A program made the translations under genes and the position numbers. A DNA stretch of 64,000 nucleotides from Spirochaetia bacterium (GTDB taxonomy: Bacteria > Spirochaetota > Spirochaetia > DSM-16054 > Sediminispirochaetaceae): assembly GCA_034520965.1 (NCBI GenBank), contig JAXHMY010000001.1, forward strand, positions 160,001 through 224,000, in the 5' to 3' direction. The notes under the pieces are model-generated. The model saw only the letters and a list, made by a program, of their open reading frames with translations. It was not told the DNA's origin and made no database searches. This document shows positions 1-64,000 of this stretch, one piece after another (position 1 is the stretch's first letter; every line of letters begins with the position of its first letter).

Positions 1-1047
1 TTGTTTCCCGGCAGCTCAACCGCCAATCCCATCGACTTTCTAGCAACCGGTACCGCCGAGCAGTTGGGACAGATTATCGACTACTGCGATACCCGCTTCC
101 ACACAATCGATGCGATGGTAGTAATTTTCGGCAGTCCCGGCTTGTTTGAGGTATACGACGTGTACCAGGTACTGCACGAGAAAATGCGCAGCTGCAAAAA
201 GCCGATCTACCCGGTACTGCCCTCTATTATCAATGTAAAGAACGAGATCGCAGACTTTCTCTCAAAGGGTAATATCAACTTTCCCGATGAAGTTGAGTTT
301 GGCCGGGCCTTAAGCCGGGTATATGCTACTCCCCCAGTCAGCCGGGCCGATCCGGAACCCCCGGAGATCGACCGCCAAGCTATCCGCGAAGTTATCGCCG
401 TGGCCGACAGCGGGTATCTACCCCCTGAGGCGGTTCAGCAGCTTTTGGATGCGGCGGGTATTCCCCGAGCCGGCGAGCAGGTTGCCGGTACCGCTGACGA
501 GGCCGCTGAGGCGGCGGCCACTCTGGGCTACCCGGTGGTGATGAAAGTGGTCGGTCCGGTCCACAAGTCGGATGTGGGTGGTGTGGTAGTCAATGTAAAG
601 ACGGAAGAGAAGGTCCGCAGCGAGTTCAACCGCCTCATGCAGATTAAAGAAACTACGGGCGTTCTCCTGCAGCCGATGCTCAGCGGTCTGGAGCTGTTCG
701 CCGGAGTGACCTTGGAACCGGTGTTTGGGCACATGGTATTGTGCGGTTTGGGGGGCATTTTTGTAGAAGTATTAAAGGATGTACAGAGCGGTCTTACCCC
801 GCTTGGACAGGATGAAGCCCTTGCAATGATTCGAACCCTGAAGGGCTATAAAATGATAGAGGGAACCCGTGGACAAAACGGGACAGATGAATATTTGTTC
901 GCCGACATCCTCATCAGGCTGGGAGCTCTGGTCGAAACCGCCCCGGAAATTGCGGAACTTGACCTTAACCCCCTCCTCGGCAGCCCCAATTATGTATGCG
1001 CGGTGGATGCCCGCATAAGAGTAGACAAGGAGAGTTATCATGGCTAA
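1..1047 (+). CDS. Acetate--CoA ligase (ADP-forming) family protein, C-terminal part (5' end outside window)
   Basis: NPIDFLATG ligase-domain motif, then ATP-grasp domain (GYPVVMKVVGPVHKSDVGGV, ELDLNPL, AVDARI). Confidence 0.9.
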   Translation: MFPGSSTANPIDFLATGTAEQLGQIIDYCDTRFHTIDAMVVIFGSPGLFEVYDVYQVLHEKMRSCKKPIYPVLPSIINVKNEIADFLSKGNINFPDEVEFGRALSRVYATPPVSRADPEPPEIDRQAIREVIAVADSGYLPPEAVQQLLDAAGIPRAGEQVAGTADEAAEAAATLGYPVVMKVVGPVHKSDVGGVVVNVKTEEKVRSEFNRLMQIKETTGVLLQPMLSGLELFAGVTLEPVFGHMVLCGLGGIFVEVLKDVQSGLTPLGQDEALAMIRTLKGYKMIEGTRGQNGTDEYLFADILIRLGALVETAPEIAELDLNPLLGSPNYVCAVDARIRVDKESYHG

Positions 1048-2374
1048 AAGAGAAAATACTCCTATCGATGCGCAGGTGGTTTCAAAAAAGATTCAGAATA
1101 GCGGTATTCAGGATATGGCTACCGCCGGAATTCGTGAGCTGGTAAAACTGGTGTATCAAATTGAAGACGAAACCGGGGACAAGTTTATTCGAATGGAAAT
1201 GGGAGTCCCCGGTCTGCCGGCTCCGGAGGTGGGCATCCAAGCCCAGATAGAGGCTTTGAAGCAGGGAGTCGCCTCTAAATACTCGATGATAGACGGGCTG
1301 CCGGCACTAAAAGAGGAGGCATCGCGGTTCGGAAAACTCTTTCTGAATATCGACATTAGTCCCGAATCGTGTCTGCCGACGGTAGGTTCGATGCAGGGCG
1401 GCTTCGCCACCTTCCTTGTGGCAAACCGGAATAATCACAACCGCAAGGGCACCCTGTTTATTGATCCGGGCTTCCCGGTACAGAAACAGCAGTGTCACGT
1501 TCTTGGCCATGAGTACGAGAGCTTCGATGTGTATAACTACCGCGGTCCGAAACTGCGGGAGAAACTGGAGTCTTACCTGCAGTCCGGACAAATCTCATCT
1601 ATTATGTATTCCAATCCCAACAATCCCACCTGGATCTGTTTCACCGAGCAGGAGCTGCAGATTATCGGAGAGCTGTCACAGAAATACGATGTGACCGTAA
1701 TCGAAGACCTGGCCTATTTTGCAATGGACTTTCGCCACGACTACTCACAGCCGGGACAGCCACCCTACCAGCCGACAGTAGCCCATTACACCGACAACTA
1801 TGTACTGTTGCTGTCAACCTCAAAGGCCTTCAGCTACGCCGGAGAGCGGCTCGGGCTGATTTTGGTCTCGGATGCACTCTTCAATCGTCGCTATCCCGAC
1901 CTCACACGCTACTATCCCACCGATAAGTTCGGTCATTCACTGATCTACGGAGCCTTATATACCCTGACGGCCGGCACCAGCCACTCGGCTCAGTACGGAG
2001 TAACTGCGATGCTGAAGGCGGTCAACGACGGCGAGTACAACTTTGTAGAAAATGTAAAGGAGTACGGTACCCGGGCGCGGGTTATGAAAAAGCACATGGT
2101 GGAACAGGGCTTCAAAATTGTCTATGACCACGATGAGGACCAACCCCTGGCGGACGGTTTTTACTTCACCTTCTCATATCCCGGTTTCTCCGGCGGAGAG
2201 CTGGTGGAAGAGCTGCTGTACTACGGTATCAGTGCCATTAGTCTGCAGATTACCGGCAGCGACCACAGTGAAGGCTTGCGGGCTTGTGTATCACAGTTCA
2301 GCCTTGACCAGGAGGCGGACTTAGCCCACCGGCTACAACGGTTTCATGCCGACCATCCGGCGGACAAGACCTAG
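1040..2374 (+). CDS. PLP-dependent aminotransferase, class I/II
   Basis: YSNPNNP, IEDLAY, and STSKAFSYAGER (PLP lysine); GGAG RBS; start overlaps the upstream stop. Confidence 0.9.
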   Translation: MAKRENTPIDAQVVSKKIQNSGIQDMATAGIRELVKLVYQIEDETGDKFIRMEMGVPGLPAPEVGIQAQIEALKQGVASKYSMIDGLPALKEEASRFGKLFLNIDISPESCLPTVGSMQGGFATFLVANRNNHNRKGTLFIDPGFPVQKQQCHVLGHEYESFDVYNYRGPKLREKLESYLQSGQISSIMYSNPNNPTWICFTEQELQIIGELSQKYDVTVIEDLAYFAMDFRHDYSQPGQPPYQPTVAHYTDNYVLLLSTSKAFSYAGERLGLILVSDALFNRRYPDLTRYYPTDKFGHSLIYGALYTLTAGTSHSAQYGVTAMLKAVNDGEYNFVENVKEYGTRARVMKKHMVEQGFKIVYDHDEDQPLADGFYFTFSYPGFSGGELVEELLYYGISAISLQITGSDHSEGLRACVSQFSLDQEADLAHRLQRFHADHPADKT

Positions 2375-2390
2375 CCTGGCATAGCCTAGC

Positions 2391-3077
2391 CTAAAGTTCT
2401 AACGCACGCCTTTGGCTTGCAAAAATCTCCGCAATTCCTGCATCCGCCGCATCCAGGAGTTCATTCAAGCGTCTGCGGCCAAAGGTGGCCTTCTCGGCGG
2501 TTCCCTGTACTTCAACCAATTCCTCTCCCAATTTCACGACATTCATGTCAACCTCAGCTTGGGAATCGTGGGCATAATCAAGATCACAGACCACCTGCCC
2601 GTTGACCACTCCTACGCTCACTGCGGCCAGCTGTCCCTGCAGGTAGTTCTCCGGACCGGCCACCTCCTGCTGTTCGGCTAACACCCTCAGGGCATCGTAT
2701 AAAGCGACCCAGCCGCCGGATATTGCAGCAGTTCTCGTCCCGCCGTCAGCCTGGATTACATCGCAGTCTATTAAAATGGAGACGGGGCCCAGCTTTTCCA
2801 GGTTCACCGCCGCCCTCAAACTCCTCCCGATGAGGCGCTGTATTTCCGTACTCCGGCCATCGCGCTTTAACAACTCCCGTCGTTTACGGCCTCCGCCGGT
2901 ACTCCCCGGCAGCATAGCGTATTCGGCCGTAAGCCACCCGGAACCACTCTCCTCTAAGAATTTAGGCACCCCGGCTTCAATAGTTGCAGTGCAAATAACT
3001 TTGGTGTCACCAAAAGAAACCAGACAGGACCCGGCCGGATGCATAAGATAATTACGAATAAATTCAACTGAACGCAT
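2391..3077 (-). CDS. rph: Ribonuclease PH
   Basis: GWLTAEYAMLP, GRSTEIQRLIGRSLR, DCDVIQADGGTRTAAI. Confidence 0.97.
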   Translation of the reverse strand: MRSVEFIRNYLMHPAGSCLVSFGDTKVICTATIEAGVPKFLEESGSGWLTAEYAMLPGSTGGGRKRRELLKRDGRSTEIQRLIGRSLRAAVNLEKLGPVSILIDCDVIQADGGTRTAAISGGWVALYDALRVLAEQQEVAGPENYLQGQLAAVSVGVVNGQVVCDLDYAHDSQAEVDMNVVKLGEELVEVQGTAEKATFGRRRLNELLDAADAGIAEIFASQRRALEL

Positions 3078-3204
3078 GAAATCTCCTTACTGATAAAATA
3101 TCTAAACACAAATATATAGTGCGATTGGACAGAGCTCAATCAATCTTCTTCGCTCCCTTGGCCACTCTATCATCAGAATAGATTTAGAAGAAGGGGGAAA
3201 AGAT

Positions 3205-3260
3205 TTGACAAGTTGATGTCTCTCCCATATATTATATTAATACTTAGTAATACTGTAATA
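3205..3260 (+). promoter_or_regulatory. Sigma70-like promoter followed by TAATA(C) direct repeats
   Basis: TTGACA (3205-3210)-N17-TATATT (3228-3233); TAATAC at 3238 and 3248, TAATA at 3256. Confidence 0.55.
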
Positions 3261-3283
3261 ATTATATGAAGTTTAGAGGTGAC

Positions 3284-3561
3284 ATGAAAAAACACGAGAT
3301 TATTTCGTTTAAGGCTGATCAACAGCTGGTAGAAGCACTCAAGGTATTTCCAACCGGTCTGAGTTTATCCGGCATGCAGTTTTACGGGCAATGGAGAACA
3401 TTTGTCCGCTCTGTCAGGGTACAGGCATTCTCACACCGAGCCAACAAGAGCATTGGAACGAGTTCACCGCTCACCATAGAGTTGTGAAGTGTAAGCCCAT
3501 GAAGCTAACCTACCTTGCCTGTGACCGAGACAACGTGGAACAGCATAGAAAGAGGGAATAA
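3284..3561 (+). CDS. CopG/ribbon-helix-helix family regulator with C-terminal Cys/His metal-binding motif (frameshift near 3341)
   Basis: MKKHEIISFKADQQLVEALK, then after restoring one base GISNRSEFIRHAVLRAMENICPLCQGTGILTPSQQEHWNEFTAHH...LACD, stop TAA 3559-3561. Confidence 0.7.
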
Positions 3562-3563
3562 GA

Positions 3564-4290
3564 ATGGAGCATGGAACAGCCACAAATGTAATAGAAGTAG
3601 AGCATGCGGTATTTCGATATTCAAATTACACCGTACTGGATGATGTGTCCTTAAGCATACAAGCCGGGGATATGGTCAGTATAATCGGCCCGAATGGAGG
3701 AGGTAAGACAACACTTCTCAAGCTGATTCTTGGCCTGCTGGAGCCTGTTTCCGGAAAGGTGAAGGTGTACGGAGGCTCTCCTCGCAAGAATATGGGCTAT
3801 CTTGGTTACGTGCCGCAGTATTCACGCTTTGACGAACAATTTCCAATTACGGTATACGAGGTAGTCCTGACCGGCAGGTTGGAGAAGCGCGCCGGGTTTT
3901 ATTCAAAAGAGGATCGTCAAGCAGCGGCTGAAGCCTTAGAAACAGCCGGTCTTTCTGAGGTATCCGACCGGTCGTTTCAGGCACTGTCCGGCGGCCAGCG
4001 TCAAAGGATTCTTATTGCCCGTGCACTGGCGGGGCGGCCGTCTATTCTGCTTTTAGACGAGCCTACTTCGAATGTAGATGCAGCGGTTGGATCCATGCTC
4101 CATGAACTGCTTGAAAAACTGAACTAAACCGTACACCATTCTGACCGGTAACCCACGATGTAGGTTTTGTCGACGACATTACCAATCGGGTCTTCTGCGT
4201 GAATAACCATGTTCATGAACATCCGGCGGATAAACTGGATGCCTCGCTGATCAGTGCCGCTTACGGAAACCAGATGCGTGGTATGGTTCC
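3564..4290 (+). CDS. znuC: Zn/Mn ABC transporter ATP-binding protein (ZnuC-like); 3' end frameshifted, end coordinate approximate
   Basis: GPNGGGKT, GYVPQ, LSGGQRQR, LLLDEP; H-loop VTHDVGFV..VFCVN continues in another frame after 4127. Confidence 0.85.
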
Positions 4291-4335
4291 ATTGACGTAA
4301 CAGGATTCAGAAAAGTCACAACAGTAGGAGTTATT

Positions 4336-5178
4336 ATGCTGCAGGAGTTTTTTGCCGCCCTGGCCGATCCAAATGTTCCTTTCATACGCTACGCTTTGAT
4401 TGCAGGACTGCTCTCAAGTGTTTCCTTCGGAATTATAGGTTCTTTCGTTGTAGTAAAGCGGATCTCGTATATTGCCGGGGCCATCAGCCACGCCGCCTTG
4501 GCAGGTATAGGAGCAGCACTCTATTTCAAGCACGTGTATGGAATGGACTTCCTCTCGCCCCTGCATGGAGCGGTGGTCGCCGCTCTTTTAGCCGCGCTGA
4601 TCATCGGACTCGTAAGCACTTACTACAATGAGCGTGAGGATACCATTATCGGCAGTATCTGGGCTATTGGGATGGCTATCGGTCTGCTGTTTATCGCCAA
4701 AACTCCCGGCTACGTAGACCCCATGAGTTATCTCTTCGGCAATATCCTCTTGGTCGGAAGGCAGGAGCTCGTACTGATTCTATTTCTGGACATGGTGGTA
4801 ATTGTCCTAGGCATCCTTTTTTATCACCAGTTTCTGGCACTCTCCTTTGATGAAGAGTTTACCCGTCTACGGGGCATTCCCACACGGCTCTACTACATCC
4901 TGCTCATTTTTCTAGTGGCCCTGACGGTGGTGCTGATGGTGACGGTAGTTGGAATTGTAATGGTCATTGCCCTTTTGACCATACCGGCGGCCACCGCCGG
5001 ACTTTTTTCCAGAAAGCTATGGCAGATGATGGTGCTGGCCGCCCTCTTTTGTGCTCTGTTTACCAGCTTCGGACTTGGGACCAGTTATGTACTCGATTTC
5101 CCCTCCGGATCGACCACCATTGTGTTTGCCGGTGCAGTATATATTATAAGCCTCATAGTTCGACGAAGACGGAACTGA
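4336..5178 (+). CDS. znuB: Zn/Mn ABC transporter permease (ZnuB-like)
   Basis: ISHAALAG, SYLFGNILLV, SFDEEF; multiple TM helices. Confidence 0.9.
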   Translation: MLQEFFAALADPNVPFIRYALIAGLLSSVSFGIIGSFVVVKRISYIAGAISHAALAGIGAALYFKHVYGMDFLSPLHGAVVAALLAALIIGLVSTYYNEREDTIIGSIWAIGMAIGLLFIAKTPGYVDPMSYLFGNILLVGRQELVLILFLDMVVIVLGILFYHQFLALSFDEEFTRLRGIPTRLYYILLIFLVALTVVLMVTVVGIVMVIALLTIPAATAGLFSRKLWQMMVLAALFCALFTSFGLGTSYVLDFPSGSTTIVFAGAVYIISLIVRRRRN

Positions 5179-5253
5179 GAAGCCCATATGGCAGCATACG
5201 GCCTGTCGATAAAAAAATATTCAAATAAACCCCTTCACATACGTTGCATTTTG

Positions 5254-5308
5254 TTGCGCAAGGTGATTGACCATGTTACAATTACGCCGCGTGTACAACA
5301 CTGTACAC
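5254..5308 (+). promoter_or_regulatory. Sigma70 promoter with downstream palindromic operator
   Basis: TTGCGC (5254-5259)-N17-TACAAT (5277-5282) with extended -10 TG; inverted repeat GTGTACA-acac-TGTACAC at 5291-5308. Confidence 0.55.
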
Positions 5309-5323
5309 CATAACAACTAATAT

Positions 5324-5386
5324 GAAAGTAGCCGTATTCGGCTATTTTTCATTGTTTCGGCTGCCGTGCAGCGGCAGGCGAAACTA
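5324..5386. repeat. Double-hairpin intergenic element, copy 1
   Basis: TAGCCG-tatt-CGGCTA, then GTTTCG-g-CTGCCG-tgcag-CGGCAG-g-CGAAAC; homologous to 33585-33646. Confidence 0.85.
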
Positions 5387-5407
5387 ATACTATTTGGAGG
5401 AATGGTC

Positions 5408-6196
5408 ATGGAGATATCCACATATGTGCGTCCGCACTCTTTAGACGAAGCGTACTCACTTCTTGCCGATAAAAAGGCCTTTCTTATCGGAGGGGGCGCA
5501 TGGTCCCGAATGAATTCCCGAAAAGTTGACCTCGCAGTCGACCTCTCCTCTCTCGATCTCCGTTTCATTAAAAGAAACAACACTAAAATCGAGATTGGAG
5601 CTATGACTACTGCACGAGATCTTGAGACATCAACAGAGCTGAAGGAGGCCTTCGCTGGTCTTTTTCAAAAAACGGTTGCCCACATTGTGGGTGTACAAAT
5701 GAGAAATCTAATTACTGTTGGGGGTACTGTTGGGGGGAAATTCGGATTTTCCGACCTCAACACAGTTTTTCTGGCCCTTGGTGCAAAGGTGGTTCTCTAT
5801 AAGCAGGGGGAGGTCGACTTTGAAACTTACCTCACCCAGCGGTCGGAAGGACCGGCATTGATTGAAAAAATTGTACTCGACACCCAGAATGTGTCCGGTG
5901 CCTATGAAGCCGTGCGAATCAGCCGTACAGATTTTTCAATTCTAAATGTATGTGCACTTCGGACAAAGGACACATGGAGAGTGGCAGTAGGGGCTCGGCC
6001 CGGAGCTGCTCGTCTATCGGTCAAAGCGGCCGAAGTTCTCGGCAGTGAAAAGTCTCCGGATGCTGATGCAGCTAAAAAAGCCGGTGAAGCTGCCGCTGAA
6101 GAGCTTGATTTTGGTAATGACCTGCGAGGCAGCAAAGAATATCGAACAACCGTATGTCGCAGCCTGGTAAAACGGGCGATTCAGGAGGTGGTATAA
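5408..6196 (+). CDS. Molybdenum hydroxylase FAD-binding subunit (YgfM/XdhB-like)
   Basis: IGGGAW, IEIGAMTT, QMRNLITVGG, DLRGSKEYR; GGAGG RBS before ATG 5408. Confidence 0.88.
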   Translation: MEISTYVRPHSLDEAYSLLADKKAFLIGGGAWSRMNSRKVDLAVDLSSLDLRFIKRNNTKIEIGAMTTARDLETSTELKEAFAGLFQKTVAHIVGVQMRNLITVGGTVGGKFGFSDLNTVFLALGAKVVLYKQGEVDFETYLTQRSEGPALIEKIVLDTQNVSGAYEAVRISRTDFSILNVCALRTKDTWRVAVGARPGAARLSVKAAEVLGSEKSPDADAAKKAGEAAAEELDFGNDLRGSKEYRTTVCRSLVKRAIQEVV

Positions 6197-6651
6197 TGAC
6201 AATTGAACTAAAAATAAATGGACGACCGCGCCGGCTTGAAATTGAACCCGGCGACATGTTGGTTGATGTACTGCGAGAAGCCGGCTATGTAGAAGTAAAA
6301 AAGGGCTGTGATACCGGCAGCTGCGGGGTGTGCACCGTACTAATGAACGATACTCCGATTCCCTCCTGCTCCACCCTGGCAGCAAAAGCTGATGGTCAAG
6401 AGATTATAACTGTAAAGGGCATCGAGAAAGAAGCAGCTGAGTTTGCCGATTTTTTAACAGCCGAAGGTGCTGACCAATGCGGGTTCTGTGCACCCGGGTT
6501 CGCACTGAGCGTACATTCCCTGGTAAAAGAAAATCCTTCTCCCAATGAAGAGGAGATCCGCCACTATTTAGCCGGTAATTTGTGCCGCTGCAGTGGATAT
6601 GAGGGTCAGCTGCGGGCAATCACCAAGTTCGTGGAGGCTAATAATGAATAA
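6196..6651 (+). CDS. Molybdenum hydroxylase 2x[2Fe-2S] subunit (XdhC/CoxS-like)
   Basis: KKGCDTGSCGVCTV, QCGFCAPG, GNLCRCSGY; TAATG coupling. Confidence 0.93.
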   Translation: MTIELKINGRPRRLEIEPGDMLVDVLREAGYVEVKKGCDTGSCGVCTVLMNDTPIPSCSTLAAKADGQEIITVKGIEKEAAEFADFLTAEGADQCGFCAPGFALSVHSLVKENPSPNEEEIRHYLAGNLCRCSGYEGQLRAITKFVEANNE

Positions 6652-9001
6652 ACAGTTTACCCAGGTAAAACATGAACGCGCTAAAATAGATGGAAAGGGG
6701 CTGGTTCTCGGACGTCCCGCCTATACCGACGATCTTGCACCGAAGGACGCACTGGTTGTAAAACTCGTCCGAAGCAGCCATGCCTTTGCAAAGATAAAAA
6801 AAATAGATGCATCGAAAGCACTGGAACTGCCGGGAGTAGAGTGTGTGCTTACTCACCATGATGTACCTAGAGTACCGATAACCCGAGCAGGTCAAGGCCA
6901 CCCGGAACCCAGCCCTAAGGACAAATTCCTGTTGGACGAATATGTCCGCTATCCCGGGGATGAAGTAGCCGTGGTGGCGGCAGTTGATGAGGCCACCGCC
7001 CGCCGAGCCGTAGAACTGATAAAAGTTGAATACGAAGTCTTGACCCCTCTGATCGACATGGAAGAGGCCGAAACCAGTGATATCGTGGTCCACCCGGAGC
7101 CGGAAGCCTATACCATGTTTCCGATGGGATTTGAGCCCAAGAAAAATATTGCCGCCACCTACGATATGAACATTGGCGATGTGGATAAAGTGCTGTCGGA
7201 GTGTGACTACACGGTCGAACGGCGCTACAATACCCAGGCACAAGCCCATGCAGCCCTCGAACCGCATGCAGCATACTGCTATTACGACCTGCACGGCCGG
7301 GTAAACATTGTATCATCAACCCAGAACCCCTTTCACACCCGCCGTATCCTCGGCGAAGTGTTTGAAATGCCCCTGCGCAACATCCGCGTATCAAAGCCGA
7401 GAATCGGCGGAGGCTTCGGCGGAAAACAGCAGATCCATCTGGAACTGTACGCCATGCTGGTGACCACAAAAACCGGCAAATCGTCCAAGGTAGTCATGAG
7501 CCGCAAAGAGGTGTTTGAATCTTCCTTTGCCCGGCATAAAATGCGCTTAGACATACGCCTGGGTTCCGACAAAGAGGGAAATCTAAAGGCCATCGATCTG
7601 CAGGTTCTCTCCGACACCGGTGCATATGGAGAACATGCACTCACGGTATTTACCAACTGCGGCTCAAAATCACTGCCCCTTTACAATAAGGTTGAGGCGG
7701 TTCGTTTTGGCGGAAAAATTGTGTACACAAACCGTACTCCCGCCGGTGCCTACCGTGGTTATGGTGCGATCCAGGGAAACTACGCCCTCGAATCGGCAAT
7801 GAGTGAATTAGCCCACAAACTCGGGATTGACCCGGCGGTTCTGCGCGAGAAAAATATGATCGCCGAAAATCAAACCAGTGATATTTTCAGGATCATGGGA
7901 GAAGGCGGCGAAGGCGTTGAGATGATGATCGAGAGTTGTAAACTCCAGTACTGCCTGGACCGCGGCCGCAAGATGATAGGCTGGGACCCGAAAAACCTGC
8001 GCAGCGAAGTAAAAGACGGGAAAGTTCGTGCCAAGGGAATGGCCCTGGCAATGCAGGGTTCAGGTATCCCCCTCATCGACATGGGCTCAGCCACCCTCGA
8101 ATTACAGGATGACGGCTTTTTTAAGCTGTTGATTGGTGCCACCGACCTGGGAACAGGCAGCGATACGATTCTGGCTCAGATTGCCGCCGAAGAGTTGGGA
8201 GTGCCCTCCGACGATATTGTGGTGTACAGTTCGGATACCGACCGCACTCCTTTCGACGTTGGAGCCTATGCATCGAGTACCACCTATGTAACCGGTAACG
8301 CGATAATTCGAGCAGCTCAAAACATGAAAAAGGTAATCCGTGAGGCGGTCGCTGAAAAATTCGGCGTTGATGCAGAGGACATCGAGTTCAACGGCCGGGA
8401 ACTGCGGGTAAAGGACGGCTCAAAATCTATCGGTAAGATGAAAGACGGTACCCAGTCCATCACCTTAAAAGAATTCAGCTACGACACCCTCTACCACGAA
8501 GGGGCAAATATGAAGACTCTCGCGGCTACCGGTTCATTCAGCGGACATGTATCTCCCCCGCCCTATATGGCAGGCTTCTGCGAAATAGAAGTTGACCTGG
8601 AAACCGGAAAGGTTGAGGTACTGGATTACGTAGCTGTTACCGACTGCGGTACGCCGATAAACCCCAACCTGGCAAGAATACAGGTCGAGGGCGGACTACT
8701 GCAGGGCATTGGTATGACTCTTCATGAAGATGTGGTGCTGAGTTCCACCGGTAAAATGCTTACTAACAATTTTATGCAGTACAAGATTCCTTCCCGGGAA
8801 GATGTGGGAAAACTGCGGGTAGAATTTGCAGAAAGCTACGACCCCACCGGTCCCTTTGGCGCCAAGTCGGTCGGAGAAATCGGAATCGATACTCCCCTGG
8901 CCGCTATTTCAAACGCCATCTACAATGCAACCGGAGTACGGCTTACCTCACTGCCCCTTACACCGGCTAAGGTACTGGCCGCAATAGAATCGCAAAAGTA
9001 G
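6644..9001 (+). CDS. Xanthine dehydrogenase-family molybdopterin-binding subunit (XdhD-like)
   Basis: HAALEPH, GGGFGGK, GAYRGYG, GATDLGTG, QVEGG, GAKSVGE (catalytic Glu). Confidence 0.93.
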   Translation: MNKQFTQVKHERAKIDGKGLVLGRPAYTDDLAPKDALVVKLVRSSHAFAKIKKIDASKALELPGVECVLTHHDVPRVPITRAGQGHPEPSPKDKFLLDEYVRYPGDEVAVVAAVDEATARRAVELIKVEYEVLTPLIDMEEAETSDIVVHPEPEAYTMFPMGFEPKKNIAATYDMNIGDVDKVLSECDYTVERRYNTQAQAHAALEPHAAYCYYDLHGRVNIVSSTQNPFHTRRILGEVFEMPLRNIRVSKPRIGGGFGGKQQIHLELYAMLVTTKTGKSSKVVMSRKEVFESSFARHKMRLDIRLGSDKEGNLKAIDLQVLSDTGAYGEHALTVFTNCGSKSLPLYNKVEAVRFGGKIVYTNRTPAGAYRGYGAIQGNYALESAMSELAHKLGIDPAVLREKNMIAENQTSDIFRIMGEGGEGVEMMIESCKLQYCLDRGRKMIGWDPKNLRSEVKDGKVRAKGMALAMQGSGIPLIDMGSATLELQDDGFFKLLIGATDLGTGSDTILAQIAAEELGVPSDDIVVYSSDTDRTPFDVGAYASSTTYVTGNAIIRAAQNMKKVIREAVAEKFGVDAEDIEFNGRELRVKDGSKSIGKMKDGTQSITLKEFSYDTLYHEGANMKTLAATGSFSGHVSPPPYMAGFCEIEVDLETGKVEVLDYVAVTDCGTPINPNLARIQVEGGLLQGIGMTLHEDVVLSSTGKMLTNNFMQYKIPSREDVGKLRVEFAESYDPTGPFGAKSVGEIGIDTPLAAISNAIYNATGVRLTSLPLTPAKVLAAIESQK

Positions 9002-9023
9002 GTTCTAGCTTGAACATACACAC

Positions 9024-9064
9024 AAAGGGCTTGCAGCACAACGTGGCTGCAAGCCCTTTTCTTT
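9024..9064. terminator. Intrinsic terminator, likely bidirectional
   Basis: AAAGGGCTTGCAGC-loop-GCTGCAAGCCCTTTT between convergent genes. Confidence 0.85.
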
Positions 9065-9081
9065 GCCCTCCCGGCTCCCAA

Positions 9082-9807
9082 TTATCGAGTCCGGAGCAGC
9101 ATAGAAAGCTTAGTTTTATCGGGATGAAAGTAAACTTGGTTAAAGCAAATCTGCCGGTCGTAGAGGTCGTAGAAAATCTCTTCCCACATCTGCATGGGAG
9201 CCCCCGCAGCAGCACCGAAAGCACGGGCCACTTGCGAATTTATTCCCGCCTTAAACCAGGCGGTTGCGTAGGTGATATCTCCGTCATAGAAACGGCGCAG
9301 ATAATCGGTGAGGCGCATCTCATCCTTCCGCTTGGAAAGCATCAGACGCATGGCGGCCTTAATAACCTGCACCCGGCAGATGATCACCGGCTCACCGTCG
9401 GCAACGTACGTCCAGTCAAAGACAAACACCTCTGTGTGCTTAAACTGGGGCTTGTGTTCCAGCAAATCATCACTGGGCAGGGACAGGCTTATTGCCGACT
9501 GGTTTACATCAATATCCAAATAGCTGTCCTGCAAGATATGAACAAAATCATAAGTAATATCAAAACGCATTTCGAGGTTAAGGGCATGGGGATGACCAAA
9601 GTTACCCCGTCCCTGCCACGGTGTGATATACCCATCCTGAATTAAATCGGCCAGAGCCTCACGCACAGTGGCCCGGCTGGTTCCGTAGCGCTTGGCCAGC
9701 TGCTCCTCCGGTTCCAAACGGTTGTTACCAGGCCGCATAGTTCTAATCTCTTCCATCAAGGCACTGCGCACCCTTTGATACAATGGTTTTTCATCTTTCT
9801 TATTCAT
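9082..9807 (-). CDS. GntR-family transcriptional regulator (HutC/UTRA-like C-terminus)
   Basis: PLYQRV..RLEPEEQLAKRYGTSRATVREAL..GRGNF winged HTH. Confidence 0.88.
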   Translation of the reverse strand: MNKKDEKPLYQRVRSALMEEIRTMRPGNNRLEPEEQLAKRYGTSRATVREALADLIQDGYITPWQGRGNFGHPHALNLEMRFDITYDFVHILQDSYLDIDVNQSAISLSLPSDDLLEHKPQFKHTEVFVFDWTYVADGEPVIICRVQVIKAAMRLMLSKRKDEMRLTDYLRRFYDGDITYATAWFKAGINSQVARAFGAAAGAPMQMWEEIFYDLYDRQICFNQVYFHPDKTKLSMLLRTR

Positions 9808-11149
9808 ATGCATTCCTTCTGTAGGGTTCCTCACGGACAAATACTATGATGAGTATGCAGGACACCGCTGCCGCGGCGGCTGAGAAAGGTCCCAGCCCCC
9901 ATACTCCTAAATGCAAGTAGGCCGCCGGTCCGGTGGTGGCGGCGATAGTAGTTCCCAGCAATCCTCCGGCTACACTTAAGGACATTATCTTTCCCCGCTG
10001 AAGTGGATACTGCTCACTCAAAAGAGGAAAATTACTTACCGTAGCAAACTCAAAAAAGAAGCGCGGCAGTAGAAGGCTTACCAAAGCCAAGGGCAAGCTA
10101 ATATTTAAAAGGGGCAGCAAAGCAAAAAAGACCACCATTCCACCAGCGCCAATTAAAACACTCTTCCGTTTGCCGATACGGTCTCCTGCTATACTCACAA
10201 TAATGCTGCCGGCCCAGTCAAACAAACCCAGGAGCAATGCCACCAGCCCCAGCTTGCTCGGTGCTAATCCGTATTCCATTTCCAGCCAACCACCATGTAT
10301 AATCATTATATGGGTGATTGCAAAGAAATTAAATACATTGACCAAGACCGCCGACCAGGCCGACTTCCAGTGCTCCCCAAGATAAAAAAAGTGAAGCAAT
10401 CTGCCTGCCCATGAGCGAGGCGGTAGGGCAGATTCCACTGCACCGGCAGCTGCGGGCGCTGCAGATTGCCGGGCAGCCTCGTCCGGGACCACCTCGCCCG
10501 GCGCTGCACCAGTATCTGCACCGGCATCTGCAGGCGCTGCACCGGCATCGCCCTCAGAATCAGCGAGCTGGGGGCTTTCAGCTTTCGGCAGGGTTCCCAA
10601 CAGCACCGCTGCAGCGATAAGCCCTCCCCCCAGCACATAGAGCGGTTCTCGCCACGAGAAAAGCTCTATCAGAACTCCTATCAGTGCCAAGCCGATAATA
10701 CCGGCCAGGGCCCAGGAATACTCTACAATTCCAAGGTAGCGGGAACGCTTCTCATAGGGTAGTTTAGAGCTCAAATAGGAGTGCAGGGTGGGGGTAAACC
10801 CGCCCTGTCCCAGTCCGGCAAGCACCATGCTGAGAATTAAAACAGGCAGTCCGGCACCGGTAGACAGCAGCAGCACCCCGATTCCCGCCAGCAGCAAACT
10901 GACCCGCATAATCAGTCGATACCCGATTTTGTCGGCCATATGGCCGACCACCGGGGCTACCAGACCCATAATATTCCGCAAGCTGACCATCTGTCCCATA
11001 GTGACAGCGCTGACACCTAAGCCGGCGGCAAAGACCATCAGGAAAGGATTGTACAGCTGAACCGATGTATCGATGAACAGTTTGGCGGTCACTCCGACCG
11101 CCACCAGATAACCTACACTGGAGGTTCGTGATGTTCGTTGTTTTTGCAT
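9800..11149 (-). CDS. MFS transporter
   Basis: About 12 TM helices; motif A GHMADKIGYR and AGDRIGKRK; Ala/Pro-rich central loop. Confidence 0.88.
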   Translation of the reverse strand: MQKQRTSRTSSVGYLVAVGVTAKLFIDTSVQLYNPFLMVFAAGLGVSAVTMGQMVSLRNIMGLVAPVVGHMADKIGYRLIMRVSLLLAGIGVLLLSTGAGLPVLILSMVLAGLGQGGFTPTLHSYLSSKLPYEKRSRYLGIVEYSWALAGIIGLALIGVLIELFSWREPLYVLGGGLIAAAVLLGTLPKAESPQLADSEGDAGAAPADAGADTGAAPGEVVPDEAARQSAAPAAAGAVESALPPRSWAGRLLHFFYLGEHWKSAWSAVLVNVFNFFAITHIMIIHGGWLEMEYGLAPSKLGLVALLLGLFDWAGSIIVSIAGDRIGKRKSVLIGAGGMVVFFALLPLLNISLPLALVSLLLPRFFFEFATVSNFPLLSEQYPLQRGKIMSLSVAGGLLGTTIAATTGPAAYLHLGVWGLGPFSAAAAAVSCILIIVFVREEPYRRNAYE

Positions 11150-13212
11150 ATATTCACCATTGTTGAATGAGTTCGTGAGCCTTGGCTGGGAAGTGTCGGT
11201 CGGCTTGAGGTAAGTGCATTTACCGAAAACCGCCGGGAATCAAACCAGCGACCCTGGCTAATCGAGAGTACTCCCGGCATTATATCAGAGGTAAGCCGTG
11301 CGGTGCTATACATTTTTCCAACCGGACTGGTCAAGATTACCCGATCACCATCAGCAATACCATATTCGGCTGCATCCTGCGGGTGCATCCCCACCCCCCT
11401 CTCCGCCAGCCTGGCAAATTCGTCGATGTTGTCAAACTGTGAATTATTTCTAAACCGGTCATGGGGAGTCACAAGCTTCAAGGGATACCCAGCCCCCTCT
11501 GAATAATGGCGGTATAGGGGTATCCGATTTCCTCCGGCCGCCTCCAGCCTCCCACAGGCAACCTCTATCAGGCCCGATTCCGTCGCCAGCGGATGCTCGC
11601 CGGGGCTCCGGGAAAAGTCGGCCAGGCCAACCCGGTACTGATCTTTTCCTGCATAAATTCCTTTTATAAAAAATGCACTCTTATCATCCACCTCGCTGTC
11701 CTGCAGAAAATGGTCCAGCCACTCCTGAGCACTTTTTCCGCCGGTGAAGGCATCAGAGAAACCCAGCCGGCGGGAGAGTTCCACAAAAATGTCAAAGTCG
11801 TGGCGCGCCCCGCCCACCGGCGGTATCGCGGCGGCACTGTAGTACAGGTAGTTGCAGTGGCTGTAAATAATATCACTGCGCTCCACAAAGGTACTTACCG
11901 GCAGCACCACGTCCGAGTTGCGGGCGGTATCGGTCAGAAAATAGTCATGGCTTACCACAAACTCAGCCCGCTCCAAAGCCCTCAGGGCCTTGCGGGTGTC
12001 ACTGCTCTGTACCGCATAGTTGCCCCCCACATTGTACAAGAATTTAATATCGGCGGGATAACCTCCGGAACGGCCGTGCAGCACCGCATCCGCCCAGCGA
12101 TACACCGCCACACTGCTGTCGGCCGGATTAGGTGGAACCGGGATTTTTCCGCAGCGCGGCCCGGGCAGCACATTCCATTGACCGGCCCCCGTACTCCCGC
12201 CCAAAAGGCCCACATTACCCAGGGCCAGCTGCAGTACTCCGGCCATACGGTCGGCATCCTCACCCCCCAGGGTGCGCTGGATCGAAAGGCCCGGCAGCAG
12301 CGCCGCCGGCTGCGCGGCGGCGTAGCGATGGGCAAACTGCTCTATCTCGCAGGCGGGAACCCCGGAAGGCCCCTCTGCCCACTCAGGCGATTTAGGCGGG
12401 CTGCCGTCCCTTCCCAGAATGTGGTTCTCAAGCTCCTCAAAACCAACACTGCGGGCCTCGATAAAAGCCCTGCTCTCCAGCCCCTCCCTCAAAATACAGT
12501 AAAGCAGGGCCTGCATCAGCGCCGTATCGGTACCCGGATAAATAGGAATCCACTGGTCGGCAAAGCGTTTTACCGTCCGGGTGCGCCGCGGATCGATAAC
12601 CACAATCGGGATGCCCCGCTGCTTGGCTTCTTTCAAAACCGCTTCTGTTTCCGGACTAAAACGGGTATCTGCGGCGTTAAATCCCCACAGAATAATCAGG
12701 CGCGAATACAACAAGCTCTTTACGTCAATACCCACATACTCGGTTCCGTACATATGGGGCTTCACAAAATCGGTTGCCTCGCTGCTGAAGGAACCATGGG
12801 TATCTGTATACCCTCCGCTAAGGGCTAAGAAACGCTTGGTGAGCCGGGCGGTGTTGTGCAAGGTCCCACGGCAGGCACCGGAACCGCCAATCCGCATAAC
12901 CGCCTCCGGCCCGTACTCTAAATGGGTATGCCGGATCCGCTGGGCAACCAACTCCAAGGCCTCATCCCACGAGGCCTCTCTAAAGTGGCCATCCCCACGC
13001 CTGCCGGTTGCAATAAGTGGCCAGCTAAGCCGGTCGGGATGATACACCGTCGAAGGAAAGCGAAAGCCCCGCATACACCCGTTCATATAGCTGGTTTTAT
13101 AGCTGCTGTTTCTTATACGGGTAAGGACCCCGTCCTCCACCAGGGCTTCGAGAGGGCAGCCGGTGATACAATCACGGTTACAGGAAACCGGCACTACTAA
13201 CTTATGTTTCAT
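11113..13212 (-). CDS. DMSO reductase-family molybdopterin oxidoreductase (cytoplasmic, N-terminal Fe-S)
   Basis: CNRDCITGC...GCMRG, YHPDRL, SWDEAL, VIDPRRT, TARNSDVVLP; no twin-arginine leader. Confidence 0.9.
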   Translation of the reverse strand: MKHKLVVPVSCNRDCITGCPLEALVEDGVLTRIRNSSYKTSYMNGCMRGFRFPSTVYHPDRLSWPLIATGRRGDGHFREASWDEALELVAQRIRHTHLEYGPEAVMRIGGSGACRGTLHNTARLTKRFLALSGGYTDTHGSFSSEATDFVKPHMYGTEYVGIDVKSLLYSRLIILWGFNAADTRFSPETEAVLKEAKQRGIPIVVIDPRRTRTVKRFADQWIPIYPGTDTALMQALLYCILREGLESRAFIEARSVGFEELENHILGRDGSPPKSPEWAEGPSGVPACEIEQFAHRYAAAQPAALLPGLSIQRTLGGEDADRMAGVLQLALGNVGLLGGSTGAGQWNVLPGPRCGKIPVPPNPADSSVAVYRWADAVLHGRSGGYPADIKFLYNVGGNYAVQSSDTRKALRALERAEFVVSHDYFLTDTARNSDVVLPVSTFVERSDIIYSHCNYLYYSAAAIPPVGGARHDFDIFVELSRRLGFSDAFTGGKSAQEWLDHFLQDSEVDDKSAFFIKGIYAGKDQYRVGLADFSRSPGEHPLATESGLIEVACGRLEAAGGNRIPLYRHYSEGAGYPLKLVTPHDRFRNNSQFDNIDEFARLAERGVGMHPQDAAEYGIADGDRVILTSPVGKMYSTARLTSDIMPGVLSISQGRWFDSRRFSVNALTSSRPTLPSQGSRTHSTMVNICKNNEHHEPPV

Positions 13213-13316
13213 CCCACCATATTATGCAGCCTATAAAACAACTTGTAAATAAAGACAATACTTATTACAGTGGTTCTATAGGCTGCTTATTAAATAAACG
13301 ATTAGGGGGAATAGAG

Positions 13317-14327
13317 ATGACAGATAGAAAAGTAAGATGGGGAATATTGGGGACCGCGAAAATTGCCACCAACCATGTTATTCCGGGCTTAAAGCGAGCC
13401 TCGTTATGCGAAGTACACGCTATCGCCTCACGCAGCAAGGACAAAGCAAAAACTGCGGCAAACCAGTTTGCTATCACAAATTACTATTCAAGCTATGAAC
13501 AACTCTTAGAGGACCCTGAAATCGAAGCAATATACATCCCGCTTCCCAACCATCTGCATGCAGAGTGGAGCAAAAAAGCCCTAGAGGCGGGAAAACATGT
13601 ATTGTGCGAAAAGCCCTTAGCTCTCAACACCGAAGATATTCACGAACTTATTAAGGTACGAGATAAATCCAAACGGAAAATCGGCGAGGCCTTTATGGTA
13701 CATACCCACCCGCAGTGGCTCAGAGCCAAATCTATCGTACAGAGCCAAAAGTTCGGTGGTCTACAGGCTATTCAAGGTTTTTTCAGTTACAATAACCGCG
13801 ACCCTGAAAACGTCCGCAACAAATTCAGCCGGGGCGGCGGAGGCCTGTGGGACATAGGCTGCTACCCGGTGCATACTGCCCGCTTTATGTTTGGCGAAGA
13901 GCCCCAGAAGGTAATTGCAAGTTTTAACTACGATCAAAAATTCAAGATTGATAAAATGGCAACCGCAATACTTCAATTTCCCTCCGGCCCTGCAAGTTTT
14001 ACCAGCAGTACCCAGTTAGTCCCTTGGCAGACAATGCATTTTTTCGGTGATAAACAACGAGTAGAGATACAGATACCCTTTAATCAACCCGGCGATTTCC
14101 CCTCACGCCTCTTAGTGGACGACGGCAGCGATGTAACCGGATATCCCGAGGAGATCGTTATTCCCCCGGCCGATCAGTACGCAATCCAGGGCGATGAGTT
14201 TGCCAGGGCAATTATCGAGAACCTCGAAGTTCCGGTGCCCCTCGAGAACAGCTTGTACAATACAGCGGTACTCAATGCCCTCTTTCGTTCCGGCGAGACC
14301 GGAACCTGGGAAACACCAAAGGTATGA
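13317..14327 (+). CDS. Gfo/Idh/MocA family oxidoreductase
   Basis: WGILGTAKIA, YIPLPNHLH, GKHVLCEKP, GGGLWDIGCY. Confidence 0.92.
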   Translation: MTDRKVRWGILGTAKIATNHVIPGLKRASLCEVHAIASRSKDKAKTAANQFAITNYYSSYEQLLEDPEIEAIYIPLPNHLHAEWSKKALEAGKHVLCEKPLALNTEDIHELIKVRDKSKRKIGEAFMVHTHPQWLRAKSIVQSQKFGGLQAIQGFFSYNNRDPENVRNKFSRGGGGLWDIGCYPVHTARFMFGEEPQKVIASFNYDQKFKIDKMATAILQFPSGPASFTSSTQLVPWQTMHFFGDKQRVEIQIPFNQPGDFPSRLLVDDGSDVTGYPEEIVIPPADQYAIQGDEFARAIIENLEVPVPLENSLYNTAVLNALFRSGETGTWETPKV

Positions 14328-14343
14328 CAACTAGGAGGAGAGT

Positions 14344-15141
14344 ATGAAATCAATTGGCTTTATCGGAGCCGGAAATATGGGTTCGGCAATTGGACTGGGG
14401 CTTCGGCATGCTCACCCGGACCTGTGTATCAGTTTTTACGACCTGGATACCGCCAAGGCCGAACAGTCGGCCAAGGAGTGCCGCGGCAGAGTATGCGGAA
14501 GCTATGAAGAACTGTTTTCCGCTGCCCAAGTACTTGTCATTGCGGTAAAACCCCAGCATCTGAACTCACTTTTTTCCCAGATCCAGCAGCTAAGCGGCGG
14601 CCGGGAGTTTATCTCCATCGCCGCCGGAAAACCGATCAGCCTGTTTACAGAACAGCTGCAGACAAACAATGTCATCCGGTTTATGCCCAATTTAGCTGCC
14701 AAAGTGGGGGAATCGGTGGTCGGTATATCGGCAGTCGACGGGCTGGATGCAGAGTTTCGCGAGACCGCCTTTGAAGCGGCCCGGGCTATCGGCATACCGG
14801 TTGAACTACCGGAAGAGCTGATGCCGGCAATCACCGGCCTTTCCGGTTCGGGAATTGCCTATGTCTTTGCCTTCCTGCATGCCATGGCCCTCGGCGGAAC
14901 CGACGCAGGGTTTTCCTACTCCCAGGCACTCGAAATCGCCTATGCCACTTGCCGGGGCGCGGTGAAGGTTCTGAGCAGCGAGGGCGTCGGCCCGGCGGAA
15001 TACCTTACCCGGGTTACCTCGGCCGGAGGTACCACCATTAAAGGAATCAAGGCCCTCGAAGCAGGAGGCCTTACTCCAACGGTAATGGATGCGATCAATG
15101 CGGCCGCTCAGCGAGCACGGGAAATAGAGAACGAGCTCTGA
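14344..15141 (+). CDS. proC: Pyrroline-5-carboxylate reductase
   Basis: IGFIGAGNMG, AVKP, RFMPN, TGLSGSG, VTSAGGTT. Confidence 0.95.
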   Translation: MKSIGFIGAGNMGSAIGLGLRHAHPDLCISFYDLDTAKAEQSAKECRGRVCGSYEELFSAAQVLVIAVKPQHLNSLFSQIQQLSGGREFISIAAGKPISLFTEQLQTNNVIRFMPNLAAKVGESVVGISAVDGLDAEFRETAFEAARAIGIPVELPEELMPAITGLSGSGIAYVFAFLHAMALGGTDAGFSYSQALEIAYATCRGAVKVLSSEGVGPAEYLTRVTSAGGTTIKGIKALEAGGLTPTVMDAINAAAQRAREIENEL

Positions 15142-15229
15142 GAGCTCAAAGCCTGATACGCCCCGGGCCTCTACCGCGGGCTATCACGGGCTTGTAAGAA
15201 TTACAATGGTCAAGTAAGATAATCCCGTT

Positions 15230-16507
15230 ATGGTAGACCTTAAATATATTAAAGAAAATCCTGAAGCGGTACGGGAAAACATCCGCAATCGTTACATGAA
15301 CGTCGACGTTGATGATATCCTCGCCCTCTACGAAGAACGCAACCGACTGCTGCGGAACCTCGAAGAAATCCGTCAGAAGCGGAATGAGAATGCCAAGCGC
15401 ATGAAGGCGAAGCTCGAGCCTGAGGAGCGCAGCAGCTTAATTGAACAGGGAAAACAGCTTAAAGAGCAGATTGCCTCCCTCGAAGAAGAAATGAAGTCAA
15501 TCGAGGTGCGCCTGTGGGATGAAGCGAAGAAAATTCCGAACGCTGCTCATCCGGATGCACCAATCGGCAAGGAAGATAAGGATAATCTGGAAATCCGGCG
15601 GGTCGGAGAGCCCACCCAATTTGATTTTACCCCCCAGGATCATATCCAGATAGGCAGCAGCCTCGATCTGCTTGATTTTGAAACCGCGGCAAAAGTCTCA
15701 GGCCCTAAGTTCTACTATCTGAAGAACGAAGCGGTCTATTTAGAGATGGCCCTAATCCGCTACGCTATGGATACCCTGCAGGCCCACGGATTCACCATCA
15801 CCATGACCCCGGATATTGCCAAAGAGGAGATAGTAGAGGGAATCGGTTTCAACCCGCGGGGCGCAGAGAGTAACATTTACAACCTTGAAGGTACCGGCAC
15901 CTGTTTAGTCGGTACTGCAGAGATCACCCTGGGCGGATACCACTCCGATTCTCTACTAAAATCGGATCAGCTCCCTATTCGACTGGCCGGGGTCTCCCAC
16001 TGCTTTCGACGCGAAGCCGGTGCTGCCGGACAGTACTCCAAAGGGCTGTACCGGGTGCACCAGTTTACCAAGGTAGAGATGTTTGTCTATACCCACCCGG
16101 AGGCCTCCGAAGCGCTGCATCAGGAGCTGCTTACGATTGAAGAGGAAATCTTTCAGGGGCTTGAGATTCCATACAGGGTTGTTGATACCTGTACCGGCGA
16201 TCTTGGTGCCCCGGCCTACCGTAAGTACGATCTCGAAGCCTGGATGCCGGGCCGCGGAGAGAACGGAGACTGGGGCGAGGTTACCAGCACTTCAAATTGT
16301 ACCGATTACCAGGCCCGCCGCCTGGGTGTTCGCTTTAAGGAAGACGGGAAAAACCAATTTGTGCATATGCTGAACGGGACGGCAATTGCGGTCTCCCGAG
16401 CTATTATTGCACTCCTCGAGAACAAGCAGCAGGCGGACGGCACTATTGCTATTCCGGAAAAACTGGTTCCCTATACCGGCTTTGACACTATTACCGCCAA
16501 GAAGTAG
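15230..16507 (+). CDS. serS: Serine--tRNA ligase
   Basis: N-terminal coiled coil, GTAE, CFRREAG, GLYRVHQF, SNCTDYQARR, HMLNGT. Confidence 0.97.
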   Translation: MVDLKYIKENPEAVRENIRNRYMNVDVDDILALYEERNRLLRNLEEIRQKRNENAKRMKAKLEPEERSSLIEQGKQLKEQIASLEEEMKSIEVRLWDEAKKIPNAAHPDAPIGKEDKDNLEIRRVGEPTQFDFTPQDHIQIGSSLDLLDFETAAKVSGPKFYYLKNEAVYLEMALIRYAMDTLQAHGFTITMTPDIAKEEIVEGIGFNPRGAESNIYNLEGTGTCLVGTAEITLGGYHSDSLLKSDQLPIRLAGVSHCFRREAGAAGQYSKGLYRVHQFTKVEMFVYTHPEASEALHQELLTIEEEIFQGLEIPYRVVDTCTGDLGAPAYRKYDLEAWMPGRGENGDWGEVTSTSNCTDYQARRLGVRFKEDGKNQFVHMLNGTAIAVSRAIIALLENKQQADGTIAIPEKLVPYTGFDTITAKK

Positions 16508-16531
16508 CTGATCAAGTAACCGGATTAAGTG

Positions 16532-16744
16532 CTATTTGCACATCCGATTTACAGTAGCTATATATTGATCCTGATAATCTGAAAATACAAATTTATCATG
16601 CTTTTCCATTTCTGCACTGACTTTGCTCAGCAGGTTTTTTTCACAGACCTTACACAAGGCCTTGTCCATAATGTACACAACACCAGTTTGTTTTTTGGGA
16701 CCCGGAATAGCTTTTTTACATGCATCACATACAATTGTTAACAT
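16532..16744 (-). CDS. Small hypothetical protein with two CxxC motifs (possible zinc ribbon)
   Basis: CDAC and CKVC; GGAG RBS; fills the gap between serS and pncB. Confidence 0.7.
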   Translation of the reverse strand: MLTIVCDACKKAIPGPKKQTGVVYIMDKALCKVCEKNLLSKVSAEMEKHDKFVFSDYQDQYIATVNRMCK

Positions 16745-16869
16745 AACTCCACTCCTATTTTTTTTATCCTGTTTCTGCTCTTATTATAGTCTATAAGTTA
16801 ATTCCTTTCAAACCAGAAATTCCCCGGGCAAGATTGTTGAAATACCTCTTATCGGATATACTATAACAC

Positions 16870-18303
16870 ATGAAAAATTCAGCGTTATTAACAGATTTGT
16901 ACGAACTCACCATGATGCAGGGCTACTATTTGTATGAGCGTGACACCCAGGTGGTCTTTGATATGTTCTTCCGCACCCAGCCCTTTAACAGCGGCTTTTC
17001 GGTTTTTGCCGGTTTAGAGGATATGCTGAAGGCGGTTGAAGGTTTTTCTTTTTCAGAGGAAGACATCGATTATCTGTCGGGTTTGAATCTGTTTCATGAC
17101 AGTTTTTTGGAGTATCTGAAGAATTTTCGTTTCACCGGCGACATTTACAGCATGTCCGAGGGCACACTGATCTTTCCCGGCGAACCACTGCTGCGTGTTC
17201 ACGGCAACCTGATCGAGGCACAGTTGATAGAGAGCATGTTGCTAAATACCATAAATTTTCAATCCCTGGTGGCCACGAAAGCCGCCCGTATCTACCATGC
17301 CAGCAAGGGGGGCAAGATCCTGGAGTTCGGTCTTAGGCGGGCTCAAGGTTGGGACGGAGCTTTATCCGCCACCCGAGCCGCCTATATTGGAGGAGCTCTA
17401 GCCACTTCCAATACCCTGGGCGGAAAAACGTACGGGGTACCGGTAAGTGGTACTATGGCCCATTCCTGGATTATGGCCTTTAGATCAGAACTGGAATCCT
17501 TTGAAAAATTTGCCGAACTCTACCCCGATAAGGCAATCCTGCTTATCGATACCTTTGATACCCTGGGCAGCGGTATAGAAAACGCAATTAAGGTAGGAAA
17601 ATTACTTAAAAAGCAGGGAAAACGACTGGGAGTGCGGCTTGACAGCGGAGACCTCTCCTACCTGAGCCAGAAAGTCCGGAAAAAGCTCGATGCTGCCGGT
17701 TTGGAAGATGCCTACATCACCGTTTCAAACGATCTGAACGAAGAGATTATTCATCAGCTGGTCACCGACAACGCCCCGATTGATATGTGGGGTGTGGGGA
17801 CGAACCTTGTAACCGGAGGCTCCACCGCCTCCTTCAGCGGGGTCTACAAACTAACGGCCAAAACCATGGATGGATTGATGGTGCCCACCATGAAGGTTTC
17901 TAACAATATTGAAAAAACAACCAATCCGGGGGCGAAGCAAGTATACCGCTTTTATGACGATGATAACATGGCAATCGCCGACTTAATAACCCTGGAAGAG
18001 GAAGATTTCAATTATAACCGGCCCCACTCTTGCTTCCATCCTATGTACCCGAACACCTATTTTACGCTTTACAACTATACATCGGTGGAGCCTCTCCTTC
18101 ACAAAAAGATGGAAAATGGCAGAATCTGTGGGAAGCTGCCGAAACTTGCAGATATCCGCGAGCATACTCTTGAGCAGATGCTCAAATTTGATCCGACCTA
18201 TAAACGTATTATCAATCCCCATATTTACAAGATATCCCTCTCGCGGGCACTCAAAAACCTGAAAACCAGAATGATCGATGAGTTCAAGCATGAAGGTCGG
18301 TGA
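16870..18303 (+). CDS. pncB: Nicotinate phosphoribosyltransferase
   Basis: LLTDLYELTM, EFGLRRAQG, GTMAHSW, LIDTFD, GVRLDSGD. Confidence 0.96.
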   Translation: MKNSALLTDLYELTMMQGYYLYERDTQVVFDMFFRTQPFNSGFSVFAGLEDMLKAVEGFSFSEEDIDYLSGLNLFHDSFLEYLKNFRFTGDIYSMSEGTLIFPGEPLLRVHGNLIEAQLIESMLLNTINFQSLVATKAARIYHASKGGKILEFGLRRAQGWDGALSATRAAYIGGALATSNTLGGKTYGVPVSGTMAHSWIMAFRSELESFEKFAELYPDKAILLIDTFDTLGSGIENAIKVGKLLKKQGKRLGVRLDSGDLSYLSQKVRKKLDAAGLEDAYITVSNDLNEEIIHQLVTDNAPIDMWGVGTNLVTGGSTASFSGVYKLTAKTMDGLMVPTMKVSNNIEKTTNPGAKQVYRFYDDDNMAIADLITLEEEDFNYNRPHSCFHPMYPNTYFTLYNYTSVEPLLHKKMENGRICGKLPKLADIREHTLEQMLKFDPTYKRIINPHIYKISLSRALKNLKTRMIDEFKHEGR

Positions 18304-19378
18304 CCGGACTATCGATTCCAAATCTCCGGTTCTTATTATTGCAGAAGCCGGTACCGCCCACCTTGGAGAGCTGGATCGAGCAAAAGGGCTTATTGATGCA
18401 GCGGCGGAAGCAGGTGCCGATTGTATTAAATTCCAATGGGTAATCGCCGATGAAATAGTCCACCCAAATGCCGGAACTATCCAGCTGCATAATAAGCCGG
18501 TCACAATTTGGGAGCGTTTTAAGGCTTTAGAACGGCCCCCGGAATTCTATGCATCCCTCAAAGAGGAAACGGAGCGGCGTAAGCTTCTGTTTCTCTGCTC
18601 TCCCTTCGGCCCCAGGAGTGCGCTTGGGCTTCGCGACCTGCAGGTAGAAGCGATAAAAATAGCCTCGCCTGAACTCAACCATTTCCCCCTGCTCGAGATA
18701 GTCTCCGACCTTCCGCTTATTCTTTCCACCGGGATCTCAAAATTAGCGGACATTGAGCGCAGCTTGGAAATTCTCCGCAGCCCCGCGGCTTTGCTGCATT
18801 GCATCACCGCCTATCCCGCCCCGGAACAGCAATACAACCTGAGGCTGCTGCCGGGCTTGGCAAAAGTTTTCGGTACCCCCGTAGGGGTCTCCGACCACTC
18901 CTCCCACCCTTATCTGGTGCCCAGCTTATCCGTAAGCCAGGGGGCCAAGCTGATTGAGAAGCATCTTACCCTGAACCGGCAGGACGGCGGCCTTGATGAT
19001 CCTATTGCACTCGAACCAACGGAGTTTGCGCACATGGTTCGCCGAGTGAGGGAGGCAGAAAGGGAATCAGCAGACCAGCTTATAAAAGGATTGTCGGACG
19101 AACTGGGGGCATCATACGTTGAAAAGACCCTTGGGAACGGAATAAAAAAAATGGCCGATGCTGAATCAGCCTATTACTACACCAGCAACCGCTCTATCAT
19201 TGCCCGCAGCACACTGTTGCCCGGGGATGAGCTAAATCCGGATAACTGTGCCCTGCTGCGCTCCGAACAGCAGCAGCCCCCCGGCCTGCCTCCCCAGTTT
19301 GTATCCACAATCACGGGTAGGCAGATCAAAAAGAGAGTTCCCGCCGGTGCCGGTGTTACCTGGGATCATCTCCTGTAA
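18290..19378 (+). CDS. N-acetylneuraminate synthase family protein (NeuB/PseI/SpsE-like) with SAF domain
   Basis: IIAEAG, IKFQ, KIASPE, LHCITAYP, SDHS, IEKH. Confidence 0.9.
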   Translation: MKVGDRTIDSKSPVLIIAEAGTAHLGELDRAKGLIDAAAEAGADCIKFQWVIADEIVHPNAGTIQLHNKPVTIWERFKALERPPEFYASLKEETERRKLLFLCSPFGPRSALGLRDLQVEAIKIASPELNHFPLLEIVSDLPLILSTGISKLADIERSLEILRSPAALLHCITAYPAPEQQYNLRLLPGLAKVFGTPVGVSDHSSHPYLVPSLSVSQGAKLIEKHLTLNRQDGGLDDPIALEPTEFAHMVRRVREAERESADQLIKGLSDELGASYVEKTLGNGIKKMADAESAYYYTSNRSIIARSTLLPGDELNPDNCALLRSEQQQPPGLPPQFVSTITGRQIKKRVPAGAGVTWDHLL

Positions 19379-19766
19379 GCAGTTTCAGCTCTCGCAGTTC
19401 CCGGTACAGCTGTTCCTGACTAATAGGCTTTTGCAGGTATCCCTCGCATTGGCTGCGAAAGGCACTCATCACATTCTTCGCATCACCAAGTGCGGTGGTC
19501 ATAATTACTTTAGTTGCATCTGTGCCGATCATACCGTGGCGCTCTTCAATTGTTCGTATCTCTTTAAGTACCTCCTGCCCGTCTTTTTTGGGCAGCATGA
19601 TATCTAGACAGATAAGATCATAGGGTACCTTTTCATTGAGTGCAATCTGAAATGCATCGAGGGCCTCTTCGCCATCGACAACTACATCACATTCGCCTAA
19701 AGGCGCTAAATACTTATGCATCAGTTTTCTACTTGCAAAATCATCTTCCACTACCAGCGTTTTCAT
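19356..19766 (-). CDS. Single-domain response regulator (CheY-like)
   Basis: VVEDD, CLDIMLP, MTTA, LQKP. Confidence 0.9.
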   Translation of the reverse strand: MKTLVVEDDFASRKLMHKYLAPLGECDVVVDGEEALDAFQIALNEKVPYDLICLDIMLPKKDGQEVLKEIRTIEERHGMIGTDATKVIMTTALGDAKNVMSAFRSQCEGYLQKPISQEQLYRELRELKLLTGDDPR

Positions 19767-20227
19767 TCTTCCTCCTCATGCAAAGCAAGTGAAGTTGTAA
19801 ATGGGTTCCCTTCTGCATCAAAACTGAATTTCCAAAAACTATCAAGATCGGAAATCTCTTCAAGACTAAACAACACCGTTGGGAAGGACAGGTGTACCTT
19901 CACATCCTTCTGTTCAAGCTCCCTCAAAAAATTCCCACCCAGAACATTCAGAAGTTCCAGAAGGCAGTCATCAATCTCGTTCACCGACAGCTCATCCCAA
20001 TCCGCAGCGTGTATATTCTCAACAATTTCCCGCTTGACCTCAAGTGGTAATGCAAGCAGCAATCGACCGCGTACCGGTTTATAAAACTCAATAAACAGTA
20101 GTTGTCCGGTTTCAAAATCACGTTGCCCATCCGCTTCAGTCACATCAATAAAGGCCATCTCCCCTAAAGTGTTTTGAGTTGCTCTTAACAGAGCGTTCTT
20201 GGCTTGCTCCTTTGTTACTTCACGCAT
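19763..20227 (-). CDS. cheX: CheX/CheC-family phosphatase
   Basis: DCLLELLNVLGG (ExxN), LSFPTV. Confidence 0.75.
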   Translation of the reverse strand: MREVTKEQAKNALLRATQNTLGEMAFIDVTEADGQRDFETGQLLFIEFYKPVRGRLLLALPLEVKREIVENIHAADWDELSVNEIDDCLLELLNVLGGNFLRELEQKDVKVHLSFPTVLFSLEEISDLDSFWKFSFDAEGNPFTTSLALHEEEE

Positions 20228-20228
20228 A

Positions 20229-20597
20229 CTACTCTCCCAGTACCTCGGTTACTTTTTCGGGTGTCATGGGCTTTCTTAAAATCCCCATAACATCCTTGTC
20301 TTCCAATTCCGTTTCCAACCGTTCATTTCCCATGCTCGATACTATCAACACCGGAAGCTGTTTCGTTTTATCTATCAGCCTCAGTTTTTTGATAAATGTA
20401 GCACCGTCCATTTTCGGCATATTTAAATCTGTTACAACTAGGTCGACTGCATTACGATTCAAATTTGAAAGGGCTTTTAAGCCGTCCTCCGCTTCAATAA
20501 AAGTACTATCCTGATAGCCGGCCATCTGAAAACAGCGTTTTATTATCATTCGAGAAGTGGCGGAATCATCTACTATCATAATCTTATCCAGTTTCAT
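20229..20597 (-). CDS. cheY: CheY-like response regulator
   Basis: IVDDS, TDLNMPKMDG, LRKP. Confidence 0.85.
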   Translation of the reverse strand: MKLDKIMIVDDSATSRMIIKRCFQMAGYQDSTFIEAEDGLKALSNLNRNAVDLVVTDLNMPKMDGATFIKKLRLIDKTKQLPVLIVSSMGNERLETELEDKDVMGILRKPMTPEKVTEVLGE

Positions 20598-20610
20598 CTC
20601 TCACACCTCC

Positions 20611-21090
20611 TCATAATTGCCATTTAGAACCGGCATTTGAAACAACAATTGCTCCATCAGCCACTTTAAATCCTACCGTGCGGCTGTAGTTTCCCCCGGT
20701 ATCCTCTTTAATTACACCAAACCCGTTTTTCCAAAGATACCGTTTAATAGCAATAGTGTTACGTCGTCCTATATCAAAATGTCGATTTTGATCCATTATA
20801 CTCGACCCGCCGGCAAGTTTTACTTTTATATTTTTCTTATCAGCACCCTTTTTTAGCATATCCTCAAATAACTTAGGTAGGCCCGTGTCTGCAAAATACC
20901 CCGGCAGTTTCTTAGCTTTTTCGCTATTCACCTTTGAATCCGGCAAGGCGATATGTATAAGTCCAGCTACCTGATTGCTTGGATCGTATGCACATACCGC
21001 TACACAAGAACCAAGGGCATAGGTTTTTAACTCATCATCAGCTTTACTGCTTACTTTCCATTCCCCGATGCCGATATCAAGCCGCATCAT
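20611..21090 (-). CDS. cheD: Chemoreceptor glutamine deamidase
   Basis: LGSCVAV, HIALP, KLAGG, IGRRN, EDTGG. Confidence 0.95.
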   Translation of the reverse strand: MMRLDIGIGEWKVSSKADDELKTYALGSCVAVCAYDPSNQVAGLIHIALPDSKVNSEKAKKLPGYFADTGLPKLFEDMLKKGADKKNIKVKLAGGSSIMDQNRHFDIGRRNTIAIKRYLWKNGFGVIKEDTGGNYSRTVGFKVADGAIVVSNAGSKWQL

Positions 21091-22151
21091 TTCATCTCCC
21101 TTAACAGACGTACCATCTCTAGGGTCATGTCGTCTATAGCTACTAACTTTTCAGCACCCCCAAGGTTATACGCCTCCTTGGGCATCCCAAACACAACGCA
21201 GCTGCGCTCATCCTGGGCGAGGGTTCTTGCACCGGTAGACTTCATTTTTACCATTCCTTCGGCTCCATCGCGTCCCATCCCGGTCAAAATTACCCCTAAA
21301 GAATTGACTCCTACGTTTTCGGCTATAGAATCAAACAACACATCCACCGACGGTACGTGGCCATTTACTTTTTCTCCGTCTTTTACCCGTACAAGGTAAC
21401 GACCACCCGAACGGACTACCCTCATTTGCATTCCGCCGGGTGCAACCAACACACGCCCGTTCATCACTCGGTCGTTATCTTCAGCCTCTTTGACCTCTAC
21501 CTTTGAGATCGTATTGAGCTTATCGGCAAACATTTTTGTAAATTTCGGAGGCATGTGTTGTACTATTACCGTCCCCGGCATATCCGGCGGAAAAGCCTCA
21601 ACAACCCTCTGCAGGGCTACAGTTCCCCCTGTTGAGGCGCCGATACCGATAACTTTATCGGTTGTACCGTGCAGCACGGCTCCAGTAGGTCTTTTAATAC
21701 CCTGGCTGCTTTTATTCCGCCATTGGCTCACATCTACTGTAGAGGCAACCTTTATTTTCTGCACCAGCTCTTCCAGCATATCCTCCAGTTTGTTACCAAA
21801 ACTGGTAGAAGGCTTGAGTACAAAGTCGATCGCACCGTAATCAAGAGCTTCCAGGGTCACCTTAGCCCCGGGGGCTGTAAGTGCAGACACCATAACTACC
21901 GGAACAGGGTACTGCGGCATAAGCCGGCGGAGGAACTCAACTCCGTCCATCCTCGGCATTTCCACATCCAGGGTCAGTACATCCGGCTTATTGTACACAA
22001 TCTTATCGCGAGCCACATACACATCCGGTGCACTGCCGACAATCTCTATCTCAGGGTCCCGGCTTAAACCAGTGGTCAGGATCTTTCGAGCAAGTGCAGA
22101 ATCGTCTATTACTAAAACCTTTATTTTGTGAGTAGCTGACAACTTGTTCAT
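21087..22151 (-). CDS. cheB: Protein-glutamate methylesterase
   Basis: REC domain plus GASTGG, VQHMP, PSVDVLF, LTGMGRDGA. Confidence 0.97.
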   Translation of the reverse strand: MNKLSATHKIKVLVIDDSALARKILTTGLSRDPEIEIVGSAPDVYVARDKIVYNKPDVLTLDVEMPRMDGVEFLRRLMPQYPVPVVMVSALTAPGAKVTLEALDYGAIDFVLKPSTSFGNKLEDMLEELVQKIKVASTVDVSQWRNKSSQGIKRPTGAVLHGTTDKVIGIGASTGGTVALQRVVEAFPPDMPGTVIVQHMPPKFTKMFADKLNTISKVEVKEAEDNDRVMNGRVLVAPGGMQMRVVRSGGRYLVRVKDGEKVNGHVPSVDVLFDSIAENVGVNSLGVILTGMGRDGAEGMVKMKSTGARTLAQDERSCVVFGMPKEAYNLGGAEKLVAIDDMTLEMVRLLREMK

Positions 22152-22990
22152 TCGGTTCCCTTTTTCATGTACAAGGCCGGCTGCACATATTGAAAATCGC
22201 GGTTATCCCTGCCTAAAGTTTCAGAGTGGCCGATAAAAAGATATCCGCTGTTCAGCAATACTCCACCGAATTTTTGTACTAGGGTTTCCTTAGTGGGCTG
22301 GTCGAAATAGATCATCACATTTCTGCAAAAAACGGTATGGAATTTTTTTCTAAAAGGAAATGAATCGCGCTTAAAATTGAGCCGCTTATAAAGGACCATT
22401 TTTTTCAAGCTCTCTTTTACACTGTAGCCGCCGGCCTCGTTCAGAGTAAAGTACTTGTGCAGCAGCCCGCGAGGCACCTGATCAAGCCGTTCTTTCCCAT
22501 ACGCACCCAGGGTAGCCTTCTCCAAAGCAGTTCTCGAGATATCCGTAGCCAGAATTGGCGGGCCTTCGGAAAAGTAATTCGGTCCAAAAAACTCAGCCAA
22601 GACAATAGCCAGAGTATAGGCTTCTTCTCCGGTAGCGCAGCCTGCACACCATACGCGCAAATCCTTGCTGCCCTCCTTTTCAAGCTGCTGAGCAATCTGT
22701 GGGAGAACCCGTTTTTCAAGAAACTCAAAATGATCTTTCTCTCTAAAAAAATAAGTATGGTTAGTGGAAATTTTATCTACCAGCTCTAAAAGGCCGGCAC
22801 CGCTGGGATCATCAAGGACCGCATTGTAATAACTTTCAAAATCGGTGTAGCCCATCTGTCGAAGCAGCTTGTTCAGCCTTCCACGCACCAGCACCCGTTT
22901 TTTTTCGGTTAGGTGAATTCCAAACTTCTCATACACTAAAGCAGAGATTTGTTTAAACTCGTTGTCGGTAATATCAATCAAGCCTTCCAT
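22148..22990 (-). CDS. cheR: Protein-glutamate O-methyltransferase
   Basis: TNHTYFFRE, WCAGCATGEEAY, FCRNVMIYF, GHSE. Confidence 0.97.
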   Translation of the reverse strand: MEGLIDITDNEFKQISALVYEKFGIHLTEKKRVLVRGRLNKLLRQMGYTDFESYYNAVLDDPSGAGLLELVDKISTNHTYFFREKDHFEFLEKRVLPQIAQQLEKEGSKDLRVWCAGCATGEEAYTLAIVLAEFFGPNYFSEGPPILATDISRTALEKATLGAYGKERLDQVPRGLLHKYFTLNEAGGYSVKESLKKMVLYKRLNFKRDSFPFRKKFHTVFCRNVMIYFDQPTKETLVQKFGGVLLNSGYLFIGHSETLGRDNRDFQYVQPALYMKKGTE

Positions 22991-23013
22991 TCTTCTTTTT
23001 AACTCCAGTTCTG

Positions 23014-25656
23014 TTATTCAAGCACATACGAAATGAGTGCGCCCGTGTCAACTATTAAACTGACCTTTCCATCCGACATAATACTGCATCCGGAAAGAGC
23101 CCGAATATCTTTCATATAAGAGGGAAGACTTTTAATTACTATTTGCCTGTAGCCGATAATCTCGTCGACAAGGATTGCAAGTTTATGGTCCCGGGCTTGG
23201 GCAACAATCACTATGCCCTCTTCAACCCGTTTTTTCGCAGTCTCAATCTTGAAAAAGTCGTACAGCTTTACCACAGGGATAACTTCGTTCCGTAAATTGA
23301 TAACCACATCATCCGTACTGGTCTGAGTAATTTCTACCTCAGCGGCTTTATGGAACTGTATTATATCAGTAATCGGCAATGAATAGAGCTGAGGCCCAAC
23401 AGTAAAGGTTATCCCGTCAATAATAGCAAGGGTCAGGGGGATCTTAAGGATAAAGGTACTCCCCTCTCCTTCAACACTTTGAATATCAATTTTACCACGG
23501 AGCTTCTCGACGTTCTTTTTGACAACATCCATTCCAACTCCACGACCGGAAATTTCTGAAACTTTTTCTGCGGTTGAAAAGCCCGGTTCAAAAATCAGCT
23601 TCCATACCTCTTCATCCTTCATCTCATCGGGATTCCCCTGGATAAGTCCCCGTTCCAGGGAACGGGCGATTAAAGCATCCCGCTTCAGTCCGCCGCCGTC
23701 ATCCGCCACGGTAATCCAGATCTCATTCCCCTCGTACCCGGCACTGAGGCTTACCGTACCGGTCTCCGGTTTCCCGGCGGCCCTTCGTTTGGCCGCCGAT
23801 TCCACTCCGTGATCGAGGGCATTCCGAATTATGTGCACCAGGGGATCAGAAATCTCTTCCATTACAGTGCGGTCCATCTCGGTATCTTCACCGCTTATTT
23901 CCAGGTTTATCGGTTTTTCGAATTTTTTTGACAAATCCCGAACCAATCTCCGCATCTTGCTGAACAAGCCCTCCAGCGGAATCATCCGCATGGACATTGT
24001 GATTTCCTGCATCTCCCTCGAGATCTTGGATAAATAATTCGATGCCCGTTCAAAATCCGGCAGATCATAGGGCTCAAGCTCAGGATTATTAATAACCATC
24101 GACTCGGCGGTTATCATCTCACCCATCAAGTCGAACAGTTTATCCAGCCTCTCAGTATCTACCCGGATATCCCGCCGCTTAATTCGATAACTGGCAAACT
24201 GATCTTTCTTCTCCGGAACCTCTTTCCCCTGCTGCTCAAGGGCCTTCTCAATTTCGTCCTGTTTGGCTTCGCCCTGGTCTATCAAAATCTCGCCCAGCCG
24301 CATTCGCTGCATATCCAAGGCCTGGTCGACCGCCTCCTGCGAGGCAATACCCATATCAACCAGCATATCGCCAAGGGGTTTATAATCCCCCTCTTCTTTA
24401 CTGGCAACGGCTTTTTCGGCACTTACGCTGCTGTCGGACAGCTCACCCGGCAGTATCTCCCCTGCATGAACCTTCTGCAGAGTGACATTCAACCCGTCTA
24501 TGCTCTGGAGCAGAAGGTTTACTATCTGAGGATCGGGACTACGGGCTCCGGTGCGCAGGGTGTCCAAAATCCCTTCAATACCCATGCACATTTTCTCAAG
24601 AATGGCAAATCCGAAAAAGCCGGCGTTTCCCTTGACGGTATGAATAGCCCGAAAAGCCTCTTCAATACCGGCAGTGTTCGTCGGGTCTTTCTCAAGCTCA
24701 AGCATGGTTTTCTCAGCGGTATCAACCAGGTCGGAGGTCTCTTCAACAAATTTCTGGATCATTTCGGGTGAAATAAGCTCTTCGGTTAAAGTTTTCTTAG
24801 GTTTAACCTGGCTACCCTCAGCCGTTGGTGCGCTTTGCTCTCCCGCTTCGTCCACAGCTCCCGCTGCCTTATCTTCCGCTGTTCCGGATTCTATTTTCTG
24901 CAGATAGGGCTCTAGGCGTGTGTCAATTTCACTGGTATCTACCCGTCCCTCGTAAATAACTGCCTCGCCGCTGCTGGTATCCAGTCCTTCCGCTTGCGCC
25001 TCGATGTCGGATACCATCTGCTGCAGCACGTCTCCGCCGTTCAGTAGAATATCAACAAGCTCATCCTCAATTTCCAGTTCGCCCGTACGCATGGAATTCA
25101 GCACTGTCTCCAGCCGGTGACTAAACCCCTTAATCTTCGACAAACCGATAAACGAGGAGACCCCTTTGATAGTGTGCATTGAACGAAAAATATCATGAAC
25201 AGTCTGCTCATCGTAGCTTTTCTCAAGATCCAAAATACGTTCTTCAATATCATCTAGATGATCATGAGTCTCTACTAAAAAAGAGGAAAGAATCTCGCTG
25301 TCCTCAATCAGCACCTCGTTTAAGTCTGCAGCTGCCGGAGTTTTACCTTGCTTCGAACTTTTTTTAGGTTCCTTAGATTGCTTCGGCGCATTTTCCGAAA
25401 CCTCCTCCTCCGAGGACGAATCCGAAGCTACAAGTGCAGCCCCCAGTTCCTGCAGCTGCTGCAGGTTTTCTTCCGAGGAACCCTGCAGCACTATCTCCTC
25501 AGAGGCTTTTACAATTTTCTCTAGTATCTGAGCAACTTGTTCATCTTCTATACTATTTTGCAGTGTTTCGGCTGTTTCTCTGATTTCCGCTACAGCAAGC
25601 AAGTCACCATCTTCATACTGCTTAATTGCATCGCTCAGTTGTTGAAGCTCTTCCAT
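23014..25656 (-). CDS. cheA: Chemotaxis histidine kinase with two Hpt domains and an MshEN-like insert
   Basis: HTIKG and HTVKG Hpt motifs, HIIRNALDHG, EPGFSTA..SGRGVGMD, C-terminal CheW-like domain. Confidence 0.96.
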   Translation of the reverse strand: MEELQQLSDAIKQYEDGDLLAVAEIRETAETLQNSIEDEQVAQILEKIVKASEEIVLQGSSEENLQQLQELGAALVASDSSSEEEVSENAPKQSKEPKKSSKQGKTPAAADLNEVLIEDSEILSSFLVETHDHLDDIEERILDLEKSYDEQTVHDIFRSMHTIKGVSSFIGLSKIKGFSHRLETVLNSMRTGELEIEDELVDILLNGGDVLQQMVSDIEAQAEGLDTSSGEAVIYEGRVDTSEIDTRLEPYLQKIESGTAEDKAAGAVDEAGEQSAPTAEGSQVKPKKTLTEELISPEMIQKFVEETSDLVDTAEKTMLELEKDPTNTAGIEEAFRAIHTVKGNAGFFGFAILEKMCMGIEGILDTLRTGARSPDPQIVNLLLQSIDGLNVTLQKVHAGEILPGELSDSSVSAEKAVASKEEGDYKPLGDMLVDMGIASQEAVDQALDMQRMRLGEILIDQGEAKQDEIEKALEQQGKEVPEKKDQFASYRIKRRDIRVDTERLDKLFDLMGEMITAESMVINNPELEPYDLPDFERASNYLSKISREMQEITMSMRMIPLEGLFSKMRRLVRDLSKKFEKPINLEISGEDTEMDRTVMEEISDPLVHIIRNALDHGVESAAKRRAAGKPETGTVSLSAGYEGNEIWITVADDGGGLKRDALIARSLERGLIQGNPDEMKDEEVWKLIFEPGFSTAEKVSEISGRGVGMDVVKKNVEKLRGKIDIQSVEGEGSTFILKIPLTLAIIDGITFTVGPQLYSLPITDIIQFHKAAEVEITQTSTDDVVINLRNEVIPVVKLYDFFKIETAKKRVEEGIVIVAQARDHKLAILVDEIIGYRQIVIKSLPSYMKDIRALSGCSIMSDGKVSLIVDTGALISYVLE

Positions 25657-25664
25657 ATATTTTC

Positions 25665-26033
25665 CTATTGTTTCACCAACATTTTTACGACCTTCGCGAG
25701 GGAAGGGGCTTCAAAGGGTTTCACAATCCACCCGTTTACACCCAACTCCTTTCCAACCTGCTTTTTTTGAGCTGCACTTTCGGTAGTTAAAAATATCACC
25801 GGTATATGCGAATACTCCGGCTTCTGCTTAAATGCCTCTACAAATTGAAAACCGTCCATTACCGGCATATTCACGTCGACAATGCAAAGTGAAACTTCAC
25901 ACTTACCGCACTGATCAAGTGCCACTTGACCATTCTCGGCTTCAATAATCTCGAACCCTTCAGGCTCAAGAGCCTTTTTCACGAGCTTTCTAATTGTAAC
26001 TGAATCATCGACACATAATATTTGACTGCCCAT
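25665..26033 (-). CDS. cheY: CheY-like response regulator
   Basis: CVDDS, DVNMPVMDG, LTTE, GWIVKPF. Confidence 0.92.
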   Translation of the reverse strand: MGSQILCVDDSVTIRKLVKKALEPEGFEIIEAENGQVALDQCGKCEVSLCIVDVNMPVMDGFQFVEAFKQKPEYSHIPVIFLTTESAAQKKQVGKELGVNGWIVKPFEAPSLAKVVKMLVKQ

Positions 26034-26055
26034 GCATATGCTCCTTTAACTTTTC

Positions 26056-27342
26056 TTAGAATAAGGTTATGTCTCCGTTCAACCCATTTTTCTGCGTATC
26101 TGATTCGTCAGTCCCCTCAAATAGATCTTCATCAATCTCATGGCCAAAAGCCTGCCACTCCTCACGGGTCGTAAAAAAGGACTTGAGCAGCCGCTTTACC
26201 TCGTCTGCCTGCTGCTCTATCTCGGCTTGGCTCAGCTGTACATTCTCTGCAGAAAAATCGACCCCCTCCTGAGCGAGGGTTTCAAAAAGCTGAACCATAT
26301 GCTGTAAAATCTGACGGACACTATCCTGATACTGCAAATGAACTGTAACGTCATTAATATTCTTAGTAACCGAAGAAGAGAGTTTTTGTGACTCCTCAAT
26401 TACCTCCGATACTCGGTCTATCTGAGGAGTTAACTGCTCAATTACCCCTGCATGCTTTTCTCCGCTGCGTGCCAGTTTTTCCACGGCGTTCTGCAGGCGC
26501 TCACCATAGGTTCCGATTGAATCTTTAACCGTATGCACCGAACTCTCTATGGTAGTGCTGATCTCATCGGCAATCTTCATGGTACTTTTGGCCAGCCCCT
26601 GAACTTCCGCGGCAATCACCGCAAATCCCCGGCCTGCCTGGCCTGCTCTGGCCGCCTCGATCGACGCGTTAATCGCCAAGAGGTTGGTACGTTCCGATAA
26701 ATCGGTAATGGTGTCGGTAAACTGGTCTACCGATTTCATCGTCTTCTCGATCATTTCAAGCTCGCCTATATAGTCGTCGCGAATAATTTTAAACTCCTGG
26801 ATCAGCTGCTCAATTCTCCGCAGTTCCTCTTCCATACGAACGGACTGAACCCGAAGCCCTCCCTCTTCAGAGGTAAGCTGCCCAAATACCCGTTGAATCA
26901 GGTCATCAACATCTTTGCTCCAGTCACCAATGCTGTACACATGATTGGTCAGCTCAAGAGTTGCTGTTTCTGTCTTATCGACAATTACCTTTGACATTAT
27001 TTTCTCGGCATCTGTTGCTTCAGCTATTTTCCGGCACTGTACAGCAAATTTATGAAGGTATTCATCCTTCTCCCGTAAATCCGCCTTCAGCTCTTGCATC
27101 TGAACCTCTGAATGACGAATTTTCTCCTGCAGCAGTTGATTTTCCCGGGTAAACTTATCTATATTTTCCTCAGTCCGCTCCGCCTGTATCGAAGATTTAG
27201 GTTTCAGACGAACAAGCAGGACGACCAGTAGTGCCGCTGCAACTAAAACAGCCCCGTACACATAGGCAATAGTCCCTGTTATCAAGTTGATTGCAAGCAG
27301 CACTATTTCGAGGGCGGCCCCCGCTACACTTAACTTTTGCAT
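26056..27342 (-). CDS. Methyl-accepting chemotaxis protein (two N-terminal TM helices, no periplasmic sensor)
   Basis: [29 protein letters not shown] hairpin tip. Confidence 0.93.
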
Positions 27343-27465
27343 CAATAACCCTCATACTTTTATCACCACCAATTATTTGAGATAATAACTTAAATTGCAA
27401 ATTTAAAAATAAAAAATACAAATCCGGAGTATTACCCGGGTATAGGAGTTCTCCTCCGACTCAAT

Positions 27466-27918
27466 TTACTCTTCTTCGGTCAGAAGTTCAGCTACCTCTT
27501 CCGGGCTTTGTGCCCGCAGCAGCATTTTACAGAAGGTCTTCGATTGGGTAATACGGGCTATTTCAGAAAGTGCTTCAATATGCGGACCCGATTGGTTGGG
27601 CGGAGCCAGCATAAGAAAGAAGAGATTACTGGGATTGCCGTCCAAAGCCCTAAAATCAATCCCTTCCGGGGCAATTCCAATTGCCAAGGTCAGGGTTGAA
27701 ACGGTATCGGTTTTCGCATGGGGTACGGCTATACCCGCCTCTAGACCGGTACTTCCCTTGGCTTCACGGGCTAAGAGCGCATCGTAGGCAGCATCAAAAT
27801 CATTCAGCTTGCCTGCATCGACAAGTACCTGCAGGAGTTCGCGGATAACCGCCTGTTTGGACTTGGATTCCAGGGGTACCTTTATTATTTCGGGCTTTAC
27901 AAGGTCTACTAATGCCAT
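27466..27918 (-). CDS. PTS sugar/nitrogen-type IIA protein
   Basis: REAKGSTG..GIAVPHAK (phospho-His), GIDFRALDG. Confidence 0.92.
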   Translation of the reverse strand: MALVDLVKPEIIKVPLESKSKQAVIRELLQVLVDAGKLNDFDAAYDALLAREAKGSTGLEAGIAVPHAKTDTVSTLTLAIGIAPEGIDFRALDGNPSNLFFLMLAPPNQSGPHIEALSEIARITQSKTFCKMLLRAQSPEEVAELLTEEE

Positions 27919-27933
27919 TCTTTTACTCCATTT

Positions 27934-28425
27934 TTATTCAGGCAGGGCATCGTACAGATCCCACACTCGCTCTTCATCTTTTACCATAAGAACCGAACAG
28001 TGCACAAGCCGCATAGCTCGTTCAGTTTCATGATAAAATTCATCCCTACGGCTGCGGACATGTGAGAGCTCTCCAATCAGCAGCAAATCCGCATCTACCT
28101 CTTCGGCGTATTTCTTAATCTCCTGGTGCACCGTACCGCTGCGCTTCTCCAGGCTTGCGGATACTCCCTTGCGGCTCGAAAGTTTATCGACATGCTTCAG
28201 ATAGCGTTCAGCGTCGGATTCTAAATCGTGGTGATACTCTTCCTCTTCGGAATCGAGAAAAATCCGCGCTTTTACCAGGTCGTTCAGCGCGCGGGTATTG
28301 ATAACGTACAGTGCGTACAACTCAGCACTGGTCGATTTAGCCAAACAAACCGCATATTGCGCAGCCGTAATAGCCTCTTCGGTGCCGTCCACATATATAA
28401 GTATTCTACGTATCGGCCCTTCCAT
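27934..28425 (-). CDS. Universal stress protein
   Basis: RILIYVDGTE, ADLLLIG, CSVLMVK. Confidence 0.88.
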   Translation of the reverse strand: MEGPIRRILIYVDGTEEAITAAQYAVCLAKSTSAELYALYVINTRALNDLVKARIFLDSEEEEYHHDLESDAERYLKHVDKLSSRKGVSASLEKRSGTVHQEIKKYAEEVDADLLLIGELSHVRSRRDEFYHETERAMRLVHCSVLMVKDEERVWDLYDALPE

Positions 28426-29053
28426 GGCGCTCCTCCTCCTTTTTTTCGAGTCGGTCCTTGACCATTTTCATCAATACAAACATATCCCGCTCGTTCTCCT
28501 CCAGCCGGTTATTGATGTATGCAACGGTCTCCTTCAGATCCGGAATGGCGATTTTCTCCAGAGCGTTCACCTTCCGTATTGTCTTTTTGACCTCCAAAGC
28601 TAAACGCATGATGGAGACCTTCAGTTCCGCAAGCCTTCCCATCATCTCCAGGGCCTGCTGAAACTCCTGCAGCGCCCCGTCTACCCAATAGCTGGTATCG
28701 GAGGGGCTGAAATAGGGGGGGTGCTCGGAAAAATCGGTGTCCACCACCGGCAGCTGCACCCCCATCACTCTCCGCTGCTTTATTTTTATACTGGATTCAA
28801 TATTTATAACCCGGCTGATGTGAGCAACCTTTAATTTACCCATATCGATGCTGGCCTGCTTCAGAGCTGCATAGGCATCGGCCAGGGCTTTCTCAACTCG
28901 GCTCTGATAATCAACCGCCTGGTCAACCAGGTTCAGCAGTTCCAGTATCAGAATATTGCGCTTCTGATCCAGCAGTTCGTAGCCCAGCTCGGCAAATTTA
29001 AGCTCGTCTTTCAGCTTGAGAAGACTTGATTTTGTCGGCGCTACATTACGCAT
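28406..29053 (-). CDS. ntpD: V/A-type ATP synthase subunit D
   Basis: PTKSSL, GYELLDQKR, KTIRKVNALE. Confidence 0.95.
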   Translation of the reverse strand: MRNVAPTKSSLLKLKDELKFAELGYELLDQKRNILILELLNLVDQAVDYQSRVEKALADAYAALKQASIDMGKLKVAHISRVINIESSIKIKQRRVMGVQLPVVDTDFSEHPPYFSPSDTSYWVDGALQEFQQALEMMGRLAELKVSIMRLALEVKKTIRKVNALEKIAIPDLKETVAYINNRLEENERDMFVLMKMVKDRLEKKEEERHGRADT

Positions 29054-29059
29054 AATAGT

Positions 29060-30457
29060 CTATCCTTCGTAGTACTTCTCCAGCTCTTCATCGGTGACCC
29101 TGTGCAGCTCCTCAGTCGGCAGTTTCCGCAGTACTTCCCATCCGAGATTCAAAGTCTCTTCAATGGTACGATCCTCGTCTACCGCCTGGGACACAAACTG
29201 TCGTTCAAAGGCCTCTCCAAATTCCATGTACTTGTGATCGAGGGGAGTCAACTCCTCCTCCCCTATCACTGAGGCCAGGTTACGCACATCCTTCACGTAA
29301 CTGTACGCGGCAAACAGCTGGCTGGCCAGGTGGGGATGATCTTCGCGGGTCATATCTCCGCCAATACCGTCTTTCATCAGGCGGGAAAGGGAGGGCAGCC
29401 CCGCGACCGGCGGGTAGATATTGCGGCCGTTCATTTCCCGTTCAAATACAATCTGTCCCTCCGTAATATATCCGGTCAGGTCGGGAATCGGGTGGCTGAT
29501 ATCGTCGTTCGGCATAGTGAGTATCGGCAGCTGAGTAATAGATCCTGAACGGCCCTCTATCATCCCGGAGCGCTCATAGAGCTCAGCCAAATCGGAATAG
29601 AGATAGCCCGGGTAACCCTTTCGGGAGGGAATTTCGCCGCGGAGGGTGGAAACCTCCCGCAGAGATTCACAGTAATTGGCCATATCGGTCATTATAACCA
29701 ATACGTGCATTCCCTTGTCAAAAGCCAGATACTCAGCCAGGGTCAAGGCCGAACGGGGAGTTATCAGCCTTTCTATAGATGGATCATCCGCCAGAGAAAG
29801 AAACAGGGCCACATTCTCAAGCACCCCGGAACTCTCGAAGGAGTCGATAAAGTAGCGGGCAACATCGTGCTTTACCCCCATTGCGGCAAACACAACGGCA
29901 AAGTTACTCTCGCCACCCCGGATCTTTGCCTGGCGGGTAATTTGGGCGGCCAACTCGTTGTGGGGCAAACCGTTGCCTGAGAAAATCGGCAGTTTCTGTC
30001 CCCGGATAAGAGTATTCATCCCGTCAATGACCGAAATGCCGGTCTGGATAAAATCGCGGGGATACAAGCGGGCAGTCGGATTAACCGGCGAGCCGTTTAC
30101 ATCCCGCTCCTCCTCTCCAACCGGCGCCGGACCATCATCAATCGGCACCCCCAGGCCGTTAAAGACCCGCCCAAGCATGCCCTCGCTCACCTCCAGCGAG
30201 AGGGGCTCACCGCGAAATCGCACCCGGGTAGAGGGCATGGTAAGCTCGGTGGTACCCTCAAACACCTGCACTACAACCACATCCTCGGAGGTGTCCAGCA
30301 CCTGCCCCAAACGGGTATGGCCGGTTTTATCAACCACCTCCACCAATTCCTGATACCCCACCGGATGGGTCTTGCGCACATAGACCAGGGGGCCGTCGAT
30401 CTTATCCACCCCCACATATTCGCGGCCCGCTAACAGGCTTCTATCACTACTCTTCAT
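29060..30457 (-). CDS. ntpB: V/A-type ATP synthase subunit B
   Basis: [39 protein letters not shown]. Confidence 0.97.
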
Positions 30458-32222
30458 AGAGAGACTCCAATCTGTCGAATGATCGTTCTAGACGGGCCTG
30501 CAGTTTGTCGAAAGAGGCCTCATCGTCGTTTTCGATGTTGAACTTCATCTTTACCAGGTCTTGCACCACCTTCATTTTACGGAGCCGGACAATGGTGGCC
30601 CCCTGCTTGATGGCATCCCGCCCCTTGCGCCAATAGGTAAGAATCAGTTCCAGCATGCGGGCCTGCTTCATAACTGTGGAATAACGGTCCACATCGTCAA
30701 ATGCATTCTGCTGTAGAAAGCCGTTTTTAAATAAACTGCAGACTTCTATAACAAAACGCTGACTGTCGGGAAGGGCATCAGGTCCTACTAACTTTACCAC
30801 CTGCTGCAATCGTACCTCCCGCTGGAGCAGATCCATAATCTCACGCCGGTCTTCGGCCCACTGCTCGCCCGCCTGCTGCGTCCAATAGCCGATAATATCG
30901 TTGATGTACTCGGAATAACTCTCTAACCATCCAATAGCCGGATAGTGACGGGCGTTGGCCAGCTGCCGGTCCAGAGCCCAAAAACAGCGAACAAAGCGCT
31001 TGGTATGCTGGGTTACCGGCTCGGAAAAATCGCCCCCCGGAGGCGAAACAGCCCCGATAATCGAGACCGAACCCTCTCTGTCCGAGAGGGTATTCATAAT
31101 ACCCGCCCGCTCGTAAAACTCCGCAACCCGGGTGGGAAGGTAGGCGGGAAAACCCTCTTCCGCCGGCATCTCTTCCATCCGTCCCGAGAGCTCACGCAGG
31201 GCCTCCGCCCAGCGGCTGGTTGAGTCGGCCATAATAGCCACATGGTAGCCCTGGTCGCGGTAATACTCCGCCAGGGTCACTCCGGTATAAATACTGGCCT
31301 CCCGGGCTGAGACCGGCATGTTGGAGGTATTGGCAATTAGAATAGTCCGTTCCATCAGACTGGTACCGGTACGCGGGTCGACCAGTTCGGGGAACTCGGT
31401 CAGCACATCGGTCATCTCGTTCCCCCGCTCACCGCAGCCGATATACACAATGATGTCCGCATCGCACCATTTGGCAATGGCATGTTGGGTCATGGTTTTA
31501 CCGGTACCGAAGCCCCCGGGAATTGCCACGGTACCCCCCTTCGAAAGGGGAAACAGGGTATCAATAACACGTTGGCCGGTAATCAGTGGAGTGGTCAGGG
31601 GCATCCGTTGGGCAGTTGGTCGCGGGTTTCGGATAGGCCAGCGCTGCATCATCGTCAGTGTATGTTCCTTACCCGCCGCGTCCTCAAGCACTGCGATCTC
31701 ATCGCTCACCGTATACTCGCCCTCAGGAGCAAGCGACTTCAGTGTTCCGGAGAGCAGCGGGGGCACAATTATACGGTGTTCCACCCGCTCGCTCTCCTGA
31801 ACGCTCCCCAGAACCTGGCCACCCTTTACCTGGGCACCTGCTTCAAGCTCCGGCACGAAATGCCACTCTTTCTCCCGCTGCAGGGCCGGCTCTTCTTCAC
31901 CGCGCTCTATAAAAGCGCCGCTTCGCTCCTTCAGCCGTACCAGGGGACGCTGAATACCGTCGTAGATCTGTCCCATCAGGCCGGGCCCCAACTCAACCGA
32001 CAGGGGCATACCGCTGCCGTAAATCGGGTCCCCCGGAGCAATACCCGTGGTACTCTCATATACCTGTATAGTAGCATGGGTTCCGGACAATTTGATTATC
32101 TCGCCTACCAAACCGACATCTCCGACATGGATCAACTCCATCATCATTGCGTCGCTTATGTCGCGAGCCTCAATTACCGGCCCGTTTACCCTCTGTACTG
32201 TTCCAACTACCCGTTCACTCAT
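30447..32222 (-). CDS. ntpA: V/A-type ATP synthase subunit A
   Basis: [37 protein letters not shown]. Confidence 0.97.
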
Positions 32223-32862
32223 CACTTGGCTCCATGCGTTGATAGATCATTCTACGTATCACTGTGGAATAGCGATCCAACCGTGCTTCGGCCGTATTGT
32301 TGAAGGCCAAACGGCCTTCACGGGCGGTTAGAATAACACCCTGCTTCTGTAAAGGGGGCTGATCGGTCCGCTCGATTTTTACCGAGCGCCCCGTCATAGA
32401 TTTCACCTCCGCCTCCGCCTCGCGCAACAGCCCGTCGGTAATCAACTCCAGTTCCTGCTCCGATGCGTTTACTTTCAGCGCATCCTCCGCAAGACCGATC
32501 GCCCCTTCAACAATCCAGCCCTTCAAAATAGAACGGTAATCCGAGCGTTCGGTCAAAGCCTGCAGTTTCTCTTTGACCCGCCCCATTGCCTTGCTAAACA
32601 ACTCCTCCTGGGCTTTCAGGAGGAGCTTACGCTGCTCGGCCTCAATGGCTTGGGCATTCTTCTTCAGAATCCCCTCGGCCTGTTTCCGGCCTTTCTCCTC
32701 CGCATCCCGGCGGATAGACTCGGCCTTCTTCCGACCGCCCTCAACTATCTCCTTGGCTTGGCGCTCTGCATCCTCGCTAATCTTTTTTACTTCAGCCTCG
32801 ACCTGCTCCGATATTCCAGATAGCAGAGAAGTATTCTGCGACTCTTTACTCTTTTCAGGCAT
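32215..32862 (-). CDS. ntpE: V/A-type ATP synthase subunit E
   Basis: N-terminal coiled coil, GVIL..GRLAFNNT; operon position. Confidence 0.85.
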   Translation of the reverse strand: MPEKSKESQNTSLLSGISEQVEAEVKKISEDAERQAKEIVEGGRKKAESIRRDAEEKGRKQAEGILKKNAQAIEAEQRKLLLKAQEELFSKAMGRVKEKLQALTERSDYRSILKGWIVEGAIGLAEDALKVNASEQELELITDGLLREAEAEVKSMTGRSVKIERTDQPPLQKQGVILTAREGRLAFNNTAEARLDRYSTVIRRMIYQRMEPSDE

Positions 32863-32875
32863 CTCTGCACCCCCG

Positions 32876-33181
32876 TTATAAATTAATCCCGATCGCCTGG
32901 TTTACCATTTCCCGCAAAGTCGGTCTCCCCTCCAGCGGTCCCTGGCGATCCGGAATCTCTACGATCAGGGGAAAGGATTGGGAAAACACATAACGATCTA
33001 CTTGCCGGCGTATAAGCTCGGCGACCGGTTCGGTAATGATCACGATTCCCACCTGGCGGTCGTTCAAAGCCTCTTGAAGGGCAGATTGAGCTTCTTCGGC
33101 GTTTTCAGCCACCCGCCCCTCAACTCCGACCATACCAAAGCCGAGCACCGCATCATCTCCGCCGATCATAAAATACTTCAT
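32876..33181 (-). CDS. ntpF: V/A-type ATP synthase subunit F
   Basis: IGGDDAVLGFGMVGV, PLIVEIP, AIGINL. Confidence 0.92.
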   Translation of the reverse strand: MKYFMIGGDDAVLGFGMVGVEGRVAENAEEAQSALQEALNDRQVGIVIITEPVAELIRRQVDRYVFSQSFPLIVEIPDRQGPLEGRPTLREMVNQAIGINL

Positions 33182-33184
33182 GCC

Positions 33185-33559
33185 CTAGAATTTACCCAAT
33201 ATCATAAGCGCGGTGATAAAACCAAATACCACCAGCCCTTCTGCCAGCGCAATAAAAATCAAGGCCTGGCTGGCCAGTTCCGGCTTCTCACCGATAGTTC
33301 CCATCGCCGCCGAACCAACGTTGGCAATCGCAATACCGGCGCCAATAGCACCCATACCGAAGGCGATCGCCGCAGCGATCAAACCGAATTTCATTACCCC
33401 CGCCTCTTCAGCGCTTATCACCTTTTCCTGCTGAGCGGTCTCGGTTTCCTGGGCAAAGGTATTTGATGCAAACACCAAGCTGGCAAAGGCCATCACGATC
33501 AGCATAACAATCAAACTTATCCGCAGACGGGATACAAACCAGCGTTTTTCTTTTTCCAT
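33185..33559 (-). CDS. ntpK: V/A-type ATP synthase subunit K/c (single hairpin with N-terminal leader)
   Basis: GAIGAGIAIA..EKPEL..IALAEGL. Confidence 0.93.
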   Translation of the reverse strand: MEKEKRWFVSRLRISLIVMLIVMAFASLVFASNTFAQETETAQQEKVISAEEAGVMKFGLIAAAIAFGMGAIGAGIAIANVGSAAMGTIGEKPELASQALIFIALAEGLVVFGFITALMILGKF

Positions 33560-33584
33560 TTCAGTAACTCCTTATCGCTATTAA

Positions 33585-33646
33585 GAAAATAGCCGAATAC
33601 GGCTATTTTCGTCGTTTCGCTTGCCGCGAAGCGGCATGCGAAACTA
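33585..33646. repeat. Double-hairpin intergenic element, copy 2
   Basis: GAAAATAGCCG-aata-CGGCTATTTTC, then GTTTCGC-t-TGCCGC-gaa-GCGGCA-t-GCGAAAC; homologous to 5324-5386. Confidence 0.85.
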
Positions 33647-33674
33647 CATGTATATTTCTCATCCTCCCGCGTCC

Positions 33675-35894
33675 TTACTCCGAACGCAGAGAAATGGGAG
33701 CATACGCTCTTCCGTTGCCGGCAAAGTATTTTGAGAAAAACTCATAATAGTTCAACCTGAGAGACTGGATGCCGGCCGACAGCCCCTCTAATCCAATTAC
33801 CAATGCATTTCCCAGCAGCAAAATTAAATAGGACCACACCGTAAAATTCCCGTTGGAGGCGGCCATCTCCGCAATCTGAAAGAAGGCCATCATTAAACTT
33901 ACGTGGGCAATTCCGAGACCGGCGACACGCATAAAGGAGAGGGTGTTCGATAAATAGCCGGAGAAGATCTCCAACAGCTCAACCAGCCACTCCATAATCA
34001 TATCCAGCACATTCACCGAATGACGCTGATCCGGCGGCAGCCTTCGATTGTGTCGGGCATGCTCCAGTACCGGCTTCGCAGCCAATAAGAGTACAGGAAG
34101 ACCTAAAAAGACCAGCAATACCGGTCCCTCCGGCAGTTCCTTATAGTCATGCCCGGCAAAGTAAAAGGCAGTATACGTCCCGGCGGCATATATCCAGCCG
34201 ACCAACAGGCCTCCATTGCCCCACACCAGTCCAAACCAGTCACGCCTGCGGATGCGGTTCACCCAGTTTATGAGCAATCCGGTGGCAATCACCGCAATAC
34301 CAAAAAAAATCGTCAGAAGCAGAATATCGGACATCGTTTTTACGCTGCCCGCCCCGCCTTCATGGCCGGCCACAATCCCGTGATAATCAAACCACAACGG
34401 CGGCAGCAGAGAGGTTCCGAAGTAGGAGCCGAACAAAGCCCCGCTGACAATTGCCGCAGCCCCGCAGTAACTGATCAGGGGATAGATCATGGTCTTTTTC
34501 CCCCGTTTACGCGACCTCCGGTCGCCGATTAATCCAACCAGCAGGACCACCGCACCGTGGCCCACATCGCCAAACATCAGAGCAAACATCGCCAGGTAAA
34601 ACACCGCAACCATTGGAGTCGGATCAATCGACCCGTAGGTGGGTATTCCGTAATTTTCTACCAGCGACTGAAAAGGCCGCAGGGCCTCAGGATTTTTCAT
34701 CTGCACCGGCACCTGTTTCGGTACCTCCGGGTCGCCCCCCTTATGGGGGGTATGCCACTCCAGATAACAGCGTCCCTCGGTGGCCTCCATCAGAGTTTTG
34801 GTCACCTCTTCTTTCTTTTCAGCCGGCAGCCAGCCGGAAAATAGATAGGTTCTTTCGGTTTTACGGTAGTAGCCTTGAATCGTGCGCAGCAGCTCGCGCA
34901 TGCGCAGTCCGGTCCACAGCCGTTCGAGGGTTTCCGAGCGGTCCTCTACGGTCCGGCTCAAGCCCTCGTGCAGTTCCTGCTGCTTATAGCGCAGCGATTC
35001 GAGTTTTGCATCTAACTCCTCTACCGGCAGGCGTGTTTTGCCTTGCCCGTCCCCGGAGTCCTCCTGGTACTGACGCTCTTCCCAGCCGTACTTCTCCAGC
35101 AGCCCCTCTACCCGGCTGTTGTCGCGCTTAAGGGTAATGAGGAAATCGATCGGCTCGCCACCTCCGGCAGAACTCGACTCGAAGCTGCGCCTTCCGCAGC
35201 TGCGCTCCCCTGCTCAGGCAGATACACCGAAGGAAGCTTAGCAATTTCTTTTTCGAAGGCTGCCCGGTTTTCCTTGGGCAGGACACCGGTGTGCACCGTA
35301 ATGTAGGCATGGGAACCCTTGGCCAAAACCGGGCCGCCGGCACCGGCACCACTCCTGCCTCCAGCCCTATCTTTAACTCCATCCTTTGCTCCAGCTCGGC
35401 CGCTACTCCCGGACCCGCTCCGGCCCGCGGAACGTCCACCCTCATCCGGCATCTGCCGGCGCAGCTCCTGAAGACGCAGAATCTCCTCCTGCACCTCCTT
35501 CTGTTTATCCCGGATCTTACGGAATTCGCCGCCGAGTTTATCTATCTCCCGCTCAGCCTCGGACAGATCCAGCGGCTCCTGGCCCTGCTCTTGGCCGGAC
35601 TCACTTTCCTTTCCGGCCGCCGACTGCCGCTGCCGGCTTTTCTTCATTCACCTTCGGCTGCGGGGTAAAGCCCACCGTCCGAAAGTAGGCATCCAGACGC
35701 AGCCGCAGTTCGCGGGCCTTTTCCCTGTCATCCACCGCCGGAACACGCTCCAATCGCGAAGTCCAGTCGGCGGGAATCTCGCGCACATCGATAAAATCGA
35801 TCACCCCCACCCTCAGCAGGGCTTCGGTGGCCGCTTCCATGTCGCTCTTCAGAACCGCAGCAACTAACTGCTGCATTGAAGTAGTAGTTATCAT
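33675..35894 (-). CDS. ntpI: V/A-type ATP synthase subunit I/a; N-terminal half split by several frameshifts
   Basis: SGWLP, YGIPTYGSIDPT, MFGDVGHG, SNTLSFMR, IQSLRLNYYEFF; N-terminal pieces in other frames from ATG 35894 (ATGA overlap with subunit C). Confidence 0.88.
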
Positions 35895-36955
35895 AACAGT
35901 TCCCGTATCCCCTCTTCGGAGAGGCCATAGTATTTTGCGTTGATAATACTGACCAGCTGCGAAATCTCTTTCCGTTTGAGAAACACATACGCCAGTATTG
36001 TTCCGATAGTAAAGGGGTACCCCCACAACAGACGCCGTACCTCATCGCTCAGAATCCGGCGCAGCAGGTTCTCAACCAGGCGCAATCGTTCGTAGGGATT
36101 GCTCTTATGCTCACTGGTAAAGCTTTTATAGCTGGAGTAGTGCTGAGTCAAAAGTATATTCAGGGCCTCCTCAGGGCCCTTCTGTCGAAAGGCTTCACGG
36201 AGCACATCAAACCCTATACTTCCCCCCGGCAGAAACACATTCCACGAGTGCCGTTTTTCCTTCCCGTAAAAGGAGACAAAGCGCACAATCCGGTCAATAT
36301 TCTCCAGATCAACCTCGACCTGAATCACCCGCTCGGCCACCCGCCTGTCCTGCTTCGAAAGTTGTGCGGTCTTATTCATAAGGGTGGTATAAAACAGGCT
36401 GTCCAGCTCCAGCTCAACGTAGAAGATCTGATGTTCGTTTTCGATACGGTCCAGATTGCGACTGAGAACCGCCTCGTAGGGGCTCCCGGCAACTGCATCC
36501 ACCAGCTTGCCCGAATCAGCGGCATTCAGAATACCGTCGATGTCAATGGAGTGAACTAAACGGCCGTGATACAGGTAGGAGGAAGGTTCGGTTTCCCTCC
36601 GGCCTCTGATGTTACGGTCGAACCAAAACCGCAGGGCGTTCTTCACCGTATCAACCTCGTACCGTAAAAGAAGGGCCTCCACAAAATCGGCGGAGGGTCC
36701 CTGCAGATACTGCAGCAGCTCCCGCACCGTCTCAATCTCGTGGCTATACAGGGCAAACTCCACCGCCCGCAGATCCCCGGTGGCCGCATACTGCTCTAGG
36801 TCCTTGGCGTACAGCGTCGACCCCAAAGCCGTCACTACCTCTTCAATACTGCTGCTTTTCATCAAATTGGAGAAATCGCGGTCCGAGAGCAACTGCCCAA
36901 GCCGGGAACGAATCTTCGCGTTTATAAAACCGTACGTTTTTAACTGTCCGGCCAC
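35891..36955 (-). CDS. ntpC: V/A-type ATP synthase subunit C/d
   Basis: YGFINAKIRS, EVDLENI, PFTIGTILAY. Confidence 0.92.
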   Translation of the reverse strand: MAGQLKTYGFINAKIRSRLGQLLSDRDFSNLMKSSSIEEVVTALGSTLYAKDLEQYAATGDLRAVEFALYSHEIETVRELLQYLQGPSADFVEALLLRYEVDTVKNALRFWFDRNIRGRRETEPSSYLYHGRLVHSIDIDGILNAADSGKLVDAVAGSPYEAVLSRNLDRIENEHQIFYVELELDSLFYTTLMNKTAQLSKQDRRVAERVIQVEVDLENIDRIVRFVSFYGKEKRHSWNVFLPGGSIGFDVLREAFRQKGPEEALNILLTQHYSSYKSFTSEHKSNPYERLRLVENLLRRILSDEVRRLLWGYPFTIGTILAYVFLKRKEISQLVSIINAKYYGLSEEGIRELL

Positions 36956-36998
36956 AATTTACCCCTCTTTGCCCTCTATCCTTATCCTCAATCCGTGT

Positions 36999-37328
36999 CT
37001 ATTCCTCGCGCTGATACGCAGGGATAGTCAGATATTCCACAACCTCATCGGCAATAGCCTCAATACGCTCAGCCTTCTCGCGCTGCAGCTCCGCGGCCTC
37101 TTCCTGGGCCTTCTTCCGGGCCGCCTGAAATTCTTGTTGAGCCTTCTGCTGCGCCTCGCTCTGCATTTCGCGGATCCGCTCCTGTGCCTCGCGCCGTGCG
37201 TCCTCTACTATTTTCGAGCTCTCTTCCTCTGCCCTTTGGGTTTTTTCGGAAGCCTCCTCACGCGCATTCCTGACCGCCTCCCGGGCGCGCTCCTCTTCCT
37301 TCAGTACATTATCCACCGTCTCTTGCAT
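36999..37328 (-). CDS. V/A-type ATP synthase peripheral stalk subunit G/H
   Basis: E/A/R-rich coiled coil, first gene of the operon. Confidence 0.75.
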   Translation of the reverse strand: MQETVDNVLKEEERAREAVRNAREEASEKTQRAEEESSKIVEDARREAQERIREMQSEAQQKAQQEFQAARKKAQEEAAELQREKAERIEAIADEVVEYLTIPAYQREE

Positions 37329-37600
37329 AGCTACATTTATACCACACAGTGCAATAAGCGAAAAGAGGAGGGAAATAATATTATAAAAATGCAATCCCCC
37401 AGTCCCCCCTCCCGTGTCCAACCCCTGCAGCAACGGCCTCAGCGCAGCGGAATAAGAATCCCGGTCGGCGTGGGAAGAACGAAGTTTTCAGACAAAATCG
37501 GTATTAATTATCCATAAGAAAGCTGCAGTCAGCCGCCCGTGTTCGATACAGGAGGGAAACAAGAACGATCATATAAAAAGCGTACTTGCACTCAACCCTT

Positions 37601-38363
37601 TCAACTTTTCATTTGAATCTGCACCTCAGTGATATATTTCTCTGCATCCCGCTCGACAAACTGATCGATGATGTTGAAATTGATCTTTCGCTTTTCCAGC
37701 GAGATACCTCGATCCATCGCCTCGGCATAGAGCCGTGCAAAAGTCTTTTCAATCTGCTCATAGGGCCCAAGTGATAACCGCAGAAAAATTGCCGCTATCT
37801 ATGTTTTTTACCTGAACCCCTTCTCGCTCGATCGCTTCCTCTTCCCGAAGGTCCGGCAGAAAGGCCCCAAAGCTTTTTTCGCCATTTTCATAGAAAACGA
37901 CGGTTGGGTAGTAGTAGAAGTAGTCGGTGCCGTAGAGTATATCCTCTGATCCTATCGGGAGGTAATAACGGGTGGAAAACTGCTTTATGCACACATGGCT
38001 TGTGTCTATGCTCTCCATCTTTTCCTCGATGAAGCAGATCTTCCGCTGAATAACCTCGTCAATTCTTCGAAGTCGGTCCCACTCCTTGCGGATAACGGAT
38101 GACTGTTTTTTCAGCTGGTCAAGGGTGTAATGAATGTCCCGGGTATCCATGTACGATTGGATCTGCTCAAGCGAGTATCCCAGGTTTTTCAGATACCTGA
38201 TTGTGGCGAGCTTGTAAATCTGATCAAACTTGTATAGTCGGTAGCCGCTTTTTGCCTCACGACAGTAAGGCTTGAAGAGCCCCATCCTGTCATAATAATG
38301 AAGGGTCTGTACGTTCATATTAAAGAGTTCACTTATTTCACCAACACTGAGAACGTCTTTCAT
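37601..38363 (-). CDS. MerR-family regulator (BmrR/BltR-like, GyrI-like C-terminus); frameshifted near 37765-37790
   Basis: SVGEISELF..TLHYYDRMGLFKP..SGYRLY; continuation GPYEQIEKTF...YITEVQIQMKS to TGA at 37601. Confidence 0.85.
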
Positions 38364-38370
38364 TCAGTTG

Positions 38371-39312
38371 TTACCTTTTGCTCCTTATGTAGGGTATACC
38401 TAATGCAGAAGGCTCCCGGCTTTTACCCACGGCAAGAAAGAGTACTACCACCGTGATAACATATGGAAACATAGTAAAGAGTTGTGATGGTACAGGGATG
38501 CCGGAAGTTTGCATCCTGAACTGCAATGCCTCGGCCGCCCCAACGACGAGGGCAGCAAGCAGAATCCCCGGAGGATTCCGCCGCCCGAGGATAACCACCA
38601 CCAGGGCGATATACCCCTTCCCCGAGGTAATATTCTCCATAAAGAACCCAAGCAGGCCAAGGGTCAGATAGCTACCTGCCAAGCCCCCAAAAAATCCGTT
38701 TGCAATGGTTGAAAGGTAGCGAATACGGAACACATTAAGGCCTGCGCTGTCGGCTGCCTTAGGCTTTTCACCTACAGCGTGTAGATTAATACCCCACTCC
38801 GTTCGATTAATAAAAAACCAGGCGAAAAAAATTGCTACAAAGGTAAAATATACGAAAAGGTCTTGATTAAATAGTACAGGCCCTATGAGGGGAATATGCG
38901 ATAGGACCGGAATGGGAATCTTAGGAGAAACCGGGCATTCGGGCAGCGTCGTTGTCTTACCGAAAACAATAAGAAAAAGGAAGCTCGTAAGTCCCATAAT
39001 GAAAAAATTGAGTGCGAGTCCTGCTATTGTCTGGTTCACTTTGCAGTGGATACTAAGATAGGCATGGATACTACTTACCGCGATCCCGCCGGCAATGCCT
39101 GCACACACGCCAAGCAAGACGCTTTGCGTCATAAAAGCTATGATAAAGCTGAAAAAAGCTCCTGAAAGCATAATGGCCTCGAGGCCGATATTTAGTATAC
39201 CGCTTTTCTCTGAGAAGGTTTCACCTAACCCCGCTAAGGTTAGAGGCATAGCCATCCGCAATGTTGCAGAGAGGAAGGCTGTGAGGGTAGCAATCAGTCC
39301 TGTTTCTATCAT
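38371..39312 (-). CDS. Nucleoside/purine ABC transporter permease
   Basis: LAGLGETFSEKSGILNIGLE, AVGEKPKAADSAG, GKGYIAL. Confidence 0.9.
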   Translation of the reverse strand: MIETGLIATLTAFLSATLRMAMPLTLAGLGETFSEKSGILNIGLEAIMLSGAFFSFIIAFMTQSVLLGVCAGIAGGIAVSSIHAYLSIHCKVNQTIAGLALNFFIMGLTSFLFLIVFGKTTTLPECPVSPKIPIPVLSHIPLIGPVLFNQDLFVYFTFVAIFFAWFFINRTEWGINLHAVGEKPKAADSAGLNVFRIRYLSTIANGFFGGLAGSYLTLGLLGFFMENITSGKGYIALVVVILGRRNPPGILLAALVVGAAEALQFRMQTSGIPVPSQLFTMFPYVITVVVLFLAVGKSREPSALGIPYIRSKR

Positions 39313-40346
39313 ACCTTTTTTTCCTTTCGGCTTTCTGCAGAAAATGTAAATAACGACCTTCTCGAGAGGATCAGCAGAACTATCGACCCCATGATAATCC
39401 AGGAAATGGAGGCGGGAACTCCGGCCTGGCGCTGCATACTAAGCGAACCCACCTGCAGGGCTGCTATACCAAGTCCCGCTGCCATTACGCCGAAGGGATT
39501 GTTCTTCCCAAGCAGCGCTACTATGATAGCAACATACCCGAAGCCCGGAGAGAAACCCTCTAGCAATTTATTGTGGATTCCTGCAATCTCTCCTACCCCG
39601 GCGATCCCTGCAAGTCCACCGCTAAGCAAAGATGATAAAACAATGTACTTCCGCACGGGTATTCCCGAGCATAGGGAAGCCCTTTGATTCAGCCCCACAA
39701 CCCTTAGCTTATAACCAGGGGCTGATTTCCACATCAGCACATAGACCAGCACCATAGCTATGACTGCTATGAGAAAACCGAGGTGTAGGCGCGTGGGATA
39801 CATGAGCATAGGAAAAATGTATCCATCCGGGAGCTGAGGCGACATCGGGAGTGGATATTCCGGGTCTTTTAACACTGAGCGTACAAGTATACCCAGGATG
39901 TTGATAGCGATGTAGTTGAACATGATGGTATTGATGACCTCTGAGATACCGAACCTGGCCTTCAAATAACCTGGAATAAGGGCCCATACCCCGCCGGCAA
40001 TGAATCCCGCTGTAATTCCCAAGAGAATAGCGAACACAGAGGGAAGACCGGGAAGGAGAAAGGCAATTGTTGTGACAGCAATAGCCCCTAAATAGATCTG
40101 CCCTTCAGCACCGATATTGATAAAACCGGTCTTGAAGCCAATAGAAACTCCGAGACCAGCCATAACCAGCGGGGTTGCCCGTACCAGCACCTCTGAGAAG
40201 CCGTACAATGATCCAAATATACCTCTGAAAAAACTCACAAATGATTCTTGTACATCGCTTCCGACAGATAGAATGAGTACTACCGACAACGCCAAGATAA
40301 TAACTATAATCAAGATGTATGAAAGTGCTGATTTCAACCGCTCCAC
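39309..40346 (-). CDS. Nucleoside/purine ABC transporter permease
   Basis: NIGAEGQ, EVINTIMFNYI, SGGLAGIAG. Confidence 0.9.
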   Translation of the reverse strand: MERLKSALSYILIIVIILALSVVLILSVGSDVQESFVSFFRGIFGSLYGFSEVLVRATPLVMAGLGVSIGFKTGFINIGAEGQIYLGAIAVTTIAFLLPGLPSVFAILLGITAGFIAGGVWALIPGYLKARFGISEVINTIMFNYIAINILGILVRSVLKDPEYPLPMSPQLPDGYIFPMLMYPTRLHLGFLIAVIAMVLVYVLMWKSAPGYKLRVVGLNQRASLCSGIPVRKYIVLSSLLSGGLAGIAGVGEIAGIHNKLLEGFSPGFGYVAIIVALLGKNNPFGVMAAGLGIAALQVGSLSMQRQAGVPASISWIIMGSIVLLILSRRSLFTFSAESRKEKKV

Positions 40347-41893
40347 TACTCTACCCGCCTTTCAGAACTACTCCCTGCTGACTCGCCGGCCATCAGACGT
40401 CCAAGGTAGTTTACGTCCACATTTCCATCGTTTTCAAGCACCGCCATTAGTCTCCCGTGGAACAACACAGCTATCCGGTCACTCAGCGAGAATATCTCGT
40501 CTAAATCGGCAGAAATAAGGAGAATACTGCTTCCAGAGGCCCTCCGCTCAAGGAGTTTCTGTCGCACAAACTCAGTGGCACCGATATCGAGCCCGCGTGT
40601 AGGGTGGAATGCTACAATCACCGGGGGAGATCCCGAGAGCTCACGGGCAAGGATCAGTTTCTGCTGGTTTCCTCCCGAGAGGTAGCGGACCGGTTTACCG
40701 GGCCCTGCAGTTTTTATGTTATAAGTGTCGATCATCTCTTTCGTGGCTTCATGTATACTCGCATATTTAATAAAACCTGATCTGACATACTCCCGCTTAG
40801 AATACATCCGAAGGAGCACATTTTCCCGCATGTCCATATCCATGATCAGTGCATCGTTCTGCCGGTCCTCGGCAATATACCCAAGTCCTAGGTCCTTCCT
40901 CTGCTGAATACTCGCCGAACTCACGTCCTTACCGAGGAGCCTGACTTTACCGGCGGAGCAATCCCTCACTCCCAGCACCACCTCGGCAAGATGCTTCTGC
41001 CCATTGCCGTCAACCCCCGCAATGCCGATCATCTCTCCTTTCCGGATGCTGAGGGAAAGCGGCCCCAGAACAGCTCTTCCATTCTCCTCTACCGCTAGTT
41101 CATCGAGACCTAAGCCCTCATCTTGAGGGGACACAACGTGAGGTGTCCGACTGATAGTCTTAAGTTCTCTCCCAATCATGTAGTGAGAAAGCTCAACGCT
41201 GTCCGTATCGGCGGTTTTTATAGTAGCTACGTTTCGTCCGTCCCTGAGAATTGTTACCCGGTCCGTAATTGCCAACACTTCTGGAATACGATGGGTAATG
41301 ATGATTACCGAATGACCTTCCTGCCGGAGCTTTTTCAGCACATCAAAGAAACGCTCGGTCTCTTGAGGTGTGAGAACTGCTGTTGGTTCATCAAGGATAA
41401 GAAGCTCAGCATTTCTATACAGAAGTTTGATAATTTCTACCCACTGTTCCCCACCGACAGAAAGAGAAGAGACTTTATCAGTAGGTGAGATGTTTACACC
41501 ATAGGTTCTGAGAATCTCGCAAATCTTCTCGTCTATGCTCCTACGGTTGGGAAAGGGATGCCCTTCGGACTTTAGACCGAGGGTTATATTCTGTGATACA
41601 GTGAGGGTCGGAACGAGCATGAAATGTTGGTGTACCATACCTATGCGATTATCAATAGCCTCACGGGGCGACTCAAAATGGACATCCTCCCCCTTCCAGG
41701 TGATTGTCCCGGCGTCCCGCTGATAGATTCCGTATAGGATATTCATAAGAGTTGTCTTTCCGGCGCCGTTCTCTCCTAAAAGGGCGTGAATTTCTCCCCG
41801 CTTCACCTCAAGTGAAACTTTGTCATTCGCCGCTTTTCCAAAAAAATACTTATCAATATCCTCCATCAAAAGGGTGCTGTCGGTACTCACCAT
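40346..41893 (-). CDS. ABC transporter ATP-binding protein (two ABC domains, nucleoside/CUT2 type)
   Basis: GENGAGKTT, MVHQHFML, LDEPTAVL, LSGGNQQK. Confidence 0.93.
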   Translation of the reverse strand: MVSTDSTLLMEDIDKYFFGKAANDKVSLEVKRGEIHALLGENGAGKTTLMNILYGIYQRDAGTITWKGEDVHFESPREAIDNRIGMVHQHFMLVPTLTVSQNITLGLKSEGHPFPNRRSIDEKICEILRTYGVNISPTDKVSSLSVGGEQWVEIIKLLYRNAELLILDEPTAVLTPQETERFFDVLKKLRQEGHSVIIITHRIPEVLAITDRVTILRDGRNVATIKTADTDSVELSHYMIGRELKTISRTPHVVSPQDEGLGLDELAVEENGRAVLGPLSLSIRKGEMIGIAGVDGNGQKHLAEVVLGVRDCSAGKVRLLGKDVSSASIQQRKDLGLGYIAEDRQNDALIMDMDMRENVLLRMYSKREYVRSGFIKYASIHEATKEMIDTYNIKTAGPGKPVRYLSGGNQQKLILARELSGSPPVIVAFHPTRGLDIGATEFVRQKLLERRASGSSILLISADLDEIFSLSDRIAVLFHGRLMAVLENDGNVDVNYLGRLMAGESAGSSSERRVE

Positions 41894-41929
41894 TCCTCCC
41901 GTCTTTTATTCTCGTTCATTCACAGAGAA

Positions 41930-41975
41930 GGTTTCCCGGTCAGTTGTAATGGTTGGAATACTCGACCGGGAAACC
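41930..41975. other. Intra-operonic stem-loop downstream of the binding-protein gene
   Basis: 12-bp inverted repeat GGTTTCCCGGTC...GACCGGGAAACC. Confidence 0.7.
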
Positions 41976-41994
41976 GTTTTTTATGACAAAAACC

Positions 41995-42999
41995 TTAAGA
42001 AGTCGGCTCCTCTATAATGGGCACATCGAAACTTCCATCGATGATCTGCTTTTTCATTTCAGAGATTTTAGTCTTGACTTCCTCGTCTATTTTTTCTTCG
42101 AAACCGTGGTAAGGGGCGATGTCAACTACACCTTCTTTCATACCCTGGTAGAATACTCCCCCTTCAAAGTTATCGTTCTTCACTTTTTCTACTGCGTTAA
42201 GAACAAGTTGGGGAACGCTGTAAATAGTGCTGCAGATAACAGTATCCGGGGCAATCGAACTCTGGTCCCAGGAATCTCCGGTGGCCATAAGTCCTCGTTC
42301 TTGAGCGGCCTTAATGACACCCGTTCCTGCCTGATTCGCCGAATGACTAAGCACGTCGGCCCCCTTATCAGCCATAGATAAAGCAGCTTCCTTTCCGAGT
42401 GAAACGTCGGTAAAAGAACCGATATACACGTCGTAAACTTCTATCGACGGATCGTAGTTCTTTGCACCAAGTTTGTATGCCTCGAGGATCTTCACGATAG
42501 AGGGCTGCTCAATGCCGCCGACTATTCCGAGTTTACCCGTTTCCGACATCGATGCGGCGAGGTAACCCATCAAGTATCCTGCCTCTTCACACGCTATTAC
42601 GTAGGAAGCCACGTTCTCAGACTGTGAGTTCGCCTCTATTGCCATGAAATTGGTGTTAGGGAATCGTGCCCCTACTTTCACTGCCGGCTCGCCGAATTGG
42701 TAACCGTGTCCGATTATCAAATCATAGCCCCTGGATGCATAGTCTGTGTAGGCGGCCTCACTGTCGGCAATCGAAACCTGTTCGGTGTAGGTGGTCTCAA
42801 TCCCGAATTTCTCTTCGGCCTCTTGGAGACCCTGCAGGGCTACTGCATTCCAGCCCTGGTCATTTGCAGGCCCCGACAGAAGGAGAGCGACCTTCATAGG
42901 ACCATCTCCCTTTTCACCCGATTCCTGCTGTCCCCCGGCAAATACCGTCGATACAGTGAACAGGAGCACCAAGCCAATCATCAGTAATCTCTTCATCAT
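41995..42999 (-). CDS. BMP/PnrA-family ABC substrate-binding protein
   Basis: DQGWN, GYDLIIGHG, GSFTD, GVIKAA; spirochaete-type FAGG signal peptide. Confidence 0.92.
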   Translation of the reverse strand: MMKRLLMIGLVLLFTVSTVFAGGQQESGEKGDGPMKVALLLSGPANDQGWNAVALQGLQEAEEKFGIETTYTEQVSIADSEAAYTDYASRGYDLIIGHGYQFGEPAVKVGARFPNTNFMAIEANSQSENVASYVIACEEAGYLMGYLAASMSETGKLGIVGGIEQPSIVKILEAYKLGAKNYDPSIEVYDVYIGSFTDVSLGKEAALSMADKGADVLSHSANQAGTGVIKAAQERGLMATGDSWDQSSIAPDTVICSTIYSVPQLVLNAVEKVKNDNFEGGVFYQGMKEGVVDIAPYHGFEEKIDEEVKTKISEMKKQIIDGSFDVPIIEEPTS

Positions 43000-43032
43000 T
43001 TTCCTCCTTGCATTGCTCTCGCAAAGCCCTTA

Positions 43033-44422
43033 CTAAAATTTGGAACTTTTTTCTCTTAGCACACGGGTGCAGACTTCCTCCGCCTCTCGCGCAAGGCGTG
43101 TTTCGTCTATACCCGTAAGAACTTCCATCGCTAAAAACGACTCTACCGTTCACCATGGTGAGCCACACCTCTCCAGTTACCCCGACTCGTGCAAGTAAAT
43201 TACCGGGGTCGTGGAGGGCCCCGGCGAGCTCAATGTTCTTGGTATCAATCATAAACAAATCAGCTCCCATCCCCGGCCCAAGTGACCCGAGGTCGCTGCG
43301 CCCCATCATTTGGCTCCCCCCTTTTGTAGCTATCTTTAACATCTCGTAGGCTGAAGGAGCTCCACCACGAGACTTGCTGTGGTAGGACTGCATGAGATAA
43401 GCCATCCGAAGTGAGTCAAGTATATTCGAGCTGTCATTGGTCGCAGATCCGTCACAGCCCAAGCTAAGGTTCATTCCATCCTTTTGCATTGCAGGAATGT
43501 CTATGATGGGGAAACCACCAAGTGTAGCAGGAGCAGGACAGTGGGAAAGGCCGGTGCCGGTTTCTGCCATTACCTTATACTCTTCAGGTGTGAGCTCCCA
43601 CCCATGGGCGTACCACACATCGGGCCCCGTAAAACCTATATCCTCGCACCATTCAAGGGTACGTACACCCCAACGATCTAGCATTGGCGAGTTCTCCCCT
43701 TCTCCCAGATGGGTGTGAAGGTATACTCCCTTCTCACGAGCCAAGTCCAGGGATTGTACAAAGGTGTCTTTATAACAGTTTATCGGTTGGCACGGAGATA
43801 TTACAATTTGCCCCATGCTGTAGGGTTCGGGATCGTGGTATAAGTCAATAAGCCTCTCACAATCGGCAATAAACTCCTCTGTAGTTTCGACCATCTCTTC
43901 GGGCACATTTCCGCCATCCTCATAAGGAAGAGTGTTGGCACCACGACCAGCGTGGTAACGGATTCCGAGCTGCCGTGCAGCTTCCATCTGACGGTCAACA
44001 AGCTGCTTACCTGCCGCCCTTGGATAACAGTATTGGTGGTCGAAGGCGGTGGTACAACCGTGTTTTATCAAGTCGGCCATCGCCGTTAAGGAAGAGTAAT
44101 AGATTACATCGGGATCGATAAGTTTAAAAATCTTGTATATTTCTCCTATCCAATCGAGGACCAGCATATTCGGGTAATCGATCGTGGTGAGGTTCCTTAC
44201 GAAGGTCTGAAAGAAGTGGTGATGTGTATTCACCATCCCCGGGTACACGAACTTCCCTCCCGCGTCAATTGTCTCATCTGCCGGCTCGTCAATCCCCTCG
44301 CCGATCTTTAGGATTTTAGGTCCTTCTATAAGAATGTCGCTATCATGATACACTTTATCGTTCTCATCGCAGCTTACAATTGCTGCCGCATTCTTTATAA
44401 GTACCGTCTTTTTGCCACTCAT
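43033..44422 (-). CDS. Metal-dependent amidohydrolase (8-oxoguanine deaminase/AtzB/SsnA-like); one extra base near 43123
   Basis: PGMVNTHHHFFQ, HTHLGE, WYAHG, LGCDGSATND; corrected C-terminus VLTGIDETRLAREAEEVCTRVLREKSSKF ending at 43033. Confidence 0.88.
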
Positions 44423-44472
44423 CTTCCTCTCCCCTCGTACACAATGCTATTAGTAGTTCAAGTATGTGACTG

Positions 44473-44503
44473 ATTATAAACCCTATAGTTACTATAGGTG
44501 CAA
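44473..44503 (-). promoter_or_regulatory. MerR-type promoter/operator
   Basis: TTGCAC-N19-TATAAT; dyad CCTATAGT-n-ACTATAGG (44482-44498) lies across the spacer. Confidence 0.88.
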
Positions 44504-44739
44504 GAGTAAAAATAAGTTTTTCATAATGATCCCTTCCTCTCTGTGGAGATAATTTGTCGGTTTCTGCAAAGGACATGGACAGAAAATCGAGACCAAAAGA
44601 GATGTCTCTACAACCGCCCGAATATTTGCTGTGTATTCCCAATATTCGATAGCATGTTGCAATTTTCCTTCGGTGCATTTTTGAAGCTTGACAGCAACGG
44701 TCAGTTCTTCTACCCTTTGGCCATTATAAGATAGAAAAA

Positions 44740-46595
44740 ATGAATATAACTAAATTGTTTCTGCTTCACCCAATATCTTTATACCTCAAGTTCACCTGCA
44801 TATGTATGCTGATGCTTTTGTATACCTTTTCCGCATACCCAGCTCCAACAGACCACGATCTGAGGGTACAAGAGGGTCATATCTCTCTATCGGGAAGCCC
44901 TAGTTCAGCTATTCTTGCCTTAAGCGGAGAATGGAATTTTCTGCCCAACCAGTTAGTTCGTACCCAGTCAGAATCGGATAAATGGACCCTCCTTCAGGTG
45001 CCCAGAGAGTGGAGCCGGGCTGTTAGCCCTGAAAATGGATTAGAGCTGGGAACCTATGCGCTCAACATACACGGGTTGGAACCGGGAACGGTGTATGCTG
45101 TCCACCTAGGGGAAATAGGGGCGGTAGCCCGTGTATTTGCCAACGGTCGGTTTATCGGAAAAACCGGCGAGCTTAATCCGGAACAGGGCAAACCACAGAT
45201 TTCCTTTGCCCGGCCTGTCTATTCTTTCATGCCCGCCAGGGCATCAACGAGTTAACCCTCCAGGTTGCCAACGGCGACCTTGCAGTTGGCGGTATGTGGC
45301 AAAAAATATTATTTGGTACCGCACATGCGGTCTATCAGCATAGATTGCTTCGAAGTGCCCTGGAAATGTTTTTTATAGGTGGAATTTTTCTACTCGGCAT
45401 GTACTATTTCTGGGTCTACCTTCTGTGGCCCGGCCGGCACTCCTCCCTGCTGCTTGCTTTATACAGTTTTTTAGTAGCCCTGAAGTCTATCTTTTCCGGA
45501 CAGCAGATAATTTTTACCACTTTGCCGAGCTTTCCCGATATGCTCGGAATCCGCCTGGCACACCTGGCCACAGTGATCTCCGTTCCTATTCTCTTGCAGT
45601 TTTTCCGCTATTTGTATCCCGGTATCACCGGGAAAACAGGCATTCGTTTAAGCTGCGGTGCCGCTCTCCTGCAATCGCTTATTATAGTGTTTTTTCCACC
45701 ACAGATTTTTCAGGCAACCGCATTTATGTACCACGGGGTTATTGCCCTGCATGTACCCTATGTAGCTTGGATTTTTTATCGAGCCAGACGGCGGGGAGAT
45801 TCCGGGGTACCTATAGGAGTTATCGGCTTTGCAGTGCTGCTGCTGACGGGAGCAAACGACATCCTCCATGACCAGGGCGTCATTCAAACCACATACATGT
45901 GGAACATCGGTTTTTTCTGCTTTCTCTTTGCCCAATCCATACTACAGGCGTATCGGTTCAGAACAATCAATGAAGAATCCGAGCAGGTAAAGCTGAATCT
46001 GAAACAGGCAGTTGCTAAGCGTACGGCTCAACTCACCCAGGAACGTAATAAACTATCCCACATAGCAAAAACCGACGGACTTACCGGGCTGCATAATCGA
46101 CGCTACGGAATGGAACAGCTGCAAAACGAGCTTAACCGTGTCAGGCGCTATGGGGGCTGCATGGTGGTTGCTCTGATAGATATTGATAATTTTAAGGTTA
46201 TTAACGATACCCATGGGCACCTTGCGGGTGATCAGGTCTTAACCAGGATAGGCAGCTTGTTTACCGAGGAACTGCGAAGGGTTGATTTTAGTGCCCGCTG
46301 GGGGGGAGAAGAGTTTCTGCTCTTTTTTCCCAATACCGATTTAGAAGAAGGGAAAATAGTGCTGGAGAAACTCCGTGAGTTCTTCAACAGCCACCTCTTT
46401 CACAGTAAAACCGAACCTTTCTCCGTAAGTTTCAGTTACGGCCTAAGCGACTTTAAGGGCGGGCAAGAGGAAGTGGAAGAAGTCCTGCAGCACTGCGACT
46501 ACGCCCTCTACCACGCCAAGGAAACCGGCCGAAACCGAGGGGTAATCTATTCGGAGGCGCTCCAACCGGCTACTTCATCGGAGCGGCCATCCTGA
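44740..46595 (+). CDS. 7TM-DISM diguanylate cyclase; frameshift near 45225
   Basis: LSGEWNF sensor domain, 7 TM helices, TDGLTGLHNRR, DIDNFKVINDTHGH, RRVD I-site, GGEEF; the two ORFs join if one T is restored. Confidence 0.88.
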
Positions 46596-46944
46596 TGTCT
46601 CGAATATTGCCCAGCATATCCAAACTGTAGCAGCGCTTTAAGGCAGGTTTTCTGTTGTGGTACTCTTGAACCACTAGAAAATCGGTGCAGGCGGGAATTT
46701 GGATAAGATCACCACAATCCAGTTTTCTCAGGAGCTTGCGGCTTTTCATCACTTTTTTCATTGAGTACTTCTTGCCGGTGGACGGCTCGTAGTAGGCCTC
46801 ATCCGGCCCTTTCGTATCCAGCGCCAGAATCTTCCAGACCACCTGTGCCCGGCGCCCTTCATCGTCAAGCACCTCGTAATTAAACTCGTCCACCTCAAGC
46901 AGCATGCCCGGCACAATCTCTATATCATTCCAAAAAAGTCCCAT
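46570..46944 (-). CDS. Hypothetical protein (124 aa)
   Basis: ORF from MGLFWNDIE; TATACT just upstream; the longer ORF would overlap the tRNA. Confidence 0.65.
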   Translation of the reverse strand: MGLFWNDIEIVPGMLLEVDEFNYEVLDDEGRRAQVVWKILALDTKGPDEAYYEPSTGKKYSMKKVMKSRKLLRKLDCGDLIQIPACTDFLVVQEYHNRKPALKRCYSLDMLGNIRDIRMAAPMK

Positions 46945-46989
46945 TGCCTGAGAGTATACACTGTATTGGGTAAAGCTAAAAAGGGGTAC

Positions 46990-47026
46990 AAAAAAAGAGC
47001 CCATGTGGTGGTGACCACAGGGGCTT
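46990..47026 (-). terminator. Intrinsic terminator downstream of tRNA-Val
   Basis: AGCCC..TGTGG/CCACA..GGGCT stem followed by a T run on the minus strand. Confidence 0.65.
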
Positions 47027-47055
47027 AATTCTTTATTAAGGAATGCTTTAACTTT

Positions 47056-47129
47056 TGGGCAGCACTGGATTCGAACCGGTGACCTCATGCGTGTCGAGCA
47101 TGCGCTCTAACCAACTGAGCTAGCCGCCC
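47056..47129 (-). tRNA. tRNA-Val(GAC)
   Basis: GGGCGGC acceptor, TAGCTCAGTTGGTTAGAGC D arm, CATGC-TCGACAC-GCATG anticodon arm, GGTTCGAATCC T arm; CCA not encoded. Confidence 0.96.
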
Positions 47130-47158
47130 CGATATTTTGGTACTACTTTATGAGCATC

Positions 47159-47187
47159 AATATGCCTTAAAACAAATTTTGTGTCAA
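47159..47187 (-). promoter_or_regulatory. Putative sigma70 promoter of tRNA-Val
   Basis: TTGACA-N17-CATATT. Confidence 0.55.
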
Positions 47188-47236
47188 GGTATACTTATTT
47201 TGGCTCACCATTATACTTTATCAAGGCAGCCACAGC

Positions 47237-47671
47237 TTATTTCAGGCTCATCAATATCCGCTCCAGGACCTTAGCCCGGTCGAGGGGTTTCACAATATAG
47301 TTTTTTGCCCCTATCATCAGAGACTTTTTTACTAAGTCCTGTTTTCCCAGGGCGCTGATCATTACAATTCTGGCCTCTTTATCGAATTCTAAAATCTTCT
47401 CCAGAGCGGTGACTCCATCCATTTTCGGCATGGTAATGTCCATGGTAACTAAATCCACGTTCGGGTACAGTTCCTTATACTTCTCAACACCCTGTGCACC
47501 ATCAGTGGCGGACCCGACAATTTCAAACCCCTCAGAGGTAAGAATTTGATTGATCTGTTTGGTAACAAACATTGAATCATCTACTATCAGCACCCGGTAG
47601 TTATCACCGCCTTCCTTGACTCCTTCGGGGCGGCGCTCATTTATGCTGGGAAAATCCGCTTTTGTCTTCAT
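47237..47671 (-). CDS. cheY: Chemotaxis response regulator (spirochaete CheY3 type)
   Basis: N-terminal extension, IVDDS, TMDITMPKMDG, YIVKP. Confidence 0.95.
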   Translation of the reverse strand: MKTKADFPSINERRPEGVKEGGDNYRVLIVDDSMFVTKQINQILTSEGFEIVGSATDGAQGVEKYKELYPNVDLVTMDITMPKMDGVTALEKILEFDKEARIVMISALGKQDLVKKSLMIGAKNYIVKPLDRAKVLERILMSLK

Positions 47672-47682
47672 TTTTCTTCCTC

Positions 47683-48147
47683 CTATGCCCTTTCCCGCAC
47701 AGCAACGTTAATTTCAATTTTACCTGCTTGCAATTCAACCGGTACAATCAACGCCTCTACTCCACTATTTGAAACTTCCATATTGTCTCCGGTGATAATT
47801 GCCGGAGGTGTAAGATCAAATTTGAAGCCGAGCTCATGCAGTTTGGTTACTGCCTGACCGGTTATCATGTTAGCCAGCTCAGAGATGGTTGCCTTTGCTA
47901 GATCATCCATTGTCTGAAGCTCTTCGCCGTTCATCTGCGATGCAATTGTCAATGCAACTGATTTCTTCATGTCAAACAAGACCCGTCCCTCTACATCGCC
48001 GGTTAAACCGACAATTACCGCCACACCAAGCACCGGCTGAGACGTTGACTTCAGAAATAACTCGCCTCTTTTTACTTCTTCGCTGAGTACTTCACGCAGC
48101 ACATTAAAAGCCGCTTCTACAAATGGGTTGATATATTCAACTCGCAT
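47683..48147 (-). CDS. cheX: CheY-P phosphatase
   Basis: MRVEYINPF, ISELANMITG, LTPP. Confidence 0.96.
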   Translation of the reverse strand: MRVEYINPFVEAAFNVLREVLSEEVKRGELFLKSTSQPVLGVAVIVGLTGDVEGRVLFDMKKSVALTIASQMNGEELQTMDDLAKATISELANMITGQAVTKLHELGFKFDLTPPAIITGDNMEVSNSGVEALIVPVELQAGKIEINVAVRERA

Positions 48148-48193
48148 GCTAAGTTACCTCCACCTCGTAGTCATTCAAAATTAGTTTTATCAT

Positions 48194-49507
48194 CTATCGC
48201 TTTCTATATGCACGTACCATTCCGTTTGAAATATCTTCAAACATATCCGAAACGAGCTCTTCCTGTCGCCCGAGTATCAGAATACCGCCGGGTTTTAATT
48301 TTTCGCTGAATTCCTGCGCCAAACCATCCTGCTCATCCTGCTTCTGAAATGAAAGGATATCACGGGCTACTATCAAATCAACCTCAGGAAATGGATTGGA
48401 GTGCAGTACATTATGAAATTCGAAAAAGATTGCATCCCTAATTTCTTTATTAAACTGTAAGCCGTTCTTTCCCTCGACGGTATAATCTTCGAACTCATCA
48501 GATAGATCGGCGGAAGAAAAAATCAAGTTAGGCGCAGTTGAAATATTCAGCAAATCGTTATCGTGGGCCCACACTTTCAATTGGCTGTTGGGGAAACTCT
48601 CCTTGAGGATAATCCCCAGAGAGTATGTTTCATACCCCGCGCCACAGCCCGGGTTCCACACCATCACATTGCCCTGCACCTGGAGCTGTTTGAGAATCTC
48701 TTTTACCGCACTACAGTAATCGTTTCCCCAAAAACCGCCTGAATAGGGCGAGTAAAAGGGCTGGAGAAATCGGTCGGCATCCTCCGCTTCCTGGAGCTGG
48801 ACTTCAGCACCTTCCTTCGTGCGCTGCTGTCGCCACTCCTCAAAGCGGCTGCGAACCCAATTACGGTTATATTCGGTTACGTGAAAACTACGGAAAGTTT
48901 GAAGGGTCTCGACCACAAAGGCGTAATCAGTTTCTCCGGATTTTTCCGCTTGGTCCTGCTCCGCCTCGGGTTCTCTGACCGGTTGCGTAACCAACTGAGG
49001 CTGAGCACTTGCTTCTTCCTCGTGGCGGGTGTCGCCCAAAATCTTTTCCACATCAAGAATTAAATAGAGGCGGCCCTCATTTTCAACGACCCCCTTAATA
49101 AACTTGATATTGATATCACCGAAAATCGGATGCGGCGGCTGAATAGATTCAGAATTAATTCCTACGACCTTATCGATTGAGTCGACAATAACCCCTATTA
49201 AGTAATCATCCAGCCGCAGGATTATCATATCCTCAAAACTGGCTTCTTCCCGCTTCGGGGCCGGCAGGTTAAACATTATTCGCAAATCAATAATCGATAT
49301 GATATCGCCGCGCAGGTTATATACCCCACGCACATACGGATCGGCATTAGGTACATAGGTAAAGCGTTTAGCCTTGGATATTTCCTTTACCTTCATTATA
49401 TCAATACCATAGTCTTTACCAGCTAAGGAAAAGGTGACCATCTTATAATCAATGTTCTCAACTTTTACAGCTTCTTCTTGTTTTAACTCGTCACTAATAG
49501 TGCTCAT
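48194..49507 (-). CDS. cheW: CheW-CheR fusion coupling protein (CheW3-like)
   Basis: N-terminal CheW (GVYNLRGDII), C-terminal CheR-like (WNPGCGAGYETYS, LIVARD). Confidence 0.93.
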   Translation of the reverse strand: MSTISDELKQEEAVKVENIDYKMVTFSLAGKDYGIDIMKVKEISKAKRFTYVPNADPYVRGVYNLRGDIISIIDLRIMFNLPAPKREEASFEDMIILRLDDYLIGVIVDSIDKVVGINSESIQPPHPIFGDINIKFIKGVVENEGRLYLILDVEKILGDTRHEEEASAQPQLVTQPVREPEAEQDQAEKSGETDYAFVVETLQTFRSFHVTEYNRNWVRSRFEEWRQQRTKEGAEVQLQEAEDADRFLQPFYSPYSGGFWGNDYCSAVKEILKQLQVQGNVMVWNPGCGAGYETYSLGIILKESFPNSQLKVWAHDNDLLNISTAPNLIFSSADLSDEFEDYTVEGKNGLQFNKEIRDAIFFEFHNVLHSNPFPEVDLIVARDILSFQKQDEQDGLAQEFSEKLKPGGILILGRQEELVSDMFEDISNGMVRAYRKR

Positions 49508-49528
49508 ACATCCTCACAAATTGAGTCT

Positions 49529-51922
49529 TTAGGTAATCTGAGTAGAACGGCGCTTCCGGTTCTCTATTTCACGCCGTAAACCAAGATCCAATAGCTGACT
49601 TACATCGATGATCAACGCCACTGTTCCATCTCCAAGGATGGTAGCACCGGCGATACCCGGAATATTGGTGTACTTATCTTTGAGGGGCTTGATAACCACA
49701 TCCTCTTCACCGATCAAGGAGTCGACCATCAAACCCATTTTCTTCTCGCCGCTGCCAACTATAACTACATATTGGGTCTCTTTTTGGTCATTGCTCGGAA
49801 CCCCGAATAAGCGGCTTAAGCGCAAAAGTGAAACTACATCTTCACGGACATTAAAAACTTCGTAGTTGTCAATCATCTTTACATCGCCCGAATTAATGCG
49901 GTGGCTGTCCACTACCGAGGTAATCGGGATAGCATAGATTTCCTCTCCAACCCGAATCAGCAATCCCTGAATGATAGCTAGGGTAAGGGGAATTTTAATG
50001 GTAATACGGCTGCCCTCGCCTTTTTCGGACCAGACACTCACATTTCCGTTCAGTTTTTCAATCTGCTTTTTGACTACGTCTAATCCCACTCCCCGGCCGG
50101 AGAGGTTCGTTACCTGCTTGGCTGTCGAAAAGCCCGGTTCAAAGATAAGGTTAAAAGCCTCAATTTCAGTGAGCTTTTTGTTGGGATGAATCAGTCCGCG
50201 GTCTACCGCCTTCTTATGAACCGATTCAACATCGATTCCTTTTCCATCGTCCTCTACCTCTATAATGATCATGTTGCCTTCGTTACTCGCCTTCAGCATG
50301 ACATGGCCATCAACCGTTTTACCCGCAGCCTTCCGTTCTTCCGGACTCTCTACACCGTGGTCGATTGAATTACGCACACAGTGAATCAGGGGGTCCAACA
50401 GGTCTTCGATTACCGACTTATCAAGCTCGGTATCTTCACCCTCAATTTCCAGTTTTACGTTTTTGCCTATCTCCTTGGAAACATCCCGCACCAGACGGGG
50501 AAAGCGGTTGAAAATCTGGCTAATAGGAACCATTCGGATCTGCATGACTCCTTCCTGCAGATCACTGGTATTACGGCTGAGGTTTTGAGCTGTACTGTTA
50601 AACTCGTTTACCGTGTTCTTAAAGCGGGTCTCGAAGGAGTCGTACATGGTATATAAATCGCCAAAGCGTTCAATCACTTCGGCTTTGATTTTCTTTACCG
50701 AGGTACCCTCCTGAATTCGTTCAAGATACATCGGAAGACTGTCAAACAGCTCCCGCAGCTTCTCGTAGTAGACCGATTTTACAGAACTCAGTTCTCCCTG
50801 AGCATCGACAAACTTGCTGCTGATTTGATTAAAGGTCGCCTTGGTAATAACCGCCTCACTGACCATATTCAGAAGATTATCTATGCGCTTCGAGTCGACC
50901 CGCAGCACCGAACCTGAACCTCCGCTCTTTCGCAGTTCATGTTCTTTGGAGGGTTTGGGCTCGGCCTTGGCAGCCGGTGCTTCTTCTTCGGAAGTGTGCT
51001 CCTCGGGAGCTGCGGCTTGGGCCGCTTGGGCGGGTTGGGAGGGTTGAGCCTCAGCTTCGCGGGTAGCAGCCTGGGCTGGAGCCTTCTGAAAAGGTTCCGG
51101 CTGCTTTTCGACGGCTCCGGCGGCTATTTGATCGACGGTGGTTATTTGCGTATCTGAAACTACATCGGGTATGTGCACCTTACGTTCGATCGCATCTACC
51201 GGAGAATCGGTAGAAACATAGTAATATACCACCGGAAAAAATTGATCTTCGTACAGTTTTTCAAACTCAGGAACAGTTTTCAAGACCGTTCCAATATCCT
51301 TCATAGCGGCAAACACCTGAATTCCGCCAATGCTGTTCATGGGATGGTCCTCGTTGAACTCAACCATCACCTGATATACCGTCTCGCCGGTTTCCGCCGC
51401 AGCTTTTAGCTCGAGCAGATCATACTCTGACAGGGTACTTTCCCCGGAACCCGCCGCCGTTGCTTGTGCAGCTGGGGCAGGCTGTGCAGCGATAGGCTTT
51501 CCTCCCGACTGAGGAGCAACTGTGCCGCTTTGCAGCAGAGAACGCAGTTTCGACTGGAGGTCGGAAATGTCTTCGTCATAAGAACTTCCCTCCTTCTGTG
51601 CAGACAGCATTCCCTTTATCACATCGATTGAATTGAGCAGAATATCGACTACCTGCTCGCCGGCATGAACCTCGTTACTGCGGATAGCATCCAGCACATC
51701 TTCAACCAGATGGGTAAATTCAGACATTTTAGTCATCTGAACGGTAGCGGCGGCGCCTTTTAAAGTGTGGGCAGCTCGAAATATTTCGTCGATTGCATCA
51801 TGATCGCTGGGATCATTCTCGAGCACAAGAATATTCTGCTCAAGCGCATCAACCTGCATCTCGGCCTCAATAAAAAAGTCCTTTAGCAGTTCCTCGTTGT
51901 TCGGATCCAAATAGTCACTCAT
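49529..51922 (-). CDS. cheA: Chemotaxis histidine kinase (flagellar, CheA2 type)
   Basis: MSDYLDPNNEELL, RAAHTLKG, P2 domain, HCVRNSIDHG, SGRGVGLD. Confidence 0.97.
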   Translation of the reverse strand: MSDYLDPNNEELLKDFFIEAEMQVDALEQNILVLENDPSDHDAIDEIFRAAHTLKGAAATVQMTKMSEFTHLVEDVLDAIRSNEVHAGEQVVDILLNSIDVIKGMLSAQKEGSSYDEDISDLQSKLRSLLQSGTVAPQSGGKPIAAQPAPAAQATAAGSGESTLSEYDLLELKAAAETGETVYQVMVEFNEDHPMNSIGGIQVFAAMKDIGTVLKTVPEFEKLYEDQFFPVVYYYVSTDSPVDAIERKVHIPDVVSDTQITTVDQIAAGAVEKQPEPFQKAPAQAATREAEAQPSQPAQAAQAAAPEEHTSEEEAPAAKAEPKPSKEHELRKSGGSGSVLRVDSKRIDNLLNMVSEAVITKATFNQISSKFVDAQGELSSVKSVYYEKLRELFDSLPMYLERIQEGTSVKKIKAEVIERFGDLYTMYDSFETRFKNTVNEFNSTAQNLSRNTSDLQEGVMQIRMVPISQIFNRFPRLVRDVSKEIGKNVKLEIEGEDTELDKSVIEDLLDPLIHCVRNSIDHGVESPEERKAAGKTVDGHVMLKASNEGNMIIIEVEDDGKGIDVESVHKKAVDRGLIHPNKKLTEIEAFNLIFEPGFSTAKQVTNLSGRGVGLDVVKKQIEKLNGNVSVWSEKGEGSRITIKIPLTLAIIQGLLIRVGEEIYAIPITSVVDSHRINSGDVKMIDNYEVFNVREDVVSLLRLSRLFGVPSNDQKETQYVVIVGSGEKKMGLMVDSLIGEEDVVIKPLKDKYTNIPGIAGATILGDGTVALIIDVSQLLDLGLRREIENRKRRSTQIT

Positions 51923-52067
51923 TATGGCATTAATCTTCATATATAACGAACTTTAAGTCAAGTATAAACTTTACAGAGAGTCCAAAATGTCGATATTCTG
52001 AATAGAGTCTTTTTATTGAAACTACAGCGTTATGCTATACACTATTCCACATAGGAGTTTACTGGTG

Positions 52068-53245
52068 ATGAAAAAAAAGCAATTTCTCTTTATATGTCTG
52101 CTGAGTGCGGGACTAATACTGCCCGGCGCGGGATTTTCCGCCGACCTGACTATCCCGGAGTTCGAGCTGATCAGCCGCGGATACTGGCAGCAAGACAGCC
52201 TTATACTTAGAACCCGGGGCCGCACCGAGCTTCAGGTATCCGGCGGCTACAAATTCGGCGGCTCGCTGCTGCTGGGCTTTGAAAGCGAGAACCTCGGCTA
52301 TGCCGGCCGGGATACACCTGTGCTGGATGACTACCCTGATGATAGCACCTATATTTCAGCGCTCAGCGACTATATGGAAAATCAAACCACTCTGCAGTTT
52401 CAGGTGCCAGATTACCTACCGCGACCTGTTCGACACTCCTACCAGCCTTACCTATTTTGTCGGGGCGCAACGACCGCCTGGGCTCGGCAGAGGTTTTTCC
52501 AACAGAGTTTGGCTCGGCACCGATTGCCACCAGATATCAGGGCTACTTGTACTTTCCGCAAAATGAGTACCGGGGTATTCACAGCGTACATGGAACCGGT
52601 ATTGAACTGTCCAGCAGCTTCGGAACCCAGTGGAACCGCAGCTCCGTGTATCTCTACCAGGACAGCTCTTTAGGCGAAGGGAATTACTCGGTGGATGGCC
52701 GTTTTTTGTCTCACTTCGAAAAGCTTAAACTGGAGTTGTTCGGGGGTGCCTCCTTTCCGCAGAAATCCTACGGACTGTATCGCGGGGGCATACTGTTTCA
52801 CTACAGCCCGGCTGAAAGGGGGGAGTTTTTCTCTCAAATAGGCCTTCCCTATTACGATCCGGCGGAGAGCCTTAACATCAACGATTTTTACTTTTTATTT
52901 GAGCCGCGGATACACTTTGAGTATGTCAGTGTAATTTTAACACTGTTTTGGCACCCGGCTATGTATAACATGCAGCCCACCGGCGACGACGGCTCCGCGG
53001 ACATTAACTTCAACCTGCAGTTTGGCAATCCCCAGCAAAGCCCGCTCAGCGGCGGTGTTGAAACCAATTTCACCCTTGAGACGGAGGCTTCCAGTGCCCA
53101 GGATTTTAAACTGAAAGTAACCCCCTACCTGAGTGCAATCACCAGCGGGGTAATGTGGAATTTTATGATACACGTCAATCTCCTTCCCTACTCTCTTGGT
53201 GAAGATATGGTAGAAGGTATCCTAGGCGTAAAGGCGGAGTTTTAA
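52068..53245 (+). CDS. Putative outer-membrane beta-barrel protein; two frameshifts near 52403 and 52465
   Basis: Signal peptide, alternating aromatic/Gly strands, C-terminal GVKAEF; three frames join end to end. Confidence 0.6.
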
Positions 53246-53246
53246 A

Positions 53247-54107
53247 ATGAAACGATTTTTTCTAAGCATCATCGTACTAGGCGCAATAATGCAGCCCCTG
53301 TGTAGTCTGGAGGTAACAACTCTGCTGCACGGCGGGAATATCCTGTTTGACAAGGAGAAAGAGGCAGTTGAAACGTCGCTCAGCGGTACCGACTATTATT
53401 ACGGGCTAAGCGTATATGGCAATCAGCAAATCGACGAGAATATCACCCTTCATGCCGGTATCAAATATGACCCGGTATTGCGATACACCACCTATACCAC
53501 CATTGAGTTTGCCCGTGATTTTTACCAAATAGAGGTAGGTCCGTTTTTCGGCATTTTTAACTCGTGGAACCCGGTGATGAAGAGCGGCATTTCCACCTCC
53601 ATCAGGTTCGACTATCCCGGAGTTGCCTTTGCCTCTTTAAGAAGCGACAGCTCGATTGCAGCCAGATTCACCAAAGCCGGTGATTATATGCAGGAGCATA
53701 ACCAAATTTCGGTGGGCTACTACATTCCCCATGCAATCTGCTCCCTAAACCTCACTACAAAACGTTATGTAAGCCAACAGACCAAAAATCTGGAGGTGGA
53801 TGACAGCTTTACCGAGTACTCTTTTGAAGTTGATATATTTCAGAAGAATGTTCCCGTGCGGGTACTGCTTTCATTTGCCTATCAACAGCTGGAGAGGATT
53901 TATCCTAGTTCTACCAACAGCCTCAATTCGATGGTCTTCGGCACAGATTTTAGAATAGAGGTCTCCCCCAAGATAACCCTGCTCGCTCGAATCGACAGTA
54001 ACATATACTCCTTCGGAAAAGCCGGAGACGGGTCCCTGTCACTGCCCGATTCCGGAGTGGGTATGTACCTGTTCCGCAGTGAGCTGGGAGCTGAAATATA
54101 TTTTTAA
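53247..54107 (+). CDS. Putative outer-membrane beta-barrel protein
   Basis: Signal peptide, beta-strand pattern, C-terminal LGAEIYF. Confidence 0.65.
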   Translation: MKRFFLSIIVLGAIMQPLCSLEVTTLLHGGNILFDKEKEAVETSLSGTDYYYGLSVYGNQQIDENITLHAGIKYDPVLRYTTYTTIEFARDFYQIEVGPFFGIFNSWNPVMKSGISTSIRFDYPGVAFASLRSDSSIAARFTKAGDYMQEHNQISVGYYIPHAICSLNLTTKRYVSQQTKNLEVDDSFTEYSFEVDIFQKNVPVRVLLSFAYQQLERIYPSSTNSLNSMVFGTDFRIEVSPKITLLARIDSNIYSFGKAGDGSLSLPDSGVGMYLFRSELGAEIYF

Positions 54108-54178
54108 CAAAACAGGCACTTTATTAAGAGCAGATTTATGATTCCCGGGTAGAGATAACAAAAATAGCAAAAAAGATA

Positions 54179-54213
54179 GAAAAGCCCACCGTAGGATTAT
54201 ACCCACGGTGGGC
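54179..54213 (-). terminator. Intrinsic terminator of flaA
   Basis: GCCCACCGT..ACGGTGGGC stem followed by TTTTCT on the minus strand. Confidence 0.8.
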
Positions 54214-54316
54214 GGTTGAAACTGATTAAATAATAATCTAACTAAAGCTTTCAGCTAACCAAAATCAAGTAGCAAAGTCTAAAACAAGGCAATATATATA
54301 CACTTGCGATTCAGAA

Positions 54317-55294
54317 CTACTCGTTGCCGCCTGCTTGTTCTTGTTCAGCTTCATCCTGGTGAAGTTTCTGCTGTTCAAGCGCTCGCAGAACCTGCAGTTC
54401 ACCCAGTCGCTGCCATTCAGCATTCCTTCGAGAGGTTTCACGCTCTTCAAGAATACCCCACAGTGCTTCGTTATCAATCCCGCCTTCATCAGGCATAACC
54501 GCAAGATCGTAGGTCAGAGTTACATCTTTGATGTACGCAATGGTGTCTCCACCCATTTGTGATGCATCCTTGTAGATGACAAAGCCCTTCAACTTACGCA
54601 TTGGGGTGAGCTTCGGGTAAAGGGGCATGCGCCGCAATTCTCGATTGCGTACGTCATCTACGTAGTTGGGGTTTAACCACCCAAGCTCTCTCCAGCCCCT
54701 AAATTCCATGTAATCGAGGAACATATTTCGTTCATTCCCATCCTGGTCTTCCAGGATAATCCCGATTCCATTGGGGAAGTTCGAACCATAGACGTTTACC
54801 GCAACCTTTTTCAGTGCTCCTACGTTCTTTACCACACCGTAGCCCTCAAACTTGCTGCCTTCGCGATCCTGTTCATCCGCCTGCATGTAGGCAGGAATCT
54901 CAAAGGGAGGTCTGATTATGGCATAAGAGTTATAAGGTTCTTCGGGAAAGTGAACCCGAATACCCATAACATTTTCACCAGCAAACTGCTGGGCATCATC
55001 TCGTACAGGCGCTTCCTGCGTGTAGGAAAGCCGCATATTCTGTACTGTCCTAGAAGATGAAGCCAGCTGTACATCCCAATTTTCAATGGCTAGGGACGTA
55101 ACCATCAGCTCCTTTTCTTCTTCGGTGAAACCAACACCTGCTTTTTCGGAAAAGTCAACGAGAGTTGCTTCGTTATTTCCATCCTCGAGATCCGCGGTAA
55201 GAGTCGAAAAATCGATGAGAACCGATTCCTCTGCGGTAACAGAAAAACTTACCACCAAAAGCATAATACCAAGTAGAATTCCGAACCGTTTCAT
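54317..55294 (-). CDS. flaA: Flagellar filament outer layer (sheath) protein
   Basis: Signal peptide, VLIDFS, SLAIENW, MGIRVHFP, PPFEIPAY, GYGVVKNVG, NPNYV..VRNRE. Confidence 0.96.
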   Translation of the reverse strand: MKRFGILLGIMLLVVSFSVTAEESVLIDFSTLTADLEDGNNEATLVDFSEKAGVGFTEEEKELMVTSLAIENWDVQLASSSRTVQNMRLSYTQEAPVRDDAQQFAGENVMGIRVHFPEEPYNSYAIIRPPFEIPAYMQADEQDREGSKFEGYGVVKNVGALKKVAVNVYGSNFPNGIGIILEDQDGNERNMFLDYMEFRGWRELGWLNPNYVDDVRNRELRRMPLYPKLTPMRKLKGFVIYKDASQMGGDTIAYIKDVTLTYDLAVMPDEGGIDNEALWGILEERETSRRNAEWQRLGELQVLRALEQQKLHQDEAEQEQAGGNE

Positions 55295-55335
55295 CCAGTG
55301 CTCCTTTTTAAAACAGTTTACCTATTGCATTTAAA

Positions 55336-55363
55336 ATTATACGGAACCAATTTAGTTTGTCAA
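55336..55363 (-). promoter_or_regulatory. Sigma70 promoter of flaA
   Basis: TTGACA-N16-TATAAT; spirochaete flaA genes are known to use sigma70-type promoters. Confidence 0.8.
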
Positions 55364-55380
55364 CGATTTTTCTTTTTTTT

Positions 55381-55863
55381 TCATTTCGTTGAGTCCGTGT
55401 AGTCAATTTTAGGCTGTTCTCCATTTACTGTAAAGACAATTTTTTCAATTTGTGGATAATTAAAGGTAATAGTCTTACGTACACAGTCCAGAGCCTCCTC
55501 AAAAGAGAGCCGGGACTCACTTTCCTGAAATATCACGTGGATCGAAAAATCAATAAAAAGTCGATTCTCCCGCAGCATAAGGGTCTGTAAAATACTCTCC
55601 TGAGGCAGCACTGCCACAGAATTCACATCAAAAGGACCTAATATGATTTCCTTCACCAGTAGTTCAATTTCCTGCTCTGTTGTCGGTTTAGTCGGCAGCA
55701 CACGTTGCTCTCCAACACATTCTGAAGAGCGGTATTCCGGGAAAAAGAGTACCTGCCGGTGCTTATCAGTTCCATTGATCAAGAAGAGAAGCAGAGAGAC
55801 CGTGAGGCTCACCGCTAGCACTCCAACTAAAATAATTGTAATTCTATCCAGGTTTTTCACCAA
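55381..55863 (-). CDS. GerMN-domain membrane-anchored protein
   Basis: N-terminal TM, EIILGP, LFIDFS, FTVNG; position between amidase and flaA. Confidence 0.7.
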   Translation of the reverse strand: MVKNLDRITIILVGVLAVSLTVSLLLFLINGTDKHRQVLFFPEYRSSECVGEQRVLPTKPTTEQEIELLVKEIILGPFDVNSVAVLPQESILQTLMLRENRLFIDFSIHVIFQESESRLSFEEALDCVRKTITFNYPQIEKIVFTVNGEQPKIDYTDSTK

Positions 55864-56910
55864 TTACTCCCGTACGGAGGGGTTTTCGAAGTGTTCGATA
55901 AATCCGTGAACGCCATTATAGATGCCTTCTGCGATTTTCTTCAAGTGAGCTGCACTGCGCATTTTAAAAGCTTCCGCCCGATTTGTCACAAAGCCGATTT
56001 CCACCAACACCGAGGGCATCTTTGCATCTCGGACTACAAACCAGGTCTCTTCCTTTAAGCCCCGATTCACGTGTAAATTCCCAACCGAGGCATCCAGATT
56101 GTCCAGAATTTTTTGAGCCAGTAGGATACTTTCAACTGTGTACTCCTCTTCAAGCATCGTATTTAGGATTGGAGCTACTTCTCGGGCTGATTCATCCAAA
56201 GTAGCCGGGTCGATCAGCTTCCGGCGGTAATCTGTGGGCAGATACCATACCTCAAAGCCTTCGGCCTTGCTATTTAGGGAAGCGTTCGCATGAATTGAAA
56301 TGAAAATCATCGACTCACGTTGGTCAAGTTCAACTCCATTTGCTATCTGGGTACGCTCCTCCAGGGTCAAATACACATCATTCTCACGGGTCAGAACAAT
56401 ATTCTTATCAGGGTATCGGCTGTGAAGACGATCTGAAAGTTGACGGGCTACCTCCAGCACAAGATCTTTCTCCATTATCACCACTTTATCACCTTTTTCC
56501 TCGAAGCGACCAAGCGCTCCGGAGTCCTTCCCGCCATGGCCGGCATCAATGATTATAGTGGAAATGTAATGCTGATTTTCCTTTTGTGTGTAAAGGCCTA
56601 AAGTTTCGATTATATATGAAGCATCTTCTGAAGAAAACCAGATATCCCCGGACTCACCCCGCTGGGGAGGTTCTATTGATTCAAAGGAGTTGTAATTAAC
56701 CAGCAGAAACGCAGAACCGAGACTATACACCAAGCTGGTCTCACCCTTTTCGATACTACCCATCTGCCGCATCGGGTCCCAGACCAGTTGAGCTCCGGTT
56801 TTGCTGCGAATCTCTTTCAGTGCCACTCCAGGCTCACCCCACAGAGGCAGTAAAATACCCAATAGAAGTCCTATAAAAAATATGTTAGAAAACCTCTTCA
56901 GGTGTATCAC
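55864..56910 (-). CDS. N-acetylmuramoyl-L-alanine amidase (Amidase_3)
   Basis: IDAGHGGKD, EKD, FISIHANA, MPSVLVEIGF. Confidence 0.95.
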   Translation of the reverse strand: MIHLKRFSNIFFIGLLLGILLPLWGEPGVALKEIRSKTGAQLVWDPMRQMGSIEKGETSLVYSLGSAFLLVNYNSFESIEPPQRGESGDIWFSSEDASYIIETLGLYTQKENQHYISTIIIDAGHGGKDSGALGRFEEKGDKVVIMEKDLVLEVARQLSDRLHSRYPDKNIVLTRENDVYLTLEERTQIANGVELDQRESMIFISIHANASLNSKAEGFEVWYLPTDYRRKLIDPATLDESAREVAPILNTMLEEEYTVESILLAQKILDNLDASVGNLHVNRGLKEETWFVVRDAKMPSVLVEIGFVTNRAEAFKMRSAAHLKKIAEGIYNGVHGFIEHFENPSVRE

Positions 56911-58558
56911 TATTCAGCTCCGTAAATACAATCTCTATCGGCTGCGAGCGGAGAACCGCCTGCCGAATGCTTTCAAGCAGCCACACTGCCCCTTGGATAC
57001 CCCCACGCAGAAAGGCGTTCCAGAGTATCGCTCCTACCACTATATCGGCATATTTCTCTTGCTCCGCAAGCTGTACCCGGCTCAGCTTAATGACTTTATT
57101 CCAGGCTTCTTCGAAACCCTGGCCATGCCAGTCTTTGGAGCTTTCCGCTGCAATATTGGGAAGGGTACACACCGCGATTGAAGGCTCCTTCGGTGAAGAG
57201 AGCTGCTCATAACTGCGGCGAAGGTCTTTGTAATCCGGCATAGCTGCAAAAACTCGCTTATTTTCCCGGTTTTCAACAACAAAAGCATCCGGAATCCAGG
57301 CTTCTTTTTGCTGAAACAGAAAGCGACGGGTTACAGAATGATTGGGTTGCAGGCGGACAAATACAGTTCGACAGGCGGCTTCGGCCGCATCGACTGCGGC
57401 GCTGCGTTCAGGGGCCGCACTGATAAAATTCCCGCTTTTCTCGACGTTATTAGTAGGAAAGTCAACCTTATCACCCGGAGAAACCCGAATAAACATCTCC
57501 TCTATCCATTTGATAGAACGAGCATGATCGCTGTTCTCAACACTGTCCACTATTCCGGGTATAGATATAAAGGCCCGTTCAGCGGATACCCAGTCTCGAG
57601 TGGGCCCCAGAGTCTGGGGCTGAAGCCCCACCGCCAGCTGAAGTGCATTTCCGGTCAGCTCAACCCCGCTGGAATAGGGGTACGTCCAGCCGGACATATA
57701 GCCCCCGGACAAACGAGCGGCAACCTCGCCTATCACCGCCCTCCGGCCGTCCCACTTTACATCGCCCTTTGCCGCACCGTTGCGAATTCTTAATGCCCGT
57801 ACAGCGTGTATAAAGACCTCTTTCACGGCCTCAAGTACATTTTCGTCACAGTTCGACGGTATAGTATGACCCATTTCAATAAAATAGGGAGGAAAGTAAA
57901 TGTGCCGGTCTGCAATTCCGGTACACACTACCTCATCCCCCAGAGCCAACGCATCTATACTAAACTCCTGCCCCTTGACGTACTCCTCTACAATGACAAC
58001 CCCGGTTCGGGAGAACCGGCGCGCCCGGTCGACTGCAGTCTGATACTCATCGAGGGTATCTACCCGGCGAATTCCGCGGGCCCCCATATTATCAACCGGC
58101 TTCACTACCACCGGAAGCTTGAGGTTCTCCAGCGCTGCATCCACTTCACCACCGGCGGGAAGCTTTGCAAAACGGGGGGACGGAACTCCGGCAGCCGCAA
58201 ACACCGTCCGCATTCTATCCTTGTGGCTGGCGTTAAGAGCTACCTCCGGCTCTATTCCTGGCAGCTGCAAGGCCTTGGCCACACTTGCCACGGTATAAGA
58301 AAAATCGGTACCCGCAGTAAACACTCCATGCAATTTTTCGTCTTTATGTATCTTTCCGGCCGCCTCGACCATCCCCTCGATATCAGTCAGATCAACCGGC
58401 ACAAAATGATCGGCAAGTTCGGCACCGGGAGCCTTCGGATTCCCATCGGCAACGTATACTTCCCAGCCCTGCCCCCTTGCCCAGCGCAGGGCCGGCAGCT
58501 GCATAACCCCGGCGCCCAAAATGAGAACTCGTTTTGCATCTTCAGTCTGTCCGTTCAT
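56885..58558 (-). CDS. ATP-grasp domain ligase
   Basis: LILGAGVMQ, PVVVKPVDNMGARG, IVEEYVKGQEFSID, EVAARLSG. Confidence 0.88.
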   Translation of the reverse strand: MNGQTEDAKRVLILGAGVMQLPALRWARGQGWEVYVADGNPKAPGAELADHFVPVDLTDIEGMVEAAGKIHKDEKLHGVFTAGTDFSYTVASVAKALQLPGIEPEVALNASHKDRMRTVFAAAGVPSPRFAKLPAGGEVDAALENLKLPVVVKPVDNMGARGIRRVDTLDEYQTAVDRARRFSRTGVVIVEEYVKGQEFSIDALALGDEVVCTGIADRHIYFPPYFIEMGHTIPSNCDENVLEAVKEVFIHAVRALRIRNGAAKGDVKWDGRRAVIGEVAARLSGGYMSGWTYPYSSGVELTGNALQLAVGLQPQTLGPTRDWVSAERAFISIPGIVDSVENSDHARSIKWIEEMFIRVSPGDKVDFPTNNVEKSGNFISAAPERSAAVDAAEAACRTVFVRLQPNHSVTRRFLFQQKEAWIPDAFVVENRENKRVFAAMPDYKDLRRSYEQLSSPKEPSIAVCTLPNIAAESSKDWHGQGFEEAWNKVIKLSRVQLAEQEKYADIVVGAILWNAFLRGGIQGAVWLLESIRQAVLRSQPIEIVFTELNSDTPEEVF

Positions 58559-60431
58559 CCGATTCTCCAATACTGTAAAAAATTTCGCTCACCTTCTCTG
58601 CATACAGCTCAAAGGTATCCCCAAGCCTCGCCCCGCGGCTCACCCATCCAAGCGGTGAAAACAGCAATGTGCGGGCTGTATCCTGGACAGTCTTCCGCGC
58701 ATTTTTGTGCTGAACACCGGCCGTCCCAATCAGTGGGAACCGTTCCGGATGATGACCGGTCACCCTGACCTTTCTGATTTTGAAACCAAACCGTGGTAAA
58801 ACTCTACGGGCAATTGCCGGGCTCCAGACCGTATGATGATCCCGGGGGCTCTGCTCCAAAAAGCCCTTTATGGAGCGGGTGCCGCTAATCCCCGAACTGT
58901 TGGGAGTAGAAAATGCAAACAATCCGCCTATTTTAAGACAGCGGTTCGCCTTGCACAAGATGCGGTCAACCCGGGGAAAATGTTCAAGGACAAACCACAT
59001 ACTTATAACGTCGTATCGCTTTTGACTGCCCTTCAGATCTACTTCAAAATCTTCAAACGTTCCGTTCCAAGCCGGCAGCTTTAGTTCGCTCCGCACATAG
59101 TCTACTGCTGAGGCTGCCGGATCAATGCCCTCAGGCTGATACCCTGCCTCATAGGCTGCAGATAGAAAGGGCCCGTAGGCACAGCCTACATCCAGGAGGC
59201 GGGGAGCTTCGTCTGCAGTAGCGCCGGCAGTTCGCTTTTGGCTAAGCCGGTGAATCACAGCCATACGGCGCTTGCCCATTTCCCTGATAGCATCGAAGTC
59301 TTCCAGATAACTGCGCCCGTACTGACTGCGGTACTCATCAAAAAAGTAATTTTCATTGTAACGGGGCTGTTCCGGTCGTAAGAAATCAAGCTGATACAGC
59401 AAGCCGCAGTGGGAACAGCGAAAAAAGCTGCGGTCGACACTTCGCAGCACCGGCTTGGCGCCCAAACGCCCGCATACAGGGCAGTCACGAACTTCCGGAG
59501 GCCGCAGGTGGCCCAGGAACTCCCCGGGTGAGCGTTTTTCCTGCGGTGCGGCCTCCTTGGCCAATTTCAGCACCTGCGCCGGCGAGGCCAGGAGTCGCAA
59601 AAAATGGCGGGAGTGGATTCGCCGTACGCCCACGGACGGAAATCCGGCCAGATGACTCAAGCGACGGTGATATGTGCTCGGGTTGAGCAGTATCACCCCG
59701 CAGCCGGCGTAGGCGGCCTCATAGGCGGTCAGACCAAAACTTGTGCACACCAGGTCATATTTCCACAACTGTTCTGAAAGCTTCGCAGGAGCTTTTAGAA
59801 CTTTTACCTCCGGCGGCAGGCTGCGGGGGCCGAACAGCGGGCCCAAGACTACCGTAATATCAGCTGCAGCGAAACCACCCCGCTTAATGAGCCAGCGGGT
59901 ACACAATTCGGTTAGAAGCGCCGGATCCTCACCACCAAAACTTACCAGCACACTTCGGAAGTGGGTCATTGAAGCTGTGGCAGCACTTTTTTTCTGCTCG
60001 GGGAGGGAAAGAAGTCCAGGTTCAATCAGGTTAGCCGGTCCGAACCGTGGTGGTAGTGGAAAAGTATCAAGTAAGTAGGAAAAGGACCGACGGCGCGACC
60101 CTCCTTCATCCACGCCAATCATGGGTATGCCGGTACGACTCCACCAGCGAAAATCTGACTTGTCCGTCGCCCGCCGGTCTATCAGCACAAAATCCCACTG
60201 TGACGCGGTAATTGACTGAGCATCATGAAAGAAACAGCTCGAGTCCAATCCGTTGACGTCGGCCATATCGTAAAATACATTTTGCCATTCCGAAGGTTTA
60301 ATGAAAACTCCGACGGAATCTTGCGGAAAGGTATACAGTAACTGGGTACTCCACTGCAGAGCCCTACGCAAATGACCAGTTCCATTGCCGGGTGTAACCG
60401 AGGGTGCCCACAGAAAACGGTACGAGCCCAT
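58542..60431 (-). CDS. PseG/SpsG-like (GT-B fold) domain fused to a zinc ribbon and class I SAM methyltransferase
   Basis: GNGTGHLRR, VSFGGEDP, CPVC..CSHC, LLDVGCAYG, WFVLEH. Confidence 0.8.
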   Translation of the reverse strand: MGSYRFLWAPSVTPGNGTGHLRRALQWSTQLLYTFPQDSVGVFIKPSEWQNVFYDMADVNGLDSSCFFHDAQSITASQWDFVLIDRRATDKSDFRWWSRTGIPMIGVDEGGSRRRSFSYLLDTFPLPPRFGPANLIEPGLLSLPEQKKSAATASMTHFRSVLVSFGGEDPALLTELCTRWLIKRGGFAAADITVVLGPLFGPRSLPPEVKVLKAPAKLSEQLWKYDLVCTSFGLTAYEAAYAGCGVILLNPSTYHRRLSHLAGFPSVGVRRIHSRHFLRLLASPAQVLKLAKEAAPQEKRSPGEFLGHLRPPEVRDCPVCGRLGAKPVLRSVDRSFFRCSHCGLLYQLDFLRPEQPRYNENYFFDEYRSQYGRSYLEDFDAIREMGKRRMAVIHRLSQKRTAGATADEAPRLLDVGCAYGPFLSAAYEAGYQPEGIDPAASAVDYVRSELKLPAWNGTFEDFEVDLKGSQKRYDVISMWFVLEHFPRVDRILCKANRCLKIGGLFAFSTPNSSGISGTRSIKGFLEQSPRDHHTVWSPAIARRVLPRFGFKIRKVRVTGHHPERFPLIGTAGVQHKNARKTVQDTARTLLFSPLGWVSRGARLGDTFELYAEKVSEIFYSIGESDERTD

Positions 60432-60434
60432 ATT

Positions 60435-61145
60435 CTAACCTGCAATCATATGGAGCTGGGAAATTCCCCGAATAAGCTGTTTGGTGGTGATCGGTTTACC
60501 CGAATACAGTGTATTAAAAATGGTTTGCAAGCGACGGTAATCCCGGTCGGTATCCAAAGTAACCCTCATCCCGGGAAAAAAGCACTCCTTCGGAGCCAAG
60601 GGCCGATAGACTCTGAAGAGGTCAGGATGATTGTAAAGATACGGACAGACATGCTCTCGATCATATCTGCTTTCGGCCTCACGGTGGGCCCTTAGAAGTG
60701 CTTCCGCGCGCACACACTCCACACCTGTTCCAACCGGCAGACCTTCAAACCCGCTGTAATCGATCTGCCGCTCCCACTGATGTTCCTCTTGATGCATCAG
60801 GTAGAGCTCTAACAGCTGAGCCCCACATTCGCCACTCACTAAAGGATTATCGCCGGTAGCGCGGATAACCGTATCAACCTGAAAATGATTGATTGCATCG
60901 GCATAACGCTGTAGAACATCTTCCTTAGGCCCGATAAATGTTTCAAATCCGGCGGCTTTTGCATGGCCGGATAATGCCTTATAACTGTCACGATCGGTTA
61001 CCAGGGCATAGATATCCGCCGGAACCTTCTTCAGAGCCTCCATTGCCAGCTCTACCACAGGCCTTCCACTCAAAGGCAGCAGCGCCTTCTGAGGCAAACG
61101 GGCAGAATCCAACCGAACCTGCAGGAACACACCTACTCTACTCAT
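60435..61145 (-). CDS. SpsF/PseF-like acylneuraminate cytidylyltransferase
   Basis: QVRLDSARLPQKAL, EDVLQRY, IRATGDNP, REHV, TLDT. Confidence 0.9.
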   Translation of the reverse strand: MSRVGVFLQVRLDSARLPQKALLPLSGRPVVELAMEALKKVPADIYALVTDRDSYKALSGHAKAAGFETFIGPKEDVLQRYADAINHFQVDTVIRATGDNPLVSGECGAQLLELYLMHQEEHQWERQIDYSGFEGLPVGTGVECVRAEALLRAHREAESRYDREHVCPYLYNHPDLFRVYRPLAPKECFFPGMRVTLDTDRDYRRLQTIFNTLYSGKPITTKQLIRGISQLHMIAG

Positions 61146-62106
61146 GCTCAGGAACCTCCCAAAGCTCAGTCACATCCCGCGCATCCATAACAAAACGATA
61201 CTGATTCAAAGTCACCCACTGGCGGACTTTTTTAAACTTTTTCAATGCTGAGAAGAGTGAACTTCCCGATCGAATATAAAAGGGCAGGAAGCGACTCCAC
61301 GGCAGGGTGCCCGCATCTCCACTGAAACGCACCGACAGGTTTTTCAGGAAAAAAAGTTTGTAGCTCCCATCGGGAGTAGTATCTTCGGCCGGCTCGGAGG
61401 CCAGATAACGTATCCTAAAAGCGGACTCACACTCAATGGCTTCCCCCCACATATGAGCCCGAAAACCAAAGTCCATCTTTTGCCAATAGGAACTCTCAAT
61501 CAAGTAATCATAACCACCGGTCAGCAAAAACTTTTCCCGGCGATATATGCCGCTGTAATCGAAGGGGAACAGTGTTTTCATATCGTTTTTTTGGGGCAGC
61601 ATGGGCAATATCCGCAGATTGCGTTTGTGAAAGGCCGGTACCATGATTGACGGGACTGTCTCCAGTTTGGTGTTTTGAATAATTGGGACCGAACAGAGAC
61701 GGTCAGCCTCCACAATCCGCTGCAGCAGGTAAGTGTTCAACTGTGAGCTGACTTTCATATCGCTCCACATCACAAACACAAACTCTCCAGCCGCCTCTTT
61801 CATCCCCATATTAATTTGTTCACCCCGGCTCATATCTTCATGCAGCAGCAGGAATTTGATCCGCGGGTATTTTTGCGACAGAGAATCGATATCATAACTG
61901 GCGGAGGCACTTTCTACCGATAAAATCTCAATCTCTCCCAGTTGCTCCAGCTCTTTAAAATACTCCTGCCGGTAAGGACGGCTGCCGCGGTGCAGAAGCA
62001 GTATACTGAGGGGCGGACTGACCTGCAGGGAACGGTCTTCCCTGTTTCCTCCGACTATTGTGTAGGGGACCCTTAAAGACTTAGAAGTTGTAGGTATAGT
62101 ACTCAT
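61138..62106 (-). CDS. Conserved hypothetical protein, degenerate GT-A/GT2-like fold
   Basis: GEQINMGMKEAAGEFVFVMWSD, GGYD, MDFGFRAH. Confidence 0.6.
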   Translation of the reverse strand: MSTIPTTSKSLRVPYTIVGGNREDRSLQVSPPLSILLLHRGSRPYRQEYFKELEQLGEIEILSVESASASYDIDSLSQKYPRIKFLLLHEDMSRGEQINMGMKEAAGEFVFVMWSDMKVSSQLNTYLLQRIVEADRLCSVPIIQNTKLETVPSIMVPAFHKRNLRILPMLPQKNDMKTLFPFDYSGIYRREKFLLTGGYDYLIESSYWQKMDFGFRAHMWGEAIECESAFRIRYLASEPAEDTTPDGSYKLFFLKNLSVRFSGDAGTLPWSRFLPFYIRSGSSLFSALKKFKKVRQWVTLNQYRFVMDARDVTELWEVPEHE

Positions 62107-63688
62107 CACAACTCCTGCATAATTCGGGATAATCCGCCTCGATGTGCCGTCGGTAGTATTTATTTCCACGCCCCCATATAGTCTCAATATCTTCTTCAAA
62201 TATATTGCCCAGAGAATACTTTTGCTGCAGATCCTCACGGCACATGGGAACACTGCCGTCAATGAGAATCGTAAGGTCCCGCTTCAAATGCCAGCACGGA
62301 AAACGCTTGATTGGCGATAAATCGGTCACTTTCCGCTCCGGCAAGGCACCGCAGAAGGAGTCATATTTCTGAACAATCGGAGAGACATGTTCTTGCTGCT
62401 TCCAGTACCGGTAGAACTGATCCAGCTGCTCTTCGTTTTCGCGCATGCGAACCGCCTGCACATATACTAAGTCGGGAAACAGCCGGCATAGCAACTCGAT
62501 AGAGGCCTGGACATCCTCCCACTGCGGTCCGCGTAGCTGGTTATACATTTGTCGTTCATGAGCGTCAAGGGATACAATCCAGGTAAGCCGATCTCCAACC
62601 GGTACACCACCGGCAGTTGCCCCCTGCCCAAATTGACGACCAAGTTCCTGCAGGGTCGCCAGGGACCATCCGACACCGGATGTTTCAATTACCAGCGACA
62701 GAGCAGGTCGCTCTAACACAGCAGTGACAATATCAACAAAACGCGAGTGAAGAGAAGGCTCTCCCCATAATGAAACTCCGATTACGGCATCACCACATAG
62801 TTTTTCTACCTTGTCGACCATCTCTGTCCAGCGTTCAAGAGACATTTCCCCCCGTCTGCTCAGCACATCACCACCCATCTGTGGAAAAGCGCAATAACTG
62901 CAAGCCTGCGGGCAGCCGTCGGTAATCTGCACATTCACATACGCCGGAAGGGTGCGCAGCAGCTCAGGTTGTTCTTCGATAATCCGCTGCACCGATTCGG
63001 CAGAGCTTCCTCCGGCGGCGATAATAGCCTTCAGCTGATAAAAATTACGCCGTGTATCGGCGGTTAAACTTACCCGTAAAAGCCGCTGGTCTGTCGGAGC
63101 AACTTCCGTCTCTAGATCGAAGGCATTAATATCTTTTTGGACTACCTCAAAAATGAAGTCCCGGCCGGCAGGAACAGCATAGCGTTCGGCCAGCTCGATA
63201 AGCTGGGGAAGTGCGCTTGCTTTGAGAATTTCCGGAGTCAGCCCCCGCGGATATCCGTCGGCAAAGGTGTAATCGGCAAAATAGCGCCGATGGCTGTGCT
63301 GCATCTTTTCCAGCAGCCCTGCATCCAGCAAGGGAGCATCGCCCCATACCAGGAACAAGTCGGCCGGACTGCCCTCCGGACTGCTATCCGGGCCGCCTTT
63401 CTCGACTGCGGATTGCATTGTCTGCAGCAGTTCAGCAGCACTCCAGTTCGGTTGACTGTGAATGGAAATAAGCTCCCGATCCAGATACGGCTCCACAAGG
63501 GGCAGCAAATCCTCCCTCGGCAGATCAGTCAGGACTATTACCTGCTCGAAACTCCTTTGAAAGGGCGGTTTCTGCAGAAGATATTGAAAAGCCGTCACCG
63601 ACTTTCCCTTACTGCCGGTTAAAGGAAGCGGTTCCTTCAAGGCGTAAGGGGTGAGTCCAAGGGCATGTATAAAAAGTACATTTCTCAT
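62081..63688 (-). CDS. Spiro-SPASM protein (cytidylyltransferase-like N-terminus + radical SAM + SPASM)
   Basis: GDAPLLD..YTFADGYP, CPQACSYC, GEPSLH, PCWHLKRD..DGSVPMC..LGN..CRSC. Confidence 0.9.
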   Translation of the reverse strand: MRNVLFIHALGLTPYALKEPLPLTGSKGKSVTAFQYLLQKPPFQRSFEQVIVLTDLPREDLLPLVEPYLDRELISIHSQPNWSAAELLQTMQSAVEKGGPDSSPEGSPADLFLVWGDAPLLDAGLLEKMQHSHRRYFADYTFADGYPRGLTPEILKASALPQLIELAERYAVPAGRDFIFEVVQKDINAFDLETEVAPTDQRLLRVSLTADTRRNFYQLKAIIAAGGSSAESVQRIIEEQPELLRTLPAYVNVQITDGCPQACSYCAFPQMGGDVLSRRGEMSLERWTEMVDKVEKLCGDAVIGVSLWGEPSLHSRFVDIVTAVLERPALSLVIETSGVGWSLATLQELGRQFGQGATAGGVPVGDRLTWIVSLDAHERQMYNQLRGPQWEDVQASIELLCRLFPDLVYVQAVRMRENEEQLDQFYRYWKQQEHVSPIVQKYDSFCGALPERKVTDLSPIKRFPCWHLKRDLTILIDGSVPMCREDLQQKYSLGNIFEEDIETIWGRGNKYYRRHIEADYPELCRSCDEYYTYNF

Positions 63689-63731
63689 ATTCAGTATATC
63701 GACACGAAACGGCACGTATTTACACCGGTTT

Positions 63732-64000
63732 TCACGCTTCTACCATAAAGACAATATCCTCAGGGCGGGCAATTTCGTCCCGGCGGCCGGTTCCGTACAA
63801 TGCAGCTACTTCGCGGGTGTGTTTTCCCATTAAAGTTTCGATTTCGCGGCTATTGTAGGTGGGGACAGCTTTCGCAACATCATTAATCTGAACTACATCT
63901 CCCTGTTGAAAAACCCCCTCCACCGATTTTATTCCTGAGGGCAGCAGACTCTTATGATCCCGTAATGCACTCAGTGCTCCCTTGTCTACCGTAATTTTGC
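63732..64000 (-). CDS. proB: Glutamate 5-kinase, C-terminal PUA domain (5' part outside window)
   Basis: ITVDKGALSALRDHKSLLPSGIKSVEGVFQQGDVV. Confidence 0.85.
   Translation of the reverse strand, partial: KITVDKGALSALRDHKSLLPSGIKSVEGVFQQGDVVQINDVAKAVPTYNSREIETLMGKHTREVAALYGTGRRDEIARPEDIVFMVEA

Follow-up and report, generated by a model that had tools for sequence, protein, structure and literature searches.

Gene organization of the locus

The window (the whole stretch of 64,000 nucleotides that was analysed) carries five overlapping or abutting genes followed by an amidase gene, a GerMN-domain gene and flaA, as well as a NeuB-family synthase gene that faces them across chemotaxis genes (Table 1). 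The five-gene cluster and the presence of the synthase in the same window had been described in an earlier note made from the letters alone, and both were borne out, all five open reading frames lying on the minus strand with the ends that had been proposed for them. The successive junctions from the spiro-SPASM gene to the amidase gene are −26, −8, +3, −17 and −26 nt, and the gaps that follow are 0 nt (amidase to GerMN) and 86 nt (GerMN to flaA). This arrangement is not due to chance, since the whole set of six genes that follows spiro-SPASM is kept in 38 of 49 named loci whose downstream sequence extends for 6.5 kb or more.

The cluster had also been said to run directly into amidase-GerMN-flaA, which stands as adjacency only and not as co-transcription, because a 12/12 sigma-70 promoter match precedes flaA itself. 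The proximity to flaA was set aside as evidence for this reason, and because amidase-GerMN-flaA persists without the sugar genes at another locus (L212). NeuB and the cluster are convergent within 60 kb in 15 of the 42 genomes that have both genes on one contig.

Table 1. Position and nature of the features of the locus (coordinates refer to the window).
Feature	Coordinates	Strand	Basis or remark
Spiro-SPASM protein (535 aa)	62081..63688	−	ATG at 63688; TIGR04321
GT2-like GT-A protein	61138..62106 (start 62106/62109)	−	PF00535; GT-A fold
SpsF/PseF-type cytidylyltransferase, predicted CMP-nonulosonate synthetase	60435..61145	−	PF02348
PseG-like UDP-sugar hydrolase fused to a zinc-ribbon class I SAM methyltransferase	58542..60431	−	3HBM, TIGR03590, motifs
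L-amino-acid-ligase-type ATP-grasp protein, predicted acyl:amino-sugar amide ligase	56885..58570 (ATG 58558 or TTG 58570)	−	ATP-grasp_4, LAL_C2, ATPgrasp_N
N-acetylmuramoyl-L-alanine amidase, separate module	55864..56910	−	PF01520; retained in non-flagellated genomes
GerMN-domain protein, separate module	55381..55863	−	PF10646
Sigma-70 promoter match upstream of flaA	55336..55363	−	12/12, spacer 16
FlaA flagellar sheath protein	54317..55294	−	PF04620
NeuB-family nonulosonate synthase	18278..19378	+	PF03102 + SAF

The spiro-SPASM protein

The first protein of the cluster scores 545.3 bits against TIGR04321 (curated cut-off 250) and comprises an N-terminal SpsF-like cytidylyltransferase fold lacking the CTP-binding motif, a radical-SAM barrel and a four-cysteine site. 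Its predicted model (pLDDT 90.5) matches the folds of BtrN (4M7T; Z 21.4), 6OEW (Z 20.7) and BlsE (Z 19.8), and HHalign relates it to the neighbouring SpsF at 97.6%. Full SPASM domains have seven or eight C-terminal cysteines and two auxiliary clusters; spiro-SPASM has four invariant C-terminal cysteines (C474, C492, C533 and C536), i.e. a site of the Twitch type. The CxxxCxxC motif occurs in the window protein (CPQACSYC) and in 105 of the 118 spiro-SPASM sequences, and it is absent from 13 orthologues, including proteins named T. denticola, T. pallidum and B. hyodysenteriae, which are full length and keep all four C-terminal cysteines. Our literature search returned no paper under the name spiro-SPASM and no reaction for the family. 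The long N-terminus of the f69 spiro-SPASM proteins was considered as a fused cytidylyltransferase and not supported, and Maf/radical-SAM fusions, suggested by Atlas scores of 0.80-0.81, were kept as a lead only, no homologue of greater length having turned up at E≤1e-10.

We tentatively propose, as the weakest step of the pathway described below, that spiro-SPASM could assist the CMP synthetase as an Fe-S-bearing partner that operates without radical chemistry. Alternatively, within the same flagellin pathway, it might be a genuine BtrN-like radical-SAM enzyme acting on sugars, tailoring the sugar or its acyl group by oxidation, epimerization or deoxygenation in most lineages, the cysteine-less ones making a simpler glycan. 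BtrN and BlsE are indeed close folds, BtrN carries a four-cysteine Twitch cluster (PMC9012708), and a radical reaction is still possible in most lineages because 105 of the 118 sequences keep CxxxCxxC. This alternative nevertheless appears unlikely, for the motif-less proteins are otherwise preserved as described above, and T. denticola, in which the motif is lost, still makes a complex glycan (PMC13439194). Since the T. denticola protein lacks this motif, a radical-SAM step in the synthesis of the acyl group of that species is also improbable.

Enzymes of nonulosonate synthesis

The cytidylyltransferase combines PF02348 with an intact N-terminal RxxSxRxxxK motif, as SpsF/NeuA-type CMP-ulosonate synthetases do; its residues Q9, R11, S14, R16, K20 and D198-T199 are invariant, it matches 6OEW (E 5e-45), and it is the only strong PF02348 match in the four genomes G000, G050, G083 and G105. 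The PseG-like domain (about residues 1-300) shows both the motif, GxGxGHxxR, and the homology of PseG-type UDP-sugar hydrolases: R23 is invariant, G17, G19 and H20 occur in at least 90% of the sequences, the A2 profile matches PseG (3HBM; E 1.4e-6), and 32 of the 39 members match TIGR03590. NeuB is the sole match in its genome, and there is likewise one NeuB match at E≤1e-20 in G050, a genome whose proteins carry T. denticola names.

The window NeuB lies under both the NeuB and the PseI cut-offs. More generally, the Pse equivalog scores stay below their cut-offs for PseI (187.8 against 340 bits), PseB (177.3 against 408), PseC (354.8 against 423.5) and PseG (16.9 against 153.6), which we counted against the pathway reading.

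The ATP-grasp ligase and the PseH step

With its ATPgrasp_N, ATP-grasp_4 and LAL_C2 domains, the fifth protein is an ATP-grasp ligase of the L-amino-acid-ligase type; its best structures are 4DIM and 3VOT, and the closest characterised ones are L-amino-acid ligases. Outside Spirochaetia, it is fused to FMN_dh, an FMN 2-hydroxy-acid dehydrogenase (Pfam in 8/8 proteins scanned; 18/18 aligned). Only 24-30 of the 151 Spirochaetia yielded a standalone FMN_dh, and the SNHGGR motif is lost in 3 of the 18 fused domains, so that there must be variation in the acyl group or in the way it is supplied. The C-terminal tail of the ATP-grasp protein was rejected as an FMN_dh relic (HHalign probability of 3-7% only).

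No match to PseH (TIGR03585) exceeded the cut-off in five genomes; there was none whatever in G000 (86% complete) or G105 (99% complete, 1.1 Mb), and GNAT matches below the cut-off in G050, G102 and G124. Two genomes without ATP-grasp and PseG/methyltransferase genes, G211 and G230, have a canonical pse cassette of the order pseB-pseC-pseG-like-pseH-like-pseI, the PseH-like matches being weak and partial (about 39 bits versus 93). Both also retain spiro-SPASM without its usual neighbours, which counts against the pathway reading. The three best plasmid relatives are found in glycan clusters that include a DegT/PseC aminotransferase gene. In one of these clusters, NeuB, PseF, PseG-like, PseB and PseC proteins and methyltransferases are encoded, and no PseH appears among its 17 features.

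The fusion to a hydroxy-acid dehydrogenase and the replacement by a cassette with a PseH-like gene lend support to the earlier suggestion that the ATP-grasp protein may ligate, and the methyltransferase methylate, the acyl group. It is also conceivable, although improbable, that the two enzymes act after or apart from a PseH step, for example by adding an amino acid to the sugar carboxyl or to the attached acyl group, the amine being acylated by an unrecognised acyl-CoA or acyl-carrier transferase. The L-amino-acid ligase structures and the sub-threshold GNAT matches would fit this possibility; against it stand the lack of any PseH-like match in G000 and G105, the T. denticola glycan, which as named in PMC13439194 consists of sugar and acyl group only, and the dehydrogenase fusion, which points to a hydroxy-acid substrate.

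Co-occurrence with flagella

Phylogenetic profiling, suggested as a check in the earlier note, gave the expected outcome, since spiro-SPASM, ATP-grasp, PseG/methyltransferase, NeuB and Maf co-occur with flagellin. Among 151 Spirochaetia genomes (124 with flagellin, 27 without), spiro-SPASM occurs in 114/124 flagellin-positive versus 0/27 flagellin-negative ones; the ATP-grasp, PseG/methyltransferase and NeuB profiles track it closely, the first two being likewise at 0/27. Across the whole phylum, ATP-grasp and spiro-SPASM share one common profile in 161 of 166 genomes. Maf was found in 5/5 positive and 0/5 negative genomes. All eight genomes of the flagellated, Borrelia-named group f28 lack spiro-SPASM, ATP-grasp, PseG/methyltransferase and NeuB, the single one tested lacks Maf, and both flagellins aligned from this group have E115/D126 at two glycosylation sites. 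The genome of the window has four PF01973 Maf genes, two of them with Maf_flag10_N, and its FlaBs retain the T. denticola glycosylation sites with conserved acceptor Ser/Thr, as expected of Maf-dependent flagellin glycosylation.

As to apparent exceptions, G002 (main flaA also missing) and G260 (contig beginning at the amidase) probably reflect assembly gaps, and contig ends truncate the loci of G205 and G214. In G219 (91% complete), spiro-SPASM and a flagellin with intact sites are present, with no match to NeuB, PseG/methyltransferase or ATP-grasp, which counts against the pathway reading. On a quick LG+G4 RpoB tree, flagellin loss amounts to four changes, two of them on well-supported branches (sign test p ~0.5), so that the co-loss evidence rests on about four lineages.

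The GT2-like gene behaves differently from the others. It occurs in 137 of the 151 genomes, including 21/27 without flagellin and 8/8 of f28, and still adjoins the amidase where the other four genes are lost. Its product scores 23.3 bits against PF00535, exactly at the cut-off, and has a GT-A fold (best folds, polypeptide GalNAc transferases) with W-[NS]-D in place of DxD and Q-K in place of ED; active GT2 enzymes have a DxD motif and the catalytic Asp of the ED motif. It was rejected as the transferase of the pathway on the basis of its profile and synteny. The five genes, taken as one pathway in the earlier note, are not one, given that genomes without flagella and Borrelia-like genomes keep the GT2-like gene beside the amidase. 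Spiro-SPASM, the SpsF cytidylyltransferase, PseG-like/methyltransferase and ATP-grasp form one module, present in almost all flagellated spirochaetes and missing from the non-flagellated ones.

That the nonulosonate serves another envelope glycan (glycolipid or outer-membrane glycoprotein), its flagellar link stemming from block deletion of the motility region, is an improbable reading: of 12 loci from non-flagellated genomes, 7 have NAPRT and the amidase tail-to-tail, so that NeuB, che and flaA were lost together there, and independent losses are few, but the GT and amidase genes are spared mid-block while flanking genes on both sides are lost, the unlinked Maf genes are lost too, and the sugar genes are retained even when dispersed (G050, G105, Leptospira, Brachyspira).

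Proposed pathway

Taken together, these data lead us to propose that the four genes probably encode later steps in the synthesis of an acylated pseudaminic-type sugar carried by FlaB flagellins, with ATP-grasp in the place of PseH. The observations themselves concern domain content, the order and co-occurrence of genes, protein fusions and lost motifs, and every reaction below is inferred. First, two enzymes whose genes lie elsewhere, a CapD/PseB-like dehydratase and a PseC-like aminotransferase, would form a UDP-4-amino-6-deoxy-HexNAc. Second, ATP-grasp, replacing the acetyltransferase PseH, would ligate a 2-hydroxy acid onto the amine; in T. denticola this acid would be a 3-deoxyhexonate, supplied by the FMN 2-hydroxy-acid dehydrogenase where present. 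Third, the methyltransferase would O-methylate the acyl 2-hydroxyl. Fourth, the PseG-like domain would remove UDP. Fifth, NeuB would condense the product with PEP. Sixth, the SpsF enzyme, perhaps with spiro-SPASM, would add CMP. Seventh, Maf proteins would transfer the sugar to FlaB Ser/Thr. Such a pathway would agree with the T. denticola glycan.

The earlier idea of a nonulosonate pathway tied to flagella is favoured by the profiling, by the dehydrogenase fusion, by the pse-cassette replacement and by related clusters in other phyla. By itself the cluster is incomplete, the synthase, dehydratase, aminotransferase, dehydrogenase and Maf genes lying elsewhere.

A broader reading, which we consider rather doubtful, traces flagellin glycosylation back to a single pathway of the last common spirochaete ancestor, which Treponema, Leptospira and Brachyspira would still use. 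There, a sugar-acid acyl group would be both produced and ligated by an ATP-grasp/flavo-dehydrogenase pair in place of acetylation by PseH, and spiro-SPASM would serve the CMP-sugar synthetase as a SAM-independent Fe-S subunit of radical-SAM origin. On this view, the glycan of Leptospira would be closely related to the 450 Da sugar of T. denticola.

The proposed pathway offers phylum-wide gene candidates for all of its steps, gives the near-universal spiro-SPASM family a first pathway placement and predicts flagellin glycan masses that can be checked by mass spectrometry. Acylation by ATP-grasp instead of PseH would account for part of the N-acyl diversity of bacterial nonulosonates, and, should the pathway hold, inhibitors directed against motility could be sought with these spirochaete-restricted enzymes as candidate targets. 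Our literature search returned no paper assigning these genes; some of the T. denticola ones may already have been named in Kurniyati 2017 or its supplements.

Comparison with known systems

The canonical pseudaminic acid pathway, PseBCHGIF with Maf, operates in Campylobacter and Helicobacter. The present system resembles it by a PseG-like hydrolase with the His motif, a NeuB synthase, a CMP synthetase, a dehydratase/aminotransferase pair and Maf in the genome, and differs from it by the lack of PseH, the components below cut-off, the SpsF-type synthetase and the additional ATP-grasp, methyltransferase and spiro-SPASM proteins. Like BtrN, spiro-SPASM has a radical-SAM barrel and a single four-cysteine C-terminal site; unlike BtrN, it has an extra cytidylyltransferase-like domain and has lost the SAM-cluster cysteines in 13 of 118 sequences.

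The passages on the T. denticola FlaB glycan in PMC13439194 assign no genes to its acyl group. G050 has the genes in dispersed positions; there, the cytidylyltransferase, PseG and methyltransferase form one protein, and spiro-SPASM lacks CxxxCxxC. The legionaminic acid pathway SpsCDEFGM of Bacillus subtilis likewise has an SpsF cytidylyltransferase next to an SpsG hydrolase and UDP-linked precursors, but depends on SpsD, an acetyltransferase, and serves to decorate the spore crust (PMC7439481).

The flagellin glycan of Shewanella oneidensis, which comprises a 274 Da monoacetyl nonulosonate and an O-methylated outer moiety of 236-264 Da, requires the NeuB, SAM methyltransferase and ATP-grasp_4 genes of sfmABCDE (PMC3765264), a gene content similar to the NeuB, methyltransferase and ATP-grasp genes linked to flagellin here. 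The sfm operon, next to which Maf genes lie, codes for a TPP enzyme as well as a FabG-type reductase and is part of a species-specific island (PMC3765264); neither enzyme is among the cluster open reading frames here, and the spirochaete system is distinguished by its PseG-like, SpsF, spiro-SPASM and FMN hydroxy-acid dehydrogenase proteins and by its phylum-wide conservation.

Flagellar distribution of the cluster

The earlier note had proposed that five genes build, methylate and ligate an unusual acyl group on a nonulosonic acid, probably of a flagellar glycan. Searching 151 Spirochaetia genomes (one sample, at least 90% complete, plus the window genome) with each gene, we found flagellin in 124, the GT2-like protein (GT) in 137, NeuB (the nonulosonate synthase encoded elsewhere in the window) in 117, spiro-SPASM in 114, the PseG-like/methyltransferase protein in 111 and ATP-grasp in 109, in counts where related genomes are not independent. 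The profiling proposed in the earlier note upheld the flagellar link, since spiro-SPASM, PseG-like/methyltransferase and ATP-grasp were each found in 0/27 flagellin-negative genomes; a distant NeuB occurred in only two of these 27. Ten flagellated genomes had no spiro-SPASM, namely G002 and G260, where assembly gaps are the probable cause, and all eight members of the Borrelia-like family f28, in which a Borrelia-named protein was found and NeuB is also missing. Glu and Asp occupy the S115 and S126 positions in both f28 flagellins that were aligned, and a passage of an earlier paper (PMC7431986) notes the loss of these serines in B. burgdorferi. Maf-type (flagellin glycosyltransferase-type) genes, four of them in the window genome, were present in 5/5 positive and 0/5 negative genomes.

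The distribution is much wider than one cluster: a sample of 166 genomes from across the phylum yielded spiro-SPASM in 161 and ATP-grasp in 161, the five genomes without a match being the same for both, and methyltransferase relatives occurred in 5/5 non-Spirochaetia genomes examined, two of them fused to PseG. Flagellin changed state four times and spiro-SPASM five times on a quick RpoB tree covering 30 selected genomes, with only two independent pairs on well-supported branches, which puts significance out of reach.

Architecture of the cluster

The five ORFs are as the earlier note described (Table), with junctions, from spiro-SPASM onward, of −26, −8, +3, −17 and −26 nt. Three findings mark the 629-aa protein as PseG-like in its N-terminal half: the family profile matches PseG 3HBM (E 1.4e-6), 32/39 family members match TIGR03590, and the GxGxGHxxR motif is retained. 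Among named relatives, Sediminispirochaeta-like genomes come closest. GT, cytidylyltransferase, PseG-like, methyltransferase, ATP-grasp and amidase genes were all present in 38 of the 49 loci that have at least 6.5 kb downstream (out of 80 named loci), and at least one was missing in 11. Adjacency to flaA proves little, because flaA has a perfect sigma-70 match of its own and a terminator-like hairpin.

Features of the window genome, with coordinates
Feature	Coordinates	Strand	Assignment or observation
spiro-SPASM	ATG 63688	−	TIGR04321, 545 bits
GT2-like	61138-62106	−	GT2 family exactly at Pfam cut-off
cytidylyltransferase		−	CTP_transf_3
PseG-like/methyltransferase, 629 aa		−	Methyltransf_23 in C-terminal half
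ATP-grasp	stop 56885	−	ATP-grasp_4 + ATPgrasp_N + LAL_C2
GT start/spiro-SPASM end	62081-62109		conserved MSTIPTT overlaps conserved CDEYYTYNF in a different frame
two ORFs, 213 and 262 aa	52032-53245	+	no Pfam family; conserved, opposite strand, between flaA and cheA
two separate chemotaxis gene sets	19763-27345 and 47683-51940	−	each with its own cheA; V-type ATPase operon between them
FMN 2-hydroxy-acid dehydrogenase, another contig	L244:8698-9711 (G000:C8:78697-79710)		N-terminal CxxCxxCxGxxC; overlaps galE-like gene
second zinc-ribbon methyltransferase	L245 (G000:C8:156950-157807)		related to cluster methyltransferase domain, 121 bits

Relatives of the 213- and 262-aa ORFs have a single ORF of about 390-404 aa, and the similarity ends at residue 124; a frameshift or sequencing error near 52405 is therefore probable.

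The GT2-like gene as a neighbour

Membership of GT in the five-gene pathway was not borne out, profile and synteny pointing to a neighbour. First, GT occurs in 21/27 flagellin-negative genomes and in 8/8 of f28. Second, a number of loci have the other cluster genes but no GT (L053, L056, L204, L208, L222 and Leptospira-type loci). Third, GT directly precedes the amidase in 8/12 non-flagellated loci fetched, whereas spiro-SPASM, cytidylyltransferase, PseG, methyltransferase and NeuB were found in 0/12. In seven of these loci NAPRT lies tail-to-tail with the amidase, whereas in the window it is followed by NeuB; NeuB, the chemotaxis genes and flaA were therefore lost together, GT and the amidase being kept. 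Of the 111 genomes listed with both NeuB and the cluster, 42 have the two on one contig, and in 15 of those the synthase faces the cluster at no more than 60 kb.

Near-core in Spirochaetia (137/151), GT remains the neighbour of the amidase both in Borrelia-like genomes and in those without flagella. Its profile match begins at position 13 or later where spiro-SPASM is lost, and the usual DxD and ED motifs are absent; it is possibly a pseudo-glycosyltransferase of cell-wall metabolism.

A candidate replacement for PseH

In nonulosonate pathways, the amine produced by a PseC-type aminotransferase needs acylation, normally by PseH. The window genome carries a CapD/PseB-like and PseC-like pair away from the cluster; PseH had no match there nor in G105, a 1.1 Mb spirochaete genome, and exceeded the cut-off in 0/5 genomes searched. 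G211 and G230 (family f69), with neither ATP-grasp nor PseG-like/methyltransferase, carry pseB, pseC, a PseG-like gene, a weak PseH-like gene and a true pseI, a replacement counted as one event because both belong to one genus. In their loci (L198, L360, L361) a canonical pseB-C-G-H-I cassette replaces the native genes.

Outside Spirochaetia, ATP-grasp has 723-778 aa (18/18 loci fetched), the extension being an FMN 2-hydroxy-acid dehydrogenase (8/8 scanned), degenerate in 3/18. A free dehydrogenase stands two genes behind a cytidylyltransferase-PseG-methyltransferase fusion in G105; the standalone enzyme of the window genome may or may not be the pathway orthologue. Two queries retrieved free dehydrogenases in 30/151 and 24/151 Spirochaetia, including 7/7 of family f26 and none of the non-flagellated or f28 genomes. 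This patchiness, the degenerate fused copies and G219, a flagellated, spiro-SPASM-bearing genome with NeuB, PseG-like/methyltransferase and ATP-grasp unmatched, count against one uniform product.

The T. denticola acyl group is a 2-O-methyl ether of a 2-hydroxy acid, the product expected of a hydroxy-acid dehydrogenase, an amide ligase and a methyltransferase acting jointly. The calculated mass of the glycan residue is 450.19 Da; the primary study reportedly gives 450.2 Da, with the acyl at N7. G050, whose proteins carry T. denticola names, has a single NeuB match and no strong candidate for a CMP synthetase other than the SpsF domain. We propose that ATP-grasp likely acylates the PseC-made amine in place of PseH, using a 2-hydroxy acid: the dehydrogenase would supply the acid, ATP-grasp would form the amide and the methyltransferase would O-methylate the acyl group.

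A proposed role for spiro-SPASM

The predicted spiro-SPASM model (pLDDT 90.5) combines an N-terminal cytidylyltransferase fold (6OEW, Z 20.7) with a radical-SAM/Twitch part (BtrN 4M7T, Z 21.4; SuiB, Z 22.8). HHalign (97.6%) marks the cytidylyltransferase-like domain as a paralogue of the adjoining SpsF, whose RxxSxRxxxK motif it lacks. We compared 118 distinct sequences, in which relatives of the window are over-represented: all of them have R479 and four C-terminal cysteines, while 13 have no CxxxCxxC, among them proteins that carry the names T. denticola, T. pallidum and B. hyodysenteriae. In loci that have no GT, such as the Leptospira-type ones, the cytidylyltransferase follows immediately after spiro-SPASM, and G211 and G230 retain spiro-SPASM after replacement of ATP-grasp and PseG-like/methyltransferase. 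These data lead us to infer that spiro-SPASM has a conserved function without radical chemistry close to CMP activation, probably as a partner subunit. A radical reaction is possible in the lineages retaining CxxxCxxC; radical chemistry probably does not make the known T. denticola acyl group, the motif being missing from the T. denticola-named protein.

The f69 spiro-SPASM proteins (L198, L360, L361) have 740-755 aa, with insertions. Clusters in the ESM Atlas include, for Thermodesulfobacteriota, proteins of cytidylyltransferase-radical SAM-SPASM architecture (score 0.96) and, as a lead only, Planctomycetota Maf proteins partly annotated with radical SAM (0.80-0.81).

Comparison with known systems

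Literature searches returned no paper under 'spiro-SPASM' and none assigning these genes, some of which a 2017 T. denticola paper may name. Flagellin mass shifts in Shewanella when NeuB, methyltransferase or ATP-grasp genes are deleted, and the glycan there is described as consisting of a monoacetyl nonulosonate of 274 Da and an O-methylated moiety (both from passages of PMC3765264). Each of the best 3 of 12 plasmid matches to ATP-grasp sits in a glycan cluster that also encodes a DegT/PseC aminotransferase. One of the three, the Solidesulfovibrio plasmid cluster L364 (NZ_CP026539.1), encodes NeuB, PseF, PseG-like, methyltransferases, ATP-grasp, PseB, PseC, FabG and transketolase halves, with no PseH annotated, and is an sfm-like system.

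Taken together, the earlier reading of a flagella-linked pathway holds in part: it is supported for four genes and not for the fifth, GT. In the way it works, the spirochaete module would resemble both the sfm pathway of Shewanella and the canonical Pse pathway, and we place it outside both classes because it has no PseH and no TPP enzyme or FabG.
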